DNA from: Candidatus Saccharimonadales bacterium
Lineage (GTDB): Bacteria; Patescibacteriota; Saccharimonadia; Saccharimonadales; SZUA-47
DNA length: 64,000 bases
Direction of reading: 5' to 3'
NCBI GenBank assembly: GCA_041737385.1
Contig: JBGSRU010000009.1
Location: 7,015 to 71,014 of the forward strand
Of this stretch, positions 1-64,000 are shown piece by piece. A program made the translations under genes and the position numbers. The notes beneath the pieces are model-generated. The model did not search any database and was not told the DNA's origin. It saw only the letters and a list, made by a program, of their open reading frames with translations. Within the stretch, counting starts at the first letter, position 1; the number at the start of each line of letters is the position of its first letter.

Positions 1-2
1 CT

Positions 3-428
3 GCAATCAATCAAGAAATCAGTGCAAATCAGCCCGAAGAAAACACTGAAGTTAAAAATGAAGATATTGCTACAGGAACAACCATAACGACTGGTGAAAG
101 CGAGTTTGGGTCAATACTTTTCGACGGTATAGGACAGGCTATCTACATCTGGGAAGTAGAGGAGTCAGCGACAGCTGAGTGTTATGGTGATTGTGCCGAA
201 GCGTGGCCTCCAGTGCTTACTAATGGTTCGCCAATTGCATCTGCCAACGTCAATAGTGAACTGCTATCAACGACTGAACGCACCGATGGTACCACCCAAG
301 TCACCTACAATGGCCACCCGTTATACTACTATGCACACGAGGAAGCTGGTGAAGTGAAGTGTCACAACATTAGCACGCACGGGGGTCTTTGGTGGGTAAT
401 CCAGCCGAGTGGCATTCGGGCAGAGTAA
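3..428 (+). CDS. Secreted repeat protein (COG4315-like, Y/W-rich repeats); N-terminus lies outside the window
   Basis: Frame 3 is open from the window edge. It holds two aromatic repeats (GQAIYIWEVEE..CYGDCAEAWPP and TYNGHPLYYYAHEE..GGLWWV) typical of this family. Confidence 0.5.
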   Translation, partial: AINQEISANQPEENTEVKNEDIATGTTITTGESEFGSILFDGIGQAIYIWEVEESATAECYGDCAEAWPPVLTNGSPIASANVNSELLSTTERTDGTTQVTYNGHPLYYYAHEEAGEVKCHNISTHGGLWWVIQPSGIRAE

Positions 429-464
429 TCAACATTCTCGAATAGCAAACTCAAAGATTTGATC

Positions 465-752
465 ATGAATAAGTTCAAAATCTCAGCTAAAGTGAAACGA
501 TTTCCTAGCCAGAATGGCTGGCACTATGTTGAACTTGGCAATACTCTCAGTACCGACTTTCGGCCACTAATAAACGAGAGATGGCCAGCATTACTCAATG
601 CAACTTTTAAAATTAATTCAACAAAATGGGACAGCTCAATTATGCCGATAAAGGACGGTCCATTATTTATTGCATTGCCTGCAAAAGTGCGTAATGCAGA
701 AGCTATTGAGAAAGGCCAAAATATCAATATTGAGTTTGATTTGAAGCTGTAG
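465..752 (+). CDS. DUF1905-like small protein
   Basis: The ORF track starts at TTG 459, with the first ATG at 465. The pattern GWHYVEL...PIKDGPLFIALPAKVR resembles the DUF1905/YdeI N-terminal barrel. Confidence 0.5.
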   Translation: MNKFKISAKVKRFPSQNGWHYVELGNTLSTDFRPLINERWPALLNATFKINSTKWDSSIMPIKDGPLFIALPAKVRNAEAIEKGQNINIEFDLKL

Positions 753-801
753 GCGCCTTAGTTCAGTTGCAACAGCAATACATACGTCCCTCTAACGAAA
801 C

Positions 802-821
802 GACCTCACGAAAGTGGGGTC
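802..821 (+). terminator. Hairpin downstream of the DUF1905 gene
   Basis: GACCTCAC-GAAA-GTGGGGTC stem-loop followed by TTCTCGTT, about 50 nt after the stop codon. Confidence 0.3.
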
Positions 822-1099
822 TTCTCGTTGGAATGAGCTGGGTGAGACAATCCTTGAAATTGTTGCAAGCAGACTTTCTGAATCAAGCTAGCTTGATGTA
901 ATGAAATCTCGAGGTCGAGGAACATGACTGCAGAATGTGGGCGAGCCCCACTGGACTTTTTAAAATTACAGTATTCATGAGAAATTTTTCGAGTTTGAAG
1001 AAACAATAAGTTTGGAAGCGTCGTTATAATGATCGTAATAAGAACGATAACTCTTTTAAAATGAGCAAACAACTCTCCTAGTTGGTATACTTAGATGTA

Positions 1100-3037
1100 A
1101 TGGGTAAAACACGTAAAACTAAAAAGAAACACGAAAAATTTACAAAGAAAGCTACCAATTTGCGGCGAAGTCGCTGGATAGTCTTTTCTCTCGGCGCTTT
1201 GTTAGTAGTTGGGCTTAGTTTGTATTTGCAGAATAGGGAGGATCTTGGAGAACAGCTACCGCCGCCGCCCACTGATGCACTTTATAAACAAGCAGATCAA
1301 GCTGTGGAGCTACGAGTCGCAGATTTATTGGCTCGCATGACTCTAGAAGAAAAAATCGGTCAGATGTCGCTCGTCGATAAGAATAGTTTAATAAGGACCG
1401 AAGACGTATCTCGCTATAACTTGGGTGCTGTTTTAAGTGGTGCTGGTGCAAAACCAGACAGCAACACGCCTGAAGGCTGGCTCGATCTCACACAAAAAAT
1501 TACTGCTGAAGCTGCAAAATCACGACTCGGCATACCGATATTGTTCGGCACAGATGCAAATCATGGCCACGGTAATGTGCCGAGCGCAACTATATTCCCA
1601 CATGCGATTGGGCTTGGTGCTACCAATGATCCGGAGCTTGTTAAGAAGATTGCGGTTGCTACATCAGACGAACTGCGTGCGACTGGAATTAACTGGAATT
1701 ACTCGCCGTCGCTTGACGGACCAAAGGATATTCGCTGGGGACGAGTCTATGAAGCGTTTTCTGATGATCCAGCACTGATAGCGGCACTAGGATCTGCCTA
1801 TATAACGGGTGCGCAACTGCCACAAGAGGGCACAAGTGTTTTGACTAGCGCAAAGCATTATATCGGAACAGGCTCAATGGGTTGGGACACGTCTAATCAT
1901 AAAACATACAAAATCGATCAAGGTGTGATCATCGCTGATGAAAAGATTTTGCGTGAACAGTATTTGCCACCTTTTCAAGCTGCAGTCACCGCCAATGTAT
2001 CAAGCATTATGGTTGCGTTAACGGACTGGGGTGACGAAAGAATAATAGATAGTAACTATTTAATAACTGATGTTCTGAAAAACGACATGAAGTTTAACGG
2101 CTTTGTTGTTTCTGATTGGTACGGTGTGTATGAGTATGCAGACTCCAGTGATTACGATGCGAATGTATCGGCGATCAACGCTGGGCTCGATATGGCAATG
2201 TTGCCATTTAAGTATAAGTCTTTCTTGAAGGACGTTAAGCGAGCAGTAGAGAAGCAGGATATCTCAATAGAGCGTATTGACGATGCGGTGAGTCGAATTT
2301 TGACAAAGAAGTTTGAGTCGGGGCTTTTTGACACGTCAATTGTGCCCGTGAATGATCAACTTGCAAAAGTTGGCTCCAAAGAGCATCGACTACTTGCTCG
2401 CATAGCAGCAGCTCAGTCTATGACACTTTTGAAAAACGACAAAAAATTACTGCCACTAAATAAAGATGCTAAGCGAATACTTGTAGCTGGAAGTGGTGCA
2501 GACAATGTTGGGAGGCAAGTAGGTGCGTGGACGGTAGAATGGCAAGGTATTGACGGCAATGATTTGCCAGGTGCCACGTCAATCCTGCAAGGCATAAAGG
2601 AAACCGTAAGTTCAGGTACGCAGCTAGAGTACGCACAGAATGGTGTGTTCTCAGAAAGAGCAAGTATTGGTATAGCGATCATCAGCGAAAAGCCGTACGC
2701 TGAAGGCTTCGGTGATAACGAGGAGCCAAAAATTAGTGATGAAGATCTACAAGCTATTGAAAATCTAAAAAAATCAGCTGACCAAGTTGTAGTTGTGCTC
2801 ATATCCGGAAGACCGTTGCTTATTAGTGATGAGATTAATGGATGGGATGCGTTCGTTGCTGCATGGCTACCTGGAAGTGAAGGAGCGGGTGTCGCCGACG
2901 TATTGTTTGGTGATCAGCAGTTCACCGGCCGACTACCATTACCGTGGCCAGCCAGTCTTTCACAACTACCCATTACTGCCAACGGAGACACGCAAGATAG
3001 TTCTATACCGTTGTTCGAGCGTGGTTTTGGTCTATAA
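1100..3037 (+). CDS. Glycoside hydrolase family 3 (beta-glucosidase/beta-hexosaminidase-like) with N-terminal signal anchor
   Basis: GH3 motifs are GTDANHGHGN, KHYIGTG and FVVSDW (nucleophile Asp). A basic N-terminus is followed by a hydrophobic helix. The in-frame ATG at 1100 is preferred over TTG 1082. Confidence 0.85.
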   Translation: MGKTRKTKKKHEKFTKKATNLRRSRWIVFSLGALLVVGLSLYLQNREDLGEQLPPPPTDALYKQADQAVELRVADLLARMTLEEKIGQMSLVDKNSLIRTEDVSRYNLGAVLSGAGAKPDSNTPEGWLDLTQKITAEAAKSRLGIPILFGTDANHGHGNVPSATIFPHAIGLGATNDPELVKKIAVATSDELRATGINWNYSPSLDGPKDIRWGRVYEAFSDDPALIAALGSAYITGAQLPQEGTSVLTSAKHYIGTGSMGWDTSNHKTYKIDQGVIIADEKILREQYLPPFQAAVTANVSSIMVALTDWGDERIIDSNYLITDVLKNDMKFNGFVVSDWYGVYEYADSSDYDANVSAINAGLDMAMLPFKYKSFLKDVKRAVEKQDISIERIDDAVSRILTKKFESGLFDTSIVPVNDQLAKVGSKEHRLLARIAAAQSMTLLKNDKKLLPLNKDAKRILVAGSGADNVGRQVGAWTVEWQGIDGNDLPGATSILQGIKETVSSGTQLEYAQNGVFSERASIGIAIISEKPYAEGFGDNEEPKISDEDLQAIENLKKSADQVVVVLISGRPLLISDEINGWDAFVAAWLPGSEGAGVADVLFGDQQFTGRLPLPWPASLSQLPITANGDTQDSSIPLFERGFGL

Positions 3038-3121
3038 CAAATAATTTCACTATACAACCGCTCAGGTTGTGAGAGACTTTTTATATCTGTTAAAATAGAA
3101 GGAAGAACAACGGAGATACAG

Positions 3122-3823
3122 ATGGCAGGACACAATAAATGGTCAAAGATTAAACGGGGTAAAGAAGTAACCGATGCTAAGCGTGGTGCAACCTTCACGC
3201 GCATTGGTAACCAAATTGCGCTCGCAGCTCGTTCAGGAATAGATCCGTCGATGAATCCAACGCTGGCTCTTGCTATCGAGAAAGCAAAAGCCGCCAATAT
3301 GCCCAACGTTAACATTGAGCGTTCTATAGCCCGTGTGTCTGACAAAAGTGCTGCTCAGCTTCAAGAAGTTGTCTACGAAGGCTACGGACCAGGTGGCCTC
3401 GCAATAATCGTTGAATGTGCAACTGATAATATTAACCGTACTTATCCTGAAGTTCGTACGGTGTTTTCTAAGCGCGGTGGATCAGTGGCTGAAAAAGGCG
3501 CAGTCGCTTATCAGTTTGACCGTAAAGGCGTGATTTTAGTTAAGGCTAGCGGCGAAGACGCACTACTCACCATCCTCGACGCGGGAGCAGAAGATGCAAC
3601 TGAGGACGACGGCGAAATGCGCGTTATCACTGCACACAGCGATTTAGCAAAAGTGCGTGACGCAATAAAAGCAGAGGGCTTAGAAATAACTGAAGCTGAG
3701 CTGTCTTATGAACCTAACACAACTGTAGAGCTAGACGATGAGAAACAAGCAAAAGCTTTTGCGATGCTTGAAGCGTTTGAAGAGCTTGATGACGTAGTGA
3801 ACACGTACACGAACCTTGCATGA
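3122..3823 (+). CDS. yebC: YebC/PmpR family DNA-binding regulator
   Basis: MAGHNKWSKIKR..KRG start and full-length YebC-like sequence, sited immediately upstream of ruvC as in many bacteria. Confidence 0.9.
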   Translation: MAGHNKWSKIKRGKEVTDAKRGATFTRIGNQIALAARSGIDPSMNPTLALAIEKAKAANMPNVNIERSIARVSDKSAAQLQEVVYEGYGPGGLAIIVECATDNINRTYPEVRTVFSKRGGSVAEKGAVAYQFDRKGVILVKASGEDALLTILDAGAEDATEDDGEMRVITAHSDLAKVRDAIKAEGLEITEAELSYEPNTTVELDDEKQAKAFAMLEAFEELDDVVNTYTNLA

Positions 3824-4302
3824 AAATCCTAGGAATTGATCCAGGCTCGGGGATTGTTGGGTTCGGAGTTATTGAAAAAGGCCTGAAGCCTAAAATGCTG
3901 GATGCTGGTGTTATCCGAACGACTTTAGGCGAAGAAACGGCAAAACGCTTGGTCGAAGTCTATGAGGGTATGAAAGAAATCATTGCACAGACAAAACCAG
4001 ATGTGGCCGCGGTGGAAAAATTATTCTTTGCTCAAAACGTAACAACTGCAATGCAAGTGTCGCAGTCCAGAGGAGTAATACTACTAGCTCTCGCTGAAGC
4101 GGGCATACCGATTTATGAATACGCGCCCAATGAAATTAAAATGGCCATGACAGGATATGGTCATGCCAAAAAAGCTCAAATCCAAGAAATGGTTAAAGTG
4201 CAACTAGGACTAAAAAAAAGGCCACAAGATGATGCTGCTGACGCACTAGCGGTTGCGCTCACTCATCTAGGACAACCAGAGTTTCTGACTCAGAAAAAAT
4301 AA
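3820..4302 (+). CDS. ruvC: Crossover junction endodeoxyribonuclease RuvC
   Basis: ILGIDPGS start motif and 160 aa length. There is a 4-nt overlap with yebC. Confidence 0.85.
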   Translation: MKILGIDPGSGIVGFGVIEKGLKPKMLDAGVIRTTLGEETAKRLVEVYEGMKEIIAQTKPDVAAVEKLFFAQNVTTAMQVSQSRGVILLALAEAGIPIYEYAPNEIKMAMTGYGHAKKAQIQEMVKVQLGLKKRPQDDAADALAVALTHLGQPEFLTQKK

Positions 4303-4345
4303 TCCATTTTCTCGCTCATCTTTCTCTCTTTATAAAATCCGCTTT

Positions 4346-4377
4346 AAATCCGCTTTTAAAATTTTAAAAGCGGATTT
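4346..4377. repeat. Perfect 32-bp palindrome in the ruvC-ruvA spacer
   Basis: AAATCCGCTTTTAAAA|TTTTAAAAGCGGATTT, preceded by a partial direct copy (aatccgcttt). It lies 44 nt after the ruvC stop. Confidence 0.6.
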
Positions 4378-4606
4378 AAAATACTAGACGACTTATATGT
4401 AGAACGCTACAGAGAGTGCATAAATGATGTAAACTGTAAGTAATGATTGTAAGCAACCACAGTAGAATATCCTTCTTGCTACAGCAAACAGTTACTGCAC
4501 TAATTGACTGTTTTGTTCCGCACCGTATCTACGGATACGCTTTATCACAAGAACAGCCAACTAGTACTAGTAGACTGTATGCTTCGCCTGAAGAAAGAAA
4601 TTTACG

Positions 4607-5182
4607 ATGATTGCTCGACTACGAGGTGAAGTAATAGAGCACGACAGCACGCAAATTATTGTTGAGTGTGCTGGAGTTGGCTATGGAGTACATGTTTGTG
4701 TTGATGAACAATCAGTTTTGCCAGTTGGGAGTACTTGTGACTTATTCATCGCAGAGCAAATCAAAGAAGATGCACATGAATTATTTGGGTTCAGCAGACG
4801 TTCGCGAAAAGATCTGTTTCTGCTACTAATCAGTGTTAACGGCGTAGGTCCAAAGGCTGCTATGGCGATTATGAATATTGGAACTGAGGCCCACGTACGA
4901 TCTGCGATAGCTTCAGGAGACGTAACATTTATAACTGCAGCAAAGGGTGTTGGTAAAAAAGTTGCAGAGCGTGCAGTGGTTGACCTGAAGAGTAAGGTAG
5001 GGCTGGTTGCAAGCGACGGCGCTACGGACTTTTTGCACGATGCAAGCAGTACTGACGAAGCGGTTGAAGCATTAACTGCGCTTGGTCATACACCTCAAGA
5101 TGCAAGTGAGCTGCTAAGAGGAATCGATCAAAGCCTATCAACTGCTGAGCGAGTGATGCTAGCACTGAAAGGAAAACGATAA
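4607..5182 (+). CDS. ruvA: Holliday junction DNA helicase subunit RuvA
   Basis: MIARLRGEV start, HhH region ([16 protein letters not shown]) and C-terminal domain III. Confidence 0.9.
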
Positions 5183-6231
5183 TGGCTATTGAACGAATAA
5201 TCGATCCGAGCCAAAATAGCGATTCTACTGAAGATAATCAAGAAGAACAGCGGATTGAGAATATTCTGCGGCCAACCGCGTTTGATGATTATGTCGGCCA
5301 AGATCGAATAAAAAAAGTACTAAAAGTAGGTATAGCAGCTGCAAAGAAGCGCGGCGAACCACTTGATCATATTCTGCTATATGGCCCACCAGGATTGGGC
5401 AAAACGACACTTGCTAATATTATTGCTAACGAAATGGGTGCACAAATACGGGTGACGTCAGGTCCCGCTATTGATCGAGCGGCAGATCTCGCAAGTATTC
5501 TTACGAATCTAGGTGACGGTGATGTGTTGTTTATCGATGAAATACACCGATTGAATCGATCAGTCGAAGAAGTTTTGTACAGTGCAATGGAAGACTATGC
5601 GATTGACATCATGCTCGGTAAAGGCCCAAGTGCACGTAGTTTGCGTCTTGACGTCCCTAAGTTCACGCTGATAGGCGCGACAACACGTACAGGAGCGCTT
5701 GCTGCCCCACTTAGAGACCGTTTCGGTATGTTGCACCGACTTGAATATTATAAGCCAGACGAAATAGCCTCAATTCTGCATCGGTCAGCCAAGATCCTCG
5801 AAACAGAAATTAAGCCAGAAGCAGCGCATTCATTATCATCGAGATCGCGACTAACACCCCGCATAGCGAACAGATTATTAAAGCGCGTACGAGACTATGC
5901 TGATGTTAATGGTGACGGCATAATAGACGCCAGCATCACAAAACAGGCGCTAGAGCTTATGGAAATTGATGAACAAGGCTTAGATCCAGCTGACCGTATG
6001 TTGCTGGCTGCAATCATCGATAACCATAATGGTGGGCCAGTCGGACTAAATACACTAGCAGCAGTCCTGGGTGATGAAGTGAGTACTGTTGAGGATTTTT
6101 ATGAACCATATCTCATGCAAATAGGCTTTTTGGAGCGAACCCCGCGCGGTCGAAAAGCAACACATCACGCCTATAAGCATATGGGGAGAGCGCTAAAAAC
6201 GACCGAAGAGAAAAATGAAAAACTGCTATAA
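5182..6231 (+). CDS. ruvB: Holliday junction DNA helicase RuvB
   Basis: Walker [10 protein letters not shown], Walker [10 protein letters not shown] and a RuvB C-terminal winged helix. The start overlaps the ruvA stop. Confidence 0.95.
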
Positions 6232-6239
6232 TAGCCGTA

Positions 6240-6905
6240 ATGCATAGTCGATCAAAAATTATGGAGCAAGTAGATCCGGATGAGGTAAAGCTTGCGGAGG
6301 TGAGTAAGCACCCTATTGGCATCATACTGCTATATGTACAAGCAAGTGTCGGCATGACGCTAGCTGTAGGGCTATCATACTTTTTGTTACCGCTTGTCGT
6401 CACAGATACTGATACGGCGTTCTTCTACGGCAACATCTTTATGGCAATTGCAGTAACGATATCATTTGTCATCGCACTTATTGCGACACATATTTATAGA
6501 GAAAACAGATTAGTGCTTACTGATAGAAATATCACGCAAGTATTGCAGTACGGATTATTTAACCGTAAAGTCTCACAACTAAACGTCAATAATGTAGAAG
6601 ACGTTACAGCGCAACAGCAAGGGGTGCTTGCGACAATGTTTAATTTTGGAACGCTCAAAGTTGAAACAGCAGGAGAGCAAGTTAACTTTAACTTTAACTA
6701 TTGTCCGAACCCAGGGTTCTACGCAAAGATTATACTCGACGCTCGTGAGAAGATGCTTGGTCAGATGGCGCCTGATCATGTTGCTGCCCCACAAATAACT
6801 TTAAACCAGAATAACGGAACGGTAATTACTGCAAAGACAATGAATGATGCGGTGAAAGATCTTGGAGCTGAGACGATAAAGCGTGCAACCAGCTCAAAGG
6901 AATAA
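6240..6905 (+). CDS. Membrane protein with bacterial PH domain (bPH_2/YdbS-YdbT-like)
   Basis: Two TM helices are followed by LVLTDRNITQV...GTLKVETAG, the bPH_2 pattern. Confidence 0.55.
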   Translation: MHSRSKIMEQVDPDEVKLAEVSKHPIGIILLYVQASVGMTLAVGLSYFLLPLVVTDTDTAFFYGNIFMAIAVTISFVIALIATHIYRENRLVLTDRNITQVLQYGLFNRKVSQLNVNNVEDVTAQQQGVLATMFNFGTLKVETAGEQVNFNFNYCPNPGFYAKIILDAREKMLGQMAPDHVAAPQITLNQNNGTVITAKTMNDAVKDLGAETIKRATSSKE

Positions 6906-6907
6906 TA

Positions 6908-7219
6908 CTATTCGTTGAATGGGTTTTTGCGGTCTGGATCAAAGTTTGAGTCTACTTGGATGTCTTTGTCTTGATTGTCGGTTCTGAATTTGTCGAGAGT
7001 TTCCTTGTCAATTTGTTTGTACTGAATTGCTTGTACCTCCTGCTCATATCGCGCTTGATCGCGTGGAATAGTGAGGTAAGAGCCCGTACGAACGAGGGCA
7101 AAGGCAATTGCGGAGCCGAGAATGATGAACAATAAGACAAAGCGGTGGTTAGTCGCAAGTCGGACAATTTTAAGTCCTTTTGCTTGTAATTGATCAGTAT
7201 ATTTTTTTAGTCCGTCCAT
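6908..7219 (-). CDS. Small single-pass membrane protein, last gene of the pilus block (function unknown)
   Basis: 103-aa ORF with one hydrophobic helix, 12 nt downstream of the pilO-like gene on the same strand. Confidence 0.4.
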   Translation of the reverse strand: MDGLKKYTDQLQAKGLKIVRLATNHRFVLLFIILGSAIAFALVRTGSYLTIPRDQARYEQEVQAIQYKQIDKETLDKFRTDNQDKDIQVDSNFDPDRKNPFNE

Positions 7220-7231
7220 GAAATAAGTGCC

Positions 7232-7813
7232 TTATGGTTTAAGAAATGCTTTTAATGATAAACTCACGCTACTAATCTGGCCGGCTACAATTTTATCGGG
7301 AGTAATCTGAAGCGAATCAATCTGCACAAGCCTGCCGTTGTTCTCGATTTCTTTTAGTAAGACAAGCAACGTCTCGTAGCTTATGTCTTGGACAGATATA
7401 GTGAATGGGTAAGTGTATACTCCTGCTATCTCTCCAGTTTCAGTTCCAGAAAGATCGTTTGCTTCGTTACTGCCAGCAAAATTAAGTGCTCCAATATTTT
7501 GTATTGGAATCTCTGATTCAGCTACAGCTGTGTATATAACGTCCGCTACTAATTTTTCCTGTTCTTTTTTCTCTGGAAGTAATGTAGAAAGTAGCTTCTC
7601 AGTTTCTTCTTTAAGTTCCGTACTTTGCTTGGCACCATCAAGTGCTATGAGTTTCTCTTGCGCCACGTCACTATCTGTTTGTAGTCCAGCTAAGACATCT
7701 GCCTTTGCTTGTAGCTGTTGGTTTCCCCAGTAGAAAGCTCCTATAATACCACCAAATGCAAGTAGCATAACACCAATCATAGCGTAGAAAAATTGTTTTG
7801 GTTGTAATCTCAT
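7232..7813 (-). CDS. pilO: Type IV pilus assembly protein PilO-like
   Basis: N-terminal TM helix, then a coiled coil, then an alpha/beta domain. Its start overlaps the pilN stop by 4 nt. Confidence 0.5.
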   Translation of the reverse strand: MRLQPKQFFYAMIGVMLLAFGGIIGAFYWGNQQLQAKADVLAGLQTDSDVAQEKLIALDGAKQSTELKEETEKLLSTLLPEKKEQEKLVADVIYTAVAESEIPIQNIGALNFAGSNEANDLSGTETGEIAGVYTYPFTISVQDISYETLLVLLKEIENNGRLVQIDSLQITPDKIVAGQISSVSLSLKAFLKP

Positions 7814-8463
7814 TGTTCTTTTTCTCCTGCTTCTGCTGCGGCAGCTGCGGCTGCAGCCTTTTTCGCTGCCTCTGCTCGAGCGACTTTTTTCGCTGCCTCT
7901 GCAGTACCTGTGAAGCTTGCAGTGAGCGACGCAGTAAAGTTGTACTGCGTGACTGCTTCATCAGTACTTGCAGCAGCTCCACGTGGTGATAACGACAAAA
8001 TGTCTGCCGCTTCAAATAAGTCAGACTCAACAAGATTACGAATTAATACCGATGCCAGCCCTGCATCGGTCATATCAACATTAAGCTGCAGTGGATCAGT
8101 ATTACCACCGTTTAGAGACAGAGAGTTTAAAATAACACCTTCAGGGAGTACAGCGCCAATTCCAGGTATTAGCTCAGAGAAACTAACAGATTGCTCATTG
8201 ATTAGTTTAGCTGTCTCAAGTCGATCTGCGACAGCCTCTACCGTTTTTACTTCTGATTCTAAAGCAGTTATCTCAGTCTGAGATGTTTGCAGCCCTTCTT
8301 TTAGAGCTGTCTCATCAGTGCCAATGACCTGTAAACTGACAAGCATTATCCCGGTTGTTGCAACTGCTGTAGCGAGCAGCGCTATACTATATCCCAAGAG
8401 AGACACATTGTGACGACCATAAGCCCTTGATTGCTTGAGTTCGGCGGGTATGAGGTTGATCAT
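7810..8463 (-). CDS. pilN: Type IV pilus assembly protein PilN-like, with Ala/Lys-rich C-terminal tail
   Basis: MINLIPAELK start (PilN INLLP motif) and a TM helix. It overlaps the pilM stop. Confidence 0.6.
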   Translation of the reverse strand: MINLIPAELKQSRAYGRHNVSLLGYSIALLATAVATTGIMLVSLQVIGTDETALKEGLQTSQTEITALESEVKTVEAVADRLETAKLINEQSVSFSELIPGIGAVLPEGVILNSLSLNGGNTDPLQLNVDMTDAGLASVLIRNLVESDLFEAADILSLSPRGAAASTDEAVTQYNFTASLTASFTGTAEAAKKVARAEAAKKAAAAAAAAEAGEKEQ

Positions 8464-9533
8464 ATAGTGAGCTCCTGAACGGGCACCATGCTAAGCCCAC
8501 TGGCAGTTGTATAGAGCGTTGTTTCAAGCTCATGCGGAGGTTGAAGGTGCCCAAATGATATATTGTTCCACGGTGCGCAAAGCCTAGTAGGGACGCGAGC
8601 CCGGTCTGTAATGTATGTGCTGAGACCAGGCAGGTTCGCACCACCGCCAAGAATAATGATTTGACCTATAGGATCTCCACTACTCTCACGGTCTGCAAAA
8701 TAACGCATCACTTTACGAATCTCGTTGATTAGCTTATTTAACTCTGGCTCAACAGCTTTAACAATAATATCTTGTTTCTTGCTTAGTTCTAATCCGTAGC
8801 GTGTTTTGATGCTGTGAGCCTGCTGTTGGCTTACTCCAAGTGCGTCTGCTATATGTTGCGTGATTCGTTCACCTGAGCAATCAACCGTACCAGTTGCACG
8901 TATAGCAGAGCCGTCATATATTGACAAATCACATGCTGTTGATCCTATATCTACAATGAGCGTTGAGACATCATGAGCTTCTGCATGAACCACAATTCGT
9001 GTAACAGCGGCAATATTAGACTCAACTAGCGCAACTTCTAGGCCAAGCGCATCGAATACGGTGATGTAAGAATCAACGATATCTCTTGGGCAGGCAACAA
9101 TCTGAATTTCCGAGCTTCCATCATCCAGTTTTCTTACGGTGCTGAAATCATAATACAGCTCGTCGATAGACATAGGAATCGACTGATCTACTTCAAGCCT
9201 AACTGCATTGATGAGGTCCTTGTGGTCCATTGCCGGTAGTGTAATGACTCTGCTGAAACTATGCGCGTTAGGAAGTGACACGGCAACGTGCCTCGTTGTA
9301 AGCTTGCCTATAATATGGTCTTGGATTAGATCATGAGCAGCTTTTATGATTATTTCTGGCTCAATAATTACACCTCTTAGGATGGCTTTCGGATCAAAAG
9401 TTGCCGTCCCATAGCCCACAACTTTTGTTTGTTTGCCGGATTGATCAAGCTGCATAATCTTAATAGAGCTTCGACCAATATCGAACCCAAACATAGGTTT
9501 GTCTTTGTAGAAAATGCCCATCCGTTTTTTCAA
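8460..9533 (-). CDS. pilM: Type IV pilus assembly protein PilM (actin-like ATPase fold)
   Basis: FGFDIGRSSIK start and IVDIGSTACDL, with actin/FtsA-like motifs throughout. Confidence 0.8.
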   Translation of the reverse strand: MKKRMGIFYKDKPMFGFDIGRSSIKIMQLDQSGKQTKVVGYGTATFDPKAILRGVIIEPEIIIKAAHDLIQDHIIGKLTTRHVAVSLPNAHSFSRVITLPAMDHKDLINAVRLEVDQSIPMSIDELYYDFSTVRKLDDGSSEIQIVACPRDIVDSYITVFDALGLEVALVESNIAAVTRIVVHAEAHDVSTLIVDIGSTACDLSIYDGSAIRATGTVDCSGERITQHIADALGVSQQQAHSIKTRYGLELSKKQDIIVKAVEPELNKLINEIRKVMRYFADRESSGDPIGQIIILGGGANLPGLSTYITDRARVPTRLCAPWNNISFGHLQPPHELETTLYTTASGLSMVPVQELTI

Positions 9534-9613
9534 AAATCCTAGTTATGTAACCATAAGTTGTTTATTAGTTATAGTATAGCGTAAAATTCACGATGTCGCG
9601 AGTATTTTAGTGT

Positions 9614-9645
9614 AAAAAAACACCCGGGAATACCGGGTGTTTTTT
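9614..9645 (-). terminator. Rho-independent terminator after the pilin gene (bidirectional shape)
   Basis: AAAAAAACACCCGG-GAAT-ACCGGGTGTTTTTT, 16 nt downstream of the pilin stop. Confidence 0.7.
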
Positions 9646-9660
9646 AAAAGGTCGGCTTGT

Positions 9661-10131
9661 TTAGTTCAAACTAGCTTTTGTGTACTGGCTTTCCTTCTCA
9701 AGATATGAGTACAAGTTGTACTTCAAACAACCTGTAGCTGAACCTGAAACACAACTTCCGGCAGTTCCATCGCCGTAAGCGTTGTAAGCATATTCGTTAG
9801 TGTTTGTGAGCGTTGGAGCTGCTGGAGCGGTTAGTGAGAAAGAACTCACAATTGTTGCACCGTCAGCATCAGTTAGCGCACCTGCATCAATACCTGGGAA
9901 GGTAGCTGCTGCTAGCGCTGAAGATGGGTAAAAACCATTCTCATTGTAGAACTCTTCTAGCTTCTGGTAAACGCTGTTAATATCGTTTTTACGGACGGTA
10001 TCACGTCCTTTTGCTTGTGCGCCTTGGAAGTTAGTAAGTACTAACGTTGCCAAGATACCGATAATTGCAATCACGATCAAAAGCTCGATGATTGTAAAGC
10101 CGGCTTGTAGTTTCTGTTGTAGTTTGAGCAT
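9661..10131 (-). CDS. Type IV (major) pilin with prepilin N-terminal methylation motif
   Basis: Leader MLKLQQKLQAG|FTIIELLIVIAIIGILA. A strong RBS (AAGGAGGTG) lies upstream. Confidence 0.9.
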   Translation of the reverse strand: MLKLQQKLQAGFTIIELLIVIAIIGILATLVLTNFQGAQAKGRDTVRKNDINSVYQKLEEFYNENGFYPSSALAAATFPGIDAGALTDADGATIVSSFSLTAPAAPTLTNTNEYAYNAYGDGTAGSCVSGSATGCLKYNLYSYLEKESQYTKASLN

Positions 10132-10238
10132 TGGAGCCCACCTCCTTATTATTTTTTATAAAGCTTTCTCTCACAAAAGAAGTAAGATGCTTATGTTTAT
10201 AAAGTATCTATCAGGTGGCCTTTAGTGTCAAGTGTTTT

Positions 10239-11459
10239 TTAGATGTTATTTGCAAGCGAGCTTATCGGCCCAATAACGCTGACGGCAATGAGGCCAACCA
10301 TACCGCCCATAACAACGATAAGTATTGGCTCTAGTATTGAACTCAGCCCTTCAACTGCGGCATCAACCTCTTCCTCGTAGAAATCAGCTACCTTGATGAG
10401 AACGGTGTCTGATTGGCCTGTTTCTTCACCAATACTCATCATCTGCCCGACGATAGGGGGGAACACTTTACTAGCGCTTAACGACACACTTAGTTGTTCG
10501 CCGTTTGCAACGTTTTTAGCTGCAGCGATGAGCTCTTTTTCAACAACTGCGTTACCGATTGCCTTAGAAGTTATTTCGAGCGAATCCAGAACACTTACGC
10601 CAGCTGCCATTAAACTAGCAAAAATACGCGCAAAACGAGCGACGACAATCTTCACGACGATTATATTGATACCGGGTAGCTTTAATAATAGACGATCGCG
10701 TGTTTCACGGCCTTTCGCTGTTTTAAGGAATTTACGAAGATATATGGTCCCTCCCACCACGACAAAAAGATGAATAAACCAGTAATTAAGCAATATATCA
10801 CTTATACCGAGCATCACCTTGGTTATGGTAGGTAAGTCACCGCCGGTGAGGTCAGCGATTATTGTGCCGACTTTAGGTACGACAACGGTCATTAACATGA
10901 TGAAGACGCTCACCGTAATACCTATTAGTACCATAGGATAGGTCATTGCGCTCTTGAACTTTGCACGGATACCTGCATCTTTTTCTTGTTGAATCGCTAG
11001 TTTTTTTAGGATTTCATCCAAGATACCACCTGCTTCTCCTGCACGAATCATGTTTACATAGATCGGGTTGAAGACATCACTGTGCTTCTCAAGCGTGTCG
11101 GCAAACGCCATACCACCCTCAACGTCCTTGCTTATCTGAACCAAATGCGCCTTTAGTCCGACGCTTTCAGTTTGTGCCTGCATCGTTGCAAGACTTCTCA
11201 CCAAAGGAACGCCGGCATTAATCATCGTTGCGAGCTGTCTCGTGAATATAACTAGATCTTTCGGCTTGACTCTATTAGCACGCGCCGATAAAAACGGAAG
11301 ATTAATCTCACCTTTTTTCTTACCTATTTTTTTGATAACAAGTGGTTTCAAACGCATCCTCACCAGCGAGCTTCGTGCGGCAGCTTCATCAGCAGCGTCT
11401 AGTACACCTGAATGTTGTTTCTGGTCTTCTCCGGTTGCAGTGTAGTCAAATTTTGGCAT
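10239..11459 (-). CDS. pilC: Type IV pilus platform protein PilC (T2SS F family)
   Basis: Two T2SSF repeats and three TM segments, 406 aa. Confidence 0.85.
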   Translation of the reverse strand: MPKFDYTATGEDQKQHSGVLDAADEAAARSSLVRMRLKPLVIKKIGKKKGEINLPFLSARANRVKPKDLVIFTRQLATMINAGVPLVRSLATMQAQTESVGLKAHLVQISKDVEGGMAFADTLEKHSDVFNPIYVNMIRAGEAGGILDEILKKLAIQQEKDAGIRAKFKSAMTYPMVLIGITVSVFIMLMTVVVPKVGTIIADLTGGDLPTITKVMLGISDILLNYWFIHLFVVVGGTIYLRKFLKTAKGRETRDRLLLKLPGINIIVVKIVVARFARIFASLMAAGVSVLDSLEITSKAIGNAVVEKELIAAAKNVANGEQLSVSLSASKVFPPIVGQMMSIGEETGQSDTVLIKVADFYEEEVDAAVEGLSSILEPILIVVMGGMVGLIAVSVIGPISSLANNI

Positions 11460-11462
11460 AGT

Positions 11463-13226
11463 TTATTCTCTCGTTACTCGTAATATTTCTTCGATACTCG
11501 TCATACCAAGCATCGCCTTAATTAGCCCATCAAGCTGCATAGTTACCATACCACCTGTCACTGCTTGAGCTTGTATCTCTTCGCTTGTGGCGTTTGTGAC
11601 AATTAGTTTTTGGATATCTTCAGAATTTTTCAGCGCCTCGTAGATGCCCATTCGGCCTTTGTAGCCTGTACGGTCATTCGGAAGATCTTGTTTTGGACGC
11701 CAGAAGTTAAGCTTTGTTGATTTTGGTTGTCCAAAATGTTCTTGAGCTTCTGCAAGCAGCTTAAAGATGGCATCCCAATCAGCTTTTGTTTTGATACCGA
11801 AAACACGCTCTATTTCTTTGCGCTCTTCAACTGATGGTGAATACTGCTCACAATCTTCAGGGAAGAGTCGGCGCACCAATCTTTGCCCTATCACTACTCG
11901 CACGACACTGGCAATCAAAAATGGTTCAATATCCATATCAAGCAAACGCGGTAAGCAGGTTGCAGCGTTGTTCGTGTGCAAGGTCGAGAATACGAGGTGT
12001 CCAGTCAGCGCTGCTTGTACGCCCAGTCCTGCTGTTTCGCCGTCACGAATCTCTCCGACCATAATGATGTTTGGATCTTGTCTGAGTAGTGCTCGAAGCC
12101 CGGCAACGAATGTCATACCAGCGGTAGGATTTACTTGAGTTTGGTTGACGCCCTCCAGTTTGTACTCAACTGGATCTTCAATCGTACTAATATTGACGTC
12201 TGGCTTATTCAGGATATGAAGCACACTATGAAGGGTTGTTGACTTACCTGAACCTGTTGGTCCTGTCACCAGAATCATACCGTGTGGTTGATGAGAAGCG
12301 TCTTTGATGTCCGCGAGTGCTTTACCCCAAAAGCCAAGCGTTTCAAGCGATAATGGTTCACTTGACTCGTCTAATACACGCATAACCACCTTTTCACCTT
12401 CAGTGATTGGTAATGTTGAAACACGAAAAGCAAACACGCGTCCGTTCATAGTTATCTTAAATCGGCCGTCCTGAGGGGCACGGCGCTCATCAATTTTTAA
12501 GCTTGAAAGAATTTTGATACGCGACACGAGCGAGTTAAGCGTACGTTTAGGTAAACGGTTGGCTTCCTTCAGGACGCCATCTACACGGTAACGAATGAGC
12601 ACCTGCTTGTCTCTTGGTTCAATATGAATATCGCTTGCGCCTGATTTAACAGCATATTCAATTATCAGATTTACTGTCTGTGCGATTGGCGAGTCTTCTG
12701 CGACATCTTCTTCGCTTATATCTTCATCAGATTCATCTTCATCAGTGCCATCAGTGACGATTTTAGATATCTCGCTACCTATGTTGCCTCTATACTGGTC
12801 TAAAGCTGAGAGCACATTGAAATGTGTCGCGATGTATACTTTTATTTTTTGACCAAACAATTTATGGAGCACGTCAAGCGCTTGTAGATCGTCGGGATCC
12901 TCCATAGCTATGCAGCGCGGTTTGTCCTTTTCGTCTATAGAGCCATCAAACACAACCATGCTATAAAGCTTTGCGATGTGTTCAGGAAGTTGTTTCAGCG
13001 TTTCTTTATTGAGTTCTTTTATATTTATCTCAACATAGGGAACGCCTATTTCTTCGGCATATGCCTTGGTAAGCTCAGAATCACTGAGTACATTCTGCTT
13101 CACAATTAGCTCAAACAGCTCTGTGTTCTCGGTTTTAGCTTGCTCGACTAATTCTGCAATTTTTACTTCGTCAAAAGCATCTGATTTACGGAGTATGTCT
13201 ATAACTGTTTTTTCAGGAATTCTCAT
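11463..13226 (-). CDS. pilB: Type IV pilus assembly ATPase PilB (GspE family)
   Basis: Walker A GPTGSGKSTT, Asp box, Walker B and His box. An N-terminal T2SSE_N domain is present. Confidence 0.9.
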   Translation of the reverse strand: MRIPEKTVIDILRKSDAFDEVKIAELVEQAKTENTELFELIVKQNVLSDSELTKAYAEEIGVPYVEINIKELNKETLKQLPEHIAKLYSMVVFDGSIDEKDKPRCIAMEDPDDLQALDVLHKLFGQKIKVYIATHFNVLSALDQYRGNIGSEISKIVTDGTDEDESDEDISEEDVAEDSPIAQTVNLIIEYAVKSGASDIHIEPRDKQVLIRYRVDGVLKEANRLPKRTLNSLVSRIKILSSLKIDERRAPQDGRFKITMNGRVFAFRVSTLPITEGEKVVMRVLDESSEPLSLETLGFWGKALADIKDASHQPHGMILVTGPTGSGKSTTLHSVLHILNKPDVNISTIEDPVEYKLEGVNQTQVNPTAGMTFVAGLRALLRQDPNIIMVGEIRDGETAGLGVQAALTGHLVFSTLHTNNAATCLPRLLDMDIEPFLIASVVRVVIGQRLVRRLFPEDCEQYSPSVEERKEIERVFGIKTKADWDAIFKLLAEAQEHFGQPKSTKLNFWRPKQDLPNDRTGYKGRMGIYEALKNSEDIQKLIVTNATSEEIQAQAVTGGMVTMQLDGLIKAMLGMTSIEEILRVTRE

Positions 13227-13348
13227 TGTGATTTTTAGATTTTAGCCACCTTTTTCTATGTCTTATCTTATCATGCTTATGTATGTGACGAAATAGCGTC
13301 GGTTATGAGAAAAAGCAAAGGGTACTTTATCAATACTTAACAAGTAAC

Positions 13349-13377
13349 GTGACAGTGTTCGATACATGCGCTATACT
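13349..13377 (+). promoter_or_regulatory. Candidate sigma70-type promoter of recA
   Basis: GTGACA, a 17-nt spacer, then TATACT, ending 27 nt upstream of the recA ATG. Confidence 0.4.
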
Positions 13378-13403
13378 GGTTAAGTATAAAAGAGGATAAC
13401 ATC

Positions 13404-14435
13404 ATGGCTAAGAAAGAAAAAGACGCAAAAGGAATGGGTACAAGGGGTACTGACGCAGATGGCAAGGCAAAAGCACTTGGACTTGCGATGGATCAAATAG
13501 AGAAACAGTTCGGTAAGGGTTCAATCATGCACCTTGCCGGTGATAATAAAATCGATGTTGAGACGATTTCCACAGGTAGCTTGTCGCTTGATTTAGCGCT
13601 TGGTGGTGGAGTCCCTAAAGGCCGAATTATTGAGATCTACGGTCCAGAGTCTAGCGGTAAGACGACATTATCGCTTCACGTTGTCGCCGAAGTCCAAAAA
13701 GAAGGTGGCGTTGCAGCGTTCATTGATGCGGAGCACGCACTTGACCCAGCTTACGCCAAGAAACTTGGTGTTGATATTGAGAAACTGCTCGTCAGCCAAC
13801 CCGATAGTGGTGAGCAAAGCTTAGAGATTGTCGAGACACTCGTTCGCTCTAACGCAGTTGATATCGTGGTGATTGACTCAGTTGCAGCACTCGTCCCGCA
13901 AGCTGAAATCGAAGGCGATATGGGTGATAGTCACATGGGACTTCAGGCGCGTTTGATGAGTCAGGCACTCCGTAAACTAACCGGCATTATCAGTCGTAGT
14001 AAATGTACGGTCATATTCATCAACCAACTGCGTATGAAAATCGGTGTTATGTTTGGCAACCCAGAGACGACAACTGGTGGAAATGCACTGAAATTCTACG
14101 CATCTGTTCGTATGGACATCAGACGAACTTCACAAATCAAAGTCGGCGAAGAGGTGATCGGTAACCGCGTCCGGGTGAAAGTGGTGAAGAATAAAATTGC
14201 GCCGCCATTTAGGCAAGCAGAGTTCGACATCATGTACAATCAAGGTATTTCCACAGAAGGTGATGTATTAGATCTAGCCGCTGAAAAAGGCATCGTCGAA
14301 AAAGCCGGTGCATGGTTCAGCTACAACGGAGAAAATGTTGCGCAAGGTCGTGAAGCCGCCAAACAGTATCTAAAAGACAATCCCAAAGTTCTAAAAGAGA
14401 TAGACAAAAAAGTCAGAGCCGCAGCGGAGGTGTAG
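13404..14435 (+). CDS. recA: Recombinase RecA
   Basis: [10 protein letters not shown] Walker A and canonical RecA sequence throughout. Confidence 0.97.
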
Positions 14436-14438
14436 ATC

Positions 14439-14768
14439 GTGAGCGATAATTTAGAATTACCCAAAAATCCAAAACTTTCTGATTTTCAAACTTATATTGC
14501 CAAAATGATGGAGCAACGAGGGTTTGATAAGAACAGCATAGTCGAGGAAATGCTCTTGCTTACAGAAGAAATTGGTGAACTCGCAAAAGTAGTTCGTCAA
14601 GCGCATGGTATGCATATCGATAAAAATTCATCAGTTGGTGGGGCAGCAGAAGAGCTTGCTGACGTACTGTCTTACGTGTTGTCGCTTTCTAATTATCTCG
14701 GAGTTGATTTGGAAAAAGCATTCCGAGAAAAAGAAGAGAAGAACAAAAAGAGAACTTGGTCAAGATAA
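14439..14768 (+). CDS. Small MazG-like nucleotide pyrophosphohydrolase
   Basis: 109 aa with GTG start. EExGELxxxxR...EELADVL is the all-alpha NTP-PPase pattern. Confidence 0.6.
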   Translation: MSDNLELPKNPKLSDFQTYIAKMMEQRGFDKNSIVEEMLLLTEEIGELAKVVRQAHGMHIDKNSSVGGAAEELADVLSYVLSLSNYLGVDLEKAFREKEEKNKKRTWSR

Positions 14769-14773
14769 CAGCG

Positions 14774-15373
14774 ATGAAAATAACCGCGATTAAAGCGCAG
14801 GTAAAAAGCGAAAATCGTGTGTCGATTTTTGTTGACGAAAAGTACAGCTTCTCTTTGTCGCTTGATCAGCTATTGGATGAAAAGATCAAAAAAGCTGATG
14901 AGATTGACGACGTACGTTTAAAAGAACTCAAGAAACTCTCTGATGAAGGTAAGTTACGACAACGAGCGCTGGAATGGGTGATGGGGCGACCGCACTCTTC
15001 GAGAGAACTACGAGACTATTTATATCGAAAAAAAACAGACAAAGACCACATCGAGGCTTTGGTTGAAGATTTTTTGGACAAAAGATATCTAAATGACGAA
15101 GCTTTTGCTCGTTGGTTTGCAGAGAATCGCCGCCGCAAAAACAAGAGCTCGCGGGCAATTAAATCAGAGCTAATGAGCAAAGGGGTGTCGAGCGTGGTGG
15201 CGGACTCTGCGGTTAAAGAACTCGAAGCGGACGACAACGAAGCGCTTAAAAAACTAATTGAAAAACTAAGCACTAGACTACGCTATAAAGATGAACAAAA
15301 ACTAAAAATGTACTTAGTGAGTAAAGGCTTCAGCTACGATTCTATAAAACGGGCACTGGACGACAGCGTTTAG
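14774..15373 (+). CDS. recX: RecA regulator RecX
   Basis: Helical repeat protein downstream of recA. ATG 14774 is preferred over TTG 14756. Confidence 0.7.
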   Translation: MKITAIKAQVKSENRVSIFVDEKYSFSLSLDQLLDEKIKKADEIDDVRLKELKKLSDEGKLRQRALEWVMGRPHSSRELRDYLYRKKTDKDHIEALVEDFLDKRYLNDEAFARWFAENRRRKNKSSRAIKSELMSKGVSSVVADSAVKELEADDNEALKKLIEKLSTRLRYKDEQKLKMYLVSKGFSYDSIKRALDDSV

Positions 15374-15891
15374 GCTGCGGCAGGCGCTCGGTCACTGACT
15401 TGAGATTTCTGGGTACTTTCTCTCACGACAACGTACTTATCGTTTATCTCCGTAATCTGCGAGCGGTCGATTATAAGCTGCTGAGAGGTGAAGTTTTTCA
15501 GTAAGTTTTGATTGACGTAAAGCTTCTTTATATACATGGAAGAATCATCGACTGCATAATCTGCTATTTTGCCAATTTTACGTTTGCTGTCAGAGATGAC
15601 TTTTTTACCAATGATTTCAAACTGTAATTCGATGATATTTTTTAACCTTACGAGATCTTCGACATGAGTAAGAGACGTATGATCATTGACGACGATACCT
15701 TTTCTGATAATATCTCTCACCTCGCCAGCGGGCACAATCATCGCGTCTTTGCTAGCTCTAGCAGTTGCATACCAGCCTTCAATCTTGAGCGTAGTTGGAT
15801 CGATCACCGGACTCATCGCGTGGCCTATCGGTCCTCCTGTCCTGAGTGATAACACATCACGATCATAATATATTGCTGAAAGCTGTAGCAT
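15370..15891 (-). CDS. PRC-barrel domain protein
   Basis: Two PRC-barrel-like halves (VLSLRTGGPIG... and VISDSKRKIGKIADYAVD). Confidence 0.45.
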   Translation of the reverse strand: MLQLSAIYYDRDVLSLRTGGPIGHAMSPVIDPTTLKIEGWYATARASKDAMIVPAGEVRDIIRKGIVVNDHTSLTHVEDLVRLKNIIELQFEIIGKKVISDSKRKIGKIADYAVDDSSMYIKKLYVNQNLLKNFTSQQLIIDRSQITEINDKYVVVRESTQKSQVSDRAPAAA

Positions 15892-15955
15892 TATAATTCT
15901 ATTATAGCAAGCTTCGCGGTAGCATTATACGGTAATCATCGGTATGATATAACAG

Positions 15956-16441
15956 ATGAAATACGAGATAAAAAGCCTAAACGCGCAAGACACTATGTGT
16001 ATTGGAGAGACTATCGGCAGCAACTTGCGCGGCGGAGAGTTGATTGTACTTGAAAGTGATCTTGGAGGTGGAAAGACGACACTCACACAAGGTATAGCCA
16101 AAGGGATCGGCTCGTCTGAACATGCATCAAGCCCAACGTTTACTATTTCTCAGCTGTATAGTGGCTCACAGTTTGAACTGCATCATTATGATTTCTACCG
16201 ACTTGGGAGTGATATAGGTTTAATGCAGCAGGAGCTTGAGGATGTATTAAGCGATTCACGAAACATAGTTGTTGTTGAGTGGCCCCAAGCATCGATTGAT
16301 AAAATCGGAGTAGATCGAATTGTACATATTACACTAGCTCCAGTTAGAGAATCCGAAGAGCAGCGTGTCGTTAAAATCAGCTATCCAGAGATGCTGGAGT
16401 ACTGTGCTGGTGAGAAGCTAATAGAGGTGCGAAAATGCTAA
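15956..16441 (+). CDS. tsaE: tRNA t6A37 biosynthesis ATPase TsaE
   Basis: P-loop GDLGGGKTTLTQG followed by SPTFT. Confidence 0.85.
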   Translation: MKYEIKSLNAQDTMCIGETIGSNLRGGELIVLESDLGGGKTTLTQGIAKGIGSSEHASSPTFTISQLYSGSQFELHHYDFYRLGSDIGLMQQELEDVLSDSRNIVVVEWPQASIDKIGVDRIVHITLAPVRESEEQRVVKISYPEMLEYCAGEKLIEVRKC

Positions 16442-16821
16442 CTTTACTAATTCGGTCTGACAAACCAGAGGCAGAATTATATCTCTATAAAGGTAGTAAA
16501 AAAGTCGCTGAAAAAGTATGGGAAGCACATCGACAACTCGCGGACACACTCCATATATCCATTGAATCTTTATTGGTAGAAGCAGGATATTCATTGAACG
16601 ATGTAGAGCGAATTGGTGTGTATGAAGGCCCTGGATCTTTCACTGGACTTAGAATCGGCATGACCGTAGCGAATTCGTTGGGCTATAGCTTGAATATTCC
16701 TGTAGCTCAAGCGGGCGGCGAACTGTGGATAGTTGAGTGTTTAAAGTCGACAGAAACAGCGTTTCAGCCAGCTAGCCCTATTTACGGTAGCGATCCACAT
16801 ATCACCTCACCGAAGAAGTAA
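16435..16821 (+). CDS. tsaB: Short TsaB-like protein (N-terminal domain only, 128 aa)
   Basis: GPGSFTGLRIG motif. It overlaps the tsaE stop and is about half the usual TsaB length. Confidence 0.65.
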   Translation: MLTLLIRSDKPEAELYLYKGSKKVAEKVWEAHRQLADTLHISIESLLVEAGYSLNDVERIGVYEGPGSFTGLRIGMTVANSLGYSLNIPVAQAGGELWIVECLKSTETAFQPASPIYGSDPHITSPKK

Positions 16822-16851
16822 CGCTCTGAATTGACAGAAGCACAATTACAT

Positions 16852-16880
16852 TTTTTGCAAAGGTCAGACCTTTGCAAAAA
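16852..16880. repeat. 29-bp perfect palindrome, copy 1 of a shared TGCAAAGGTC-A-GACCTTTGCA motif
   Basis: TTTTTGCAAAGGTCAGACCTTTGCAAAAA. The same 21-nt core recurs at 58819-58839. Confidence 0.8.
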
Positions 16881-16939
16881 GAAAAGCAGGGAGTATAAGT
16901 GGTAGTGATGTAGAATTATCAACAATAAGCATAAACAAC

Positions 16940-16968
16940 TTGACACGCAATACAGATAGAAGTAAAGT
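16940..16968 (+). promoter_or_regulatory. Candidate promoter of the surface-protein/sortase operon
   Basis: TTGACA, a 17-nt spacer, then TAAAGT, about 90 nt upstream of the 17061 start. Confidence 0.4.
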
Positions 16969-17060
16969 CAAAGTTGTAGTAATAAAAAATACAAATCTAA
17001 AAAGAAAAATAAAAAGCTAAGCAAGCTTGTTCTTTTTAGAAAGAAGGGCGTACCCAGAAC

Positions 17061-18887
17061 ATGAAAATAAAACAACTTATCAACAAAGTGACTCTAAGCT
17101 CAATGTTCGTGAGCTTGTTAACACCTATGGCGCTGTTTGTGCCAGTAGCAAATGCAGCAGCAGATACTTGTACGTGGGTAGGAGCTAGTGGTGCTGAAGA
17201 TACCGTAGCAAAAACATGGACTTTTAATGTTACAGATGCTGCAAACTGGGCTGGATGCGATAATGGAAACGTGCCAGAAGCTGGTGATTCGCTAGTGTTT
17301 CCAGCAAACTTAGCAGATGTTGATCCTGATGATTCTGAAACTGACGATTGGAGTTGGAAGTATATTGTAAACAACGACTTACCGGTTGATTCTGACATCA
17401 ACGGCATAGTTTTTAGCGCTGATACAGGGACCGATTGTCAAGTTTACGATGATAAATATACAATAGCCGGTAATAGTATTTCTTTAAGTGGTGATATTGA
17501 GGTAACTACGACAGGTACCTGCACCTATAATACTAGTGCAGTAGATATGTCAATAACAACAACTGCTGATGTAAAGATATCTACTGGCATAGAAGACCAA
17601 GTTAGTCCTTTTACTGTCAACACACTAACATTCGGAGCGAATGCGCTTAGCTTTTGTGATTTAACAGATGGTACACGATTAAATAAGAGCTTGTATCCTA
17701 ATAATTTACAACTTACAGGCACTGGCACTGTAACTATAGCGTGTGGAACATTCTCTTTACAAAATGTTTCATCCAATACATTTGGCAATGTCATCGTAGA
17801 AAATGGTAGTAGTATAAGTGGACCTCCACAAATATGGGGATACTCAGCAGCAAACACTTTCACGTTCAAAGACAATGCAACATTTTCATTTAATGACTAC
17901 AGTGTAGCTACTCAACTAGAGTTCTTGTCAGACATCGTTTTCGAAGGCACTGGTGGGTCATCTGCGTACTGTACTTCAACAGCTTGTACTGGAGCGGCAT
18001 ACGTGCAGATAAGCGACTATAGAGGTTATATAGCGAATTCTAGCGGTGGATATGAAGAGCCTACTGTTTATCATAAGACAGTTTTCTCAGGAGACGTTAC
18101 ATTGGTTGAAGACACCACTTTGGGCCTTAGCTCAAACGTAGATTTTACGGGTACTATTACAGGTGGAGCTTTCAAGCTGCTACCTGGTGGCAGGGGTGAG
18201 CTTAAGACAGCAAGCGGCACAGTGATGCCTACAAAAATAAATAAGACTCTAACTGATAATACGCGCGATCAATATATTTCTTACGGAACTGTTGGCATCC
18301 TTAGTTCTGACCAGACCATTACCAAAAAAATTACTGTAAATGAAGGTGGAACATTAAAAGGGAAAGGTTCAGTTGCCGGAATCGAGATTGAAACAGGAGG
18401 TACGCTTGCTCCTGGTGATAGCCCTGGATGTATTATTTCAACAGGTGATTTAACACTTGCAGGATCTTATGATGTTGAGATTAACGGAGCGACTGCTTGT
18501 ACAGAATACGATCAAACAGATGTCACTGGTGCAGTAGACGTAACTGGCGGCACGCTGAACGTAGCAATACTCCCAGCGTACACGCCTGCCCTAAATACAG
18601 AATTTGTGATCATTAAAAATGATGCAGCTGACGGAGTCACCGGAGTGTTTGCAAACTACGCACAGGGTGCACGATTTGACGTCGCTGGTGTCACCTACGA
18701 AGTATCCTATAAAGGTGGTGATGGAAACGATGTGACGCTAACTGCCGTTGCAGTTCCAGCTGCTGCAAAAACTCCTGATACTGGAGTTGGAAGCTTACTC
18801 TCAAGCCCGTTTGCTAGCCTAACAGCGATGATTATGGTCGCAGGCGCTCTCTATTCGTCAAGAAAATTTAACGGCTCTAAGAAGTAA
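17061..18887 (+). CDS. Secreted beta-helix-type surface protein with C-terminal xPDTG cell-wall sorting signal
   Basis: Signal peptide, then Gly/Thr-rich beta-strand repeats of the kind seen in autotransporter-associated repeats (GGTLKGKGSV, GGTLAPGDSPG, YKGGDGNDVTLT). The tail is KTPDTG, a hydrophobic helix, then RKFNGSKK. Confidence 0.75.
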   Translation: MKIKQLINKVTLSSMFVSLLTPMALFVPVANAAADTCTWVGASGAEDTVAKTWTFNVTDAANWAGCDNGNVPEAGDSLVFPANLADVDPDDSETDDWSWKYIVNNDLPVDSDINGIVFSADTGTDCQVYDDKYTIAGNSISLSGDIEVTTTGTCTYNTSAVDMSITTTADVKISTGIEDQVSPFTVNTLTFGANALSFCDLTDGTRLNKSLYPNNLQLTGTGTVTIACGTFSLQNVSSNTFGNVIVENGSSISGPPQIWGYSAANTFTFKDNATFSFNDYSVATQLEFLSDIVFEGTGGSSAYCTSTACTGAAYVQISDYRGYIANSSGGYEEPTVYHKTVFSGDVTLVEDTTLGLSSNVDFTGTITGGAFKLLPGGRGELKTASGTVMPTKINKTLTDNTRDQYISYGTVGILSSDQTITKKITVNEGGTLKGKGSVAGIEIETGGTLAPGDSPGCIISTGDLTLAGSYDVEINGATACTEYDQTDVTGAVDVTGGTLNVAILPAYTPALNTEFVIIKNDAADGVTGVFANYAQGARFDVAGVTYEVSYKGGDGNDVTLTAVAVPAAAKTPDTGVGSLLSSPFASLTAMIMVAGALYSSRKFNGSKK

Positions 18888-18911
18888 AAAATAAACAGGA
18901 GAGTAACTCTC

Positions 18912-20117
18912 ATGAAAAAACAACAAATAAAAACAGCCATTAGCGCCGCAATACTCGGTGTTATGTCACCCCTCGCTATGGCTATACCAGCTAGTGCAGC
19001 AACAGTCACGTGGAACGGCCTCGGTGATAGAGGATTTGATAGCGGACTAAACTGGCAAGCAGGTGGAATCCTTGCAAACGGTGACACGGCTGTTTTCCCA
19101 GCATCTGCTAACGTAACCACGGCCAATAATGATATGCCAAGTCTATCTCTCGTTAAAATACTCTTTAACGGCGAATCAACGGTTCCTACAAGCTCAAAAA
19201 GCTTCACCATAAACGGCAACGCTCTTACAATCACTGAAGGGATTGAAGCGGTCATGACAGGACTAGGTGGTACTCACGCAGTCAATACAAGTGTTACCTT
19301 GGGGGGTAATGCTACTTTCAAAACAACGGGTGCTAATACGCTATCAGTTGGTGGTACAGAAACGACGCTCGCGCTTGGCACAAATAATCTCACGCTTGAT
19401 GCTAGCGGTGGATCAATTTCGCTTCTCGGCAAGATAACTGGATCAGGAAATATTGTGAAATCAGGAGCTGGAAAAGCAATGATCGCCACAACTCCTGGAA
19501 CAGGTGGCTACAGCGGTACTTTGACGGTACCTGCTGGTGAAATCAATGCGACCGGTACGCTCGGTAATGTCTCACTAACTGGTGGAACACTAAAAGGTGC
19601 TGGAACTGTTGGTAGTCTAACGATGAGCTCGGGCTCAGTCTCGCCCGGCAATAGCCCTGGTGTTATCAATACGGGTAATATCGCCTATACAGGTGGCTCG
19701 TTTGATGTTGAACTTGGCGGCAAGGCTGCTGGACAGTTTGACCAGACGAGCGTAACAGGTACAGTGAAACTTGGCACAGAAACCACACTCAACATCAGTC
19801 TTGTCAATAGCTACACTCCAGCAGTGAATGACTCATTTGTCATTGTTAACAATGATGCTGAAGACGCTGTCGAAGGGACGTTTAAGGGACTTGCAGATGG
19901 TTCTAAGACCACACTCGGAGCATACACGTACCAAATAAACTATGATGGTGGTACTGGTAACGATGTTGTACTACTAGTGACTGGCACGCCAAGCGCCCCA
20001 GATACAGGAGTTGGTTCTATCATCAGTAGCCCTCTTGCAACACTTATTGCTGCAATGGCAGTAGCAGGTTCAGTTGCTGGGTATCGATTCTACGAGCTCA
20101 AAAAAGCTCGACGTTAA
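18912..20117 (+). CDS. Paralogous surface protein with xPDTG sorting signal
   Basis: Same C-terminal module as 17061-18887 (SPGVINTG.., YDGGTGNDVVLL). The tail is SAPDTG, a hydrophobic helix, then KKARR. Confidence 0.75.
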   Translation: MKKQQIKTAISAAILGVMSPLAMAIPASAATVTWNGLGDRGFDSGLNWQAGGILANGDTAVFPASANVTTANNDMPSLSLVKILFNGESTVPTSSKSFTINGNALTITEGIEAVMTGLGGTHAVNTSVTLGGNATFKTTGANTLSVGGTETTLALGTNNLTLDASGGSISLLGKITGSGNIVKSGAGKAMIATTPGTGGYSGTLTVPAGEINATGTLGNVSLTGGTLKGAGTVGSLTMSSGSVSPGNSPGVINTGNIAYTGGSFDVELGGKAAGQFDQTSVTGTVKLGTETTLNISLVNSYTPAVNDSFVIVNNDAEDAVEGTFKGLADGSKTTLGAYTYQINYDGGTGNDVVLLVTGTPSAPDTGVGSIISSPLATLIAAMAVAGSVAGYRFYELKKARR

Positions 20118-20198
20118 AAAGTATATTGTTGTAGTAGACACCCATCCCGGGCGCAACTAGGGGTGGGTGTTAGCTCAAGTAAAAGGAACCTATCATAA

Positions 20199-21254
20199 AT
20201 GAATTCATCACGTCTTTCTCTCAGCAGTCCGAGCCTGAATAGTCGTATCAAAAAATTTGATACTTATCAGCGTAACAATCGAACTTCTAAGATAACGACG
20301 AGACCGCAACTGAAAATAGTAAATTCTCACCACCTTCAATCGACGAGTACACCTTCTAACGTCATTTTTAAATCGACGAAATCATATGCGCCTACAGCCG
20401 CAGTAGAAAGCCGTAGCAACTCGCCTGTGCAACCTCGAATTCTGCCGATACAACCTTCTACTCGATCAAATTTTACAAAAAAGCTTGCACTCGATGCAGT
20501 ACAAAAGTCACCGCGTGTTGAGCGAACTATAGAAAGTCAGTTTGTTGAGCCAGTCGTAACTAAAAGTAGAAAAGCAACATTGTTTCAAAGAGCTTTCTAC
20601 ACTTTAGGTGCAGTTATATTTTTGTTTGCTGGCGGGGTGAGCGTTCAGACTTTGATTAATAATCAAAACGCAAAAGAACAATTAGGTGTGCTTGGCGAAC
20701 AAACACAAACAACCGACGAACAAGGAGCTGCAGAAGGCACTGGTAGTGATCCTGCAGAAGGTGAAGTTAGCGCCCAAGCGATAGCAAATTACAAAGTCCA
20801 CCCAGAGCTTCCGCGCTACTTACGAATACCTGAGATTGGTGTATTTGCTCGTATAAAACATACCGGGGTGACCAAAGAAGGTGCTGTTGATGCACCAAAG
20901 AATATAAATGATGTTAGCTGGTATAACGAAGGCGCTGCACCAGGGAATTCTAGAGGCTCATCATTGCTACTAGGGCATGTTTCAGGGTGGACAGGCCCAG
21001 GAGTATTTAAGAAAATTGATACTTTGAAGCCTGGAATGCGTTTCGAAATTGAAAAGGGAAGCGGTGAGAAATTAACTTATGAAGTTACAAGAGGTGAAAA
21101 AATCCCACTCGATCAAGTTGATATGTCAAAAATTCTAGGCGTAGAAGTAGCCGGCGAACATGACTTAAAAATGATGACGTGCTCAGGGCGCTACAACAAA
21201 GATACCGACCAGTTTGAAGAGCGCTACGTCGTCTACGCAAAAATTATAAGATAA
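20199..21254 (+). CDS. Class F-type sortase with long N-terminal linker and TM anchor
   Basis: LRIPEIGV..., LLLGHVSG (His), MMTCSG (Cys) and ERYVVYA (Arg). Confidence 0.8.
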   Translation: MNSSRLSLSSPSLNSRIKKFDTYQRNNRTSKITTRPQLKIVNSHHLQSTSTPSNVIFKSTKSYAPTAAVESRSNSPVQPRILPIQPSTRSNFTKKLALDAVQKSPRVERTIESQFVEPVVTKSRKATLFQRAFYTLGAVIFLFAGGVSVQTLINNQNAKEQLGVLGEQTQTTDEQGAAEGTGSDPAEGEVSAQAIANYKVHPELPRYLRIPEIGVFARIKHTGVTKEGAVDAPKNINDVSWYNEGAAPGNSRGSSLLLGHVSGWTGPGVFKKIDTLKPGMRFEIEKGSGEKLTYEVTRGEKIPLDQVDMSKILGVEVAGEHDLKMMTCSGRYNKDTDQFEERYVVYAKIIR

Positions 21255-21434
21255 TCGTGCTTGCAAGAAGCCAGTATAACTGCGTATTATAAGGGTACGA
21301 TTGTTATTCAAAATGTGTGAAAACAAGCGTTTTGATACTTTATATTATTTATTTTTCGATTTATTGTACTACTTTTAGCAGGCTAAAGAAGTGATAGTGA
21401 TGTTTGTAGATGTAGAACAGCTCGATAGAAGGGA

Positions 21435-22958
21435 ATGGTCCTTATTATGGGTCCTGTTATTGCAGCAGCGTTAATTTCGCTAGGTGTTGGCTTTGGAGTT
21501 AGTAGCTACACAACAAAAAAGAAGCTCGGAAGTGCAGAGGAAGAGGCAAAAAAAGAGTTAGACAAAGCAAAAAAAGAATCAGCTAAACTTGTTGATGAGG
21601 CAAAAGAAGAAGCAAATAAGCTTGCTGAAGAAGCACGAAAAGAAGAGCAGCAACGACGCAACGAGTCAAAAGATATCGAAAGGCGGTTGATTGATCGTGA
21701 GACAAATCTTGATAAAAAGCTCGATGAGCTTGATAAACGTACAGAAAAATTACGTGCTGGTGAAGACGAAGTCGAAGCGCTGAAAAATGAGATTCGTGAT
21801 ATTCGTACCAAGCAACAAGATAAGCTAGAAAAGATAGCGAAGCTTACCAAAACTGATGCAGCTGACAAGCTCATGAAAATGACTGAGCGAGATATCAAAA
21901 ATGATCTAGAGGGCCTAGTCCACAAGTTACAAAATGAGGCAAAAGAGAACGCTGAAGAACTCGCAGGAACGATTCTCGTCACTGCTATGGAGCGAATGGC
22001 AAGCGAAGTGACTGCAGAACGAACAGTGTCTGCTTTGAAGCTTTCTGACGAAGAAATGAAAGGCCGCATAATTGGGAAAGAGGGGAGAAACATCCAAGCA
22101 ATCCAAAAAGCAACCGGCGTAGATATTATGGTTGATGACACGCCAGGAATGGTTGTTATAAGCTCATTTGATCCAATTAGGCGTGCGGTGGGTGTTAAAG
22201 TCATGGAAATGCTCATGAAAGATGGGCGTATTCATCCAGGTCGAATTGAAGAAGTTGTTGAAAAAGCACAAAAAGAAGTGCAAAAAGACGTTATGCGCGC
22301 TGGCGAAGATGCGGCTCGTGAAGTTGGTATCGTTGGGATTCCGAAAGAAGTGCTGCAACTTGTTGGGGAGTTAAAATTCCGCACAAGCTATGGCCAGAAC
22401 GTTTTGAAACATTCAACTGAAATGGCGCATATAGCTGGAATATTGGCTGAGCAGCTTGGCGCGGATGTAAAAGTAGCGAAATATGCTGCACTTATTCACG
22501 ACATGGGCAAAGCCTTGACGCACAAGATGGAAGGTAAACACCACCATATTAGTGGTGAAATGGCCCGTAAGTACGGCGTCCCTGAAGCAGTTGCTCTTGC
22601 AGCCGAACAACATCATGATGACGTTGAAGCAACATCCGTTGAAGCCTTGATTGTGCGTGTCGTTGATGCTATTTCGGCAGCGCGCCCGGGTGCGCGTAAT
22701 ATTTCAGCAGAAAACTTCTCAGAAAGGATGAAAGATCTAGAAAATACTGCACTTGGTTTCGACGGTGTCGAAAAAGTATACGCAATCAGTGCCGGTCGTG
22801 AAATTCGTGTATTTGTGAAGCCAACTAAGCTTGATGATCTTGGTGCTATCAAGCTTGCTCGAGACGTCGCCAATAAAATCGAATCAACTATGCAATACCC
22901 TGGAACGATCAAGGTGAATGTAATCAGAGAAACTAGAGCTATAGAATTTGCCAAGTAA
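21435..22958 (+). CDS. rny: Ribonuclease Y
   Basis: N-terminal TM helix, Lys/Glu coiled coil, KH domain (GRIIGKEGRNI) and HD domain (LIHDMGKA). Confidence 0.95.
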   Translation: MVLIMGPVIAAALISLGVGFGVSSYTTKKKLGSAEEEAKKELDKAKKESAKLVDEAKEEANKLAEEARKEEQQRRNESKDIERRLIDRETNLDKKLDELDKRTEKLRAGEDEVEALKNEIRDIRTKQQDKLEKIAKLTKTDAADKLMKMTERDIKNDLEGLVHKLQNEAKENAEELAGTILVTAMERMASEVTAERTVSALKLSDEEMKGRIIGKEGRNIQAIQKATGVDIMVDDTPGMVVISSFDPIRRAVGVKVMEMLMKDGRIHPGRIEEVVEKAQKEVQKDVMRAGEDAAREVGIVGIPKEVLQLVGELKFRTSYGQNVLKHSTEMAHIAGILAEQLGADVKVAKYAALIHDMGKALTHKMEGKHHHISGEMARKYGVPEAVALAAEQHHDDVEATSVEALIVRVVDAISAARPGARNISAENFSERMKDLENTALGFDGVEKVYAISAGREIRVFVKPTKLDDLGAIKLARDVANKIESTMQYPGTIKVNVIRETRAIEFAK

Positions 22959-23006
22959 ATTAGAGCTTCCTAATTTAAAGTTCTAGCGTCAATAGTTTCT
23001 GCAACA

Positions 23007-23049
23007 CCAACTAAAAAGACCACCTATAAAAAGTGGTCATTTTAGTTGG
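23007..23049 (+). terminator. 17-bp hairpin downstream of rny; part of repeat R1
   Basis: CCAACTAAAAAGACCAC..GTGGTCATTTTAGTTGG with one mismatch. It sits 49 nt after the rny stop. Confidence 0.4.
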
Positions 23050-23182
23050 TCGAGACCCACGCATTTTACTTGAATTGTTCAAATACATCTGTGAGAATCC
23101 TGAAAGTTCTAATAGGTTACTAGCTCGACTAAAACGAGAGCCTGTAAAAAGTACTGTCAAGATTGAGAACCTTGTATATTAG
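23033..23182 (+). CDS. 49-codon ORF inside R1 (possible small ribbon-helix-helix-like protein or conserved gene 3' end)
   Basis: GTG start. Compared with the R2 copy, nearly all differences are synonymous, including TTA/CTA and TTG/CTG Leu changes and six consecutive synonymous codons before different stop codons. Confidence 0.4.
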   Translation: MVILVGRDPRILLELFKYICENPESSNRLLARLKREPVKSTVKIENLVY

Positions 23183-23224
23183 CGATAAAGTGATATAATT
23201 TATACCAAAGATTGGAGTATTAAT

Positions 23225-23998
23225 GTGTCTACTTTGAGAATGTATGAAGCCGTTCGTGAAGAAGGTGCTGGTTTATGGGTTGGTGCAAACCAATATGGTC
23301 AGGAATTACCTAATGAAACAGAAGCTAATTTTATAGTACAAAAAACAGCCAAAGGTCTATGGCGAGTTGCTGTAAAGGGCTATAACGGAGGCAAGTTCTT
23401 TCCTACCTTAGTCAATACAAACGGTGAAGTTGCCGCACAAATAGGTGACCAGCATTACCCTGCAATGGACTCTCACCAAAGACTTATATCAGTTGATGAC
23501 GAAACTATGCAACTGTACGAAGAATCTTTAAGAGATACAGATGACAAAGATAGAGGATTGCTACTTAATGTTCTTGAAGGCGAAAAGCAAGGGCTATGGA
23601 GCTTGAGTGGTCCTGCCGAATATAACATTTATGAGGAGTTCGCTCAACTACTATATGGTGACGCAAGCCAAGTAGGACTTAGCTGGGGTGAATGGAGAGA
23701 ATGGGATGATAACAATCCTGACCAGTCTGGATACCACGTAAAAAAACCAGTTGCTGCCCAAGTAGTAGTAGATGGTCCTGAATTTCACGTTAGACCATAC
23801 GACCATAATGTTAGTGGTGTGACTGCGTCAGCGATTAAAGACAGGATTAAATACTTTCCTACAGCTACGAATCTAGTTAGAGACTTATCTGATGCTGATA
23901 CTATTGCTTTACGTTATATGAATGATGACTTTGCTTACGGCTCGCCAGCAGTAGAAACACAGAAAACTAATGTACTTGAAACAATTTACGGGAAGTAA
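23225..23998 (+). CDS. Hypothetical protein (257 aa, acidic, Trp/Tyr-rich)
   Basis: Long ORF with GTG start preceded by TTGGAG. I recognised no family. Confidence 0.5.
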   Translation: MSTLRMYEAVREEGAGLWVGANQYGQELPNETEANFIVQKTAKGLWRVAVKGYNGGKFFPTLVNTNGEVAAQIGDQHYPAMDSHQRLISVDDETMQLYEESLRDTDDKDRGLLLNVLEGEKQGLWSLSGPAEYNIYEEFAQLLYGDASQVGLSWGEWREWDDNNPDQSGYHVKKPVAAQVVVDGPEFHVRPYDHNVSGVTASAIKDRIKYFPTATNLVRDLSDADTIALRYMNDDFAYGSPAVETQKTNVLETIYGK

Positions 23999-24004
23999 CT
24001 TCAG

Positions 24005-24058
24005 TACGTCACACAATGACATTGTACGACATGCTCTAACAGGGATAGAGTGATTTAT
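24005..24058 (+). repeat. Direct repeat R3a (pairs with 26289-26343)
   Basis: TACGTCACACAATGACATTGTACGACATGCTCTAACAGGGATAGAGTGATTTAT versus a roughly 85 percent identical copy upstream of arsR. Confidence 0.7.
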
Positions 24059-24119
24059 GTCCTAGAGGACGTTCCTCTATAGGTGTAAAATCGTGTAACT
24101 TTGTATTTGAGAGGACTTG

Positions 24120-24204
24120 GTCACTTTCAGCGACCCCGAGATTTCATTGAATCAAATAAGTTTGATGAAGAAAGTCTCCTTCCGAAAGTCCACTGGACTT
24201 TCTC
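24120..24204 (-). repeat. Three-hairpin module, copy A (inserted in a tRNA-Pro-derived T arm)
   Basis: The minus strand reads GAGAAAGTCCAGTGGACTTTCGGAAGGAGAC...CGGGGTCGCTGAAAGTGAC. It is flanked by GAGAGGACTTG (24109-24119, identical to the tRNA-Pro T stem/loop) and ACCTCCAACC. Confidence 0.7.
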
Positions 24205-24255
24205 ACCTCCAACCTCTTCTCGGTCGGAGCTTCAAAGCCTCTCACGCCCAATGGT

Positions 24256-24431
24256 ACCAACTAAAAAGACCACTCGTGAAAGTGGTCATTTTAGTTGGTC
24301 GAGACCCACGCATTCTACTTGAACTGTTCAAATACATCTGTGAGAACCCTGAAAGTTCCGACAGGTTACTTGCTCGACTTAGACGTGAACCAAAACCTAG
24401 AATGGTCCAAATAGAAAATCTGGTGTACTAA
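24256..24431 (+). repeat. Direct repeat R2 (pairs with R1)
   Basis: Starts at the ACCA end of the degenerate tRNA-Pro 3' copy and includes the hairpin CCAACTAAAAAGACCAC..GTGGTCATTTTAGTTGG. Confidence 0.85.
24282..24431 (+). CDS. 49-codon ORF inside R2 (paralog of 23033-23182)
   Basis: It is in frame with the 104-aa track ORF 24117-24431, but only the last 49 codons are conserved with R1. Confidence 0.4.
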   Translation: MVILVGRDPRILLELFKYICENPESSDRLLARLRREPKPRMVQIENLVY

Positions 24432-24521
24432 TCTAGCGTGTTGACTTAAAACTGTCTTGTGTAAAGACTTCCTGATCCCTTTTTAGCGCATTAACAACAA
24501 TTTGGGCACATGTTTTGACTC

Positions 24522-25925
24522 CTATACGCAACAACTTAGTTTTGATATATCATTCTTGAACGAAAGAGCGGCGTACTTTATACCCTCAGATATGGTTGGG
24601 AACATTGGGATTGTATCTGTGACGTCATCAATTGTGTTTTTATTCTTAACAATCATCATAACCTCAGCAATCAGCTCACTTGCATGGGGTGCGACAATGG
24701 TCATGCCTTCAATAACTTCTGTCTTAGGATTAGCTGAAATGTTGAACAAGCCCTCGGTTTGCCTAGTTATGCCAGCTTTAGGTACTACTTCAAGCTGAAC
24801 TGTACGACACAAACACAGATTGTATCTACTCATCTGTTCTTCTTCGGTTAAACCAACACCTGCTAGTTGTGGGCTTGTGAATACAGCGAATGGAACAGTA
24901 TCATAATCTATTGAATTATTCTCGCTTTTAAGTGCGTTCAAGGTTGCAAGCGTTCCCTCACGACCAGCGGTCGTTTCTTGTCTTAGTGGAAGGTCAACGA
25001 CGTCCCCAACTGCAAATATATTCTTATTGTTGGTACTGTACGTGTTAGAAACCTTGATTGCTCCGTTTTTTGATAACTCAACGTTTGCCTTTTCGATGTT
25101 CATTTTGTCGGTATTAGGCGTTCTGCCAGAAGCAAGCAGTATCTCATCGACTACAAGTGTCTTTGATTCTTCGCCTACAGTGTAAGTTAGGTGTTTCTTC
25201 CCGTTCTTTGCCTCGACAGATTCAAGATTAGAACTGGTGATTATTTCGATACCTTCTTCTGATAGAATACCCTGTAGCCGAAATGCAGAACCTGTATCTA
25301 CTCTAGGCAGTATTCGTTCTGCTCGTTGCAAGATTGTAACTTTGCTTCCGAAACGAGAGAACATTTGTCCCCATTCCAATCCTTGTGCACCAGCACCAAC
25401 AACAGCTAATGACTTCGGTAGTTCTTTAAGCTCAACTGCATCAATGTGAGTTATATATCCAGCTTCTTCTAGCCCCTTTACGTCTGGTATCCGTGTTCGT
25501 GAGCCTGTTGCTATGATTATTTTTGGTGCTGTAAATGTTTCATTTTCAACAGCAACAGTTTTTTCGTTTTCAAAAGTGGCGTGCCCCTCAAGATAAGTTA
25601 CATGTTCAAGCTCGCCTAAGACGTCTTTATACTTCTTAGTTCGCATCTTCTCAACCATGGCTTGCTCATCAGCAATAACTTTGGCAAAATCAGCCTCTCT
25701 GACGTTAAACTCTAAACCAGGCACACCGTGATGTGTAGCATTGTGAACAAGTTCGGCTGCGTGAATAAGTGTTTTTGACGGGACACAGCCCACATTAACG
25801 CACGTACCGCCTAAAGGTAAGCCAGCATTGACCATCAAAGTCTTTGCTTTAAGTGTGTTGGCTTTAATGGCTGCAGAAAACGCTCCTGCACCGCCACCAA
25901 TAATAATAAGGTCGTATTGTTTCAT
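24522..25925 (-). CDS. merA: Mercuric reductase MerA (core enzyme, no N-terminal HMA domain)
   Basis: FAD motif IIIGGGAGAF, redox disulfide GGTCVNVGCVPSK and a C-terminal vicinal Cys pair (..KLSCCV). Confidence 0.8.
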   Translation of the reverse strand: MKQYDLIIIGGGAGAFSAAIKANTLKAKTLMVNAGLPLGGTCVNVGCVPSKTLIHAAELVHNATHHGVPGLEFNVREADFAKVIADEQAMVEKMRTKKYKDVLGELEHVTYLEGHATFENEKTVAVENETFTAPKIIIATGSRTRIPDVKGLEEAGYITHIDAVELKELPKSLAVVGAGAQGLEWGQMFSRFGSKVTILQRAERILPRVDTGSAFRLQGILSEEGIEIITSSNLESVEAKNGKKHLTYTVGEESKTLVVDEILLASGRTPNTDKMNIEKANVELSKNGAIKVSNTYSTNNKNIFAVGDVVDLPLRQETTAGREGTLATLNALKSENNSIDYDTVPFAVFTSPQLAGVGLTEEEQMSRYNLCLCRTVQLEVVPKAGITRQTEGLFNISANPKTEVIEGMTIVAPHASELIAEVMMIVKNKNTIDDVTDTIPMFPTISEGIKYAALSFKNDISKLSCCV

Positions 25926-25926
25926 T

Positions 25927-26247
25927 TTATGCTCCTAACATCTTAGCTACGTTTTGAAACTCTTTTTTATTGAGAGAGTAGAAGTTGTGCTTACCGTCCT
26001 TACGAACAGTCACAAGTTCCACATCTTTAAGACGAGCTAAACTATGTGAAGCATTGGAAATGCTTGTACCTACTAGTTCGGCTATGACTGTTACGTTAAG
26101 CTCGGGGTGGTGTCTGAGAAGGTAGCATATTTTTAATTTGGTCTGGTCACCAATGACACCGCATTGTCTGGCACATCTGTCGATTGCAACATTATCTACA
26201 AGTTCTTTTTTGATGTTATTGAGTTGAACGTTTGAACGCATATTCAA
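25927..26247 (-). CDS. ArsR/SmtB family metal-responsive transcriptional regulator
   Basis: Winged HTH (KLKICYLL...VTVIAELVGTSISNASHSLARLKDVELV). It sits 1 nt upstream of merA. Confidence 0.8.
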   Translation of the reverse strand: MNMRSNVQLNNIKKELVDNVAIDRCARQCGVIGDQTKLKICYLLRHHPELNVTVIAELVGTSISNASHSLARLKDVELVTVRKDGKHNFYSLNKKEFQNVAKMLGA

Positions 26248-26288
26248 ATGATACCATTACTTAAGCCCTGATTCAACAAGGCTTGTGC

Positions 26289-26343
26289 TACGTCGCACAA
26301 TCAACATTCTACGACATGCTCTAACAGGGGTAGAGCCATTTAT
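26289..26343 (+). repeat. Direct repeat R3b
   Basis: Copy of R3a. It overlaps the -10 and 5' UTR of the candidate arsR-merA promoter. Confidence 0.7.
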
Positions 26344-26366
26344 TTAGCGACTCGGGGCTTTGTCAA
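26338..26366 (-). promoter_or_regulatory. Candidate promoter of arsR-merA
   Basis: On the minus strand, TTGACA, a 17-nt spacer, then ATAAAT, about 90 nt upstream of the arsR start. Confidence 0.45.
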
Positions 26367-26444
26367 GTGCTAGTGTTGTTTTCGCCCACCCCTGTTAAAA
26401 AACCTACTACACCATAATAGGAATTTGCATACGTTTCATTAGGA

Positions 26445-27392
26445 TCAGACGTATATTCCTTGCTTAACTTTTATTGGGTCTAAAGGTTCGTTAGTAAACG
26501 GGTTAGTATAGCTGGTTAAGGGTGGTTCATCGGGTAAAGGAAACTTGCCAACCAGCCGAAATGGCTGTTTTGGCGGTGTTTCGTCACCTAGTTCTTCCCA
26601 TTCGCTTATCTTGCTAATTTCAATAGGCTCAAATACTATATCTTCCGATGACGTGAACGACTTGTCGCTTAGGTCATAAAAGCCACGAGCCATTTGCCCA
26701 ACAGCAGAACCTTTTCGCTTATTAGCCTTAACTACATACCTGTAAGTAAGGTCTACTATTATCGTGTCTCCACGTAGGTCAATTATTGGAACTTGTTCAA
26801 ATCTGTACTGGTATGAGCCTTCTTTGATAATGTCTATAGTATCGTCACTCCAATGGTCTCTAAATAATTCGTATATATTTCTTGGTGGCTCTGAGCCGTC
26901 AGATATTTTCATGTCCCATACTAGTGGCGAGAATCTAAAGTCTTGTCCTGTTTGTTCAAGACCATAAGAGATTGAATCAAGGTAAAATCCTTCCGCAATC
27001 ACTGGTGCTTTAATCATAAAGTTACTTGTATCTGCATGACCTTTATCTATTAGTACCACTGTCTTAATCTTGTAATGCTTGGCAGTTCGTAGGGCAGACT
27101 TAGTAAAGCCTGCATTTGAAATCATTATTCCGCTTTTTGCATTCTCATCCTTTAGCTTATTTGCAAATTGCTCAACCTTTGGCAGGTCTACTGGCTTTGA
27201 ATGATCCTTGCACTCAATATCAATGAAATCTTTGTCGCCAACCTTTATATCTATTTGTCTTGGAGCTTGGCTAATCACGCCAGTCACTTTTTGATTTGGT
27301 TTTACAATCTGATTACTAAAAACCTTGGAACTAGTCTGCATTGCACTTTCTTCAAAGCTTTTCCATTTAGGTTTCTTGGTGTTATCAGGCAT
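26445..27392 (-). CDS. Mrr-like restriction endonuclease domain protein (PD-(D/E)xK) with uncharacterised C-terminal domain
   Basis: N-terminal WKSFE...IDIKV...IDIECKDH...GIMISNAGFTKSA matches the Mrr_cat pattern. The C-terminal ~170 aa is unassigned. Confidence 0.6.
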   Translation of the reverse strand: MPDNTKKPKWKSFEESAMQTSSKVFSNQIVKPNQKVTGVISQAPRQIDIKVGDKDFIDIECKDHSKPVDLPKVEQFANKLKDENAKSGIMISNAGFTKSALRTAKHYKIKTVVLIDKGHADTSNFMIKAPVIAEGFYLDSISYGLEQTGQDFRFSPLVWDMKISDGSEPPRNIYELFRDHWSDDTIDIIKEGSYQYRFEQVPIIDLRGDTIIVDLTYRYVVKANKRKGSAVGQMARGFYDLSDKSFTSSEDIVFEPIEISKISEWEELGDETPPKQPFRLVGKFPLPDEPPLTSYTNPFTNEPLDPIKVKQGIYV

Positions 27393-27413
27393 TTACATAT
27401 CCTCAAGGATTAT

Positions 27414-27806
27414 CTATAAACTCGCAAGCACAATCGCTTCTTTAATCTCTTTTTCAATGCTATCGCCATATTTCTCAAGTTCTTCTAAAGTAACCCAAGA
27501 AAACTCTTGGTGCTCATCACTTAATACCACGTCATTGGTATTGGTGTCGCAAAGAAAGAACAATGCAACTATATGCTTAAGTTCACCTTCTGGTTTTGCG
27601 AACCACTCGTCAACGTGAATAACCTTACCTACAACTAAATCTGTAATACCAGTTTCCTCACTAGCTTCTCGGCGTAGACCGTCTTCCAGCTTTTCACCTT
27701 TTTCAAGTCTTCCGCCGACTGCTTGCCATCTTTCACCTTCACGAACAATAAGAAACTTTCCATCTTGATTTTTAATTACTGCTTTTACGGCTACTTGTGT
27801 ATCCAT
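27414..27806 (-). CDS. NUDIX hydrolase
   Basis: Nudix box GGRLEKGEKLEDGLRREASEETGI. Confidence 0.85.
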   Translation of the reverse strand: MDTQVAVKAVIKNQDGKFLIVREGERWQAVGGRLEKGEKLEDGLRREASEETGITDLVVGKVIHVDEWFAKPEGELKHIVALFFLCDTNTNDVVLSDEHQEFSWVTLEELEKYGDSIEKEIKEAIVLASL

Positions 27807-28612
27807 TATTGTTTCTGCTCCATTGTTAAATAAGTGTTTCGAATAGCTTCAATTAGATCGTTATCTAGCTCATTACTCCTAGCCATTTCTGATAGTAGAG
27901 CTAGGTCTTTTTTGGGTACTTGGCTTGGCTTGAATGCTATATTGGCTGTCATCATCTCCGCTAAGTCTTCTTTCCATACTTGTCCAAAATTATCTAATGA
28001 TTGCTCGCTCATGAAATCGTAAACAGCAGGTATATTTGCACCATACTTACTTAGTAGCCTGTGGGCTTCTACTCCGACTGCTAGGTTTGCATATCTAGCA
28101 AGGTTAAATGTGAGCTTTGCGAGTGTAGCAGAAGGAATATCTCCCATATATCGTGTACTACCCATAGCCTCAAACACTTCTTTATTATCTTCAAATGCTT
28201 TTTTTGAACCCTCAACTAAAAACTCAATTGTTCCACTAGTTGCATGGTTCTTGCCACCAATCATAGGTGAACTTAAAAATTGTTTGCCTTTAGACTCAAA
28301 TATACTCGCAAACTCTTTAGCTATTTCAGGTGTTAATGTACTTGTCTCAATAATCGTCACGATGTTGTTGTTTTCGGCGAGTAATTCTTCAATAACTGTT
28401 CGAGAAGCATCTGGATTAGGTAAACAGAGTATGACAACTTCACTAACATTAGCAATGTCGGTAACACTATTCGCCTTTTGAATACCAAATTGTTGAAGCT
28501 TAGTTGTTTGTTCATTATCAGTATCGAAGCCTATTAAGCTAAAGTCCTTAGAAAGTATGTTTTTCGCCATACCACTTCCCATGTTTCCTAGACCTACAAA
28601 ACCAATTTTCAT
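27806..28612 (-). CDS. NAD(P)-dependent oxidoreductase (3-hydroxyisobutyrate/6-phosphogluconate dehydrogenase-like)
   Basis: MKIGFVGLGNMGSGMAKN Rossmann start. ATG 28612 is preferred over the 30-codon upstream extension in the track. Confidence 0.75.
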   Translation of the reverse strand: MKIGFVGLGNMGSGMAKNILSKDFSLIGFDTDNEQTTKLQQFGIQKANSVTDIANVSEVVILCLPNPDASRTVIEELLAENNNIVTIIETSTLTPEIAKEFASIFESKGKQFLSSPMIGGKNHATSGTIEFLVEGSKKAFEDNKEVFEAMGSTRYMGDIPSATLAKLTFNLARYANLAVGVEAHRLLSKYGANIPAVYDFMSEQSLDNFGQVWKEDLAEMMTANIAFKPSQVPKKDLALLSEMARSNELDNDLIEAIRNTYLTMEQKQ

Positions 28613-28876
28613 AACTACATAATAACAGGGCAAAATTGGAATAGCCACACAATACCTCAACATATACCTTAAAGCTTGTCCAGTGCTCTTAGGATGCTTC
28701 ACAGAGCAACTTTTAACTAAGGGTTCTTGTTCATCTTTTGCATTGTACGAATACCGAGCGACTGCTCACGATTTTTTTTCTTAGATTTTCTACCCTCAAC
28801 GCCATTTATTCACGCAACAATACTATTATTATCTGACAGTGGTTTTCTTAAAAACTCAGTAAACGTATGAGAGTTC

Positions 28877-29107
28877 TTAGGCAATTGTCCAGAAATTCAT
28901 CGTAACTTTGGTTTGGTTTTCTTTGGCGGTAGTTATTCTTTCGGCGAATACCTGATTGTTCTTCAGATAGTAATAAAAACTACTCCTCGAAATCCCTGCA
29001 AAGCGACAACTGTCGGTAATGTTGGTGTTATGGGATATTGCGTCAGCCAAGATAATGACTGTACGCATAGTTATAATTTGTGGTCTTCCTACTGATTTCT
29101 TAATCAT
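28877..29107 (-). CDS. Small helix-turn-helix protein (candidate element regulator or directionality factor)
   Basis: 76 aa. ITDSCRFAGISRSSFYYYLK is a resolvase/transposase-type HTH. Confidence 0.45.
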   Translation of the reverse strand: MIKKSVGRPQIITMRTVIILADAISHNTNITDSCRFAGISRSSFYYYLKNNQVFAERITTAKENQTKVTMNFWTIA

Positions 29108-29192
29108 TAAACTCCTTTTGTTTTGATATGTATCTATTTTAATTATCTCATTTACACTATTTTGGGTAGGTAACCTATAATATTAAATAATT

Positions 29193-30041
29193 ATGGGTAC
29201 TCCAAAACCGAAGAAAGCTAACGACTATGCAGTAGCAAAAGCACTGAACGAGGTGGTCTATAGTATATTGGTCTTTGTATATGCGGGATGGGGTACTGAT
29301 CTATATAAAGAACATGAAATTGCGGAGATTAACCGCACATACATTCTGATAACGCACGAATTAGAAAAAATATACGCACGTAACCCCGAATTACTTGCAA
29401 TAAAGCCCGATCCGATTTGGAGACTTTTTGAAGTACTGAAAAACACCACGGAGACTATAGCCGACCACTTTAGTGATTCCGACGACCATGGTGCAGAGCA
29501 TACAGTAAGGGTAGAAAAGTTATGTATCCTTGCTGGTGTAGATGAGCCAAGTTATACACCAGAGCAACAGAAATTGGTGGATAATTCTAAAGTGGCAATT
29601 AGTAATTATGCTGCGTTGGTCAAGAAGGAAGGCGAGAAATTGTTAGCAGTAAAAAAAGAATACGGCTGGGAGATGATGAATTACTATCTGACTTACAAAC
29701 CAGACGGCACAATCTTGATAAACGACGTATTGAAACTTAAGAAAGTTCATGCAGGATCCATCACGGAAAAGTTGCTAGAACAATCCATAAAGAATCCTAA
29801 TACTAAATTCAAGCCAGAACTCGGAAAGACAGCGAGAAATATCAGCACAATAGTTAGTAGTGCTGGCTTTACGCCTGTTCTAAGGGATTTGTTTTTCCCA
29901 ACTGTTAGTGGTGACACCGTCGTATTCCGTCCATTTGTATCTAAATTACAGGCAGATACAGAACGCATAGATAGAGATGAACTAGATTTGCAGCTCAGAG
30001 AAAACGGTGCTATCTGCAGAGTAGTATTTGAACCAAAGTGA
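29193..30041 (+). CDS. Hypothetical protein (282 aa) within the island
   Basis: Long ORF in which I recognised no family. Confidence 0.45.
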   Translation: MGTPKPKKANDYAVAKALNEVVYSILVFVYAGWGTDLYKEHEIAEINRTYILITHELEKIYARNPELLAIKPDPIWRLFEVLKNTTETIADHFSDSDDHGAEHTVRVEKLCILAGVDEPSYTPEQQKLVDNSKVAISNYAALVKKEGEKLLAVKKEYGWEMMNYYLTYKPDGTILINDVLKLKKVHAGSITEKLLEQSIKNPNTKFKPELGKTARNISTIVSSAGFTPVLRDLFFPTVSGDTVVFRPFVSKLQADTERIDRDELDLQLRENGAICRVVFEPK

Positions 30042-30182
30042 ACCGAAAAGAACCATATGAAACGACATCAAACTGATACAGCGACTTAAAGATATATAAG
30101 TTCTTTAATGGTGATAGGACGAATAATCCGAGTTCACCTAACTATAATCGTCTTGTTAGGAGGGCTCGAATACGGAGCCGAT

Positions 30183-30368
30183 ATGTCATTAAGTAATGAG
30201 CAAGAAAATAAGAATGTTACCAGTCAAGAAACTAACAGCATAAGCGATACAAGAATAAACCTAGCTGCCGTTGTCATTGGGCTAGAAAAAACTAGAGCCA
30301 CAATACAAGATTTAACAGATAACGAACTGTATGTATTCGATTTGCACGGGAACAAAGTATTACTATAA
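30183..30368 (+). CDS. Small hypothetical protein
   Basis: An internal ATG with a GGAG-like RBS is preferred over the 30108 start. Support is weak. Confidence 0.25.
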   Translation: MSLSNEQENKNVTSQETNSISDTRINLAAVVIGLEKTRATIQDLTDNELYVFDLHGNKVLL

Positions 30369-30420
30369 ATATTTAGCAAGAGTCTACACGAACTATTGAA
30401 TCAGTCTATAATACGACTAA

Positions 30421-32085
30421 ATGAATGATGATATAGCAACAACCAAACAATTATTACAGATGATGCAGACCTTGTATCCTAATCAGGATCCAAGAGATAT
30501 TGACCCAACAACTTTGCGATATGTCATATATGCTAGAAAATCTACTAGAAGTGAAGAACGACAAGAACGAAGTATACCTGACCAGATTGCAGACTGTTAT
30601 CTCAGAGAGGTAGACCTATACGGGTTAACCGTTATTGGTAAGCCAATCCGTGAGAAGCAAAGTGCAAAAGAACCAGATATACGACCTAAGTTTCGACAGA
30701 TGATTGATGACATAAAAGCTGGTAAGTATGACGGTATCATCGCATGGCACCCTGATAGGCTTGCAAGGAATATGAAAGAGGCAGGAGAGATAATTGACCT
30801 ACTGGACAAGGGCATTCTTAAAGACATACGCTTCGCTACAAGTAGCTTTGAAAACAGCCCAACAGGTAAGATGTTACTCGGCATATCTTTTGTTCTATCT
30901 AAACAGTATTCAGAGCACTTGAGTGAAAGCGTAACAAGAGGTAATAGACGTAAGACAGAAGGTGGTGTGTTCTTCGCTGATATGAAGCACGGTTACTACA
31001 TAGGGGACGGTAAGCTGTTTCCTGACGGCAATAACTTCATACTTATTAGACAAGCATTTGAGAAACGTCTTGAGGGTTGGGGTCAGAAAGAAATAGCTAA
31101 CTGGCTAAATACTCAAGGCTATATGATTAGAAAAAAGAACAAAAAGCCCCAAACATTCAAGTGGGACAAGGACAATATTAGTAAGCTATTTCGTGATACG
31201 ACTAATGCTGGAGTTCTTAAATACGGTCAGACATTCACTGACCTGACAGACTTTTATGATTTTGAAGCTGTTGTATCTGTTGAAGAGTTTCTTAAAATCA
31301 ACAAGGTCAAAGACTTGTCTGATCCTAAGCTAATGTCATCAATCTTGGTCAAGTCTAGAGAAGCCACGAAAGCAAATCTGTTAAGGGGTATGGTGTATTG
31401 TGGTTTTTGCGGTAAATCTTTTAGCTCTGGAATAACTGTCAAAAAAGACAAAGAAACTAGAAAGATACTCACTAGTCGTTACTTTTACCGATGTGAAAAC
31501 GAAGAATGTGAATTTAAGAATAAAAGTGTCAGAGCAAAAACTGTAATAGAGGTTGCAATCAAGTTCCTGTCTGAGCACCTGTACACGACTAAAGATAACT
31601 ATGATAGATATGTCTCTGACGCTAAAGAGTACGCTTCTACACAAGCCAAAGCTCTTGATGGCGACATTGCCAGCTTAGCTCGACAAATAGGCAATAAGAA
31701 AGCCGAGTACAGTCGCACAAAAGAGATTATCAGAGACAAGCCAGCTCTTGCCAAGCACTACAACTTAGATGAGATTGAAGCTGAGCTAAAAGCCATTACT
31801 ACTGACCACGACAAGCTTGCTAAGAGCCGTAAAGACCTCAAGCAATCGGTTTTGGAATATTCTGAATATCTCGAACTTTTTGAAAACATAGGTGTTATTT
31901 TAACAAAAACGCATGATATGGGGTTATTAGACGAGAACATCAAAAAGTTCTTCTTGAACTTTTCTGTGAAGCAATGGGGACTAGGTAAAAAACAGAGGTC
32001 AGAAGTTACCTTCAACTTAAATGAACCCTTCGCAGGGTTCATAAAATCGAACAATTTCGTTCATGGTCGGGGTGAGAGGACTTGA
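30421..32085 (+). CDS. Large serine recombinase (integrase)
   Basis: Resolvase catalytic domain (YVIYARKSTRSEERQERSIPDQ, DGIIAWHPDRLARN), recombinase domain, zinc ribbon (CGFCGK...CENEEC) and a coiled coil. The last 22 nt overlap the 3' end of tRNA-Pro. Confidence 0.9.
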   Translation: MNDDIATTKQLLQMMQTLYPNQDPRDIDPTTLRYVIYARKSTRSEERQERSIPDQIADCYLREVDLYGLTVIGKPIREKQSAKEPDIRPKFRQMIDDIKAGKYDGIIAWHPDRLARNMKEAGEIIDLLDKGILKDIRFATSSFENSPTGKMLLGISFVLSKQYSEHLSESVTRGNRRKTEGGVFFADMKHGYYIGDGKLFPDGNNFILIRQAFEKRLEGWGQKEIANWLNTQGYMIRKKNKKPQTFKWDKDNISKLFRDTTNAGVLKYGQTFTDLTDFYDFEAVVSVEEFLKINKVKDLSDPKLMSSILVKSREATKANLLRGMVYCGFCGKSFSSGITVKKDKETRKILTSRYFYRCENEECEFKNKSVRAKTVIEVAIKFLSEHLYTTKDNYDRYVSDAKEYASTQAKALDGDIASLARQIGNKKAEYSRTKEIIRDKPALAKHYNLDEIEAELKAITTDHDKLAKSRKDLKQSVLEYSEYLELFENIGVILTKTHDMGLLDENIKKFFLNFSVKQWGLGKKQRSEVTFNLNEPFAGFIKSNNFVHGRGERT

Positions 32086-32140
32086 ACCTCCGACCTCGCG
32101 GTCCCAAACCGCGCACTCTAGCCAACTGAGCTACACCCCG
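32064..32140 (-). tRNA. tRNA-Pro (anticodon UGG), CCA encoded
   Basis: CGGGGTG-TA-GCTC-AGTTGGCTA-GAGT-G-CGCGG-TTTGGGA-CCGCG-AGGTC-GGAGG-TTCAAGT-CCTCT-CACCCCG-A-CCA. A TATAAT box lies at 32154-32159. Confidence 0.92.
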
Positions 32141-32188
32141 ATGATGTATATGTATTATAACTTATAAAGGTTCAAATCTGAGGACTTG

Positions 32189-32275
32189 GTCACGTACCGC
32201 GACCCCGTCGCCACTTCTTTGAAAACAAGTTTACAAGAGTGAACTCCCTTGCGAAGTGCGCAATCGGCACTTCTC
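32189..32275 (-). repeat. Three-hairpin module, copy B
   Basis: The minus strand reads GAGAAGTGCCGATTGCGCACTTCGCAAGGGAG...CGGGGTCGCGGTACGTGAC, flanked by a tRNA 5' fragment and CAAGTCCTCA. Confidence 0.7.
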
Positions 32276-32302
32276 ACTCTAGCCAACTGAGCTACACTCT
32301 GG
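32276..32302 (-). pseudogene. tRNA 5' fragment (acceptor plus D arm only)
   Basis: CCAGAGTGTAGCTCAGTTGGCTAGAGT. Its 21-nt D-arm region is identical to tRNA-Pro, the acceptor strand differs, and there is no anticodon arm. Confidence 0.7.
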
Positions 32303-32435
32303 AATCAGCGTGTGATGATTCGGTTGCTGTTCCGCTCACAAAACAAGTTTGATGAACGAATCAAGCAACCGAATTAAGCCACTGATTCTTCAAATTCGAA
32401 AACCCTCTCTCAAATTTGGTTTAGCTACGAATATC
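32303..32435 (-). repeat. Conserved structured region, copy 1 (pairs with 46887-47020)
   Basis: Shared blocks are CGTGTGATGATT, GCC..GATTC and AGCTAC.AATA. The 11-bp stems covary, and the terminal hairpin at 32391-32418 pairs fully only on the minus strand (two G-T pairs). Confidence 0.6.
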
Positions 32436-32492
32436 TTCGGAATTTACTTCGGTAATTATAACGCAGTTAGAAGTCTTTTTCCAGTGGTATAA

Positions 32493-33158
32493 TTGGGAGC
32501 AATGATACCAGAACTATTACTCGCCGTTGTTCCTGTTGCGCTTATATTAGTTATATCAGAATATCTTTGGCGAAAAAAAATTGCAAAAGGTGAGCGTGCA
32601 AGAAAATTTATTCATATACTTTCCGGAGTGTGGATGGCATTTTGGCCTTTGTATCTGCCATATGAGGGAATTTTTATTTTAGGAACTGCAGCGCTATCAC
32701 TTCTTATATACTCACGTATAACGAATCTATTCCACGCAATTTATGCGGTAAAACGAAAGACTTACGGAGACGTGTTGTTTGCTGTTGCAATAATGGTATG
32801 TGCATATTTAGCCAAAGCAGACTGGATTTTCACTACTTCTATTCTATTCATGGCGCTTGCTGATGGAGGCGCTGCTGTTGCTGGGAGACTTTGGGGCGTC
32901 TCTAATCAGTATTTTGTACTTGGATATAAAGCACTCAAAAAAAGTGTTGCTGGAACAATGGCCTTTATCGTTCTTGCGTACGTAGCGATTGCTTGTGGAT
33001 GGATACTGGGCGGTGAAGAAATTATACGAAGTAACACAATAGTCGTTTTAATTACCCTACCGATAGTCGCGACATTACTTGAGAACTTTGCACCATATGG
33101 TTTAGATAATTTATTATCGCCTGTATTTGTGACTATACTACTGAATTCTTTGCAATAA
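32493..33158 (+). CDS. Polytopic membrane protein, phosphatidate cytidylyltransferase/polyprenol kinase superfamily-like
   Basis: 6-7 TM helices, with KFIHILSG and a C-terminal region that resemble this superfamily. Confidence 0.4.
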   Translation: MGAMIPELLLAVVPVALILVISEYLWRKKIAKGERARKFIHILSGVWMAFWPLYLPYEGIFILGTAALSLLIYSRITNLFHAIYAVKRKTYGDVLFAVAIMVCAYLAKADWIFTTSILFMALADGGAAVAGRLWGVSNQYFVLGYKALKKSVAGTMAFIVLAYVAIACGWILGGEEIIRSNTIVVLITLPIVATLLENFAPYGLDNLLSPVFVTILLNSLQ

Positions 33159-33197
33159 TTTCTCATAGAGCTGGGATCTATTCGAACTAATAAGTAT

Positions 33198-33683
33198 TTA
33201 GTTGTCTCGGTGTACTCCGTCAGTGTGTCGCTTGCCCTTGCCTAAGTATTTCTGCTCGATACCACCTACAGCAGCATTGACAAGTACAACAAGAATTGTA
33301 AGAGAGATTGCTAAGAAGTATTTTTCAAGAGAAACAGTAATTCCTATACCTGCTGCGAAAAGGATTGAAGCTGCAGTAGTCAGATAATATACTTGATGAT
33401 CTTTCTCGCTTTTTAATACAGTACCTGCGCCTATAAAGCTAATACCGACAATAATAGCCTCTAGTACGCGCACCGGATCAGCAGAAACATTATCATAAGT
33501 TTGGTTAAAGTCTTGAATGAGGAGATTGCTAAGCGCAATGACGAGCGCAGCGGTACCAGTGACAAACATGTGAGTTCTAATTCCTGCTGGCTTCCTCGCA
33601 AGTTCTCGCTCAATGCCAATAACACCGCCAAGGCAGACTGCTACGATAACCTTCAAAAGAATATCTAGTTCATCGGTGCTCAT
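33198..33683 (-). CDS. MgtC/SapB family membrane protein
   Basis: GIERELARKPAGIRTHMFV motif, 161 aa. Confidence 0.8.
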   Translation of the reverse strand: MSTDELDILLKVIVAVCLGGVIGIERELARKPAGIRTHMFVTGTAALVIALSNLLIQDFNQTYDNVSADPVRVLEAIIVGISFIGAGTVLKSEKDHQVYYLTTAASILFAAGIGITVSLEKYFLAISLTILVVLVNAAVGGIEQKYLGKGKRHTDGVHRDN

Positions 33684-33793
33684 CCCAGTAGTAATCTTTC
33701 TGTGTTATTACATATTATGATGTCCATAGTTCAGCGAACTTACTACGGGACACGTTGAGCATAAGTATTACAGAACCAAAATAATTTAGCAAC

Positions 33794-33822
33794 AAAAAAG
33801 CCTGAAAATTTTTCAGGCTTTT
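33794..33822 (-). terminator. Terminator directly after tRNA-His
   Basis: AAAAGCCTGAAAA-A-TTTTCAGGCTTTTT on the minus strand. Confidence 0.7.
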
Positions 33823-33824
33823 CT

Positions 33825-33900
33825 TGGGGCGAATGAGGAGAATCGAACTCCCGTCTTCTGAACCACAACCAGACGTTCTAACCGTTGAACTACATCCGCC
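33825..33900 (-). tRNA. tRNA-His (anticodon GUG) with encoded G-1 and CCA
   Basis: G-GCGGATG-TA-GTTC-AACGGTTA-GAAC-G-TCTGG-TTGTGGT-TCAGA-AGAC-GGGAG-TTCGATT-CTCCT-CATTCGC-C-CCA. Confidence 0.9.
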
Positions 33901-33994
33901 ATAACTATTAATGGAACAGGGGTAATTTTACCTTTTTCTGCGCAAAATTGCAATCTTTGCTACACTATCTGCATAGCTAGGAAAAAACAAACAT

Positions 33995-34624
33995 ATGAAA
34001 ATTGCAATTGATGAATCCGGTGATAGTGGACGTAAGTTCTGGAGAGGTTCTAGTAGATGGTTTATTTTAACGGCTGTAATTGTCTCTGATAGTGAATACT
34101 GTGGCCCAACCTGTCAGGCTGTAGATCAATACAGAAAAATTAATGGGAACGGTGCAGAGCTGCATTTTGCGCATAATTCTCATTTGCAGCATACAGAGTT
34201 CTTGTCTTATATGCATGATAAAGAATTTGTCTTTGCGAGCGTTGTCATAGACAAAAAGTTGTTGTTTAGACGCAAGCCACAATTGTTCCGGAGTAAAATG
34301 ATATTTTTACAATTTGCATTTGACCGACTTTTTCAAGAACTGCACCCATGGCTAGATAATCCTGTGGTACTTATAGATACCGCGGGCCCCAAGCATTTTA
34401 ATCGTGCATTGTCTCGTCACTTGATGAGACTATTTGGCCCAAAGCATAAAGGCGATATCAGCTCGATCTCACAAGCAAAAGCAGTAGATAGTAGAAGCGA
34501 GCCACTTGTTCAGCTTGCGGACTATGTTTGTGGAGCAATTCACCACCATGTTGACGGAGCGCATCCTACGAGTAACACATTTGAAAATCTTCTTAGCGAT
34601 AAAGGGAAGATATTCTACGTTTAA
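33995..34624 (+). CDS. DUF3800 domain protein
   Basis: MKIAIDESGDSG start and LVQLADYVCGAI near the C-terminus, both typical of DUF3800. Confidence 0.7.
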   Translation: MKIAIDESGDSGRKFWRGSSRWFILTAVIVSDSEYCGPTCQAVDQYRKINGNGAELHFAHNSHLQHTEFLSYMHDKEFVFASVVIDKKLLFRRKPQLFRSKMIFLQFAFDRLFQELHPWLDNPVVLIDTAGPKHFNRALSRHLMRLFGPKHKGDISSISQAKAVDSRSEPLVQLADYVCGAIHHHVDGAHPTSNTFENLLSDKGKIFYV

Positions 34625-34787
34625 GACGGTAGTTATGGCTTCATAACAGACTTTTTTTACATTTGTTTCTATATTGAGCCGCAACTTTTTGTATTCTCAC
34701 TAGATCGGTTTATATGAAGGTTGTCTTGGTTAATTCAACCGGCATCTGCCACGGTCTTACTCGCAACAAGTTACAAATCAGCCGCAG

Positions 34788-34858
34788 CCCCGCCTCGCGC
34801 TTGGCATTGCCCGGCTCTTATATTGGTATGCCGGGAGGGATAAGAAGAATCCGCGGGG
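34788..34858. ncRNA. Candidate structured RNA (GC-rich nested helices), strand undetermined
   Basis: CCCCGC (34788-34793) pairs with GCGGGG (34853-34858) and CCCGGC (34810-34815) pairs with GCCGGG (30-35). The segment is a locally GC-rich island with no credible ORF. Confidence 0.3.
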
Positions 34859-34882
34859 TTTCTAACTCGGTTTGCCTTAAAC

Positions 34883-35110
34883 TCAAGGAATGAGGTGAAG
34901 TAGAATCCAGCCGAATGCGTCCCATACGCTGTTTGAGCCACGTCGTAGTAGCCACCAACCAAAAACTGTCACACTCAAACCAATACATACGGCTAGAATT
35001 TTATCACCTAACTCAATATTGCCAATAAGTATAAAAATGACAGAAACACCTATACCAATAAGAAACATAGGAACACCAAGGATTATGCAAAGTGCTTTTT
35101 TGACTGTCAT
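34883..35110 (-). CDS. Small two-TM membrane protein
   Basis: The internal start MTVKKALCIILG is preferred. The ORF is hydrophobic and I recognised no family. Confidence 0.35.
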   Translation of the reverse strand: MTVKKALCIILGVPMFLIGIGVSVIFILIGNIELGDKILAVCIGLSVTVFGWWLLRRGSNSVWDAFGWILLHLIP

Positions 35111-35170
35111 GAGTATATTGTAACAAACAAAAATACCTCCGTTGGGGGTATTTTTAAGATACATAGAAAT

Positions 35171-35359
35171 TAGTACCTCAGGAGGGAATCGATCTACCTT
35201 CGGCAGCCCCGAAACTACATCTATGAAAGCAATCTTTCAAGTGAAGGTTTCCTTACAAACTGCCACAGGCAGTTTTCACCCCGACCTTTTTGGTCGGGCG
35301 TTCGACTCGCTTCGCGAGTACCAAACTAAAAACCAGCCTAGAAAGGCTGGACTTTAGTT
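35171..35359. mobile_element. Miniature cargo-less insertion at the 3' end of tRNA-Arg(UCU)
   Basis: It begins with a 19/22 copy of the tRNA-Arg 3' end (35171-35192). It then carries module C1, an inverted degenerate copy of the tRNA 3' part ending in ACCA (35292-35323), and a hairpin. Confidence 0.5.
35193..35277 (-). repeat. Three-hairpin module, copy C1
   Basis: The minus strand reads GAAAACTGCCTGTGGCAGTTTGTAAGGAAAC...CGGGGCTGCCGAAGGTAGA, flanked by GGTCGGGGT and TCGATTCCCTCC. Confidence 0.7.
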
Positions 35360-35362
35360 TGG
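35321..35362 (-). terminator. Hairpin/terminator abutting the CCA end of tRNA-Arg(UCU)
   Basis: An 18-nt-arm stem, CCAAACTAAAAACCAGCC..GGCTGGACTTTAGTTTGG, with two mismatches. Confidence 0.55.
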
Positions 35363-35436
35363 TACCCCGGGAGGGAATCGAACCCCCGACCTGTGGGATA
35401 GAAGCCCATTGCTCTAATCCGCTGAGCTACCGGGGC
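35360..35436 (-). tRNA. tRNA-Arg (anticodon UCU), CCA encoded
   Basis: GCCCCGG-TA-GCTC-AGCGGATTA-GAGC-A-ATGGG-CTTCTAT-CCCAC-AGGTC-GGGGG-TTCGATT-CCCTC-CCGGGGT-A-CCA. A TATAAT box lies at 35452-35457. Confidence 0.9.
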
Positions 35437-35480
35437 GAGTACCAGATAAGTATTATAACAGGGGTTCGATCCAGAATCGA

Positions 35481-35566
35481 GCCACCTTTGGCGGCCCTGA
35501 AACTTCATGATTGAAAAACAAGTTTTCATCAGAAGATTTCCTTGCAAAATGCTACCAGCATTTCTC
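35481..35566 (-). repeat. Three-hairpin module, copy C2
   Basis: The minus strand reads GAGAAATGCTGGTAGCATTTTGCAAGGAAATC...CAGGGCCGCCAAAGGTGGC. Confidence 0.7.
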
Positions 35567-35620
35567 ACCCCGACCTGTGGGATAGAAGCCCATTGCTCTA
35601 ATCCGCTGAGCTACCGGGGC
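35567..35620 (-). pseudogene. Truncated second copy of tRNA-Arg(UCU), positions 1-54 only
   Basis: It is 100 percent identical to 35383-35436, and the identity continues through the 10-nt upstream flank. It ends at the T-loop where module C2 begins, with no matching 3' acceptor strand downstream. Confidence 0.75.
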
Positions 35621-35645
35621 GAGTACCAAATCGCTTAAAATCAAT

Positions 35646-35720
35646 TGGTGCGGGTGGCGAGAGTCTAACTCGCGTCGCCTGCTTGGAAGGCAGGAATAAT
35701 GAACGTTATACCACACCCGC
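35646..35720 (-). tRNA. tRNA-Gly (anticodon UCC) with atypical D and T loops
   Basis: GCGGGTG-TG-GTAT-AACGTTCA-TTAT-T-CCTGC-CTTCCAA-GCAGG-CGAC-GCGAG-TTAGACT-CTCGC-CACCCGC-A-CCA. The D loop has no GG, and T-loop position 56 is A rather than C. Confidence 0.7.
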
Positions 35721-35768
35721 ATGAGCATGATTTTCAGAGGTGATTATACGCTAAACCGTAGCACATTG

Positions 35769-37292
35769 CTAGAGGTCGTGGACAACTTCTATCTGTGCAC
35801 CGAGACTATTAAGACGCTCTGCAAGATCTTCGTAGCCTCTATTTATCGTATAAACATTGCGCAACATTGATTTGCCTGGAGCAGCGAGCATCCCAATGAG
35901 CAATAAGCTTGCTGGCCGCAACGCAGGCGGGCAGGCCAAGTCAGCTCGCGTGAATTTAGTGATTCCTGTAATATAGACGCGGTGCGGATCAGCTAATTCT
36001 ACGTTTGCACCAATTTTAGTCATCTCTGTGTAGTAGATTGCTCTGTTCTCATAGGTCCAATCGTGAATTAGAGTGCGACCTTTAGCCACGGCGCAAATTG
36101 GGACGAAATACGGAAGATTATCTTGATTTAGCCCTGGATAAATATTGGCATGAATCTTATCTTCGAGCGAGATAAGCGAGCCATTATGTTTATGAACGGT
36201 TATATCAACGAGATCAGTAAATCCATTTTTTGCTTTATAGCGCCCACTTTGATCATAGATGAGTCCCATTTTTTTCAGTTTGAGCATTTCTAGAGTCATA
36301 AAATCAATCGGCACACGCTTAATTGTTATTTGTGAGTTGGTTGTTACTGCTGTACTTACAAAAAACATTGCTTCAATTGGATCTTCTGCTGGCGCATAGA
36401 CGACGTTTTGTTTGATCTCTTTTGCTGATCCGGTAATCGTGAGTGTCATAGAGCCGATGCCGTCAATTTTCACCCCAAGCTTTTCCAGATATCCGCAGAC
36501 ATCCTGCACCATGTAATTCGCACTTGCCATTTGAATTATAGTTTTCCCAGGGGCTTTTGCTGCAGCCATAACGACATTTTCAGTCACAGTATCTCCTGAT
36601 TCATACAAGGTTATGTGCTCAGGTTGCATAGGCTTACAGTTGATTTGGTAGAATCTATTTTTTGCTTCAATTGATACGCCAAACTCTTCTAGCCCGTATA
36701 AATGAGGCTTTACCGTGCGCTCGCCGAGTTTACAGCCCCCGGCATATGGTATTTTGAATTCTTTTAGCTCATGCATCAGGGGACCTATCATCATCAGTAC
36801 GGAACGGGTTTTTCGAGCTGCTTTAGCATCCAGATTTTCCATTTTCAGATGAGCTGGTCGCTTTATCTCGAGGTCGTTACCTTCGAGCCAACGTACTTTA
36901 ACTCCTATACTCTCAAGCACTTCAATAATTCGGAATACTTCTTCAATGCGCGGAAATGATTTAAATGTTGTCGTACCTTTGTTTAGCAGACTAGCGCATA
37001 GCAGCCCTACAGCCGCGTTTTTACTGGTTTTAAGAGTGATTGTGCCAGCGAGCTCATGCCCGCCATCAATTGAGAGGTTTACTCCTTGATTACCAACAGA
37101 TATTAACGGCTTCTCTAGTACTTCACTGATACGGCTCAACATATCTAGGCTGAGGTTCTGGTTGCCTTTTTCAATACGATTGATAGCAGATTGTGACGTA
37201 CCGAGCTTACTGGCAAACTCGGACTGAGTAAGCCCTCGTATCTGTCGCAACTCAGATATAAGAGAACCGATGCGTTCGTTTGTTTCTTTCAT
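35769..37292 (-). CDS. murA: UDP-N-acetylglucosamine 1-carboxyvinyltransferase MurA fused to an N-terminal XRE-type HTH domain
   Basis: Residues ~10-65 form an HTH (LRQIRGLTQSEFASKLGTSQSAINRIEKGNQNLSLDML). The rest is full-length MurA, including YAGGCKLGERTVKPH with the active-site Cys. Confidence 0.85.
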   Translation of the reverse strand: MKETNERIGSLISELRQIRGLTQSEFASKLGTSQSAINRIEKGNQNLSLDMLSRISEVLEKPLISVGNQGVNLSIDGGHELAGTITLKTSKNAAVGLLCASLLNKGTTTFKSFPRIEEVFRIIEVLESIGVKVRWLEGNDLEIKRPAHLKMENLDAKAARKTRSVLMMIGPLMHELKEFKIPYAGGCKLGERTVKPHLYGLEEFGVSIEAKNRFYQINCKPMQPEHITLYESGDTVTENVVMAAAKAPGKTIIQMASANYMVQDVCGYLEKLGVKIDGIGSMTLTITGSAKEIKQNVVYAPAEDPIEAMFFVSTAVTTNSQITIKRVPIDFMTLEMLKLKKMGLIYDQSGRYKAKNGFTDLVDITVHKHNGSLISLEDKIHANIYPGLNQDNLPYFVPICAVAKGRTLIHDWTYENRAIYYTEMTKIGANVELADPHRVYITGITKFTRADLACPPALRPASLLLIGMLAAPGKSMLRNVYTINRGYEDLAERLNSLGAQIEVVHDL

Positions 37293-37467
37293 GTGTTTCA
37301 GATTATATCACACACGATATATTGTGTATTTGTTCTGGTGTCTACCGCTACGGATGGGGTACAATTATCACTATGATATAGCTTGTGCGAAAATAACTAC
37401 TAACACGTACACCAGCGCTGCTGGTAGTAATAGATTTCGTAAAAAAAGTAAAAAGAGGGGTTCAACA

Positions 37468-38745
37468 ATGAAAGATTTTCCGTTCATTAAAGATGAAGAG
37501 ATTCGAGAACTAGCGAGAAAAGAAGCAGCGCGTCAAGCAGATGGTTTAGAAATGATTCCTTCAGAAAATCATACTTCGCAAGCTGTTTTAGATGTGCTAG
37601 GCTCACGACTAACTGACAAGTATTCTGAGGGCTATCCAGGAGCACGCTATTATGGCGGTTGTGAGTTTGTCGATCAGGTAGAAAATATCGCTATTGCCAG
37701 AGCAAAAGAACTATTTGGTGTGACGCATGCAAATGTACAGGCATATTCTGGCTCGCCAGCTAATCAAGCAGTGTATTTTGCGTTGCTAGAGCCAGGAGAC
37801 ACCGTGTTAGGGCTACATTTATTCTACGGTGGCCATATGACACACGGACTAAAGGTCAATTTTTCAGGTACACTCTATAACTCAGTGCAGTATATGACTG
37901 ATAAAAGTGGCTTTATAGACTACGATGAAGTTGCTAAAATGGCGCTTGAACATAAACCAAAACTTATAGTCGGTGGTTATACAGCCTATCCTCGAACAGT
38001 AAACTGGAAGAAGCTAAGAGAAATTGCTGATTCAGTTGACGCCTTCCTACTTGCTGATATTTCGCACATTAGTGGACTTGTTGTGAGTGGTGATCACCCA
38101 AGCCCTGTCGGTATCGCCGACGTCATCATGACGACTACCCATAAAAGCCTTCGAGGGCCACGAGGAGCCTTGATTCTATGTAACGGAAACCCATCAACGC
38201 CGCTGAAGAAATTAGAGAAAACGAAAGAAAATATTCCTTCACTGATAGATAGAGCTATTATACCCGGGTTGCAGGGAGGTCCTCACAATCACCAAACAGC
38301 TGCAATTGCAGTTGCGTTGAAGCAAGCATTGCAACCTGAATTCAAAGAATACGGTCACCAAGTAGCTAAAAACGCCAAAGTATTGTCGCTTGAGCTCATT
38401 GATAGAGGCTTTGAACTAGTGACAGGAGGCACGGACACGCATCTCATGGTTATCGACATGAACAATAAGGGCTTGAGTGGAAAAGAAGCTGAAAAAGCTC
38501 TCGGTCTCGCCGGTATTACTGTTAACAAAAACACTGTTCCGTTCGATCCGCGTAGCCCGTTTGATCCAAGTGGTATTCGTCTCGGCACTCCTGCTTTGAC
38601 AACTCGCGGAATGAAAGAAGCTGAGATGAAGCAAGTTGCTGCATGGATTGACGAAGCAGTGCAACATGCGACAGACGAAAAATATCTCAAGAACATGCAT
38701 GAAGAAATCACAAAATTCACGAAAGATTTCCCACTCCCTAACTAG
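37468..38745 (+). CDS. glyA: Serine hydroxymethyltransferase
   Basis: SGSPANQAVY and TTTHKSLRGPRG (PLP Lys). ATG 37468 with an AGAGGGG RBS is preferred over the track start at 37270. Confidence 0.93.
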   Translation: MKDFPFIKDEEIRELARKEAARQADGLEMIPSENHTSQAVLDVLGSRLTDKYSEGYPGARYYGGCEFVDQVENIAIARAKELFGVTHANVQAYSGSPANQAVYFALLEPGDTVLGLHLFYGGHMTHGLKVNFSGTLYNSVQYMTDKSGFIDYDEVAKMALEHKPKLIVGGYTAYPRTVNWKKLREIADSVDAFLLADISHISGLVVSGDHPSPVGIADVIMTTTHKSLRGPRGALILCNGNPSTPLKKLEKTKENIPSLIDRAIIPGLQGGPHNHQTAAIAVALKQALQPEFKEYGHQVAKNAKVLSLELIDRGFELVTGGTDTHLMVIDMNNKGLSGKEAEKALGLAGITVNKNTVPFDPRSPFDPSGIRLGTPALTTRGMKEAEMKQVAAWIDEAVQHATDEKYLKNMHEEITKFTKDFPLPN

Positions 38746-38752
38746 TAGTATT

Positions 38753-39403
38753 TTAAAAACTAGTTAATGAGTCAATCGGATCACCTAAAATAGTTTTTTC
38801 ACCAATGATGTATTTATTGAAAATAGCTTTGTTGCTTGCAAGGACTTCTCGCCATCGTTGACCAATTTGTAGCCCAGAAGCGGACTTTCCATCGCTTGCA
38901 ACTCCAAGAGCCTCAACACCAAAGCTCTCGCATAAATAAATCGCACGTGGCAAATGTGCACGCTCAGTAATTAATACCCCACGCTTTACTCCGAAAATTT
39001 TCTGAGCACGCTCGCAGGTTTCGTAGGTACTTCTACCGGCAAAGTCTCGTTGTAGTTCAGTACTATCAACTCCATTCTTGATGAGATACCAAAACATGAT
39101 GTTGGGTTCGTTATAGTCTAGTGTTCGATTGTCGCCGGATAGTAACACCTTGTCAATCACTCCACTATCCAAGAGTCGCTTCGCAGTGTCTAGTCGATCT
39201 TTCAGAAGGGGTAATGGCTCGGTATCCGTCACGCCACCACCGAACACAATGCCGATTTGTCCATTTGAAATATCTTCAGGCTGGACAGTCTGGGATGAGT
39301 AGCGCTGCACGATTACATAATTCGCAAGCATGACACTAAGAACAAAAAAACCAGCACCGCTTAAGCTTATAGTCATATTTCTTTTCGACAGGAAACGATT
39401 CAT
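38753..39403 (-). CDS. SanA/YdcF (DUF218) family protein
   Basis: N-terminal TM helix, then IVFGGGV...LLSGDN...ERAHLPRA. Confidence 0.7.
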   Translation of the reverse strand: MNRFLSKRNMTISLSGAGFFVLSVMLANYVIVQRYSSQTVQPEDISNGQIGIVFGGGVTDTEPLPLLKDRLDTAKRLLDSGVIDKVLLSGDNRTLDYNEPNIMFWYLIKNGVDSTELQRDFAGRSTYETCERAQKIFGVKRGVLITERAHLPRAIYLCESFGVEALGVASDGKSASGLQIGQRWREVLASNKAIFNKYIIGEKTILGDPIDSLTSF

Positions 39404-39408
39404 AACAC

Positions 39409-40422
39409 CTAGTCTACCAGTTCTGGCTCCTGTATAAGCGTTATGTCGAACATCCCCTCAACTGCTTGTACGATTTTTGTTTTAAATCGCTGTAAATCAG
39501 CAGTAGATTTTGCATGTTCATTAATAAGCACTAGTGGTTGTGTTGCCCATGTTGCCATACCAGTTTCGGCGTCGTGAAAATCTTTAAACCCAGCTTGTTC
39601 AATAAGCCACGCCGCTGAAAGTTTAACGCTCTCACCGTGCTTCCAAGACACAATTTGAGGATATTTTTCAACAAGTTTTTTGAACTCGTCGGTGTCAATA
39701 ATTGGATTGGCAAAAAACGAACCGTTGTTGGAAATAACATCTGGATCGGGTAATTTTGCTGTTCGTACAGCAATGACTGCATCTCGAATATTCTGCGGTG
39801 TATAGTTACTGATATCGTGCTCATCCAAGTAGCGTTGTAAGCTGTCATAGAACGGAGGCTTTGGATGCTCAGTAGTGAGCTGAAGTGTGATAGAAATTAT
39901 GATAAAGCGTCCTTCGTCATCTCCATTAAACCTGCTCGATCTATACCCAAAATCACAATCTGAACTTGATAGCGTATCAAAACACTCAAGTTGACTGTCA
40001 TAGACACGCAAACTTATGAGTACGTCGCTGATTTCTCGACCGTATGCCCCAACATTTTGTACGGGAGTTGCACCAGTTGTTCCGGGGATAAGGCTTAATT
40101 GTTCTATTCCTGAGAGTCCTGAGTCGACAGTTTTCATTACTGCTTCGTCCCAAGACATCCCAGCGCCAATTGTGACAACTGACTCTTTATTGCTATAGCC
40201 ACTGATTTTATTAACGATAATTAAGCCAGAGTAGCCATGGTCAGGCCAGATAAGATTACTGCCCGAGCCGATAACTTTGTACTTCAGCGAGGCATTTTTT
40301 GCGTAATCTAAAGCTTCAATTAGTCCTTCTTCATTGTAGATTTCACACAAAAACCGAGCGCTCCCACCGAGGCGCATTGTTGAGTATTCTTTTAACGATA
40401 TGTTGTCTTTAATTTCAAGCAT
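39409..40422 (-). CDS. murB: UDP-N-acetylenolpyruvoylglucosamine reductase MurB
   Basis: FAD-binding domain (GGSARF, IGSGSNL) and the MurB C-terminal domain. Confidence 0.85.
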   Translation of the reverse strand: MLEIKDNISLKEYSTMRLGGSARFLCEIYNEEGLIEALDYAKNASLKYKVIGSGSNLIWPDHGYSGLIIVNKISGYSNKESVVTIGAGMSWDEAVMKTVDSGLSGIEQLSLIPGTTGATPVQNVGAYGREISDVLISLRVYDSQLECFDTLSSSDCDFGYRSSRFNGDDEGRFIIISITLQLTTEHPKPPFYDSLQRYLDEHDISNYTPQNIRDAVIAVRTAKLPDPDVISNNGSFFANPIIDTDEFKKLVEKYPQIVSWKHGESVKLSAAWLIEQAGFKDFHDAETGMATWATQPLVLINEHAKSTADLQRFKTKIVQAVEGMFDITLIQEPELVD

Positions 40423-40487
40423 AATCTCTACTAGTATACCTCGGTTGCGACTATAGGGGTAAGTTTCGTATAATAGACCTACAACTT

Positions 40488-41057
40488 ATGAAAAAAGTCG
40501 AACAACAACCATTTTCAAATTTTGGCGCCAAGCTCAAATGTTTGCGTGAGCAGGAAAGTAAATCTTGGGTAGAAGTCTCTGGTGCTGTTGAAATTGATGA
40601 GCAAAAACTCAAAGATTATGAACTAGGCAAAATACGACCACCAGAAGATGTATTGCTTTTGTTGATCCAGCATTTTGATCTTAACGATGCGCAAGCCAAA
40701 GAGCTGTGGCGACTTGCTGGCTACGGTGATCTAGAAGAATCAACTTCACACTTCGGGGATGACTTGAGTAGTAATCAGAGCACTAAAACTATTATGGTGT
40801 CGTCTCATGATGCGAGAATTGTCTATACTGATCTCGTGCAAGTTATAGTAAACAACTACGGGGTAATCGTGAATTTTATGCAAGGAGCTGGTGTTAATAA
40901 CCAGCCACTGGCGGTGTCTAGAGTTGGCATGAGCATAGAACACGCTCGTAGTGTGATTGATGTTCTCACAAAAACACTCGAACAAGCAAACGATGTGCAG
41001 ACAAAAAGTGAACCAAAACAACTACCGGCTACAAGCAGCAAAGAACAACAAGGCTAA
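40488..41057 (+). CDS. HTH (XRE-like) protein with DUF3467-like C-terminal domain
   Basis: N-terminal FGAKLKCLREQ...HTH. The C-terminal part, ARIVYTDLVQVIVNNYGVIVNFMQ...SRVGMSIEHARSVIDVL, is DUF3467-like. Confidence 0.5.
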   Translation: MKKVEQQPFSNFGAKLKCLREQESKSWVEVSGAVEIDEQKLKDYELGKIRPPEDVLLLLIQHFDLNDAQAKELWRLAGYGDLEESTSHFGDDLSSNQSTKTIMVSSHDARIVYTDLVQVIVNNYGVIVNFMQGAGVNNQPLAVSRVGMSIEHARSVIDVLTKTLEQANDVQTKSEPKQLPATSSKEQQG

Positions 41058-41063
41058 CAAAGA

Positions 41064-42527
41064 ATGACCGACAATTTTGATGTTGCGCCGTATCTTGCAA
41101 CTCTTCTCGTGGCGGAATGGTTTTTGCGGTTATTGATGCTATTCATCGTCCCGCGTGACCGGAAGCCCTCAAGCGCAAACGCTTGGCTACTACTTATCAT
41201 GGTGATACCCACGGCAGGGACATTACTTTTTTATATGTTTGGCAACCCAAAGCTCCCGAAATCGCGTCGTGCGAGGCGATTCGCGGTTGATAAAATGTCC
41301 CAAAAAGAAATCACAGAGTTACGTTCTTCGCACAAAGATTTATTTGCTTTTTTTGATAACGAAGATCACAAGACACTTGCACGCCTAGCAACGAGCTTAG
41401 GTGGTATGCCGCCCATGACTGGAAACGATGTAACGCTAATTTCAGATTACGATGAGACCTTTAAGGTACTCGCTGATGAAATCAACAAAGCACGAAGCTA
41501 TATCCATATTGAGTTATTTATTGCAACATATGATAATGCGACAAAAGAAGTATTTGTCGCACTCGAAGCAGCAGTAAATAGAGGCGTAAAAGTACGGTTT
41601 TTGTATGACCGTGTCGTATCGATTAGATACAAAGGGCAGCGAAAAATGCGCAGTGAGCTAAAAAGAATTGGAGTAGATCTTCATGAGATGCTGCCGCTGA
41701 ATCTAGTACCTGGTAAACACTTCACAAGACCAGATCTTAGAAATCATCGCAAAATTGTGGTTATAGACGGGCAAACAGCTTTCAGTGGCTCGCAAAATTT
41801 AATCGATAAATCGTACAATCGTAAAGATGGCTTGTTGTATGAAGAAATTTTTATGAAATTACGCGGTCCGATTGTTTGGCAATTTAACAACATATTCCGG
41901 GCTGACTGGTACGCTGAAACAGAAGAACCATTATTGGAGCTTGTTGAAGATGCCGATATGCCAGCACCAGAAGGATCTGTAGTTGCACAGGTTTTACCTA
42001 GCGGCCCAACACACGAGCATGATAATAATCTCAAATTCTATACCAGTATGGTGCATTCTGCTAAAAAGAAAGTTGGCATTGTCGTCCCTTATTTCATTCC
42101 AGATGAATCATTTCTAGATGCTTTAACTGCAGCGGCTCAACGAGGTGTTGAAGTTACTATGATTAATTCAGAATCGATCGATAAACTTCTCGCAGGTCAT
42201 GCACAGAGATCTTATTATGATGAACTTCTCTCAGTAGGTGTGCATATTTACCTCTACAATAAACCGGTTTTTTTACATGCAAAACAAGTGCTCATTGACG
42301 GGCAAGTTGCTATTGTTGGTTCTAGCAACTTAGACATTAGATCATTTGAACTAGATCTAGAAATAACAACAGTTATATATGACAAAGGTATTACAGAGAA
42401 GCTTGAAAAAATCGAAAATAGCTACCTCAAAAAATCTAGAAAACTTACATTAAGAAAATGGCGCCAGCGATCTCTAAAACACAAGATGTTAGACAGTATT
42501 GCACGCTTAACAGCTGCGCTACTATGA
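41064..42527 (+). CDS. cls: Cardiolipin synthase (PLD superfamily)
   Basis: Two N-terminal TM helices and two HKD motifs (HRKIVVIDG, LHAKQVLIDG). Confidence 0.9.
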   Translation: MTDNFDVAPYLATLLVAEWFLRLLMLFIVPRDRKPSSANAWLLLIMVIPTAGTLLFYMFGNPKLPKSRRARRFAVDKMSQKEITELRSSHKDLFAFFDNEDHKTLARLATSLGGMPPMTGNDVTLISDYDETFKVLADEINKARSYIHIELFIATYDNATKEVFVALEAAVNRGVKVRFLYDRVVSIRYKGQRKMRSELKRIGVDLHEMLPLNLVPGKHFTRPDLRNHRKIVVIDGQTAFSGSQNLIDKSYNRKDGLLYEEIFMKLRGPIVWQFNNIFRADWYAETEEPLLELVEDADMPAPEGSVVAQVLPSGPTHEHDNNLKFYTSMVHSAKKKVGIVVPYFIPDESFLDALTAAAQRGVEVTMINSESIDKLLAGHAQRSYYDELLSVGVHIYLYNKPVFLHAKQVLIDGQVAIVGSSNLDIRSFELDLEITTVIYDKGITEKLEKIENSYLKKSRKLTLRKWRQRSLKHKMLDSIARLTAALL

Positions 42528-43765
42528 TTACTTCAATTCAGCAGGCTGAAGATTATTTTGCTCACTTCATAGCTAAAACGGCACAAATAACAGGCAAAGA
42601 TATTACGGTTGATCGGATGTGGCCGCTTCTTATACGCGTCGGAAATCCTCAAGAAAAATTACGCGTTATACATATAGCTGGTACAAGCGGTAAAACTTCT
42701 ACGGCTTATTTTATAGCATCGTTATTACATCAAAGCGGAGCTCATGTCGGGCTTACTGTTTCGCCGCACGTTAGCAGCATCACTGAGCGACTACAGCTAG
42801 ATGGTCACCCTATAAGCGAACTAGAATTCTGCGGCTTGCTTTCGAGGTTTATAGACGAAATCGGTGATGATCCTGATGCCAGCTATTTTGAGTTGTTGAT
42901 TGTTTTCATATTTTGGGCATTTGTAGAAAGCAATGTCGATTATGCAGTTGTTGAAACAGGGTTAGGCGGTCTTCACGACAGCACTAACGTTTGTCGAAGA
43001 AAAGATAAAATTTGTGTTATTACAGATATTGGCATGGACCACCAACATGTACTCGGTAATACAATTGCAGCTATCGCTGAACAAAAAGCAGGTATTATAC
43101 ACGAAGATAATATTGTATTTAGCTACCTCCAAAACGGCGAGATTATGGAACAGATAAATGATCAAGTTATAAAAACGAATACAAAACTGCACACTGTTAC
43201 CTCAGGGCTAATTGCGACAAAATCGCAATTAGCAATCTTTCAACAAAAGAACTGGCACTTAGCCAAAACTGTCTACGAATATATTGCCCAAAGAGATGGT
43301 TTGTCGTATCTGACTAGTGCACAACTACAAGCTTCACAAGTTCAGGTTCCAGGAAGAATACAAGAAATTACGGCTAATAATAAAACTTATGTGCTTGACG
43401 GCGCCCATAACGAGCAGAAAGTTGCTGCATTTTTAAATAGTTTCATTGCTAAATACTCTGACAAGAGAGTACCGATACTCCTTGGGATGAAAGAAGGTAA
43501 AGAATATATAAAAGTAATTGAGCTGCTGCAGCCTATAGCTTCAGAAATCATATGTGTTGGTTTTAGTACAAGGCAAGATACACCTATCCACTCTATAGAC
43601 CCACAAATGCTCGCAGAAGAGTGCAGACGCGCAGGAATTACAAGAGTCACCATTGCAGATTCTCTAGAAGACGGATTAAGGATACTTACTGACACAAAAA
43701 ACGGAACGTGTATTATAACTGGATCATTTTATTTGCTTGGTTCAACCATAGAGCTATTGAAGTAA
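42524..43765 (+). CDS. folC: Mur ligase family protein, folylpolyglutamate synthase/dihydrofolate synthase-like
   Basis: P-loop IAGTSGKTST. ATG 42524 overlaps the cls stop (ATGA) and is preferred over 42458. Confidence 0.7.
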   Translation: MITSIQQAEDYFAHFIAKTAQITGKDITVDRMWPLLIRVGNPQEKLRVIHIAGTSGKTSTAYFIASLLHQSGAHVGLTVSPHVSSITERLQLDGHPISELEFCGLLSRFIDEIGDDPDASYFELLIVFIFWAFVESNVDYAVVETGLGGLHDSTNVCRRKDKICVITDIGMDHQHVLGNTIAAIAEQKAGIIHEDNIVFSYLQNGEIMEQINDQVIKTNTKLHTVTSGLIATKSQLAIFQQKNWHLAKTVYEYIAQRDGLSYLTSAQLQASQVQVPGRIQEITANNKTYVLDGAHNEQKVAAFLNSFIAKYSDKRVPILLGMKEGKEYIKVIELLQPIASEIICVGFSTRQDTPIHSIDPQMLAEECRRAGITRVTIADSLEDGLRILTDTKNGTCIITGSFYLLGSTIELLK

Positions 43766-43837
43766 TACGCTATCTTGTTGTATAAAATATAAAAACCAGT
43801 TATGCTTTAACTAGCTTAATAAATTTAAAAAATCAAA

Positions 43838-44914
43838 ATGAAAAAATTTCATGTAAGTAGTGGAGTAGAGCAACGCTTTTGGCGAACGTCCAGGATTGTG
43901 GTGGGCATTTTTGTTATGTTCCAGCTTGTGGTTTTGCAACATGTCTATTTATTAAACCAGCATGTATCAGCAGTAGCTGTTGATACATTATATATCGAGA
44001 AGTTACTTTCAAAAAGAGATGTCGAGTTACAGCTTAAAACGAGTCTTGTGTTCATGGGCGATATTATGTTGGCGCGTAGTATAGGTATCGGTATTGAGAG
44101 CGGAGAGAATCCGTTCATCCACGTTAAAGAAATACTAAAAAGCCATGATGTTCGTATCGGTAATATCGAAACAACAATTGCTGATCCGGCTTTCCAAACT
44201 CAAGCAACTAAAGCATATACATTTAATGCACCACTGAGCTCACTGCAAACGCTTAAAGATATAGGGATGGACGTTTCTAGTTTAGCCAACAATCATACAG
44301 GTGATTATGGCAGGTCAGCTACTAGCGACACACTGCAACAGTTCAAAAAAGCCGGTTTATTGAGCGTTGGCGCTGGTAATACTGTTGAAGAGGCTTTTTC
44401 TCCTCTGTATGTCGACTCTAACGGTATCCGCATCGGATTTATTGCTGTTAACGATATAGAACTAGCATATACAAAAGTCGGTCGTGACACTCCAGGATCA
44501 GCATACCTAGATGAGACGCTGATTGCGCAATCTATAAGATTAGCTCGTGATGGTGGTGCGGACGTTGTAGTTGTGTTGCCGCACTGGGGGACAGAATATA
44601 GCACTACTCAAAACAGCAGACAAACACAGTGGGCACATTTTATGATTGATGCCGGAGCTGATGTAGTGGTTGGCGGACATCCTCACGTCGTCCAGCCAAC
44701 TGAAATATATAAAGGCAAGCAGATAGTATATTCACTAGGTAACTTTATCTTTGACGGGATGAGCGGAGAAGCACTAAACGGTCAAATGATAAGTATTGCT
44801 GTTTCGGTTTCTAAAACTGTAACGGCAGGAAAGACTGTTAGTTCAGTGGTGAGTATCGATGATGCGGTAAAAATTCCTGTAAGGATTGATGCCAGTGGAT
44901 ACCCTAGACCATAG
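43838..44914 (+). CDS. CapA/PGA_cap family metallophosphatase-like protein
   Basis: FMGDIMLAR, NNHTGDYG and VLPHWGTEY motifs, with an N-terminal TM anchor. Confidence 0.75.
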   Translation: MKKFHVSSGVEQRFWRTSRIVVGIFVMFQLVVLQHVYLLNQHVSAVAVDTLYIEKLLSKRDVELQLKTSLVFMGDIMLARSIGIGIESGENPFIHVKEILKSHDVRIGNIETTIADPAFQTQATKAYTFNAPLSSLQTLKDIGMDVSSLANNHTGDYGRSATSDTLQQFKKAGLLSVGAGNTVEEAFSPLYVDSNGIRIGFIAVNDIELAYTKVGRDTPGSAYLDETLIAQSIRLARDGGADVVVVLPHWGTEYSTTQNSRQTQWAHFMIDAGADVVVGGHPHVVQPTEIYKGKQIVYSLGNFIFDGMSGEALNGQMISIAVSVSKTVTAGKTVSSVVSIDDAVKIPVRIDASGYPRP

Positions 44915-45092
44915 AGGACTAAACAGCAAAAGTGATTGGTACTTCTTTACAATTATATTACTCACATGACGAGGCGCGTATTTTGATTTGGGGGCTTTTA
45001 GCCTTGTTTATCACAAACTATAATTAAGTGTAACGGCGAATGCATATATCAATCTTTATACGAATTCACAAACAATGTTTTAAAATAGGTAG

Positions 45093-45947
45093 ATGGAAAC
45101 TACTTCTAATAAGTTTAAAGCTAGAATAGCTGCACTTGGGACAATGCATCAAAAGGAAAAGGTAATCTCTCCTTTGTTCGACAAAGAGCTAGGAATCAAA
45201 ATACAAGTTCCCGTAGGTCTAGATACTGACAAATTCGGCACCTTCACTATGGACAAAAAGAGGACAGGTAGTCAAAAAGAAACAGCTATTGTTAAAGCTA
45301 CAGCTGCTATGGAGTTACTGGGGGTAGACATAGGTGTTGCGAGCGAGGGTAGTTTTGGTCCTCACCCCGCTGCACCATTTGGAATTGCCAATATCGAGCT
45401 TGTGGTCTACGTAGACAAGAAATTAAACTTAGAGATTTTTGGCGGACATATAGAAATAGTTAATTTTGCCCACAACACGGTCGCACACTCAATCGAAGAG
45501 GTACTGGAGTTCGCGCAGAAAATAGATTTTCCAAAACACGGCGTAGTGATTAGACGCTCTGACGAAGACTATGCAGACATGGTAAAAGGCATAACAAACA
45601 AAGATCAACTAATAGTGACTGCAACGATTTTTTTAAACAAATACAAATCTATTTGGCTTGAGACGGATTTCAGAGCCCATGTAAATCAGTCTAGGATGAA
45701 AAATATTAAGCTAGCTACAATAGATTTAATCGAAAACATAAAGAGAGAGTGCCCTAACTGTCATAGTCCAGGATTTCATAAGATTTCACCAAAACCAGGC
45801 CTGCCATGTGAGCAGTGCGGCAGACCAACAGATATCCCTTTATACGATGTGTATGAATGCAGCAAATGCAGTTTTATAAAAGATATTTTATTTCCTAATC
45901 AAAAAGAGACAGCGTACGCAGGTTATTGTGATTATTGCAATCCTTAG
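45093..45947 (+). CDS. Hypothetical protein with C-terminal Cys-rich zinc-ribbon region
   Basis: Four CxxC pairs near the C-terminus (CPNC, CEQC, CSKC, CDYC). Confidence 0.5.
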   Translation: METTSNKFKARIAALGTMHQKEKVISPLFDKELGIKIQVPVGLDTDKFGTFTMDKKRTGSQKETAIVKATAAMELLGVDIGVASEGSFGPHPAAPFGIANIELVVYVDKKLNLEIFGGHIEIVNFAHNTVAHSIEEVLEFAQKIDFPKHGVVIRRSDEDYADMVKGITNKDQLIVTATIFLNKYKSIWLETDFRAHVNQSRMKNIKLATIDLIENIKRECPNCHSPGFHKISPKPGLPCEQCGRPTDIPLYDVYECSKCSFIKDILFPNQKETAYAGYCDYCNP

Positions 45948-46023
45948 CCTGTAGAGAAATTTTTTGTAATCGAGAGTATAATGGAAGTATTAATAAGAGA
46001 GTATATAGATATGATACGAATTA

Positions 46024-46341
46024 TTGCTTGATGGCTTTTCTATTGGTAGTGTGGCCTTTGTTGTATCTGTAGCAATATTTACAGCTGCTACAGCGATACT
46101 TGGACCTTTTATTGCAAAATTGGCGCTTAAAAATGCTAACTATCTTATGGGTGGTATTGCGCTGGTTAATACGCTCGTTGCGCTTTTACTTACTGATATT
46201 TTCTCTTCTGGTATATCAATCGAAGGCTTGTCAACATGGATACTAGCTACACTAATCGTATGGTTATTCTCAATTATAGGCAGCTTGCTATTGCCGCTGT
46301 TTTTGTTTAAAAAAACACTTAATAAAATCAAAGAAGATTAA
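46024..46341 (+). CDS. Small 3-4 TM membrane protein (DUF360/phage-holin-4-like)
   Basis: TTG start and a hydrophobic profile. The family assignment is tentative. Confidence 0.4.
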   Translation: MLDGFSIGSVAFVVSVAIFTAATAILGPFIAKLALKNANYLMGGIALVNTLVALLLTDIFSSGISIEGLSTWILATLIVWLFSIIGSLLLPLFLFKKTLNKIKED

Positions 46342-46486
46342 CTACGATTCTTGATATTGCTACAAGTTTTTAAAGTAAAATTTATCAATGAAATTAATTC
46401 GGAATTTCAGCCAGTATTGTTATAAACAATTCTAATTGCTAGGTTGACTAAAAGAGCTTCACCCTACTCGCGTGAGGCTCAAGAAT

Positions 46487-46682
46487 TGGAGGGCCAGCGT
46501 GGACTTGACTCACCTTTGGCGAGCCCCGAACTTCGTCTTTGCAAACCAGTTTGCAAGAGAAGATTCGTTTCCAAAATGCCACCGGCACTTTTCACCCCAG
46601 GCACCCTTTTGGCGTGTCCGATGTTCAAGTTCCACCAACCCTACCATATGAAAATACCCACGGCGAGGTGGGTATTTTCATA
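46487..46682. mobile_element. Miniature cargo-less insertion at the 3' end of tRNA-Lys
   Basis: It begins with a 22/24 copy of the tRNA-Lys 3' end including CCA (46487-46510). It then carries module D, an inverted degenerate tRNA-Lys T-arm copy, and a 16-bp perfect hairpin. Confidence 0.55.
46509..46593 (-). repeat. Three-hairpin module, copy D
   Basis: The minus strand reads GAAAAGTGCCGGTGGCATTTTGGAAACGAATC...CGGGGCTCGCCAAAGGTGAG, flanked by CCTGGGGT and TCAAGTCCACGCTGGCCCTCCA. Confidence 0.7.
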
Positions 46683-46683
46683 T
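46646..46683 (-). terminator. Perfect 16-bp hairpin abutting the CCA end of tRNA-Lys
   Basis: ATATGAAAATACCCAC-GGCGAG-GTGGGTATTTTCATAT. Confidence 0.65.
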
Positions 46684-46759
46684 GGAGGGCCAGCGGGGAC
46701 TTGAACCCCGGACACCCTGCTTAAGAGGCAGGTGCTCTAACCAGCTGAGCTACTGGCCC
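46683..46759 (-). tRNA. tRNA-Lys (anticodon CUU), CCA encoded
   Basis: GGGCCAG-TA-GCTC-AGCTGGTTA-GAGC-A-CCTGC-CTCTTAA-GCAGG-GTGTC-CGGGG-TTCAAGT-CCCCG-CTGGCCC-T-CCA. Confidence 0.92.
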
Positions 46760-46868
46760 TTAATTTGAATGATATAGTAATGTGCTACTTGTAACTATAG
46801 CTTGCGGTAACTTTTGGTTAGAGCACCGGTGCTTGTAGTTATCTTGTCTTGGCATAGAATACCTCGGG

Positions 46869-46886
46869 CAGCTGAGCTACTGGCCC
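46869..46886 (-). pseudogene. 18-nt duplicate of the tRNA-Lys 5' end
   Basis: GGGCCAGTAGCTCAGCTG is identical to 46742-46759. A sense-on-plus GGTTAGAGCACC piece within the palindrome AGCACCGGTGCT lies nearby. Confidence 0.65.
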
Positions 46887-47020
46887 GTCGTTATCGTGTG
46901 ATGATTGTCTAGCCACACTACCAGCAAAATAAATTTACTGGTACTGTTGACTACACAATCAGGCCGATTCCTCTCAATTTCGAGAATCCTCTCTCGAAAT
47001 TGTTAAGCTACAATAGCAAC
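46887..47020 (-). repeat. Conserved structured region, copy 2
   Basis: See 32303-32435. It has a perfect hairpin at 46975-47002 (CAATTTCGAGA-ATCCTC-TCTCGAAATTG). Confidence 0.6.
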
Positions 47021-47142
47021 AAGGTATATATTATATTCAAATCGTATTCTACCCCTGTTATAGCTAAATGTCAAATGAACAACCATCTACGAGACTTGTT
47101 TTCTTAACGCAAGCTTTACGAACATGATGATATAGTTTAAGT

Positions 47143-47550
47143 ATGACAACATTACAAATTTTCTACACATATTTATTAATGATACCTGCATTTTTTGCAG
47201 TCGATCTTGTTTGGCTAGGGGTTGTCGCAAAAGACCTCTATGCCAAGGAGATGGGTGACCTGCTCGCTAAAACAATTAATTGGCCTGCAGCGCTTGCGTT
47301 TTACTTTATATTTATATTTGGCGTACTCTATTTCGCAGTTTTGCCAGCTGTCGAAAAAGATTCGTTTACAACAGTTCTTAGAAACGGCGCATTATTTGGC
47401 TTTTTTGCGTATGCAACGTACGACCTGACAAACCTAGCAACGACTGAGGGATGGCCAACTAAACTTGTGTTTATAGACATGGCGTGGGGAACAGTACTTA
47501 GCTTATCTGTTGCTACCGCAGGATGGTATATAGCGCAGTGGGTTCGATAG
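47143..47550 (+). CDS. DUF2177-like membrane protein
   Basis: Four TM helices, with a FAVDLVWLGVVAKDLY start region. Confidence 0.5.
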   Translation: MTTLQIFYTYLLMIPAFFAVDLVWLGVVAKDLYAKEMGDLLAKTINWPAALAFYFIFIFGVLYFAVLPAVEKDSFTTVLRNGALFGFFAYATYDLTNLATTEGWPTKLVFIDMAWGTVLSLSVATAGWYIAQWVR

Positions 47551-48311
47551 TAGTTTTTTCAAGTGTTGTCATACTAAGCTATTTCACACTATTTTACGCA
47601 TCAGCTGTCATACGCAAGAGAAACGACATTGCTGATGTTGCTTGGGGACTTGGGTTTACTACTCTAGCCTGGGCTCTATTTATTCGAAGCGGCTTTGAAG
47701 TCGATACAAGAACTATCATTACGTTACTCATGGTGAGTCTGTGGGGAGTTCGACTCGCAACCCACATCGGCCAAAGACATTTTTTGCACAAGGAGGAAGA
47801 CGGCAGATATCAAGACATGCGAAAAAAATGGAGCAATCCACTGCTTCGCTCCTACACCGATGTGTTCCTAACCCAAAGCTTCTTCATGCTACTCGTCTCT
47901 GCACCGATTATTCTATTTTTCTACGATGCATCTACACCACTACAGTGGTTTAACATAGTCGGTCTCGTTATATGGGTTGTAGGCTTTGTATTTGAGGCAG
48001 TCGGTGATTATCAACTTAAAATGTTTATAAAGCACGACAAAAAAGACGGCAAAATTATGAAATCTGGCTTGTGGCAATATACGCGTCATCCGAATTATTT
48101 TGGTGAGATTAGTTTATGGTGGGGCTTTTTTATCTTCACTCTGTTTACACCGTACTGGTACATCGGGATTATCGGCCCGCTAACTATCACCTACCTAATT
48201 ATCGGTGTATCAGGCATTCCGATGCTTGAAAAACGCTACAAAGGCAACAAAGAGTACGAAAAATACCAAGAAACCACGAACGCATTCTTCCCAGCCCCTC
48301 CAAAACGGTAA
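47523..48311 (+). CDS. DUF1295/steroid 5-alpha-reductase-like membrane protein
   Basis: YTRHPNYFGE..WWG motif in a polytopic protein. The start is uncertain because it overlaps the previous gene by 28 nt. Confidence 0.7.
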   Translation: MVYSAVGSIVVFSSVVILSYFTLFYASAVIRKRNDIADVAWGLGFTTLAWALFIRSGFEVDTRTIITLLMVSLWGVRLATHIGQRHFLHKEEDGRYQDMRKKWSNPLLRSYTDVFLTQSFFMLLVSAPIILFFYDASTPLQWFNIVGLVIWVVGFVFEAVGDYQLKMFIKHDKKDGKIMKSGLWQYTRHPNYFGEISLWWGFFIFTLFTPYWYIGIIGPLTITYLIIGVSGIPMLEKRYKGNKEYEKYQETTNAFFPAPPKR

Positions 48312-48358
48312 ATAGTTTTTTAAATAAAAAAGACTTAGTAATCTAAGTCAGTTTATAG

Positions 48359-48433
48359 TGGTGCACCCACAGGGACTCGAACCCCGAATAACGGTTCCGA
48401 AGACCGTTGTGATATCCATTTCACCATGGGTGC
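48359..48433 (-). tRNA. tRNA-Arg (anticodon UCG), CCA encoded
   Basis: GCACCCA-TG-GTGA-AATGGATA-TCAC-A-ACGGT-CTTCGGA-ACCGT-TATT-CGGGG-TTCGAGT-CCCTG-TGGGTGC-A-CCA. Confidence 0.9.
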
Positions 48434-48485
48434 GCAAAAGGAATAGTACCATAATAACAGATAAAAATGCTAGAATTAGTGCACA

Positions 48486-49181
48486 ATGAAAAAAGAATTA
48501 GATGGTGCAGAACTCGCTGAGTTTGTGAAAGAACGACAGGCAAAAGCAGTGAGAGGACTACTCCAGCAATGGAAAATCCAACCGAAGTTAGTAATTATTA
48601 GTGAAGACGATAACGGTGACTTTGTGAAAAAAGCTATTGAATACGCTGAGGATATTCTTGTAACAGTTGAAACGTATTCACAAAAAGACTTATCTACTAG
48701 AGAAACCATTGATGCGCTCTACAGCGATAATTCTGTGCACGCCATATTCATATCTGCAGATAATGAAAGCGACGCCAAGCTTATTGAGCACCTACCAGAG
48801 AGTAAAGATGTCGGAGGAATCCTTGATGGTTCAAAGTTTGAACCTCCGATGATGACGTCAGCCGAATGGTTGTTAACGGGATATAACATTAATCTTGCTG
48901 AAATGAAAATACTAGTACTTGATGATACATCGGTGGCGTCTCGCAAATTAGTAGAGAAGTGGGCATCTATGAATTATGACGTAGCGCTCGCTGAGAATGC
49001 GACAGATAACTTGGATAGCGATGTCGTTATTTTAGTGAACGGTAGTGTCGATGAACTCGGACAGTTTAGCCCAGAATCCATTGTTGTGGACGAGAAATGT
49101 AATCTTGCCACTTTATCTGCTGCAGCCTTGTTAGAAAACGTTATTACGGCTGCTCGACCGACTCTTAACCCAGCAGATTAA
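48486..49181 (+). CDS. Short, divergent FolD-like (methylene-THF dehydrogenase/cyclohydrolase fold) protein
   Basis: The layout is collinear with FolD (LDGAELA.., PKLVIISEDDNGDFVKKA.., KDVGG). It is only 231 aa, and the Tyr-x3-Lys and GxSxxxG motifs are not preserved. Confidence 0.45.
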   Translation: MKKELDGAELAEFVKERQAKAVRGLLQQWKIQPKLVIISEDDNGDFVKKAIEYAEDILVTVETYSQKDLSTRETIDALYSDNSVHAIFISADNESDAKLIEHLPESKDVGGILDGSKFEPPMMTSAEWLLTGYNINLAEMKILVLDDTSVASRKLVEKWASMNYDVALAENATDNLDSDVVILVNGSVDELGQFSPESIVVDEKCNLATLSAAALLENVITAARPTLNPAD

Positions 49182-49189
49182 TCATGAAT

Positions 49190-50449
49190 TTATGTAGGTA
49201 GTGCGAGCACAGCTTCCTGAAAGAGGCTTCCTTTTTCCTCGAAGCTTGACCAGATAACGGTACTTGGTGCTGCTGTTGAAAGTAAACAAATGCTGCCGCT
49301 CGGCGTATGCTCAGCTGCCCACTCGACCGCAGTTTTCATATCTTTGGTTTCGAATAACTCGGGCGTATAGTTCGACGGTAACATCTCTTTTATCATCATT
49401 CCTGTGTCTGGAAACAGTACAAGCTTTGGAACTGCTAAAACCGAAAGAAGCTTTACGAGTTCAGTAAAGTCGTAGTGCCTATCATTGCCGCCTAGAAACA
49501 CACATCCAACTGGCCCTCTATTGCGAACGAGTGCCTGAATACCTGCAATGGTAGCTTCTGGGGTGGAGCCTATAGCGTCGTCAACGTAGGTGATACCCTT
49601 TACTTTTTTAACGGGTTGCAAGCGATGTCTAACTGGTTCAAAATTCTCCATTGATGTACGTGCTGTCATATGGTCTATGCCAAAAAGTTCGCAGACTTTC
49701 TGCACCATTAGATAATTCAGTTTGTTATGGTCGCCAATAAGCTTTGCTTTGGACATATCGACAGCTTCATTGGGGTCAATTGGTAGAGATCTTGCTTTGC
49801 TTGCAGCAAGCCAATGTAATAATATTTCAGTGTCTGGGTTGTACACCACAGTTCCGCTCTCATCCATGAACCGCATGATGTTTCGCTTTGCTTCCCAGTA
49901 AGATTCTAGGTTGCCGTGATAGTCAGTATGATCTCGGTAGAGATTTGTGATAATTGCGACATTCGGGCTTTGGCTGAGTTCGGCAAGTTGATAGCTTGAA
50001 AGCTCAACAATAAATACGGTGTTTTCATTTGCGCCATCGAGCGCTTCTAGCATCGGATGACCGACATTGCCACACAACCTCGCATCTAAACCACTATTTT
50101 TAAGCGTTGCTGCGAGCAGGCTTGACGTTGTTGTTTTGCCTTTTGTCCCCGTTATTCCAACAGTTTTACTGCGAAGTTGGTTGGCACAGTCAAAAAACAC
50201 TCTTGTAGGCGTTGTGTATGGTACGGACATAAGCCGTCCCGGGCAACCAGGAGTTTTGACAATGATAGTTTGCGTTAGATCAAGTTCTTTTAAGCTTTCT
50301 AGATACTGTGGATCGTCTTTTTCGTCTACAAACTTAAAAGAGCTGATATTCCCATAAGTTTCTATAAAATTCTGAAAACTTACTCCTTCTTTCCCTCGGC
50401 CAACGAATACGACTGCTTTATTAAAAAAATCTGGCAACTCATAATTCAT
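49190..50449 (-). CDS. murD: UDP-N-acetylmuramoyl-L-alanine--glutamate ligase (MurD family)
   Basis: GITGTKGKTTTSSLLA P-loop, CGNVGHP, and a MurD-type N-terminal Rossmann domain. Confidence 0.85.
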   Translation of the reverse strand: MNYELPDFFNKAVVFVGRGKEGVSFQNFIETYGNISSFKFVDEKDDPQYLESLKELDLTQTIIVKTPGCPGRLMSVPYTTPTRVFFDCANQLRSKTVGITGTKGKTTTSSLLAATLKNSGLDARLCGNVGHPMLEALDGANENTVFIVELSSYQLAELSQSPNVAIITNLYRDHTDYHGNLESYWEAKRNIMRFMDESGTVVYNPDTEILLHWLAASKARSLPIDPNEAVDMSKAKLIGDHNKLNYLMVQKVCELFGIDHMTARTSMENFEPVRHRLQPVKKVKGITYVDDAIGSTPEATIAGIQALVRNRGPVGCVFLGGNDRHYDFTELVKLLSVLAVPKLVLFPDTGMMIKEMLPSNYTPELFETKDMKTAVEWAAEHTPSGSICLLSTAAPSTVIWSSFEEKGSLFQEAVLALPT

Positions 50450-51801
50450 GCTAACTTCTCCTTGAGTTTTTCAATCACTTTGTTTTTAAGTTCAGGAGGG
50501 AGTGCATCTTCTGCAGCGATTTCAAGCGCTGCAGCAAGCGGAGCTTGAAAATTCCCAAGTAGCAACTGTTCAATTTTTGCTGTCTGCATCATTGCACTGT
50601 TTATCGAACGGTCCTGACTTGCGAGTAATGACAGGCTAACGCGTAGTTCGTCTGGTGTTCCCACGCAATCTAAGACAGGTGTGTCGCCGCGACCGAGCAA
50701 GTTTAAGAATAACTCTTCCAGCTCTTTTTTGTTAAGAAAGTCTTGACCGAAAGTTTTCTCAAGTGCTTCGTCACTCAACCATGGTGCGAGTAAAATATAA
50801 CTACTTAGTGATTTGGGGCTATCATCGCTCCATCTTGGGTGAGAGCGTTCCTGCTGTGTAATCTTAAACAGAGAGTTGTCACTCGTAAACACTTCGAAAT
50901 ACTGCGGGTAGCCTGCAAAAATCTTAGCTACGGCAACGGAAGTTAATGGTCGAATAATACTGGTGTAAGTGAGCGTTGGTGAGATATATGTATGGACATA
51001 CGACTGGAATAGCTTTTCAAACTCAAGTGATTTACTCCACTGATGATTTACTGAAGCCCCTTCATGAGTGGCGTGTGGAATGCTAGCGCTCGCCTCGTTT
51101 GCAACGATAACGTACTTTGATGCTTCACTGCAGGCCAAAAGGCTCCCGATAAGTGCGAAGACGAGTGATATCGGAACGTGACCGTTATAGGCACCTTTGA
51201 TTGTGTTTAGCGTCAAAATCTGTTGATCAAGCTGCCGTTCCACCCCGAGTAAAGCAATTCCCATAGTGTCGGCCACAGCTTGAGATTGGCCTCGATTTTC
51301 TCCAGTTGCTAGCACAAATCCGGTTGTTTCTATCGCTAATTCTTTTAGTAGCTCTCCGGCTACAATTGAATCTTTGCCTCCACCAATACCGAGCAGTGCT
51401 TTTTCTTGCCACTGTATATCGTCTTCTTTTTCAGGGTTTACGGTTCCTTCTTGAGCACTGAAAGTAGCTAGTGAATCTCTTGATAGTTTATTTTTGTAGA
51501 GAAACTCACCGAGTCCATTTGAAAAAACTGTATTCCAGAATGTTGCCTCCTCGGCGTCCATACTATAGGCGTGATTTATCTCAGGCGGTATAAATGTCTT
51601 GTAGTAACTAATTCCTAGTGCAATATGGAGCGCGCGTAGCAAACGATCGACTGTATGGCTCTGCGGTAGTGCTACAGGCAGAGTTAGCGTTTCACAGAGG
51701 CTATAAGTCTCATTATCAGTGACAATACTATAATCAAAGCTTACTTTTTGAAGATTTTCATCGACACGCACATTCTCATAAATAAATTGTTTTCCACTCA
51801 T
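50446..51801 (-). CDS. PP-loop (SGGxDS-like) ATP pyrophosphatase superfamily protein, translationally coupled to murD; candidate MurL-type partner
   Basis: GIGGGKDS motif in a 451-aa protein. Its stop overlaps the murD start (ATGA). Confidence 0.5.
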   Translation of the reverse strand: MSGKQFIYENVRVDENLQKVSFDYSIVTDNETYSLCETLTLPVALPQSHTVDRLLRALHIALGISYYKTFIPPEINHAYSMDAEEATFWNTVFSNGLGEFLYKNKLSRDSLATFSAQEGTVNPEKEDDIQWQEKALLGIGGGKDSIVAGELLKELAIETTGFVLATGENRGQSQAVADTMGIALLGVERQLDQQILTLNTIKGAYNGHVPISLVFALIGSLLACSEASKYVIVANEASASIPHATHEGASVNHQWSKSLEFEKLFQSYVHTYISPTLTYTSIIRPLTSVAVAKIFAGYPQYFEVFTSDNSLFKITQQERSHPRWSDDSPKSLSSYILLAPWLSDEALEKTFGQDFLNKKELEELFLNLLGRGDTPVLDCVGTPDELRVSLSLLASQDRSINSAMMQTAKIEQLLLGNFQAPLAAALEIAAEDALPPELKNKVIEKLKEKLA

Positions 51802-51826
51802 GCTTTTAAGTATACGGCAAACACCT

Positions 51827-52195
51827 CTAAGAGTTTAAGTGTTCTTTTACCATTTCAGCTACTTGTCTCGGCGTCATGTTGGCTTTTAGGATGAATGCTT
51901 CAACGTTTAGCTCTTTAATGATGTCTGGAGCTTCGCTTTCGCCCATATTAGTCAGTACGATTACTTTGATATCTTTACCCCAAGTGGTTGCACGTAACTT
52001 CTGAAGCATTTCATCGCCATTCATCTCTGGCATCATGAGATCGAGTAAGACAATATCTGGCTTCATTTCCTCTATAAGCGCAAGTCCAAGTTTGCCGTTT
52101 TCTGATGTTTCGACTTCGTAACCCTCTGCTTCGAACTTGATTCGATACATTTGGCTGATAGCAGCATCATCTTCAATAATGGCAACTTTACTCAT
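51827..52195 (-). CDS. Stand-alone response regulator receiver domain (CheY-like)
   Basis: DD..D (DLMMPEMNG)..T..K pattern, 122 aa. Confidence 0.85.
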   Translation of the reverse strand: MSKVAIIEDDAAISQMYRIKFEAEGYEVETSENGKLGLALIEEMKPDIVLLDLMMPEMNGDEMLQKLRATTWGKDIKVIVLTNMGESEAPDIIKELNVEAFILKANMTPRQVAEMVKEHLNS

Positions 52196-52340
52196 GATGA
52201 TAATTCCTTTAACTTATAATTTTAAGAGTCCATATCTTATAATACTTCCTCATAGAATAAATTACAAAATACAAACGTTTATGTTTGCTAATATTTAAAT
52301 ATTATGTTATTTTATATAAAATAATAAAAAAGAGAACATT

Positions 52341-52976
52341 GTGGCTGCAGAAGACATTAGTAATGAAGCACATATAAATAACGGTAATCGTAATTGGACC
52401 AGCACTTCGATGGGCAGGTTGATTGCCGGTAGCGTTATAGTTGCTGAAGTAACCCCTGTAAACGAGTTACTTCGATATGGAGCGTTTGGTCTTGCTGTCG
52501 CATCTCAGGACAATCCAGTTGTTTCTGCTGCTGTGCTTGCTTTTACTACTCTTGGTATAGAAGGAGCTGCAGCCTTTGTAGCAGCAGACATATTGGACAC
52601 GGACAGAGGGAATAAAACAACTGCAAAAATAAATGACGTAATTGATAGGAGAAATCTGAATGGAGTGCTCAGAACTGGTCCAGTATCTGAATTTTCGGTA
52701 GCCCTAATTGGAGGTTCAGCGATTACGACATTTGTTAAGCATAGGCAAGACCCTAGTCGAACGAGAAGACAAAATAGAAGATTTGGAGTTCTTACAACTG
52801 TAGAGATGACAGCGACGATGGGAGCAACAGGTTATTTAACTGCGAGAGGTATTGAAACACCCAATGTACAAACAATTGGTGCCGCATTGCTTTCTGGAAC
52901 TGGGGTATTCTATGGCGTGAAGAGAGCTTTAGCGAGGGCAAAGCAACGTGGCAGCAAACAATCTGAATCTGAATAA
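52341..52976 (+). CDS. Hypothetical membrane protein
   Basis: GTG start, several Ala/Gly-rich TM segments and a basic C-terminus. Confidence 0.4.
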   Translation: MAAEDISNEAHINNGNRNWTSTSMGRLIAGSVIVAEVTPVNELLRYGAFGLAVASQDNPVVSAAVLAFTTLGIEGAAAFVAADILDTDRGNKTTAKINDVIDRRNLNGVLRTGPVSEFSVALIGGSAITTFVKHRQDPSRTRRQNRRFGVLTTVEMTATMGATGYLTARGIETPNVQTIGAALLSGTGVFYGVKRALARAKQRGSKQSESE

Positions 52977-53104
52977 AGTTGGTTCATTTTAGTGATAGAG
53001 CAGTAAAGGTTACTAGACAAATACATATGATAAGATAACAAGTGGAATTAAATCCAAACTAAAAATGTATTTTCTTGGTATCATATACTTCAAGTGTATA
53101 AAAT

Positions 53105-54163
53105 ATGAATGTCATACAAAAAATAAATAAAACTATACAAAAAAATCTTTTGCAACTTGGAGCTAACGAAGTTGAAGTACGAAAAATAAGCCTCGTAAGA
53201 CAACGTAGAGCTATTAAAGTCGGTGAACTGAAGTATATAGATTTTGCATTGCCGTGTTTCAAGATGGCAAAGCTACTAAATATAAAGCTTAATGATCTAA
53301 CTCAAACTATAACTGATCAATTAGAAGAAAGCTTCGCGGGTATTGCTCACTTTGAAGCAGTAGCTGGCTACGTAAATGTTGAGCTAAGTAGCAAAGAAAT
53401 TAAACATTTAGTTGATGAATCTTTAGATTCTAAGGCTTTAGCAAGTTCTAAAATCCAACCATGTTATGAAGCCATATTCTATATTCTAGATACTGATGAG
53501 GAGCTTAGAAAATTGTTTGCTAACATCATTGGAGCACTGGAGTCTGCCTTAGATATCAAAAAATCTAAATGGGAAAGTATCTACTACGATGTTAACTCCG
53601 ACACTATTTTAATCGATGACTTCATAGAATGGTTTAATGCTCACCATCCAAATACACTGGTGTACAATCCTCATAGTTCAGCAATTTATGCTGCAATTAA
53701 TGGGAACAACTACTCAATTAGAGATATAAGAGGTAGATATAAGAGTAATGCATATCTGATCCAAGCTTTTTTCAGCAATAAAAGAACCGAAAAAATACAA
53801 TGTATTGTAGCTCGGCAAGAATACATAGATTTAGCTCACCAGTTGAATGAATTTACAGGAGATAAGAGCTCTTTAGTAAATCATTTTTTCAATCCGTTTG
53901 TTGTCAAGACTGACACTGATGAAATTATAAAAAAGATAAAAAATATGGAATCAATTAGCCATTCAATTTATGATTTGACTAATAAATATAGAGGTTTTAT
54001 TAAAGATCGCAAATCGAGGCTTGAAGTGTTAGATCTATTGTTTTTCAATTATGATATAAGTAATTCTTTTTCTGATTTAAACGTACCACTTTTATTTGAT
54101 AGGATAAATCAGGCGCTAGATTCTATTTATTACTTGAAAAGTGTCGATGCAAATCGCGGCTGA
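53105..54163 (+). CDS. Truncated arginyl-tRNA synthetase-like protein (no HIGH motif, no anticodon-binding domain)
   Basis: Its N-terminal part resembles the ArgRS add-1 domain (DFALPCFKMAKLL..LTQTI..AGYVNVEL). Later segments (AIYAAINGNNYSIRDIRGRYKSNAYLIQAF, IQCIVARQEYIDLAHQL) are collinear with ArgRS core blocks. Confidence 0.45.
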   Translation: MNVIQKINKTIQKNLLQLGANEVEVRKISLVRQRRAIKVGELKYIDFALPCFKMAKLLNIKLNDLTQTITDQLEESFAGIAHFEAVAGYVNVELSSKEIKHLVDESLDSKALASSKIQPCYEAIFYILDTDEELRKLFANIIGALESALDIKKSKWESIYYDVNSDTILIDDFIEWFNAHHPNTLVYNPHSSAIYAAINGNNYSIRDIRGRYKSNAYLIQAFFSNKRTEKIQCIVARQEYIDLAHQLNEFTGDKSSLVNHFFNPFVVKTDTDEIIKKIKNMESISHSIYDLTNKYRGFIKDRKSRLEVLDLLFFNYDISNSFSDLNVPLLFDRINQALDSIYYLKSVDANRG

Positions 54164-55337
54164 TAAGTATTGGACCAGATTTTTTATTGTTTCTAAATTT
54201 AACAAAGTTTGATTTTTGACCATAGCCCCCGTATTCTTCATTACCCATTTCAATATCGTTAACGATTTTATTTTTGAGAATTTTGGCGTGCTTCATGATA
54301 GTGTTTTCATGCTTCTGGTCATGCCCAAAGACACTTACATACATTGCTCTATCATTGAAGGCTCTACTATTTAGTAATTTGTCTAATTCCGAATCATTTT
54401 CGTACCAAAGCACATAGAAAACAGGCGCGAAAAATTCGTGGAAATCATCTTGTGAGTGTTCCGTGACTTTCTTTGAAATAATTGTTGGGTAGACTATTTT
54501 GCTATCCTCCATAACGTCACCACCGTAGACAATACTAGTTATGTCGTTATTTAAGAATGACAACACTTCTTCAATGTATGAATTTTTCATAACTCTACTC
54601 ACTCTAACGTTTTTATCGTGTGAGTCGCCGACTTTTATGCTGTCTAGCTCTGATTTTAGCTTATATATGAATTCGTTTCTAAGTGACATGGGTACAATAA
54701 AAGCGTCTGGACCCGCGCAATCTTGTCCGCTATTAAAACATCGCATTTCAACAGCTTTTTGTGCGGCTAAGTTAGGATCTGCGTTGTCTAATATTACGAA
54801 CGGATTTACTCCACTTCCGTTGTACAACAATAGAGAATCGGGACATTTGTTGCTCACGTCAATTGCGTTTTTGTATTTACCAGTGAACAATATCACGTCG
54901 CTCGGCGCGGCATAGAGCTCTACAAATATATGTCGTTGTGAAGCGTGAATAGAAATTGCTGGAAAATTTTTATTAACTTCAAGTATTTCGCAGATTTCTT
55001 CAAGTAAGTGATTCATTATTTCTGGCGGTCTAATAAATACTTTTTTAGCGAAGAAACAAGGGGCAATTCCAAACAAAACCAGAGAATATATTGGCAAATT
55101 GAGCGGAAAAAAGGTTGCAATGAACAAATCTTCCCTCCTATTTTGAATGCCAGTATGTTCCTTCTTTAACCCTCGAAGTGTTTCCACGCTTCTATCGAAC
55201 TCATCAATTGCAGTTTCATAGGTCTCATAATCAAGGAGCAAATTTACTAGTTTTGTCTTGTTCCGCTTAAGATTTCTTATTGTTTGGTCGACCTTTTCGT
55301 AAAAAACTTGGTCTGTTTGTCTATTGCTTTTTATCAT
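54123..55337 (-). CDS. Aldehyde dehydrogenase superfamily protein (atypical; general-base Glu position not conserved)
   Basis: ILFTGKYKNAIDV, LLYNGSGVNPFVILDNAD, FNSGQDCAGPD (catalytic Cys) and EFFAPVF. Confidence 0.6.
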   Translation of the reverse strand: MIKSNRQTDQVFYEKVDQTIRNLKRNKTKLVNLLLDYETYETAIDEFDRSVETLRGLKKEHTGIQNRREDLFIATFFPLNLPIYSLVLFGIAPCFFAKKVFIRPPEIMNHLLEEICEILEVNKNFPAISIHASQRHIFVELYAAPSDVILFTGKYKNAIDVSNKCPDSLLLYNGSGVNPFVILDNADPNLAAQKAVEMRCFNSGQDCAGPDAFIVPMSLRNEFIYKLKSELDSIKVGDSHDKNVRVSRVMKNSYIEEVLSFLNNDITSIVYGGDVMEDSKIVYPTIISKKVTEHSQDDFHEFFAPVFYVLWYENDSELDKLLNSRAFNDRAMYVSVFGHDQKHENTIMKHAKILKNKIVNDIEMGNEEYGGYGQKSNFVKFRNNKKSGPILISRDLHRHFSSNK

Positions 55338-55397
55338 ATAATATTATAAAATTATAGACGTAAGTAATTCATTTTTCAAGCGCAAAATTAGAATATC

Positions 55398-56519
55398 ATG
55401 CAAATAAACTTAGAACACGAACTATATAGAGACTTAACATTTCCAAAACCTGCAGAACATCCACAACGTCAAGGAATGTCGCAGGATGAGTTTGAAGCAG
55501 CTCTAGACGATCCTATGTCTGTAATTAGCGATGTTGCTACACCTGACGGGCTGGTTAGAATACCTCAAATAGTTGGTTTAGATATGTGCTCTTGGAATAA
55601 TACAGGCTTTTATAGAACCAGATATCCGCGAACAGACATAAGGCAGCTTTTTGTACCCTTACATTCGGGGGAGATGCCCGAGAACGTACTGTCAGGCGTG
55701 CAGGAATTGGTTGGATCTGGAGGGGTGTTGATTGTAGAAGTTCCTTCAACGGCCTTAGGAGGTATAGAAGCAATAACTACTAGGCTAAGATCAGGCGGTG
55801 TTGATTTAGGTGAACCTGATCTTTTAGGAACTCAAACGTATTTTGAAGGTAAAATTTCGCTTAATGATCAATCGAAAGTCTCATCAACACCGACAAGATT
55901 CACCGAAATTTTTACAGCAGCAGCGCGGGAAGGAGTCGATAGTTTCGGTAAAAGGGCATCTGTAGATAGAGAAAATGGCGTTTGGGCTCACCAAACCTTA
56001 CCTACAGATGACGCTGATGAGCTATTTGAATTCTATGAAGACGCTTACGTTGTACTGAATAATAGCCCACTTCATCAAGGACTTGATCCTGATATGTTTA
56101 GAGAAATGATAGCAACTGACACAACCGCAACTAAGTTTGTATATAGAATAGACGGTAAAGCTCAAACGTTGTTTATTTCAACAGAAGATATTGACGGCTT
56201 AGATTGGGTTAGCTCAGATTATTATAGAGAACACTTCCACGACGATTACACCAACAAGGACTTATTATGGTTTCCAGGTATCGCAACAGACCCACATGCA
56301 AAATCTTTGCACAACGGCCAGAGAATAACTCATTTAATGACGAAGCTCTCAGAAATGGGCGGATATGAGCCTCGTATTGTATTCGATTTTTGCGACTTTA
56401 ATACAGATATTGGGCTTCATAATGTAATTGCTAGATGGGTTAATAATACCGCCGAAGCTTCAGTAGCATTCTCGGCAATAGCAAACCAAAAGTACTACGG
56501 TCTACGCTTAAATAAGTAA
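55398..56519 (+). CDS. Hypothetical protein (373 aa)
   Basis: Long ORF divergent from the ALDH-like gene. I recognised no family with confidence. Confidence 0.45.
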   Translation: MQINLEHELYRDLTFPKPAEHPQRQGMSQDEFEAALDDPMSVISDVATPDGLVRIPQIVGLDMCSWNNTGFYRTRYPRTDIRQLFVPLHSGEMPENVLSGVQELVGSGGVLIVEVPSTALGGIEAITTRLRSGGVDLGEPDLLGTQTYFEGKISLNDQSKVSSTPTRFTEIFTAAAREGVDSFGKRASVDRENGVWAHQTLPTDDADELFEFYEDAYVVLNNSPLHQGLDPDMFREMIATDTTATKFVYRIDGKAQTLFISTEDIDGLDWVSSDYYREHFHDDYTNKDLLWFPGIATDPHAKSLHNGQRITHLMTKLSEMGGYEPRIVFDFCDFNTDIGLHNVIARWVNNTAEASVAFSAIANQKYYGLRLNK

Positions 56520-56599
56520 CGTTGTCTTCCGTTTTTTCCTTAACTTTTAAGATATTAGCCCAGCATGTAAATTATGCTATATACTAACTATTAACGATT

Positions 56600-58774
56600 A
56601 TGGTTAATATTCTACTCACAATAACTGCTTCTCTTACGCTAATGCTAGCAATACTAACTGTCATCAATGGTCAAAAGAAAGCCTTGAACATTGTACTTTT
56701 CTTTTTTTCAATATCAATTTTTTTGTGGCTTGTTTTTAGTTTATTAACAAATCTATCATCTAACCCAGATATTGCTCTTCATTTTGCAAGATTATCACTC
56801 GTAGGTCCCTTGCTTAGCTCTTTTTTCTTTAGTGTGTTTATAAAACTCTTTTTATCAGATAAGAGACGGGAAATATCGTATTGGGTACGCCTGTCGCTTC
56901 CAATGGTGCCAGTATTACTGCTCACCCCCACGAAACTCAACATTTCAAGCATTGATAGCTATGGAGCTAATACTCAGGTAGGTCTACTTTATCTGCTCGC
57001 AATACCAATTATTGCTATTTATAGTTTTTCAGGTGTACTTGAGCTCGTAAAATATTTTCGTCACACAAAGGATAAGGCACTCAGGAGCCAGATTTTTTAT
57101 ATAATTGTAGGTATCAATCTTACAATTATTCCAGGAATAATTGTAAACGGTCTATTACCGATAATAGGCTGGAACGAAGCTTATTTGTATGGACCGAATT
57201 TTGCAATTTTCATGGTTCTTTTCTTTTCAGTTTCAATATTAAAACATGGATTGCTCAATATTCGGTTCATAGCAGTACGTGCTCTTACATATGTAGGATT
57301 GCTCGCAAGCCTTACGGCCATCTACGTAATTCTGGCAGATTACGTAGCTAGGAAATTATTTGACAACGAACAATTCCCACAGTTAGTGCTCCAAGTATCG
57401 GCCGTGATAATACTGGTATTTATCTTTGAACCGTTAAGGAAATTACTCGATAACCTAACTAGAAATGTTTTTTTTCAAGATAATTACGATCCTCAATCAT
57501 TCATCGAAGACGTTAATAAAATTTTAGTAGATAATTTAGAAGTTGAAACGTTACTAAACAAAATAGTGAATACCATAGAAAATAATCTTAAGTCTGATTT
57601 TTGCAGCTTTTACATAAGAGACACATCTTACTACAAAAGTCGGACAATCGGCGATGGACAATCTGGATTTAATGAAAAAGAAAGCAATAAATTGAAAGAA
57701 TTACTTCCGAAGATTAGAAAAAAGACTATTTCAATTTATGACTCTTCTGCTACAAAAGAAGAAGCTGAAGTTGTTGATATAATGAAAAACGCAAACGCAG
57801 AGGTTCTTGTTCGATTAGTTAGTACATTAGAATATGAAGTTCATGGGGTAGGCTACCTTTTTATTGGCCCGAAAAAAACCGGAAAATTATACAATGACCA
57901 GGATTTAAAAATCCTAGAAATTATTAGTAACGAGTTGGTCATTGCAGTTCAAAATGCGCTGAGATTTGAAGAAATAGAGCAGTTTAACGTGACACTGCAG
58001 AAGAAGATTGATGACGCAACGAAAGAGCTTAAGGCTTCTAACGACAAATTAAAGGCGTTGGACGAGGCAAAAGACGAATTCGTGTCTATGGCGTCTCACC
58101 AGCTTCGGACGCCTCTGACGAGCATTAAAGGCTATGTAAGCATGGTTTTAGAAGAAGACGCCGGCAAGATCAACGAACAACAAAAACAAATGCTCGGTCA
58201 GGCAATGTTCAGCTCACAAAGAATGGTCTATCTCATCTCTGACTTGTTAAATGTATCACGACTGAAAACTGGGAAGTTCATCATAGAGTCGAAACCGGTG
58301 TATCTGCCTGATCTAGTGGAGTCAGAAATGAGCCAGTTATACGATGGTGCTGCTGCCAAAAACATCACGCTCTCTTTTGATAAGCCTAAATCATTCTCAA
58401 CGCTTAGTCTCGACGACATAAAACTTCGTCAAGTGGTCATGAACTTTACCGATAATGCAATTTACTACACTCAAAGTGGCGGAAAAATCAACGTTTCGCT
58501 CAAAGACAAGAAAGATTCAGTCGAATTCACTGTCGAAGATAACGGTATGGGCGTACCAAAAGCCGAGCAACATAAACTGTTCGCAAAGTTCTACCGAGCA
58601 GATAATGCCCGTAAAGCTCGCCCAGATGGTACTGGATTAGGTCTATTTATGGCCAAAAAGGTCATTGTTGCTCAGGGTGGATCGCTGATATTCGACTCAA
58701 AAGAGGGCAAAGGCAGCACCTTTGGTTTTAGCTTCCCCAAAGAAAAACTAGAAATCACCACAACAGAAGGATAA
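56600..58774 (+). CDS. Sensor histidine kinase with multi-TM N-terminal sensor domain
   Basis: About 7 TM helices, a coiled coil, an H box (SHQLRTPLTSIKGY), and N/G1/G2 boxes (DNGMGV, GTGLGL). Confidence 0.9.
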   Translation: MVNILLTITASLTLMLAILTVINGQKKALNIVLFFFSISIFLWLVFSLLTNLSSNPDIALHFARLSLVGPLLSSFFFSVFIKLFLSDKRREISYWVRLSLPMVPVLLLTPTKLNISSIDSYGANTQVGLLYLLAIPIIAIYSFSGVLELVKYFRHTKDKALRSQIFYIIVGINLTIIPGIIVNGLLPIIGWNEAYLYGPNFAIFMVLFFSVSILKHGLLNIRFIAVRALTYVGLLASLTAIYVILADYVARKLFDNEQFPQLVLQVSAVIILVFIFEPLRKLLDNLTRNVFFQDNYDPQSFIEDVNKILVDNLEVETLLNKIVNTIENNLKSDFCSFYIRDTSYYKSRTIGDGQSGFNEKESNKLKELLPKIRKKTISIYDSSATKEEAEVVDIMKNANAEVLVRLVSTLEYEVHGVGYLFIGPKKTGKLYNDQDLKILEIISNELVIAVQNALRFEEIEQFNVTLQKKIDDATKELKASNDKLKALDEAKDEFVSMASHQLRTPLTSIKGYVSMVLEEDAGKINEQQKQMLGQAMFSSQRMVYLISDLLNVSRLKTGKFIIESKPVYLPDLVESEMSQLYDGAAAKNITLSFDKPKSFSTLSLDDIKLRQVVMNFTDNAIYYTQSGGKINVSLKDKKDSVEFTVEDNGMGVPKAEQHKLFAKFYRADNARKARPDGTGLGLFMAKKVIVAQGGSLIFDSKEGKGSTFGFSFPKEKLEITTTEG

Positions 58775-58817
58775 CGTAACAGCTCCTAAGAAATTGCATT
58801 TAAACAAACATTATGTT

Positions 58818-58840
58818 CTGCAAAGGTCAGACCTTTGCAG
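58818..58840. repeat. 23-bp perfect palindrome, copy 2 of the TGCAAAGGTC-A-GACCTTTGCA motif
   Basis: CTGCAAAGGTCAGACCTTTGCAG, sited 44 nt after the kinase stop and about 80 nt upstream of a promoter. Confidence 0.8.
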
Positions 58841-58921
58841 AGGGGATTATCGCTGTTTTTGGGCAATATTCATCGGTTTAAGGGGTTGTTTAAGCATAAG
58901 TAGTGTTTTCATACAATACTA

Positions 58922-58950
58922 TTGACATTTATTACAGCTTGTGGTAATAT
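58922..58950 (+). promoter_or_regulatory. Candidate promoter of the 59013-63143 surface-protein operon
   Basis: TTGACA, a 17-nt spacer ending in TGG (extended -10), then TAATAT. Confidence 0.5.
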
Positions 58951-59012
58951 CAGTGCAATACATTCATTTATACGAATGGGTGGGAGATAATAATCAAAGG
59001 AGATTTAGGATT

Positions 59013-59504
59013 ATGGGAAAAGTATTAGGAGCAGCAATAGGACTAGGTTTAACAGCTGGAGCACTATATGGTGCTGAAAAACTAAATGATAACTATGCAT
59101 GGGCAAGTGTGCCTGTTGTTGATGTGCCTGGTGACCGTGTTATAGGCTTTGACGGAGTCGGCGATGGCGAGTTAACACTTGCAGAACGAGTTGAAGACGG
59201 TGTTAAGGGTGTAAGCAAAGAAGTTGCTGAAGCTACTGGACTCGTTGCTGAAGTAGCAGAAGGTTGTGGTGCGCTTGCACTTCAAACAGCTGCAGACACA
59301 CTTATATTTGACCAAGAAGGTGAACTTGTAGAGCTAACAGCAGAACAACTTTCAGCTGCACGAGGAAACATTGCAGAAACAACATTTGACTTCTGTATGG
59401 ACGAACGAGCAAGTGACCTTACAGGTATCGATGGTGTGACATATGACACAGGTGCATATTCAGCTGAAGCATTCACAGCACAAATCGAAGCAATAAGTAA
59501 TTAA
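59013..59504 (+). CDS. Small acidic membrane-anchored or secreted protein
   Basis: ATG 59013 with an AAGGAG RBS is preferred over GTG 58941. There is an N-terminal hydrophobic segment. Confidence 0.5.
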   Translation: MGKVLGAAIGLGLTAGALYGAEKLNDNYAWASVPVVDVPGDRVIGFDGVGDGELTLAERVEDGVKGVSKEVAEATGLVAEVAEGCGALALQTAADTLIFDQEGELVELTAEQLSAARGNIAETTFDFCMDERASDLTGIDGVTYDTGAYSAEAFTAQIEAISN

Positions 59505-59527
59505 GTAGGAAATAAGGAGAAACAGCA

Positions 59528-60943
59528 ATGGATACAATTCAACCAACTGGCCCAAACCGAATGCACGGAATGCGGATGCGACTTACAGCCCTTACAGTGG
59601 CCGGTGCATCAGTATTAGCAGCGTGTGGTGGCGATAATGGCGCAGAAAATGATGGTTTCAGCGAACTATCAATGGGTGCAGCTGTTGCTGTTGACCAAGG
59701 TAATACTGACCCAACTACACCTGATTCAACGAGTACTACTAGTACTACTGAAGCTACAACTACAACTACATCAACTTCAACTCCAGAAGCACCTGCTCCC
59801 GGATCAAATGAAAAGCTTATAGATAACATTTTTTATAACACTGACGGTGAATTCAAATGTCTTGTAGACGGTAAAGCAACAGGCACTATGCTCACAGAAA
59901 TTGATCCAGAAAGCGGTGAAGAATATGTTGGTCAGGTAAGACTTGCGAACTTGGATGTAGGCGCTGATAAAATCGGCGACGGTAATCACCGTATTACCTC
60001 TGACGCTATAGGTACATCACTTAGAACTGCTGGAGACACTAATGAAGCAGCCGCTCAAAACCTATTTGCCAACTGGTGTGAACAGCCAGTTGCACTAGCT
60101 GCTGCGACTATTGCTACTGCTAACGCACCATTTGGAGAAGTAGTACCAGCTGATCGTATCGATTGGTTAAGTGACCAAAAAGGCAAAGACGCGAGTGATG
60201 TAGCTGAACTAGCCGATAGTTTGACCACTCCTCACTTAGGTGAAAGACTAACTCCAGAGCAAGTTGAAGAGAATATTGCAGCAACCGATAGACGAGTTGC
60301 ACTTGCAGAGAACATGGCAAATGCGTTCATGAATACTCAGAATCAAGGTATCAAGCAAGATGCTGATCTGTACTACAGAATGGGGCTTGTTCTACCTGAT
60401 GGACTTGATACTTCAGGCTTGACACCACCACTCGAATACAAGCAACTATATATTGGTGATGCTCTTGTGATGGGTGCAACTCAAAAAGGACTCGGATGTA
60501 CTTTAGTGGAGTTTGCTTTCAATGCAGACGATAGTGCTCCTGTATACATTATTACTGAAGATAACTGTGCATACGAACCCCCAACAACTGATACCCCAAC
60601 AACCCCAGGAACCTCAACAACCCCAGGAACATCTAATATCCCAGTAATACCTTGGAAGGTTCAACCACCACTCTCTAGAGGAACAGAGCATGGTGATAAT
60701 GAGCGGGGTAACGGCACTGACGTAGGTGGAGAGGGCCCAGCAGGACGGCCACGCGACGAGACAACTGGAACAATCGCAACTGAAGACACAGTACCCGATC
60801 AGATTCCTGATGGAACAGTTGCTCCTACAACGGCTACGCCTAACACTGCTCCTGCGACAACTGGCGTGCAAGTGACTGCACCTCCACAAACTGCACCAGT
60901 AACTTCAATGGCAAATGGTGGCTCAACTGGGACACCAGGTTAA
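59528..60943 (+). CDS. Putative lipoprotein with Thr/Pro-rich linkers
   Basis: Lipobox-like signal (VLAAC|GG), poly-Thr/Ser stretches and a Pro/Thr-rich C-terminus. Confidence 0.6.
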   Translation: MDTIQPTGPNRMHGMRMRLTALTVAGASVLAACGGDNGAENDGFSELSMGAAVAVDQGNTDPTTPDSTSTTSTTEATTTTTSTSTPEAPAPGSNEKLIDNIFYNTDGEFKCLVDGKATGTMLTEIDPESGEEYVGQVRLANLDVGADKIGDGNHRITSDAIGTSLRTAGDTNEAAAQNLFANWCEQPVALAAATIATANAPFGEVVPADRIDWLSDQKGKDASDVAELADSLTTPHLGERLTPEQVEENIAATDRRVALAENMANAFMNTQNQGIKQDADLYYRMGLVLPDGLDTSGLTPPLEYKQLYIGDALVMGATQKGLGCTLVEFAFNADDSAPVYIITEDNCAYEPPTTDTPTTPGTSTTPGTSNIPVIPWKVQPPLSRGTEHGDNERGNGTDVGGEGPAGRPRDETTGTIATEDTVPDQIPDGTVAPTTATPNTAPATTGVQVTAPPQTAPVTSMANGGSTGTPG

Positions 60944-60968
60944 TAGAAAGGATATAAGGAGATATATT

Positions 60969-63143
60969 ATGAAATTACTACAATCAATCAAGACCCTTAC
61001 ACAAAAACTTCAAAAGAAATCTTTTCTAGCAGCTGGAATAGTCGCACTCGGTGCTGGTATGGCACTCGGTGCTGTACAAGCTGAGTTCTACCCTGATAGA
61101 CAACCGTTTGACTATAACCAACCGTGTAACCCAGACGACGGGAATATCTATGACCGCTGTGGTTCACTAACTGGACCTGTATTCAACTCTTTCATCAACA
61201 CACCATATTATGGTGATGAGCGACAATTCGCAGACGCAAAACGAACCGATCAGAACACGGGTGATGTCTATAAAAACGTCCTACCTGACGTAACAGATGG
61301 CAGCCGTGAAGTAAGAATCCGTGTTTATGTACACAACAACGCTAACCAAAGCACAAATGCTTCTGGTCAAGGTGTTGCAACAGGCGCAAAAGTACGGATC
61401 GCTCTACCTACGGGCACCGAAGGCTCACTACGAGCTCGAAGCTACATAAGTGCGGACAACGCAGCGCTTGTAGAAGACACAGTAGACTTCACGAGCACGC
61501 AGAAATTCCGAATGGAATACATCCCTGGTTCTGCAACATTGTTTAACAACATTGCATACGGCGGAGGAGTAAAACTTTCTGATAGCATTGTTACTACTGG
61601 TGCTCTAATAGGTGATGATGCACTTGATGGTCAGCTACCTGGTTGTTTCGACTACCAAGCAACTGTTTTCATCAATGTGAAAATCATCCCTGAAGAAAAA
61701 CCAGCTGTAGAGCTTACTAAAGTGACCAAAGATAACAAAACTGGTTCAGCGTGGGGCGAAGTCTCTACAGTCGCTCCAGGTGAGACAATCAACTGGTTAG
61801 TCGGATTTAAAAACGCCGGTAACCAAAACCTTACGAACGTAACGTTAAATGACCGTCTTCCACCACACATGAACGTTATCCCAGGAACGATACGGTATAT
61901 TGACTCGGGTCAAGACACGGTACTCCCTGATAATGGACAGTTCTTTACGACAGGTGGATACGACTTTGGTACCTGGTTACCTGGAGCGAACTTCTACGTT
62001 AGGTTCCAGACAACAGCACTTGGTGACTTCGAAGGTTGTGAAGTACGAGTACGAAACATTGCTACTCAAAAAACAACCCAACTTCCATCAACAGAAGATA
62101 GCGCAGACACGATCATTAAGAAAACTGACTGTGTGCCAACAGAGCAAACAGTCGTATGTAATTCGCTTACTGCGCCAACGCTTGCACTAAAAAAGGGTGA
62201 ATCAACAGTATTCACTGCAACTGGTACTGCTACAGGAACAACTATTGACGGTTATATCTTTACGGTAAATGGAGAAGAAGTGCAGAATTCAGCAGCTAAC
62301 ACCTATACATTTACTGCTGGAAACGTCGGCACCTATATCGTTGTCGCAACAGTTAAGTCACCTATTGGTAACCGAACGAGCAACGAATGCGTGAAAGTAC
62401 TTACTGTAGAAGAAGAGCCTGAAATGGTAGTTGTCTGTGAATCACTGACCGCTCCTCGGCTTAGCTTAAAGAAGGGTGAGTCTACTACTCTAACTGTTAA
62501 AGCGTCAGCAACGAATGCAACAATTACAGGATACGTCTTTACTGTAAACGGTCAAGAAGTTCAAAACTCAACCAGCAACAAGTATGAGTTCAAAGGCGAC
62601 AAAGCCGGCAAATACGACATAGTCGCAACAGTAAAAAGCTCTATAGGTAACGTATCAAGCGAAACTTGTGCTACAGCAGTAGACATCATAGAAGAAATAG
62701 TTCCTATCTACCGATGCGAATCATTCACGCTCAACAAGAACAAAGTGCAAATTGGCGAAAGCTTTACAGCGACTGTTCGAGTAACTGCGAAAGATGGTGC
62801 AACATTCAAACAAGCAACATTCACTTTCGGTGATGAAGCCTCAGTTCAAGACAAAACTATCGTGAACACAATAAACAACGGAATAGTAACTGCTAACCAC
62901 ATTTACTCAAAGTCTGGTGACTATGGACCTCGTGTCAAGCTAGCCTTCATGGTTAATGACAAGATGGTAGAAGTAGAAGATCCAGCATGTGTCGCTCAGA
63001 TTAACGTTACTCCAACAGAAGTTAAGGGAGTTAAAACAACAACTTTACCTAACACTGGTGCAGGAAGTATCGCAGGAATCTTCGCGGCAGTTACTGTTGC
63101 AGGAACAGCTCTACACAGACGCTTTACCCTAAGCCGACAGTAG
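60969..63143 (+). CDS. LPXTG-anchored surface protein with DUF11-like region and three tandem ~93-aa Ig-like repeats
   Basis: Signal peptide, tandem repeats starting at about 62151, 62430 and 62706, and a tail of LPNTG, a hydrophobic helix, then HRRFTLSRQ. ATG 60969 with an AAGGAG RBS is preferred. Confidence 0.8.
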   Translation: MKLLQSIKTLTQKLQKKSFLAAGIVALGAGMALGAVQAEFYPDRQPFDYNQPCNPDDGNIYDRCGSLTGPVFNSFINTPYYGDERQFADAKRTDQNTGDVYKNVLPDVTDGSREVRIRVYVHNNANQSTNASGQGVATGAKVRIALPTGTEGSLRARSYISADNAALVEDTVDFTSTQKFRMEYIPGSATLFNNIAYGGGVKLSDSIVTTGALIGDDALDGQLPGCFDYQATVFINVKIIPEEKPAVELTKVTKDNKTGSAWGEVSTVAPGETINWLVGFKNAGNQNLTNVTLNDRLPPHMNVIPGTIRYIDSGQDTVLPDNGQFFTTGGYDFGTWLPGANFYVRFQTTALGDFEGCEVRVRNIATQKTTQLPSTEDSADTIIKKTDCVPTEQTVVCNSLTAPTLALKKGESTVFTATGTATGTTIDGYIFTVNGEEVQNSAANTYTFTAGNVGTYIVVATVKSPIGNRTSNECVKVLTVEEEPEMVVVCESLTAPRLSLKKGESTTLTVKASATNATITGYVFTVNGQEVQNSTSNKYEFKGDKAGKYDIVATVKSSIGNVSSETCATAVDIIEEIVPIYRCESFTLNKNKVQIGESFTATVRVTAKDGATFKQATFTFGDEASVQDKTIVNTINNGIVTANHIYSKSGDYGPRVKLAFMVNDKMVEVEDPACVAQINVTPTEVKGVKTTTLPNTGAGSIAGIFAAVTVAGTALHRRFTLSRQ

Positions 63144-63197
63144 AAAAAAGAACAAGTTTTAAATAAAAGACTGACCGCTTAAATTAAAACAGATAAA

Positions 63198-63223
63198 AGA
63201 GCAGGAGGAATCCTGCTCTTTTT
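63198..63223 (+). terminator. Rho-independent terminator of the LPXTG gene
   Basis: AGAGCAGGA-GGAA-TCCTGCTCT followed by TTTT. Confidence 0.75.
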
Positions 63224-63542
63224 GTATTGAAATTAATCTATACTGTTGCGAAAAGCGAAAGGCTGGCTGTGGATAACTAGTGGGTTAGATAGATTCTTTA
63301 TGGTACTGTGAATGTAGGTTTACAAAAAGCACTCTTCTCCAGAGTGCAAGCCGAGCAAAGACTGACCGCTCTAAACCAACACAAACAGTAAAATCAAAAA
63401 CAAACCTGACTCTGAGTGCAACCAATAAGTTTCGGGCTTGTTTTAAAAGCTCCCTTTCCTCCAAAAAAGGTAAGGTAGTTACGGCCCCTTATCTGTAAAA
63501 GGACATGGGGCTTTTTGTTTTAATTTTCTATATACTAGTGGT

Positions 63543-64000
63543 ATGAAGTTACAACCATATGAAAGCAAAAACATAATATTTATTGATACAGAGTTCTCAG
63601 ATCTTGATCCCTACAAGGGCGAGATACTTTCTATCGGTATCGTGAAACTGAACGGCGAAGAATTGTATGTTGAGCTGGAAAGTCAAGGTATAGAGTGTAC
63701 GGATTGGGTAAAACGAAATGTCCTCAAAATGCTAGATGGGCCAAAGTTCAGTAGGGTTCAGGCAATGCAACAAGTGCAAGAATTCTTAGGCGATTCGCAG
63801 CCTTTTGCAGTCGCATTCGTCGATAACTATGATGTTATATACCTGACTAAATTATTCGGCTACGGTAAGTTACCGTTTAAATGGATGACGGTTGATTTTG
63901 CAAGTGTGTTGTTCGCTATGGGCGTTAATCCAGTAAAGTTCCAACAAGACAGCGACAGCGCCAAAGAGTTCTATAAAACACTTGGTATCGATACGAAAAA
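63543..64000 (+). CDS. DEDD-type 3'-5' exonuclease-like protein; C-terminus lies outside the window
   Basis: This ORF is absent from the track because it runs off the window end. My translation is MKLQPYESKNIIFIDTEFSDLDPYKGEILSIGIVKL..., where FIDTEFS is an Exo I-type D-x-E motif. Confidence 0.55.
   Translation, partial: MKLQPYESKNIIFIDTEFSDLDPYKGEILSIGIVKLNGEELYVELESQGIECTDWVKRNVLKMLDGPKFSRVQAMQQVQEFLGDSQPFAVAFVDNYDVIYLTKLFGYGKLPFKWMTVDFASVLFAMGVNPVKFQQDSDSAKEFYKTLGIDTK

Follow-up and report, generated by a model that had tools for sequence, protein, structure and literature searches.

The window analyzed in this work is the whole stretch of 64,000 nt of DNA from a Candidatus Saccharimonadales bacterium, and the region of interest extends from the rny gene (21435-22958) to a gene for tRNA-Pro(UGG) on the minus strand (32064-32140; ARAGORN and Rfam). 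Between these genes lie the two copies of a direct repeat (23006-23182 and 24256-24431), whose conserved coding parts are hereafter called R1 (23048-23182, plus strand) and R2 (24297-24431, plus strand), and an integrated element, designated element 2, of 7,768 bp counting one copy of the core (24297-32064, plus strand), which is bounded by R2 and a gene for a large serine recombinase (LSR; 30421-32085, plus strand). The cargo of element 2 begins with five minus-strand genes, for a Pyr_redox oxidoreductase (24522-25925), an ArsR-type HTH protein (25927-26247), an Mrr-like nuclease (26445-27392), a NUDIX protein (27414-27806) and a 6PGDH-like dehydrogenase (27806-28702), followed by three small or unknown ORFs and then by the LSR gene. 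The Mrr and NUDIX genes of this right-hand cargo are 94% identical in another locus, L002, whose left end carries a related R. The 86-aa ORF directly upstream of the LSR gene (30108-30368, plus strand) has no significant Pfam match, and its C-terminal motif NLA.TA.LLEKL...LYVFDK.GNKV.L is conserved in an alignment with five other elements; its product is a candidate accessory factor.

Both repeat copies open with ACCA followed by a hairpin with arms of 18-19 bp. The arms are identical in the two copies, although the neutral sites of R are about 58% diverged, and the loops differ in sequence and by 1 nt in length. On the 3' side of the loop, 153 nt of R1 and R2 align without gaps and with 29 differences, of which 19 fall at the third, 6 at the first and 4 at the second codon position, the final eight being spaced at exactly 3 nt. 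The plus-strand frame gives the two peptides quoted by an earlier reading of the sequence alone (the sequence-only reading), both ending in IENLVY with the stop codons TAG and TAA, respectively; also confirmed are the positions that this reading had given in R1 for an in-frame stop (23027) and a GTG (23033). For the 44 conserved codons of R1 and R2, the Nei-Gojobori method yields Sd 18, Nd 10, pS 0.58 and pN 0.10. The proposal that R is a protein-coding sequence under purifying selection in this frame is thus upheld by the substitution pattern, as well as by the recombinase homologues that match it in frame (see below). These two copies alone leave the coding strand ambiguous: R1 and R2 can also be read without a stop in the minus-strand frame with the same wobble position, where 14 codons are synonymous and 8 non-synonymous. 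The strand was settled chiefly because intact homologous proteins match the plus frame. Coding on the minus strand was rejected, since that frame contains a stop in L002 (read by eye) and the plus frame continues the recombinase. A +1 frame from a conserved ATG/TTG, (A/T)TGGTCGAG..., reading MVETHAF..., was rejected as well, its stop positions being variable and its changes non-synonymous.

Several non-coding interpretations of the repeat were also considered. No relevant known RNA was detected by Rfam, either in the whole window at the gathering threshold or in 22900-24600 at E up to 10. As a decayed antisense tRNA (TGGT followed by CGAGACC...), R shows no T-arm or acceptor pairing, and its match to the tRNA T-loop, ACTTGAAC, is better explained as a recombinase-binding motif than by tRNA decay. 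A decayed ACCA-ending unit, which had been proposed on the 5' side of R1, found no support, the in-register identity (13/46) being no better than that of shuffled sequences; the other part of the same proposal, tandem elements at the tRNA-Pro site, stands insofar as two element ends lie there in series.

The gene at 30421-32085 encodes, in its integrated truncated form, 554 aa with the Pfam domains Resolvase, Recombinase and Zn_ribbon_recom. The catalytic domain (PF00239, E 4.5e-20) has the motif Y..R/K-S-T...Q, with S41 invariant in 42 homologues, and a profile search matches the catalytic domain of TP901-1 integrase (3bvp). The remainder comprises the Recombinase domain (PF07508, E 1.5e-12), a zinc ribbon (PF13408, E 4.3e-6), four invariant Cys and a coiled coil, for which long helices at residues 391-439 and 449-474 are predicted in a model of the full-length homologue P0004 described below. 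Judged by this domain set and by the geometry of its attachment sites, the product is a large serine recombinase. Genuine LSR coding reaches position 32069; the final codons, GGT GAG AGG ACT TGA, are the antisense of tRNA-Pro, and the translation finishes ...NNFVHGRGERT before the stop.

The conserved part of R begins exactly within the sequence TGGTCG (at TG/GTCG), the reverse complement of the 3' end of tRNA-Pro, CGACCA, and the LSR gene, on running into tRNA-Pro, leaves LSR homology at the same GGT CG and in the same frame. The LSR end reads ...AAT TTC GTT CAT GGT CGG GGT... and R starts GGT CGA GAC..., so that T-GGTCG is common and the frame is shared. R2 (GRDPRILLELFKYICENPESSDRLLARLRREPKPRMVQIENLVY and a stop) continues the frame of the LSR across GGT CG and corresponds to the last 44 codons of the LSR gene; the joined sequence encodes a protein of 592 aa, and a single ORF retains 548 of these residues with all recognised domains. 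An earlier search with the R peptide alone returned one protein, and intact recombinases surfaced only with the joined query, which retrieved P0004 (592 aa, 84% identity, 100% coverage, C-terminus ...NFVHGRDKHMLLELFKYTIENYESS...GLVF) and P0034 (593 aa, C-terminus ...CGREKRLLLELFHYIIDNPEP...GLVF). Both carry an R-type tail in the matching frame, and the existence of these full-length proteins bears out the prediction of a joined protein. R is very probably the 3'-terminal segment of the LSR gene, with attP located inside the gene and the gene split by integration at tRNA-Pro. The sequence-only reading had itself named, as the outcome that would overturn it, that the peptide might prove to be the C-terminus of a longer known gene that is simply truncated, and intact recombinases of 592-593 aa do end in the R peptide; the peptide is, moreover, detached by site-specific recombination and not by mere truncation.

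P0034 is encoded on two contigs of 5,667 nt from two samples, each with a 30-nt terminal overlap; once this is trimmed, the contigs prove to be circular permutations of one another, 5,637 bp long and 100% identical. Tandem arrays can also yield circular contigs in de Bruijn assembly, and the linear contig carrying P0004 (L007) may represent the junction of a tandem and not a free circle. The intact and circular forms belong to related elements in other samples and not to the element of the window. Integrated relatives were found in four further loci (L010-L013), where a truncated LSR gene abuts tRNA-Pro (minus strand) and an R-like segment of 44 codons lies 1.6-5.3 kb upstream of it on the same strand; together with the window, the LSR body and the tail thus occupy opposite ends of one element in five loci. 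The end GRG(ERT...), a translation of tRNA antisense, is present in 98 of the 120 LSR homologues. The hosts are metagenome-assembled genomes (MAGs) of Candidatus Saccharibacteria/Saccharimonadales, and the phage and plasmid LSRs in the searched collections are only distantly related (identity of at most about 27%), with the tail covered in none of them.

The sequence-only reading had taken R for an independent small gene encoding a ribbon-helix-helix protein of 49 aa that starts at the GTG at 23033, which lies in the hairpin. R1 does have an open frame beginning with a GTG, R2 and L002 have longer ones, the peptide is under strong purifying selection, and gene callers have called such ORFs; the comparison of detached copies nevertheless makes this explanation extremely unlikely. 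Conservation begins at GR and not at a start codon, the in-frame peptides upstream are unrelated among the copies, and L005 and L006 have none of the codons ATG, GTG and TTG in the stretch from the preceding stop to the tail. The flanking terminator hairpin supplies both the residues (V)VILV and the GTG start, which six of the nine detached copies examined lack, so the 49-codon unit does not hold. The same 44 residues, in addition, form the C-terminus of the intact recombinases of 592-593 aa. Nor can a ribbon-helix-helix fold be maintained, because the proposed strand lies outside the conserved peptide; the start is not conserved, no Pfam or PHROG match to the peptide was obtained, and the model of the tail consists of two helices without a strand, at low confidence (pLDDT about 55 falling to about 30), and is uninformative as to the contacts of the tail. 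A search with a profile of the tail recovered 18 short "hypothetical proteins" of 39-77 aa, and in the 16 that were read, the N-termini are either unrelated up to GR or start inside the tail.

At the nucleotide level, the break falls at the same position in all nine detached copies inspected, and their left flanks are unrelated up to T/GGTCG. The window hairpin is also found in L002, whereas L005, L006 and L010-L013 lack it to the left of R. These data bear directly on the idea that the R copies are pseudogene fragments produced by ordinary deletions, the intact genes being the only functional state. Orphan copies without a recombinase, namely R1, L005 and L006, would fit such an origin, which we still regard as very unlikely: the break coincides with the tRNA 3' end and with the point at which recombinase sequence ends in 98 of the 120 recombinase ORFs, the short ORFs that were read conserve sequence only from GR or from inside the tail, and in the five loci each element has the body at one end and the tail at the other. 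Random deletions would not produce a shared break point together with such opposite-end placement.

The eleven tails compared have 44 codons each, without indels and with the stop at the same place. The tail omega is about 0.07-0.2 in most pairs with estimable dS and is as high as about 0.8 when L002 or L008 is part of the pair, with dS saturated in about a third of the pairs. Diverged copies that differ mostly at synonymous sites, lack start codons and sit at element ends could be accounted for if R were the displaced 3' end of a targeted host gene, for which the element carries a substitute 3' end, so that diverged copies accumulate. We give this explanation next to no credence: the only full-length proteins with the tail are the recombinases themselves, a peptide search of 5.8 billion protein clusters found no host gene, and the target is tRNA-Pro, the sequence of which ends at the core, with R always opposite the tRNA.

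The attachment sites agree with a gene split at the tRNA. The core TGGTCG of attL of element 2 (24296-24301, plus strand) recurs at 32064-32069 and in every attL, attR and attP examined. The crossover probably falls within TGGTCG, the 6-bp block of identity, and the symmetry of attP suggests TG as the central dinucleotide. The tRNA-Pro(UGG) gene, which is the integration target and forms the B' arm of attR, is intact up to its CCA end after integration. In our reading, the terminator-type hairpin at 24256-24299 (an inverted repeat with arms ACCAACTAAAAAGACCACT and AGTGGTCATTTTAGTTGGT) once terminated tRNA-Pro and now serves element 2 as the host-side (B) arm of its attL, outside the mobile element; in L006, an uninterrupted tRNA-Pro(ggg) has an equivalent hairpin straight after its CCA end. 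The second hairpin copy (23006-23050), directly downstream of rny, is the host-side arm of an orphan attL. The expected attP junction sequence is ...AATTTCGTTCA-TG-GTCGAGACCCACGC..., and the expected junction of the empty attB is the hairpin ...CATTTTAGT-TG-GTCGGGGTGAGAGG....

The first approximately 28 bp of R2 also constitute the P' half-site of attP and contain the motif ACTTGAAC at 24317-24324, which the tRNA-Pro gene carries at 32080-32087. In its general form, RCT[TC]GAAC, the motif lies at +19 bp relative to the centre in 10 of 11 P' arms, R1 having the variant ACTTGAAT at that position, and at +14 bp in each of the five tRNA B' arms. A hallmark of LSR sites is that the motif of the zinc-ribbon domain (DBD2) lies 5 bp further inward in attB than in attP (PMC11722253), and the offsets of +19 and +14 agree with this geometry. 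YGAAC is found in the P arm at the mirrored offset by hand count at two loci (the window and L011). A scripted motif search of the left arms returned nothing, and in the host-side left arm the zinc-ribbon-domain motif was not recognisable by eye.

R1 (44 codons and a stop, with the core TGGTCG at 23047-23052) is an orphan tail: its own LSR body is absent, and the sole LSR sequence within the window is that at 30421-32082. It travels with the cargo gene ORF257 (23225-23998, plus strand), which has no Pfam match and only a marginal PHROG match (E 0.039). R1 and ORF257 are the left end of another, older and incomplete unit just outside element 2 that has no recombinase, in agreement with the earlier suggestion of an older left element containing the ORF at 23225-23998. 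In the Saccharimonadales MAG L006, the block of R and ORF257 recurs at 89% identity, and the sequence on its left is unrelated. For ORF257, the comparison between the window and L006 gives pS 0.31 and pN 0.046, and R1 differs from its L006 counterpart by 12 synonymous and 4 non-synonymous changes, its pS equalling that of the neighbouring gene. With no recombinase nearby, this pattern is unexpected for a dead remnant. The orphan tails R1, L005 and L006 probably lost their recombinase secondarily. A decayed recombinase 3' end at 24070-24099 (AAC TTT GTA TTT = NFVF), which could have marked the old right end of the R1 unit, was not supported: local alignments of the spacer 3' of ORF257 with four recombinase 3' ends score no better than shuffles, and the sole match is the 12-mer TGAGAGGACTTG of the tRNA-Pro T-arm.

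In the proposed mechanism, attP would lie within the recombinase's own frame, 44 codons before the stop, in these integrative elements of Saccharibacteria, and the elements would insert at the tRNA-Pro 3' end by a crossover inside TGGTCG that leaves the tRNA intact. Integration would set the recombinase body beside the tRNA, so that its ORF enters the tRNA antisense for a few codons (...GRGERT and a stop), and would leave R, the genuine tail, at the element's opposite end, beside the former terminator hairpin of the tRNA. Excision, or any head-to-tail joining of the element ends, would restore the full 592-aa gene, and the differences of synonymous type between R1 and R2 would have arisen while the tails belonged to working recombinase genes. 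The free form of the element may need the tail, for instance to integrate or to keep the protein stable, and the tail-less prophage form may still support excision. More tentatively, the split may act as a built-in switch, a possibility to which we give less than even weight: the full-length integrase of the free circle would need the tail, the integrated tail-less form would be excision-competent or silent, and orphan tails would be spare 3' ends. The direction of recombination would then be written partly in the physical state of the gene, and orphan tails such as R1 might enable a recombinase next to them to excise a composite element of greater size and yet recover a complete gene. Such a switch, if real, would be the first for a serine recombinase and for bacteria, and the system would allow a clean experiment on whether integrase gene structure can encode directionality.

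The split gene has practical consequences for annotation and enzyme mining. Most database entries of this recombinase family would be chimeric, lacking the true last 44 residues and ending in tRNA antisense, and mining LSRs for genome engineering from integrated copies would yield an incomplete enzyme and a misplaced attP; joining the two element ends would rebuild both the correct protein and attP. The split would also explain the tiny "hypothetical proteins" (39-77 aa) in annotations of Saccharibacteria and provide an exact rule for delimiting these elements.

The LSR of the window resembles the integrases of phiC31, Bxb1, A118/LI, TP901-1 and SPbeta in having Resolvase, Recombinase and zinc ribbon domains with a long coiled-coil insert, as well as in the 5-bp shift of the DBD2 motif. 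To our knowledge, attP of these classic large serine integrases lies outside the int reading frame. That a serine integrase should use a tRNA gene was described in 2020 as "not reported previously" (PMC7192596), and the present elements would add a whole serine-integrase family targeting a tRNA 3' end. In integration-dependent immunity of the mycobacteriophages BPs and Brujita and of the MabB and MabN prophages, the attP core is located in the 3' part of a phage gene, and integration into a tRNA gene removes the 3' end of that gene, which stays behind as a remnant at the opposite prophage end, so that the free and integrated forms encode different proteins (PMC9934374). The gene split there is a repressor gene and the integrase is a tyrosine recombinase, whereas in the window the serine recombinase gene itself is split and no repressor gene spans the junction, which sets it apart from this type of immunity. 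The repressor tail removed in the mycobacteriophages is reportedly a degradation tag. The closest likeness is to the SSV-type ("suicidal") integrases of SSV1, SSV2, pTN3 and pT26-2, in which attP lies within the integrase frame, integration into a tRNA gene parts the gene to opposite ends of the element and excision restores it (PMC8371274, PMC7253208); attP within the frame and a gene parted on integration are also features of the LSR family described here. It has been proposed that the split SSV-type integrase might be inactive, excision then needing an intact copy, and a 2021 review considered these enzymes exclusive to archaea (PMC8371274). The literature examined here describes self-splitting integrases only among archaeal tyrosine recombinases, whereas the family of the window is that of a bacterial large serine recombinase, and, while the SSV-type gene is fragmented, the window LSR loses only the last 44 of its 592 codons and keeps all recognised domains together. 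If the proposed split is correct, self-splitting integrases extend to bacteria and to serine recombinases.

The repeated segment belongs to a bacterial serine integrase gene that is divided when its own element integrates. The direct repeats R1 (23006-23182) and R2 (24256-24431) align throughout, except that one hairpin loop is 1 nt longer in one copy than in the other, which bears out the repeat described in the sequence-only reading. Both open with ACCA and a hairpin with 18-19-bp arms that are identical between the copies. Downstream of the loop, 153 nt align gap-free with 29 differing positions, 19 of them at codon position 3 in the plus-strand frame proposed in that reading; the final eight differences are spaced exactly 3 nt apart, and similarity stops at the stop codon (TAG versus TAA). 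A minus-strand frame with the same wobble position is also open and nearly as "synonymous", and the coding strand is undecidable from R1 and R2 alone. The R peptide had no match in Pfam or PHROGs, and the R DNA had none in Rfam.

A protein search with the R peptide returned one 81-aa "hypothetical protein", from locus L002, where the same hairpin is followed by a related tail; ESS..LL.RLK is kept there through different codons, and the rival minus-strand frame, read by eye, contains a stop. A genome scan with R identified two Candidatus Saccharibacteria MAG loci. In both, similarity sets in abruptly at (A)TGGTCGAGACCC, with an unrelated flank before it and no in-frame start codon ahead of the tail; the conserved peptide thus begins at Gly-Arg. 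At one of the two, L005, a TGA is found three codons before the conserved tail. A profile of eleven tails retrieved 18 short "hypothetical proteins" (39-77 aa), and most of the 16 that were read have unrelated N-termini up to GR, the rest starting inside the tail. R had been proposed to be a stand-alone 49-codon ribbon-helix-helix gene; this is rejected, since the conserved part starts at GR and the "VVILV" residues and the GTG start are part of the flanking hairpin.

The other part of the gene is the large serine recombinase (LSR) ORF (30421-32085, plus strand, 554 aa), whose last codons overlap the 3' end of the minus-strand tRNA-Pro(UGG) gene (32064-32140). In reverse complement, TGGTCG reads CGACCA, the 3' end of tRNA-Pro. 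The ORF ends in ...AAT TTC GTT CAT GGT CGG GGT GAG AGG ACT TGA, departing from recombinase sequence at GGT CG and continuing into the tRNA antisense, and R starts with GGT CGA GAC CCA... in the same frame. The shared GGT CG and frame predict that joining of the element ends yields a recombinase of 592 aa with R as its C-terminus. With the joined protein as query, two intact proteins were identified: P0004 (592 aa, 84% identity, 100% coverage), with the C-terminus ...NFVHGRDKHMLLELFKYTIENYESSEKLYKNLKFANMTRNTQVQGLVF, and P0034 (593 aa), with the C-terminus ...CGREKRLLLELFHYIIDNPEPAQRLLEKLRSTEAQKPKIIDGLVF. P0034 is carried by two contigs of 5,667 nt, which come from two samples and each have a 30-nt terminal overlap; once trimmed to 5,637 bp, they match at 100% identity as circular permutations of one another, and probably represent a circular form with the whole gene, a tandem array being less likely. 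The gene is split in integrated copies and restored in circular or joined forms.

In four further integrated loci, a truncated LSR gene abuts a minus-strand tRNA-Pro gene and an R-like 44-codon segment lies upstream on the LSR strand: L010 (R 2026-2157, LSR 5084-6796, tRNA-Pro 6784-6860), L011 (4534-4665, 10001-11710, 11653-11729), L012 (8279-8410, 10001-11677, 11656-11732) and L013 (342-473, 4067-5731, 5710-5785). The attR junction has the common form ...AAYTTCGTTnnT|GGTCGGGGTGAGAGG, attL consists of an unrelated flank followed by T|GGTCG(A/G)..., and attP reads ...TTCGTTCAT GGTCGAGAC.... Among the 120 best homologues of the LSR, 98 have GRG, GRGERT or a longer tRNA-antisense translation at the C-terminus, and three carry R-like tails. 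Pseudo-C-termini such as GRGERTRTFDLTVPNRARYQLRHTP..., on many annotated family recombinases (P0063, P0065, P0072-P0074, P0085, P0100 and others), are whole tRNA genes translated in antisense. These pseudo-C-termini are a systematic annotation artefact of integrated copies, and the split gene has direct consequences for the annotation and mining of these enzymes.

The geometry of the attachment sites was analyzed assuming a TG centre, in which T is paired with tRNA A76 and G opens GGTCG. In the P' arms, which comprise all R copies and the two intact genes, the motif RCT[TC]GAAC is always 19 bp away from the centre (the R1 variant is ACTTGAAT); in the tRNA arms, the distance is always 14 bp and the motif corresponds to the T-loop. 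A hand count at two loci (the window and L011) placed YGAAC at the mirrored offset in the P arm within the LSR gene; a scripted search for the left-arm motif returned nothing. A motif for the zinc-ribbon domain DBD2 that lies 5 bp further inward in attB than in attP is a signature of large serine integrase sites (PMC11722253). Given the motif placement in the P' arm, the first nine R codons (GRDPRILLE) double as the P' half-site, and this dual role may explain the near-invariance of the GRDPRILLE DNA and the invariant LLELF. The LSR coding sequence also contains an 8-bp inverted repeat at 32021-32042 (ATGAACCC ...6 nt... GGGTTCAT, encoding NEP..GF), which overlaps the predicted P-arm recognition motif, occurs at the same position in L007, L008, L010, L011 and L013, and in other elements has both of its sides changed (ACGAACCC / GGGTTCGT).

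All eleven tails compared are 44 codons long and free of indels, and their stop codons coincide in position. For R1 versus R2, Sd is 18, Nd 10, pS 0.58 and pN 0.10. In most tail pairs with estimable dS, omega is ~0.07-0.2, reaching ~0.5-0.8 in pairs involving L002 or L008; dS is saturated in about one third of pairs. The tail is clearly constrained, although it changes faster than the 44 codons that precede the core. In the AlphaFold model of P0004, two tail helices (550-564 and 569-582) have a pLDDT of ~55, too weak to interpret.

Element 2, bounded by R2 and the LSR gene, spans 24297-32064 (7,768 bp). Its cargo-like minus-strand genes, between R2 and the LSR, encode a pyridine-nucleotide oxidoreductase, an ArsR-type regulator, an Mrr-like nuclease, a NUDIX hydrolase and a dehydrogenase. 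To the left, rny (21435-22958) precedes R1, and R1 and R2 are separated by ORF257 (23225-23998, plus strand, no family match) and by a structured unit of ~110 nt together with, after it, the decayed 3' half of a tRNA-Pro ending in ACCA (24098-24259). The uninterrupted arrangement is seen at the tRNA-Pro(GGG) of L006: unit, decayed inverted tRNA half, hairpin, tRNA. Element 2 sits between tRNA-Pro and its former terminator hairpin (24256-24299).

The R-ORF257 block also occurs at the left of L006 (89% identity, unrelated left flank), which identifies R1 (23048-23182) with ORF257 as an older left-end unit that has no recombinase of its own. The proposal of two tandem elements at tRNA-Pro therefore holds in part, in that an older left-end unit lies beside element 2, but this unit has no recombinase and no right end was found for it in the window, where 30421-32085 is the only LSR sequence. 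R1 and the L006 tail differ by 12 synonymous and 4 non-synonymous changes. Between window 23048-23998 and L006 133-1083, pS is 0.39 for the tail and 0.31 for ORF257, values taken as the same, and pN is 0.04 and 0.046; the 42-nt spacer with a TATAAT-like promoter is identical at 40 of 42 positions. The 12:4 ratio and the matching pS indicate that the orphan tail kept evolving like coding sequence, which simple decay would not explain. One possibility is that the R1 attL could pair with the attR of element 2, so that the composite excises and the recombinase regains a tail from R1.

Other repeats and rearrangements were observed nearby. A 40-nt sequence, ACATTGTACGACATGCTCTAACAGGGATAGAG..., downstream of ORF257 (24019-24058) has a 90% identical copy in the part of element 2 that separates the ArsR-type gene from the Mrr-like one (26304-26343), and also occurs in L002 (5188-5311). 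In the relatives L010 and L012, rny is followed by ymdB and a same-strand tRNA-Pro with the element beyond it, whereas in the window (21435-23050) the hairpin and R1 directly follow rny and tRNA-Pro is 9 kb off on the other strand; this difference implies that an inversion, or a rearrangement of another kind, had one of its ends at the att site.

A ~90-110-nt repeat family adjoins tRNA genes and fragments at 24098-24215(+), 32178-32285(+), 841-960(-), 35190-35290(+), 35483-35576(+) and 46510-46613(+), as well as in L002 (2976-3090, 4002-4100) and L006 (1186-1290, 1496-1602). On the tRNA-sense strand, each copy resembles the 3' half of a tRNA (Pro, Arg or Lys) whose T-loop is interrupted by the unit: GG(A/G)GGT | unit | TCAAGTCC... 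or TCGATTCC.... RNAalifold predicted three hairpins for ten copies, with one invariant G-U pair and compensatory changes in 23 of 30 pairs, which points to the tRNA-sense strand as the functional one. Rfam gave no match to the family across the window at the gathering threshold, nor for 24098-24215, the one copy scanned at a permissive threshold. At the tRNA-Arg, tRNA-Lys and tRNA-Pro sites, a decayed inverted copy of the gene's own 3' half lies beyond the terminator hairpin (35292-35391, 46614-46715 and 24218-24299; L006 1285-1385). Each tRNA and its copy form a pseudo-palindrome of ~100 bp (48-nt arms, 79-81% complementary), which may be the footprint of an inversion. In addition, 35568-35631 duplicates 35384-35447 (98% identity), comprising the 5' 53 nt of tRNA-Arg(UCU) and 11 nt upstream, joined at the T-stem to one of these repeat units; the duplicate is 184 nt from the real gene.

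Purifying selection on the tail suggests that the full-length recombinase is important while the element is free. The prophage form, although it lacks the tail, would probably still excise, possibly together with the small ORF 30108-30368 (plus strand), since family elements occur in many contexts and also as circles. This ORF lies directly upstream of the recombinase gene, as do its counterparts in L011 (9659-9946), L012 (9739-9960), L013 (3812-4012), L008 (2578-2847) and L007 (84-212), and shares the C-terminal motif NLA.TA.LLEKL...LYVFDK.GNKV.L. It had no significant Pfam match and is a candidate accessory or directionality factor.

A literature search for serine-recombinase or Saccharibacteria equivalents found none; its coverage was incomplete, and an earlier description elsewhere is possible. 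A 2020 paper described serine integrases that use tRNA genes as not reported before (PMC7192596). The closest analogues are the SSV-type "suicidal" integrases, which are archaeal tyrosine integrases (PMC7253208), described as exclusive to archaea in a 2021 review (PMC8371274), and mycobacteriophage integration-dependent immunity, in which attP lies in the repressor gene (PMC9934374).

Follow-up and report, generated by a model that had tools for sequence, protein, structure and literature searches.

This locus raises the question of whether the structured, tRNA-derived sequences found on both sides of a large serine recombinase (LSR) gene, at a tRNA-Pro gene, are the ends of one integrated element. 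The original prediction, made for a 64,000-nt stretch of DNA (the window) from a Saccharibacteria (TM7) host, was that of a single element of ~8 kb at positions 24109-32302, bracketed by two modules, A and B. We estimate at roughly 72% the probability that the region is instead a composite, in which an LSR island (I1) and separate modules occur at the same tRNA-Pro; the locus is syntenic with that of relatives. A and B are two instances of a ~95-nt element with three hairpins, which we have termed M.

The features originally listed at tRNA-Pro are not due to chance. The LSR open reading frame (30421-32085, plus strand) converges on the functional tRNA-Pro(UGG) (anticodon tgg; 32064-32140, minus strand) and overlaps it by 22 nt, as had been claimed, and the T-arm repeat, the hairpin, the inverted copy ending in ACCA and the module B joined to a tRNA 5′ fragment were all recovered. 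On the A side, pseudo-tRNA-Pro nt 56-66 (24109-24119, minus strand; GAGAGGACTTG, the reverse complement of tRNA nt 56-66) form the 3′ flank of module A and are cut off by a second, decayed island, I2. Copy A of M, with hairpins P1-P3, occupies 24120-24206 on the minus strand (covariance-model match 24110-24215; 108.6 bits, E 8e-29). It is followed by pseudo-tRNA nt 46-53 and a 7-nt loop (24207-24221, minus strand; nt 46-53 at 24207-24214, loop at 24215-24221), which make up a hairpin, CTCCAACC (24207-24214)/TCTTCTC/GGTCGGAG (24222-24229), and by an inverted (antisense), degenerate copy of the 3′ part of tRNA-Pro (24222-24259, plus strand), the ACCA end of which is at 24259.

On the B side, the segment 32141-32189 (minus strand) matches the layout of other B units: it contains the tRNA-Pro promoter region (TATAAT, reverse complement of 32154-32159), a “splint” that is an inverted T-arm half (GGTTCAAATCT, 32170-32180), and pseudo-tRNA nt 56-63 (32181-32189). 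Copy B of M (about 32190-32277, minus strand; covariance-model match 32179-32286, 96.3 bits, E 2.4e-25) is located at the junction of the D stem and the anticodon stem, next to a pseudo-tRNA-Pro 5′ part that extends to about nt 26 (32275-32297, minus strand; 23 nt, 100% identical to 32114-32136). Beyond lies a structured leader with its own promoter (32298-32462, minus strand; GTTATAAT, reverse complement of 32455-32462), the fold z-score of which is -5.05; leader and promoter are kept in two homologous B units at other loci (L003 and L004). The same module architecture occurs in the window at tRNA-Arg(tct) and tRNA-Lys(ctt), as initially proposed.

In all, the covariance model identifies six copies of M in the window, with E values from 1e-23 to 1e-29, the next match having an E of 0.5. 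Over 19 copies, 95.3% of the pair cells are paired and 29 of the 32 pairs are changed on both sides; the covariation score of 0.743 exceeds those of shuffles (0.23) and of slid partners (0.155 at most). One G.U pair is formed in 18 out of 18 copies, and only on the strand of the tRNA. No family in Rfam matched M. At least 109 of the 120 metagenome loci fetched contain the element, and among the 170 copies listed, 128 are found no more than 400 nt from a tRNA, all but three of these (125) on the strand of the tRNA; at least 28 isoacceptors are involved. Two layouts recur: downstream of a tRNA (A; regular in 57 cases), the order is real tRNA, terminator, antisense copy, nt 46-54, M, nt 55-76, terminator; upstream (B; 66 cases), it is own promoter, pseudo-tRNA nt 1-54, M, splint, promoter, real tRNA. 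Other sites of the element are the D-loop, position 26 and the anticodon loop, and some copies are nested within other M copies. No partner protein (transposase, reverse transcriptase or other) was found to recur near M, and neither a target-site duplication nor a terminal inverted repeat nor a close-strain pair of empty and filled sites was seen for it. We regard M as a probable mobile module, one without a protein gene alongside, although simple transposition does not account for the antisense splint beside every M.

The LSR island has other ends than those first assigned to it: they lie at 24296/24302 and 32063/32069, at direct repeats of a TGGTCG core. I1 (24302-32063) measures 7,768 bp, counting one core copy, and is integrated at the 3′ end of tRNA-Pro(UGG), the core being CGACCA, the final six bases of that tRNA. 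Its ends are short and conserved: the attL core (24296-24301) recurs, together with its flank, at two related islands (L082:2025 and L083:4533), while the attR core coincides with 32064-32069. A palindromic, bidirectional tRNA-Pro terminator (term1, 24260-24295; stem 24268-24287, both strands) is now parted from the tRNA by I1; in L004 and L007, the equivalent terminator is directly 3′ of the tRNA. The syntenic relative L007 carries RNase Y, a module-A unit and tRNA-Pro without either the island or module B. The notion of an acquired segment is supported by this island-free relative and by base composition, which differs mildly from the surroundings (GC content 39.3% versus 42.05% in the rest of the window; tetranucleotide deviation ranking 8th of 113 windows).

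Family matches uphold most of the accessory cargo originally listed, all on the minus strand: merA (24522-25925; MerA equivalog, 508 bits versus a cut-off of 454), arsR (25927-26247; ArsR/SmtB), an Mrr-like gene (26445-27392; Mrr_cat), a NUDIX gene (27414-27806) and, for the oxidoreductase, an NAD-binding dehydrogenase (27806-28702; NAD_binding_2); the small HTH ORF (28877-29107) had no family match. Two further ORFs are on the plus strand (29193-30041 and 30108-30368). Exact-protein look-ups for I1 returned only contigs of the same sample. I1 is a mercury-resistance island of the ordinary LSR type, with one uncommon twist: its recombinase gene is split.

As integrated, the LSR gene (30421-32085) specifies 554 amino acids and is intact rather than decayed; the catalytic motif YARKSTRSEERQERS and each of the three Pfam domains are present. 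At its 3′ end (32062-32085; ..HGRGERT*), seven sense codons and the stop overlap the antisense strand of tRNA-Pro, and the final four sense codons, GERT, are tRNA sequence beyond the shared core. A detached 3′ exon of 44 codons plus stop (24297-24431, plus strand) continues the reading frame of the LSR body over attP once the island is closed into a circle. Since attP lies inside the LSR gene, integration swaps the last 44 codons for four tRNA-encoded ones (..HGR|GERT*); excision would rebuild an LSR of 598 amino acids (..HGR|DPRILLELFKY...NLVY*). The LSR would integrate a circle of ~7.8 kb by crossover within the TGGTCG core, and the junctions predicted from the sequence are ..AATTTCGTTCATGGTCGAGACCCACGC.. 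for attP and ..TTTTAGTTGGTCGGGGTGAGAGG.. for attB. The swap of C-termini may constitute a built-in switch between the integrated and the excised state.

There are at least 1,558 LSR homologues at E<=1e-20; LSR genes at 91, 76 and 71% identity each run towards a tRNA-Pro(tgg). Among the best 120 homologues, 63 have a tRNA-Pro-encoded GRG(E/D)RT tail and two span attP; GRG ends most of the others listed. In P0003 and P0042, the exon detached in I1 is contiguous with the LSR. Between I1 and L082, this exon shows eight synonymous changes and one non-synonymous change, and between I1 and I2, four synonymous codon changes and one non-synonymous: it is conserved and, by these counts, apparently under purifying selection. 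A related LSR element was assembled as a closed circle of 5,637 bp in two samples (L232 and L233), with 30-nt terminal overlaps and the two sequences being exact circular permutations over 5,637 nt. A search by sequence against solved structures gave no match for the LSR at E<=1e-3; its NCBIfam similarity to CcrB and XisF is weak.

The remnant of a second LSR-type island, I2, occupies 23053-24108 (plus strand). At its far end is a second palindromic, bidirectional terminator followed by a TGGTCG core (term2, 23010-23052; core 23047-23052), near-identical to 24260-24301 and, by eye, similar to the L007 terminator behind the pseudo-tRNA; it represents the displaced pseudo-tRNA-Pro 3′ end and terminator, the attL of I2. 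The remnant includes a copy of the LSR 3′ exon (23048-23182), reading GRDPRILLELFKYICENPESSNRLL...NLVY*, an ORF without family match (ORF257, 23225-23998) and an arsR-operator-like 40-mer (24019-24058); its LSR-proximal half and the pseudo-tRNA from nt 67 on are both deleted. An older member of this island family would have entered the adjoining pseudo-tRNA-Pro 3′ half and later lost its recombinase half.

Could modules A and B, with the inverted tRNA fragment, nonetheless be the att-site arms of an ~8-kb LSR element at 24109-32302? They do flank the island on both sides in the window, but the conserved island ends with their TGGTCG core lie inward of the modules, M is missing both from the homologous LSR islands at tRNA-Pro (L082, L083, L084) and from the forms that are circular or carry attP (L231-L233), and the same units occur at island-free tRNAs, both in the window (tRNA-Arg, tRNA-Lys) and in many other genomes (L004, L007, L056 and L058, for instance). 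Moreover, LSR-like genes occur near M in only two of the ~110 M-containing loci compared. We consider the att-arm proposal highly improbable: what holds of the original prediction is an intact LSR island with accessory cargo at the 3′ end of tRNA-Pro, not the inclusion of the modules in it, and its remark that the structured, inverted tRNA-derived ends are not serine-integrase att-site biology was correct.

What M itself is allows for three further explanations. Its strong structural conservation also fits a host RNA gene, the tRNA-like flanks and splint helping to process, stabilize or regulate the tRNA next to them: covariation and the strand-specific G.U pair agree with this, as do the TATAAT promoters of B units, the terminators that end A units, unit fold z-scores of -4.6 to -8 and the lack of a transposase near M. 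We nevertheless find it unlikely, as A units lack their own promoter and lie beyond the terminator of the tRNA, an M nested in another disrupts the P3 hairpin of its host copy, and M occupies at least five different positions in the tRNA frame. Furthermore, A-type scaffolds occur at only 10% of the tRNAs in RNase-Y-anchored loci, which were retrieved independently of M, and are patchy among relatives; in 87% of cases, the closest relative of an M copy resides at another tRNA species, a figure possibly inflated by shared structural constraint. Similarly doubtful is the view of A and B units as scars left by another class of tiny integrative cassettes, or as their recombination sites, with M as the structure-specific recognition element of a folded single-stranded att site that mimics a tRNA gene, comparable to integron attC or CTX-phage attP. 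The inverted copy, spacer and direct copy are arranged as one would expect had a folded hairpin been integrated, given what is known of CTX phage and integrons; a single L-M-R-splint unit, circularly permuted, yields both the A and the B layout; A units are repeated in tandem every 184 nt in L056; and in L209 and L155, at pseudo-tRNA 3′ ends, A units and small gene cassettes alternate in arrays. The loops of M are a GNA triloop closed by C-G, and CTTG, both typical of stable mini-hairpins in single-stranded DNA. Against this, no integron-type or Xer-type recombinase is linked to M, the antisense arm is only ~77% complementary (mismatches being mostly transversions), a free circular form was not found, and M nested in M does without the scaffold. 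Least credible, along with the att arms, is an intron-like sequence removed from tRNA transcripts. Several positions and up to three M copies per tRNA frame recall archaeal multi-intron tRNAs (PMC4090602), and group I introns exist in tRNA genes of Patescibacteria (PMC13011429), but each M-bearing tRNA copy examined is truncated and adjoins an intact gene, and M is far below the size of group I/II introns and matches no Rfam ribozyme.

Amongst known systems, I1 resembles LSR islands and prophages (phiC31, Bxb1 and A118-type integrases; SCCmec Ccr; the XisF element) in its three-domain LSR with catalytic serine motif, short core, site-specific integration, accessory cargo and the circular form of its relatives. 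It differs in that attP is within the recombinase ORF, the 3′ end of which is swapped at integration. Broussard et al., in 2013, reportedly described mycobacteriophages with attP inside a gene, whose integrated and free forms encode different C-termini. Integration would likewise alter the C-terminus of an I1 protein; in the phages, however, the affected gene is the repressor and the integrase a tyrosine enzyme, while in I1 it is the serine recombinase itself. The target, the extreme 3′ end of a tRNA gene, also sets I1 apart, tRNA targets being usually ascribed to tyrosine integrases (PMC4383910). I1 and I2, of one family in tandem at one tRNA locus with the older decayed, as well as the small-cassette arrays of L209 and L155, are reminiscent of integrative elements that accrete in tandem at tRNA genes and of CIME-like remnants there, as with streptococcal ICEs and IMEs (PMC5704250) and Prochlorococcus tycheposons (10.1101/2020.12.28.424599), except that the second attB is a pre-existing, M-carrying pseudo-tRNA half and not an att site of the first island.

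As for M, archaeal tRNA introns transpose and mobile elements disrupt tRNA genes (PMC4090602, PMC3293823), and M is similar in consisting of short related sequences at several non-canonical positions in many tRNA genes, with tRNA fragments scattered beside intact genes. It is bacterial, however, resides in truncated pseudo-genes rather than spliced genes, and possesses a conserved fold of its own, made of three hairpins, with an antisense splint next to it; no context of a splicing endonuclease was seen. With IS200/IS605-derived PATEs, REP/BIME with RAYT and integron attC, M shares small size, strand specificity, conserved hairpins with variable stems, the absence of target duplication and insertion beside a short G-rich motif. 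It deviates from them in its three different hairpins with conserved linkers and its exclusive occurrence in tRNA-derived sequence, each copy with a partial tRNA gene duplicate, and neither an HUH transposase nor an integron integrase was detected close by.

M thus represents a widespread and apparently undescribed family, independent of the LSR island. It occupies fixed G-rich tRNA positions, mainly between T54 and T55 of the T-loop, and is tolerated only in truncated, redundant tRNA copies flanking an intact gene. At L209, near-identical scaffolds carry very different M copies. We infer a non-autonomous module, moved by a factor encoded elsewhere and possibly as a folded single-stranded nucleic acid, which would travel with, or create, small cassettes that replace the interrupted tRNA.

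The host is a member of the Saccharibacteria (TM7, Saccharimonadales); its RNase Y, encoded at 21435–22958, is at most 85–87% identical to that of 80 species-representative MAGs, nearly all of which are labelled Saccharibacteria. All six tRNA genes in the window lie on the minus strand. In most relatives, the RNase Y gene is followed by tRNA-Pro(tgg) at a distance of 1–3 kb. The tRNA gene is directed at RNase Y in the window (22959–32140 region) and in the database loci L004, L007, L009, L024 and L030, while the two genes are co-directional in most of the loci L002–L081. The YmdB gene, usually found between them (L082, L084), is absent at this locus.

The features that the original prediction had listed for a mobile island at tRNA-Pro were all located where it had placed them. 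The ORF of the large serine recombinase (LSR; 30421–32085, plus strand) and tRNA-Pro overlap by 22 nt. The T-arm fragment at 24109–24119 precedes module A (24120–24206); the hairpin CTCCAACC/TCTTCTC/GGTCGGAG and the inverted tRNA 3′ copy, with its ACCA end at 24259, are likewise present. Module B (32190–32277) is joined to a tRNA 5′ part that is a 23-nt exact copy, and parallel units do occur at tRNA-Arg(tct) and tRNA-Lys(ctt). The recombinase call is borne out by an N-terminal resolvase catalytic domain with the serine nucleophile (PF00239, E 4.5e-20; catalytic motif YARKSTRSEERQERS near residue 41) and a C-terminal extension exceeding 300 aa with Recombinase (PF07508, E 1.5e-12) and zinc-ribbon (PF13408, E 4.3e-6) domains. 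At least 1,558 homologs were found at E ≤ 1e-20; a PDB sequence search with the LSR gave no match at E ≤ 1e-3. The predicted cargo was recovered as MerA (equivalog, 508 bits versus a cut-off of 454), an ArsR/SmtB regulator, Mrr_cat, NUDIX and an NAD-binding dehydrogenase, but the small ORF taken for an HTH protein is without any family match.

Homologs of the LSR at 91, 76 and 71% identity have ORFs that each converge on tRNA-Pro(tgg) and overlap its 3′ end. In an alignment of the junctions, both the right end (..AATTTCGTTnn|TGGTCGGGG..) and the left end (TGGTCG|AGACCCACGCATTCTACTTGAAC.. at window position 24296, L082:2025 and L083:4533) are conserved, by which the island measures 7,768 bp (24302–32069, counting one copy of the core). 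The 6-bp core, TGGTCG, occurs at both junctions and in L082, L083, L231 and L232; as a direct repeat flanking the island, it is the reverse complement of CGACCA, the last six bases of the tRNA. The tRNA-Pro gene is intact despite the insertion (65.4 bits in Rfam), and a displaced CTCGACCA with a terminator lies at the far end of the island (24260–24303). This palindromic terminator (24260–24295) is cut off from its own tRNA-Pro by the island; in L004 and L007, it stands directly behind the tRNA gene, uninterrupted. L007 is island-free and fully syntenic, with RNase Y, a module-A unit, tRNA-Pro on the minus strand and the same membrane-protein gene. The predicted junctions are AATTTCGTTCATGGTCGAGACCCACGCATTC for attP and CATTTTAGTTGGTCGGGGTGAGAGGAC for the empty attB.

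By its domains, short att sites and small common core, this is an LSR-type island, with recombination activity predicted from sequence. It is also a tRNA-targeting island, given the intact tRNA, the displaced far-end repeat and its absence from the same site in relatives of different species. We regard it as a new LSR island, ordinary in kind but for one interesting twist; less common are the tRNA 3′-end target and the attP within the recombinase ORF.

Comparison with strains lacking the island, as had been proposed, succeeded in part: L007 and L004, from different species, are island-free, whereas exact-protein look-ups (LSR, RNase Y, MgtC and the flanking membrane gene) for strains with an empty site returned only contigs of the same sample (SRR28170464), which end at a 152-nt repeat. 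The proposed compositional check gave a mild signal: the island has a GC content of 39.3%, against 42.05% elsewhere in the window, and its 4-mer deviation, ~1.65 SD above the mean, comes 8th among 113 windows. The compositionally most deviant stretch of the window is 50000–58000, with GC down to 0.31–0.37 and the five largest 4-mer distances; this stretch, too, may have been acquired horizontally.

The 152-nt repeat (23030–23181 and 24279–24430; 82% identical) consists of the terminator, the core and a 3′ exon of the LSR gene. In the source sample's short-read assembly, contigs are interrupted precisely at the two copies: L229 ends at window ~23059 and L001 starts at 24285. It was this repeat that led us to examine the left end of the island. 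There, the frame set by the core encodes GRDPRILLELFKYICENPESSDRLLARLRREPKPRMVQIENLVY*, and this frame is the one in which the LSR runs across the core at the other junction. The peptide is kept at the left ends in L082 and L083 and in the second copy in the window, and changes in the exon are mainly synonymous in close comparisons (8:1 and 4:1, synonymous to non-synonymous). In two database proteins, P0003 (592 aa) and P0042 (593 aa), the peptide continues the LSR body without a break. The gene for P0042 lies on two contigs of 5,667 nt, one from each of two samples (L232/L233); each contig has a 30-nt terminal overlap, and the two are exact circular permutations of one another over 5,637 nt. 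As assembled, they form a closed circle whose attP (..TGGTCG..) falls within the LSR gene. The circle carries the full-length LSR, DUF5681 and DUF3761, and neither a tRNA nor M, the ~95-nt module to which A and B belong. This assembled circle of a relative supplies the excised counterpart of the integrated form, the catalysis of their interconversion being predicted.

Among the 120 best LSR homologs, 63 end in a tRNA-Pro-encoded tail, GRG(E/D)RT, most others listed have a stop after GRG, and only two are in the attP-spanning state. From the shared frame, its conservation, the contiguous and circular forms and these end states, it follows that integration replaces the last 44 codons of the LSR by four tRNA-encoded codons, and that excision brings the 44 back (554 aa integrated, 598 aa reconstructed). 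We infer that this codon swap may act as a regulatory switch; an LSR gene extending across its own attP may be a previously unrecognised switch of recombination directionality or expression. Our literature searches found no description of such a split LSR gene. The nearest analogy to an attP inside the recombinase ORF would be mycobacteriophages, in which integration-dependent truncation reportedly occurs. Many database LSRs carry extra C-terminal residues (..GRGERTRTFDLTVPNRARYQLRHTP..; 15–60 residues in P0008, P0072, P0078, P0087, P0100 and P0103) that are the translated antisense strand of tRNA-Pro; annotated lengths in this family are unreliable because translation runs through it.

A second, decayed island precedes module A. 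A copy of the series ACCA, terminator, TGGTCG and LSR 3′ exon lies at 23006–23182, followed by ORF257 and a 40-mer (24019–24058) that matches, at 90% identity, intergenic sequence close to arsR in the main island (26304–26343). Both 40-nt copies hold a palindrome, CTCTA..TAGAG, and a minus-strand TAGAAT; the repeat probably represents the promoter/operator of arsR-merA, which the decayed island has kept. The terminator at 23010–23045 looks, by eye, like that behind the L007 pseudo-tRNA. The decayed segment ends exactly where the pseudo-tRNA of module A is truncated, after nt 66. On the simplest reading, an older island of the same family would have entered the CGACCA of the pseudo-tRNA-Pro 3′ half and afterwards lost its recombinase-proximal part.

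The insertion of an island at tRNA-Pro, as originally proposed, thus stands; the "elaborate end" ascribed to it belongs to M, a distinct, widespread and structured module family. M is a ~95-nt unit of three hairpins with, in the aligned window copies, the conserved linkers GGUGAGAA, YGCAAGG and CGGGG. A covariance model found exactly six copies in the window (E 1e-23 to 1e-29; next match at E 0.5) and 13 more among other Saccharibacteria, in eight of their 80 RNase-Y loci. Over these 19 copies from nine genomes, 95.3% of the pair cells are paired, 29 of the 32 pairs show changes on both sides, and the covariation score is 0.743 (versus 0.23 in shuffles and ≤0.155 with slid partners). One G·U pair, found on the tRNA strand only, occurs in all 18 of 18 copies. 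Scanning metagenome contigs with a degenerate pattern yielded at least 120 loci, and a profile search detected M in 109 of the 120 listed; in viral contigs, the 24 pattern matches included no real M. A predicted tRNA lies within 400 nt of 128 of 170 M copies, on the same strand in 125 of the 128, and these tRNAs represent at least 28 isoacceptors. An orphan M copy at 833–938 (plus strand) has no tRNA nearby; after it come GCAGAATGTGGGC, which looks like what is left of an outer M's P3, and a hairpin of T-arm type with a U-tract, and this unit appears nested and decayed.

M units follow two layouts. The A unit (57 cases) consists, in order, of a tRNA ending in CCA, a palindromic terminator, the antisense of tRNA nt 76 to 46, a loop of 3–7 nt, tRNA nt 46–54, M, tRNA nt 55–76 with a CCA end, and a terminator. 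Its antisense copy is ~77% complementary, best conserved opposite nt 46–58. The B unit (66 cases) has its own promoter, a pseudo-tRNA of nt 1–54 (by inspection, mostly matching the real gene at ≥95% identity), M, tRNA nt 55–61, a short antisense splint (~nt 61–50) closing a stem around M, a TATAAT-like promoter and the intact tRNA. At several tRNA-Gln loci and at tRNA-Arg in the window, the outer fragments, nt 1–54 and 55–76, make up one tRNA split at T54/T55, with the intact tRNA gene inside the insertion. Changes in the antisense piece (73 G·U-type versus 45 A·C-type, a weak bias, and 131 transversions) strongly support neither its retention as an RNA duplex nor the opposite.

At tRNA-Arg(tct), a 64-nt duplication (35384–35447 and 35568–35631, 98% identical) comprises nt 1–53 of the tRNA and an 11-nt stretch of leader; its upstream copy reaches 30.6 bits against the tRNA family in Rfam, and annotation could mistake it for a gene. 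In L056 (15749–16039), two near-identical A units stand in tandem with a 184-nt period, as expected for one unit (nt 55–76, terminator, antisense copy, nt 46–54 and M). Unrelated modules use the M scaffolds too. On the upstream side of tRNA-Lys in the window (46760–46886), pseudo-tRNA nt 1–18 are joined to a ~55-nt non-M module and an antisense D-arm copy; similar D-loop-type units occur in L122, L143, L175, L197 and L214. Downstream of tRNAs in L064, L214, L149, L137 and L031, a ..CACGCGCAGG..GAGCATG.. module replaces M in A-type scaffolds. This suggests that several module families share one layout.

M fails the defining tests of MITEs, group I/II introns, attC sites and every Rfam family. 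Its ends (5′ TGAGAA ... GTGAC 3′) are not inverted repeats and it makes no target-site duplication, as a MITE would: the flanks are consecutive tRNA positions, with 0–4 nt replaced and none duplicated. Introns of groups I and II are contradicted by the ~95-nt size, the truncated host tRNA copies and the lack of an Rfam match; across the whole window, Rfam matched tRNAs only, with none for M above the gathering threshold, and at E ≤ 10 a stretch with two M copies gave nothing credible. An integron attC is one imperfect palindrome with R/L boxes, beside gene cassettes and an IntI integrase; M has three distinct hairpins with no IntI context seen, and cassette-like arrays could be cited only in L209 and L155. 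On size, Rfam and context, we also dropped tmRNA or permuted tmRNA, Y-RNA-like RNA, T-box, hammerhead and other small ribozymes, bridge RNA and TIGR arrays. Single-strand hairpin elements are similar only in part: M shares hairpins, strand specificity and absence of duplication with IS200/IS605-type PATE. A PATE would call for a Y1 HUH transposase in the genome, and no transposase was seen near M. Archaeal tRNA-intron transposition (PMC4090602, PMC3293823) is likewise only a partial match. Plain tandem duplication of the chromosome is at odds with the sequence past the tRNA ends of the A and B units, which is mostly unrelated (mean identity 0.37–0.41), with a few recent exceptions. Our literature searches found no description of M.

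Five lines point to M being mobile. Besides the T-loop, it occupies the D-loop, ~position 26, the anticodon loop and the site after position 7, always preceded by a G. Two or three copies can share one pseudo-tRNA, and M repeatedly sits inside M, at a CGGG|P3 junction that resembles the T-arm target. In L209, near-identical scaffolds hold very different M copies. The nearest relative of an M copy at another locus is at a different tRNA species in 87% (mean identity to the nearest neighbour 0.865 versus 0.70 overall); vertical inheritance would predict clustering by tRNA species, found in only 13% versus 6.5% by chance. Lastly, presence among relatives is patchy. When ORFs within 4 kb of M at ~110 loci were clustered, no recurrent recombinase, transposase or other protein partner was found; the recurrent families (FtsX/MacB, histidine kinase, FAD oxidase, MurA-like and MetK) are housekeeping neighbours of particular tRNAs, and LSR-like genes occur at only two of the loci.

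The only link found between M and the islands is the pseudo-tRNA landing site. The CGACCA target persists in the 3′ pseudo-tRNA halves of A units, which makes these halves valid integration sites for LSRs of this family. One such half is seen in use in the window, at the decayed island, and arrays in L209 and L155, where small cassettes alternate with A units, suggest the same.

A more far-reaching reading, less likely than not, has two separate parts, which we hold jointly at a probability of roughly 0.35. M and its sibling modules would constitute a new class of bacterial mobile element, ~95 nt long, structured and with no protein alongside, homing to the conserved T-loop and D-loop of tRNA genes. 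M would work as folded single-stranded DNA or RNA, possibly catalytic or guide, and would spread in small cassettes that bring a replacement copy of the interrupted tRNA; the leftover halves would give serine-recombinase islands extra landing pads. The LSR/attP switch is the other part.

Saccharibacteria and other CPR have tiny genomes in which each tRNA gene is single-copy, and to our knowledge, their mobile elements are poorly known. Here, a large serine-recombinase family of Saccharibacteria is dedicated to the tRNA-Pro 3′ end and brings in cargo, e.g., mercury resistance. Integration itself severs the recombinase gene, and excision mends it; such a split-gene design could determine directionality with no additional factor and is relevant to LSRs as genome-engineering tools. 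The regular layout of pseudo-halves with a conserved folded module that surrounds tRNA genes in Saccharibacteria also accounts for the breaks that assemblies of these genomes show at tRNA loci. Should M move with no protein of its own, or be a functional RNA associated with tRNA genes, it would be a new object for RNA and mobile-element biology.

Follow-up and report, generated by a model that had tools for sequence, protein, structure and literature searches.

Two ~130-nt non-coding segments of the 64,000-nt stretch of DNA analysed here (the window), one beside tRNA-Pro (the Pro copy) and one beside tRNA-Lys (the Lys copy), represent a real, strand-specific and structurally constrained non-coding element that we call Region B. 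Most likely it is a lineage-restricted leader of tRNA precursors that lies beside recombination scars. In its explicit form, a transcribed, hairpin-rich 5' leader of a tRNA precursor on the minus strand, this is the reading towards which we lean, if only a little. The DNA comes from an uncultivated bacterium, known solely through metagenome assemblies and suspected to be one of the Patescibacteria. The window encodes six tRNAs, all on the minus strand, and each copy of Region B ends a few nucleotides ahead of an exact copy of the start of its cognate tRNA (hereafter the stump).

The coordinates, shared blocks and stem sequences quoted for the two segments in an earlier note on this DNA all agree with the sequence. 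Aligned on the minus strand, 32298-32431 (Pro) and 46887-47014 (Lys) are homologous, with 59% identity overall. The identity is distributed as a mosaic: the AAUCAUCACAC block is the same at 11/11 positions, the stem of the P1 hairpin at 9/11 positions per arm and its loop at 5/6, and the long P3 hairpin at 10/15 positions in its tip and only 7/19 and 5/17 in its middle (29-37%), which is the level of chance. The sequence CGTGTGATGATT occurs at exactly two places in the 64 kb, once in each copy, and the composite Region B pattern has two sites in the window compared with none in 100 shuffles. No ORF common to the Pro and Lys copies was found. In P1 and in the AUCAUCACACG motif the two copies resemble each other more than the Lys copy resembles its orthologue in a related locus (L017, described below), and the P3 middles are saturated. 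Together, these alignment patterns suggest patchy gene conversion or a mosaic origin.

On the minus strand, each copy folds into a P1 hairpin, a P2 outer stem and a long P3 hairpin (Table 1). P1 has 11-12 bp and a conserved purine apex, GAGAGAGG. P2 (9 bp in Pro, 4 bp in Lys) closes an internal loop that has the conserved (C)AUCACA on its 3' side. Both the base of P3 (UGAUU/AAUCA) and its A/U-rich tip are conserved. The earlier note had described a first long stem of 11 bp, with arms ATTCGGTTGCT/AGCAACCGAAT at 32318-32328/32364-32374 in the Pro copy and TGATTGTCTAG/CTACACAATCA at 46902-46912/46951-46961 in the Lys copy, the latter with one C-C mismatch (G-G on the minus strand). These arms are where they were placed, and the stem is paired in both copies, but it is ~24-25 bp long rather than 11. 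The terminal hairpins (P1) also lie at the positions given for them. The one in the Lys copy is perfect over 11 bp, as had been said; the one in the Pro copy does have G-U pairs on the minus strand, but three of them, not two.

Table 1. Features of Region B and its surroundings, with positions in the window
Feature	Position	Strand	Description
Sigma70-like promoter, Pro copy	32455..32483	minus	TGGAAA-17-TATAAT; consensus match 10/12
GUAGCU box, Pro 5' edge	32423..32428	minus	invariant in Pro, Lys and L017
P1, Pro copy	32391..32418	minus	12 bp, three G-U pairs, AGAGAGG apex; from folds and three-sequence covariation
P2 and P3, Pro copy	32302..32388	minus	P2 pairs 32380-32388 with 32302-32310; P3 32318-32374
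P3 tip AAACUUGUUUU, Pro copy	32340-32350	minus	sequence match
AAUCAUCACACG 3' internal loop, Pro copy	32309-32320	minus	conserved; plus-strand CGTGTGATGATT
tRNA-Pro stump	32275..32297	minus	tRNA positions 5-27; 23/23 identical to intact gene 32064-32140
Block between Pro stump and intact tRNA-Pro	32141..32274	minus	three-hairpin module, T-arm-like piece, TATAAT box
Sigma70-like promoter, Lys copy	47046..47074	minus	TTGACA-17-TAGAAT; consensus match 11/12
GUAGCU box, Lys 5' edge	47006..47011	minus	invariant in Pro, Lys and L017
P1, Lys copy	46975..47002	minus	11 perfect bp, AGAGAGGAUU apex
P2 and P3, Lys copy	46893..46968	minus	P2 pairs 46965-46968 with 46893-46896; P3 46902-46961
AAUCAUCACACG internal loop, Lys copy	46895-46906	minus	conserved; plus-strand CGTGTGATGATT
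tRNA-Lys stump	46869..46886	minus	tRNA positions 1-18; 18/18 identical to intact gene 46683-46759
Spacer X, Lys stump to intact tRNA-Lys	46760..46868	minus	palindrome AGCACCGGTGCT and inverted 12-nt piece of the tRNA-Lys D arm
Three-hairpin module	32178-32276, 35474-35567, 35186-35280, 46502-46600	minus	same strand and loci as Region B

The preference for the minus strand, previously suggested from G-T pairs, is borne out by fold statistics. The minus-strand folds have z-scores of -5.8 and -7.9 and minimum free energies of -49.5 and -52.7 kcal/mol, compared with -4.1 and -4.4 and with -38.6 and -38.4 kcal/mol on the plus strand. This is a stability advantage of 11-14 kcal/mol, and the 6 and 3 G-U pairs of the minus-strand folds would be A-C mismatches on the plus strand. 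The RNAalifold consensus has 32 pairs, of which 9 have both bases exchanged, 4 have a single base exchanged and 0 are broken. The consensus structure is 100% paired, as opposed to 30-50% when partners are slid by 1-3 columns, and only 1/500 column shuffles reach the observed pairing values. These statistics rest on two full copies (three sequences for P1) because only two full copies exist, and two sequences do not amount to a formal significance test. Across the three P1 sequences (Pro, Lys and L017), 6/11 pairs are changed on both sides, 97% of cells are paired and 0/500 shuffles match. The claim that structure is conserved despite differing stem sequences thus stands on pair counts, on the slide and shuffle controls, and on P1 in L017. 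As read from these sequences, conserved single-stranded motifs combined with stems that vary yet stay paired argue that the RNA fold matters.

Could the two copies instead be a recent segmental duplication that is drifting neutrally and has no function? Such an origin would accommodate the existence of just two copies in one genome and a Pro copy that may be redundant, yet we hold it to be very improbable. It is contradicted by the 9 double and 4 single compensatory changes with 0 disruptive changes in 32 pairs, by P3 middles that have random-level identity and are nevertheless fully paired in both copies, and by the re-pairing of P1 in L017. The earlier note had said that conserved structure should be given up if no further copies existed and the segments had drifted at random: there are indeed no further full copies, but the changes are compensatory rather than disruptive.

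Read on the plus strand, Region B recalls archaeal C/D-box sRNAs, with GUGAUGA near one end of both copies, CUGA near the other end of the Pro copy, and weak Rfam matches (sR7, 15.3 bits; snoMe28S-Am2589, 21.8 bits). We rejected a plus-strand K-turn or C/D-box RNA and give this identity next to no credence. The C box is present in both copies but the D box only in the Pro copy, the Lys copy having CCGA instead of CUGA; the Rfam scores (15-22 bits) fall far under the gathering score of 37; and the geometry gives no K-turn. In addition, the plus-strand fold is weaker than that of the minus strand, and the genome looks bacterial, with intrinsic terminators and with CCA encoded in the tRNA genes.

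Searches for further copies, suggested in the earlier note, used a covariance model, pattern scans and BLAST, and returned no further full copy. The covariance model built from the Pro and Lys copies (R1) recovered the two known copies and no third from the window with filters off, and over 17 related loci found nothing but a partial match, to the P1 part, in L017. The exact pattern GTGTGATGATT-N40-70-GATTC-N10-30-CTCTCTC was matched in 1 IMG/VR viral contig, 3 GTDB species genomes and 10 JGI metagenomes. Inspection of every match showed neither the stems nor a nearby tRNA, so all of them are chance, although more divergent copies may exist. A BLAST search of phages and plasmids returned matches to the tRNA-Lys gene and to nothing else. 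With two copies and no wider set in the searches made, Region B does not behave as a dispersed repeat of the MITE or REP-like kind. At the gathering threshold Rfam reported tRNAs only, and permissive scans of both loci added only sub-threshold miRNA and snoRNA noise. Region B belongs to no known RNA family, and its fold is probably rare and of local rather than general importance.

Both Region B copies begin ~20-30 nt downstream of a minus-strand promoter-like site, identified by consensus match only. At the Pro locus, the predicted start lies ~17-25 nt ahead of the GUAGCU box; the L024 equivalent of this box's position reads UUGUAG. Region B lies between the promoter-like site and the tRNA on the same strand, with the stump coming first and the intact tRNA 109-138 nt further on. 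A two-hexamer scan from the Lys promoter to the intact tRNA-Lys revealed no second promoter-like site and no terminator, so the transcript of tRNA-Lys probably includes Region B, the stump and the spacer. Past the Pro copy, the one terminator-like site is weak and lies within the module. A TATAAT box of its own stands close to the intact tRNA-Pro (~32157-32162), so the Pro copy may by now be a superfluous relic. A candidate boxA region reads GUAGCUUAACAAUUU in the Lys copy and GUAGCUCUCCCGAACAAAG in L017, partly within P1; it may resemble the single-stranded boxA (GCUCUUUAACAA-like) that follows the promoter at a short distance in rrn antitermination leaders.

The promoter-like sites could also belong to an independent trans-acting small RNA gene, perhaps for a protein-binding or sponge RNA that acts through the GAGAGAGG apex and the AUCAUCACACG loop, in which case the stump would be its 3' neighborhood or 3' end. 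The very stable fold and the conservation of single-stranded motifs (11/11, 5/6) next to stems that are free to vary would suit such an RNA. Nevertheless, we rate it as decidedly improbable, given that no minus-strand terminator follows the Lys copy and only a weak, module-internal one is available at the Pro locus, that the homologous leader in L017 runs directly into the tRNA, and that no counterpart was found in other genomes by the pattern scans of GTDB species genomes and JGI metagenomes.

Related loci, reached through neighboring proteins, bear on the leader interpretation most directly at tRNA-Lys. The tRNA-Lys of L017 is identical to that of the window, its DUF2177 neighbor has 96% amino-acid identity, and its coding sequence is 83% identical at the DNA level. 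There, the same promoter is followed by AUUGUAGCU, P1, an unrelated 27-bp hairpin and then directly by the intact tRNA-Lys, with no stump. Although 7/11 stem positions of P1 differ in L017, pairing is kept, and the apex (AGAGAGGAAUC) and GUAGCU are unchanged. P2 and P3 are missing or replaced, so they are dispensable there. In L024 (79% identity in the DUF6671 neighbor), a ~50-nt leader starting UUGUAG precedes tRNA-Lys, and the 18 nt that close it (GCAUUACACGACUACGAU) agree at 14/18 positions with the 18 nt that close Region B in the Lys copy (UCAUCACACGAUAACGAC). In L018, just 27 nt separate the same promoter from tRNA-Lys, and L021 has a short, unrelated leader. Promoters closely similar to that of the Lys copy precede tRNA-Lys in both L017 and L018, and from the shared promoter, leader ends and position in relatives we conclude that the Lys copy occupies the native tRNA-Lys leader site. 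The leaders of relatives lie at the orthologous position at the Lys locus and not at the Pro locus. Of the options offered in the earlier note, that of a leader or promoter module therefore fits: promoter-like sites lie 20-30 nt upstream on the minus strand, and leaders in relatives reach the intact tRNA-Lys.

The Pro locus has a different history. In the window, tRNA-Pro contains the end of a gene for a large serine recombinase of 554 aa, 230 bp from Region B, and the same gene likewise ends inside tRNA-Pro in L005, L006, L019 and L020. Region B, the three-hairpin module and a stump of the window type are absent at tRNA-Pro in all four. The ~350 nt at 32141-32492 are missing in L005, which has ~48 nt instead (the orthologue of the window ORF at 32493 starts 48 nt from the tRNA), and in L006, which has an unrelated spacer. 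In L019 and L020, a different pseudo-tRNA stump is joined to the same CGTGACCAAGT piece. Absence from the four relatives indicates that 32141-32492 of the window is lineage-specific and that there is no tie between Region B and the recombinase element. We found no recombinase gene at the Lys locus and no displaced 3' fragment of tRNA-Pro elsewhere in the window.

An alternative at the DNA level is that Region B is a palindrome bound by a recombinase or repressor, or an attachment-site arm of the serine recombinase element. The recombinase gene ending inside tRNA-Pro and the near-perfect palindrome formed by P1 of the Lys copy invite this interpretation, but we see very little chance that it is right. 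The recombinase and tRNA-Pro occur together without Region B in four related contigs, and the Lys copy has no recombinase nearby. Moreover, stem mismatches become G-T pairs on one strand only, with the minus-strand RNA 11-14 kcal/mol better, and a 25-bp stem of freely varying sequence is unlike a protein site. We also rejected Region B as an end of the serine-recombinase element, since the pair of recombinase and tRNA-Pro lacks Region B in those four contigs; for this neighboring recombinase, the earlier suggestion of an element end is not supported.

The tRNA 5' fragments described earlier are genuine, with 23/23 (Pro) and 18/18 (Lys) identities to the intact genes, and by this match the 18-nt Lys fragment is the start of a copy of a tRNA-Lys gene. 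Stump and intact gene form direct repeats of 18 bp with 109 nt between them (Lys) and of 23 bp with 138 nt between them (Pro), and Region B itself lies outside both repeats. The fold of spacer X, the Lys interval, is insignificant (z = -1.4). We rejected a repeat link between spacer X and 17729-17759 as chance because the latter falls inside a 608-aa ORF. A further partial tRNA duplicate is a 64-bp repeat at tRNA-Arg (35568-35631). Recombination at tRNA genes commonly leaves partial duplicates of this kind (PMC9897764; 10.1101/2020.12.28.424599), tandem accretion or integration leaves remnants with partial tRNAs (bioRxiv 10.1101/2020.12.28.424599), and integrative elements are described as leaving partial duplicates of tRNA genes (attL/attR; Williams 2002, as cited in PMC9897764). 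The resemblance to such scars lies in exact tRNA-segment repeats that flank foreign DNA, in nested events and in the recombinase element at tRNA-Pro. The differences are that the repeats here are upstream and made of tRNA 5' parts, that their lengths differ (18, 23 and 64 bp), that Region B is outside them, and that there is no integrase. As for an attachment site, the expected direct repeats of tRNA segments (18 bp, 23 bp) are present, but only 109-138 bp lie between them, and neither a recombinase nor cargo.

These scars raise the possibility that Region B is itself a small non-autonomous insertion, or its remnant, that entered the 5' part of the tRNA (the D-loop region) carrying a replacement 5' part. 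Older promoters and stumps would then have been pushed upstream in Russian-doll fashion, and GUAGCU would be what erosion has left of an older stump. A pair of related elements, specific to Lys and to Pro respectively, would explain both the paralogy and the cognate stumps, and insertion would do no harm, since RNase P trims away whatever lies 5' of the restored tRNA. Several observations are in keeping with this. GUAGCU (tRNA positions 7-12) lies ahead of both copies and a cognate stump after each; other nested partial duplicates occur at the same loci, with direct repeats of 18, 23 and 64 bp; in tRNA-like copies the three-hairpin module is inserted at the T-loop, ahead of the tRNA's own 3' end; relatives lack ~350 nt of the Pro locus; the 11-mer AAACTTGTTTT is common only to hairpin tips of the Pro copy and of two modules; and tandem accretion with partial tRNAs is known (bioRxiv 10.1101/2020.12.28.424599). 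We nonetheless consider insertion unlikely, if worth keeping in view. In the searches made there are two copies only and none elsewhere, the direct repeats vary in length, so there was no fixed target duplication, and no recombinase gene lies between them. Furthermore, the short leader of L024 has both ends of Region B without the hairpins, which expansion in place fits equally well, and a DNA element has no need of an RNA structure that depends on G-U pairs.

The three-hairpin module is the closest companion of Region B in the window. Like Region B, it has no Rfam family and has a small hairpin followed by a long one, and its pattern had 0 matches in viral contigs. The Pro copy has exactly the same hairpin tip, AAACUUGUUUU, as two modules, and beyond this tip there is no alignable similarity. 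In tRNA-like copies, the module occupies position 53/54, with the 3' part of the tRNA after it, whereas Region B follows a promoter and precedes a tRNA 5' part. Within the window, the 11-mer AAACTTGTTTT has just three occurrences, in the P3 tip of the Pro copy and in the tips of two module hairpins; as far as sequence goes, this links Region B to the module in some way. A bolder proposal, for which we see rather a small chance, is that Region B and the module are structured non-autonomous elements that colonize tRNA genes and duplicate the flanking part of the tRNA, the 5' part in the case of Region B and the part from T-loop to 3' end in the case of the module. Duplication of the flanking part would mean that an intact tRNA is always regenerated. 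If true, colonizing inserts would be discarded at the RNA level by normal tRNA end-processing, and one trans-acting factor, mobilizing or tolerating both kinds of element, would account for their conserved folds and for the hairpin tip that they share.

So, what would Region B do as a tRNA leader? A sigma70-type promoter would fire ~20-30 nt upstream, and the transcript would contain, in order, the GUAGCU box, P1 with its GAGAGAGG apex, and P2/P3 with a ~25-bp helix and the AAUCAUCACACG internal loop, originally running straight into the tRNA. At the Lys locus, the leader cassette may have expanded from a short leader in this lineage. The original tRNA start would have become a stump when a block was inserted or partially duplicated behind it, bringing a fresh tRNA 5' part; at both Lys and Pro, the separation of leader from tRNA would be later than the leader itself. 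RNase P would remove the leader from the mature tRNA, and the ~25-bp P3 would be long enough to serve as an RNase III substrate. Possible roles include processing by RNase P or RNase III, stabilization and the binding of a factor. What the sequences show is the homology, the strand-specific fold, the covariation, the promoter-like sites, the stumps and the orthologous position of the leader; transcription, including co-transcription with the stump, the module and the tRNA, read-through into the tRNA, processing and a role for the released leader are what we infer. Since relatives show no counterpart at tRNA-Pro, the Pro copy most probably arose secondarily, as a copy of the Lys-type cassette of promoter plus leader.

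Some observations sit less comfortably with a leader. A stump specific to tRNA-Pro behind a Lys-type leader does not fit neatly. Counting against it are also the lack of such a leader at Pro in L005, L006, L019 and L020, the oddly mosaic identity of the Pro and Lys copies, and the dispensability of P2/P3 in L017.

Region B shares with bacterial tRNA 5' leaders, or external transcribed spacers, a non-coding position from promoter to tRNA on the same strand. It would likewise be released by RNase P and could act after release. Some spacers of the E. coli glyW-cysT-leuZ tRNA operon act as sRNA sponges. Compared with typical tRNA leaders, Region B is much longer and more structured (leaders in relatives measure 27-50 nt), and it is a homologous cassette at two tRNA genes that now precedes a truncated tRNA start. 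RNase III processing stems occur in the leaders of rRNA and tRNA operons, and P3 is similar to them in being a ~25-bp imperfect helix in what would be a stable-RNA leader, with its sequence free to change and its pairing kept. Unlike them, P3 forms a local hairpin rather than pairing leader with spacer. Archaeal C/D-box sRNAs differ further, since the Lys copy has no D box, there is no K-turn, the minus-strand fold is the stronger, the context is bacterial and Rfam scores are sub-threshold.

For annotation, the immediate consequence is a warning that the 5' tRNA fragments found here are stumps and not genes. Wider value would follow only if the conserved motifs bind a factor or the blocks prove mobile. 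Should the interpretation of Region B as a leader be right, then nested partial duplications build up at the tRNA loci of a reduced, uncultivated lineage of bacteria without loss of the intact gene, and a long structured leader with a conserved purine apex and internal loop may be maintained by compensatory evolution.

In tRNA-like copies, the three-hairpin module, a structured block of these tRNA loci (see the table), is placed at position 53/54, in the T-loop. Where a copy lies downstream of a tRNA, the T-loop-to-CCA end of that same tRNA comes next (TCAAGTCCACGCTGGCCCTCCA for Lys and TCGATTCCCTCCTGAGGTACTA for Arg); where a copy lies upstream, the 5' part of the tRNA comes before it. Two other species keep the unit found downstream of tRNA-Lys, with compensatory changes, and it is predicted to fold into a multi-branch RNA whose closing stem is T-arm-like (L017, z = -6.0). 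L021, one of the related contigs reached through neighbouring proteins, carries no module unit downstream of tRNA-Lys and looks like an empty site for it. No Rfam family matches the module, and a scan of viral contigs gave no matches.

The tRNA-Arg(UCU) gene has a 64-nt duplicate at 35568-35631 (98% identity to 35384-35447) that spans tRNA positions -9 to 55. This duplicate sits 184 nt upstream of the intact gene, and after it come a module copy and a degenerate T-arm. Because Rfam scores it as a weak tRNA (30.6 bits), an annotator could mistake it for a gene.

Coordinates of features in the window and on related contigs
Feature	Location	Strand or detail
Three-hairpin module copies	32178-32276; 35474-35567; 35186-35280; 46502-46600	
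Three-hairpin module in relatives	L017 1-135; L024 5200-5345	
AAACTTGTTTT sites	32340-32350; 32222-32232; 35515-35525	all minus strand
Stretches with GTTATAATAC-N-TAT	32141-32175; 35437-35470	minus strand
(A)ACAG(G/A)GGTAG(A/T)AT sites	47046-47060; L017 ~400-425; L018 ~1905-1930; L019 ~6850-6862	
(A)ACAG(G/A)GGTAG(A/T)AT, further window sites	24035-24052; 26320-26337	
Small integrative element adjoining tRNA-Pro	28720-32140	recombinase gene 30421-32085

Across the 64 kb the 11-mer AAACTTGTTTT has exactly three occurrences, each at the tip of a long hairpin: once in stem P3 of the Pro copy of Region B (the homologous minus-strand segments beside the tRNA-Pro and tRNA-Lys stumps, which are truncated 5' starts of these tRNAs), and otherwise in hairpin H2 of two modules. 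The tips differ in the hairpins' paralogues and orthologues.

The intact tRNA-Pro and tRNA-Arg(UCU) genes are each immediately preceded by a stretch that contains GTTATAATAC-N-TAT. In the Arg copy this motif has the form of an extended -10 box (TGTTATAAT), and from this reading and the shared motif the module cassette seems to bring its own promoter; the two-hexamer scan did not detect this putative promoter. A second promoter-like motif, (A)ACAG(G/A)GGTAG(A/T)AT, recurs upstream of several tRNA genes in the lineage and also lies within a pair of 40-nt repeats, at 24019 and 26304. It may represent a -10 region typical of the lineage. A separate 152-nt direct repeat occupies 23030-23181 and 24279-24430, with 82% identity between copies 1249 nt apart.

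The integrative element at tRNA-Pro encodes a large serine recombinase of 554 aa, the stop codon of which falls within the tRNA-Pro 3' end. It also has three further ORFs (86, 282 and 76 aa), the smallest of which looks by eye like a putative HTH protein. The recombinase/tRNA-Pro pair is kept in four related contigs with variable flanks on both sides, and a search of the window revealed no displaced 3' fragment of tRNA-Pro.

At the Lys locus, the stump could form a local hairpin with the CCCG that follows it. The spacer between stump and tRNA-Lys (46760-46868) holds a palindrome of 12 nt, AGCACCGGTGCT, as well as 12 nt of the tRNA-Lys D-arm in inverted orientation (GGTTAGAGCACC, plus strand, 46817-46828), which hints at an inversion or template-switch event. 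In L017, a near-perfect 27-bp inverted repeat (259-345, minus strand) forms a long hairpin immediately ahead of tRNA-Lys. The hairpin shows no strand asymmetry (-40.4 versus -43.9 kcal/mol), and its sequence bears no relation to that of P3 in the window. This position seems to be one where long palindromes turn over. The neighbouring genes also differ: DUF2177 and DUF1295 membrane-protein genes separate tRNA-Lys from tRNA-Arg(UCG) in the window (47143-48311), and FolD directly adjoins tRNA-Lys in their place in L021 and L024. Beyond the closest relatives, the named DUF2177 matches are from Bacteroidota (Chitinophagaceae, Cytophagales; ~56-60% identity), and the DUF2177/DUF1295 segment may be a horizontally acquired island.
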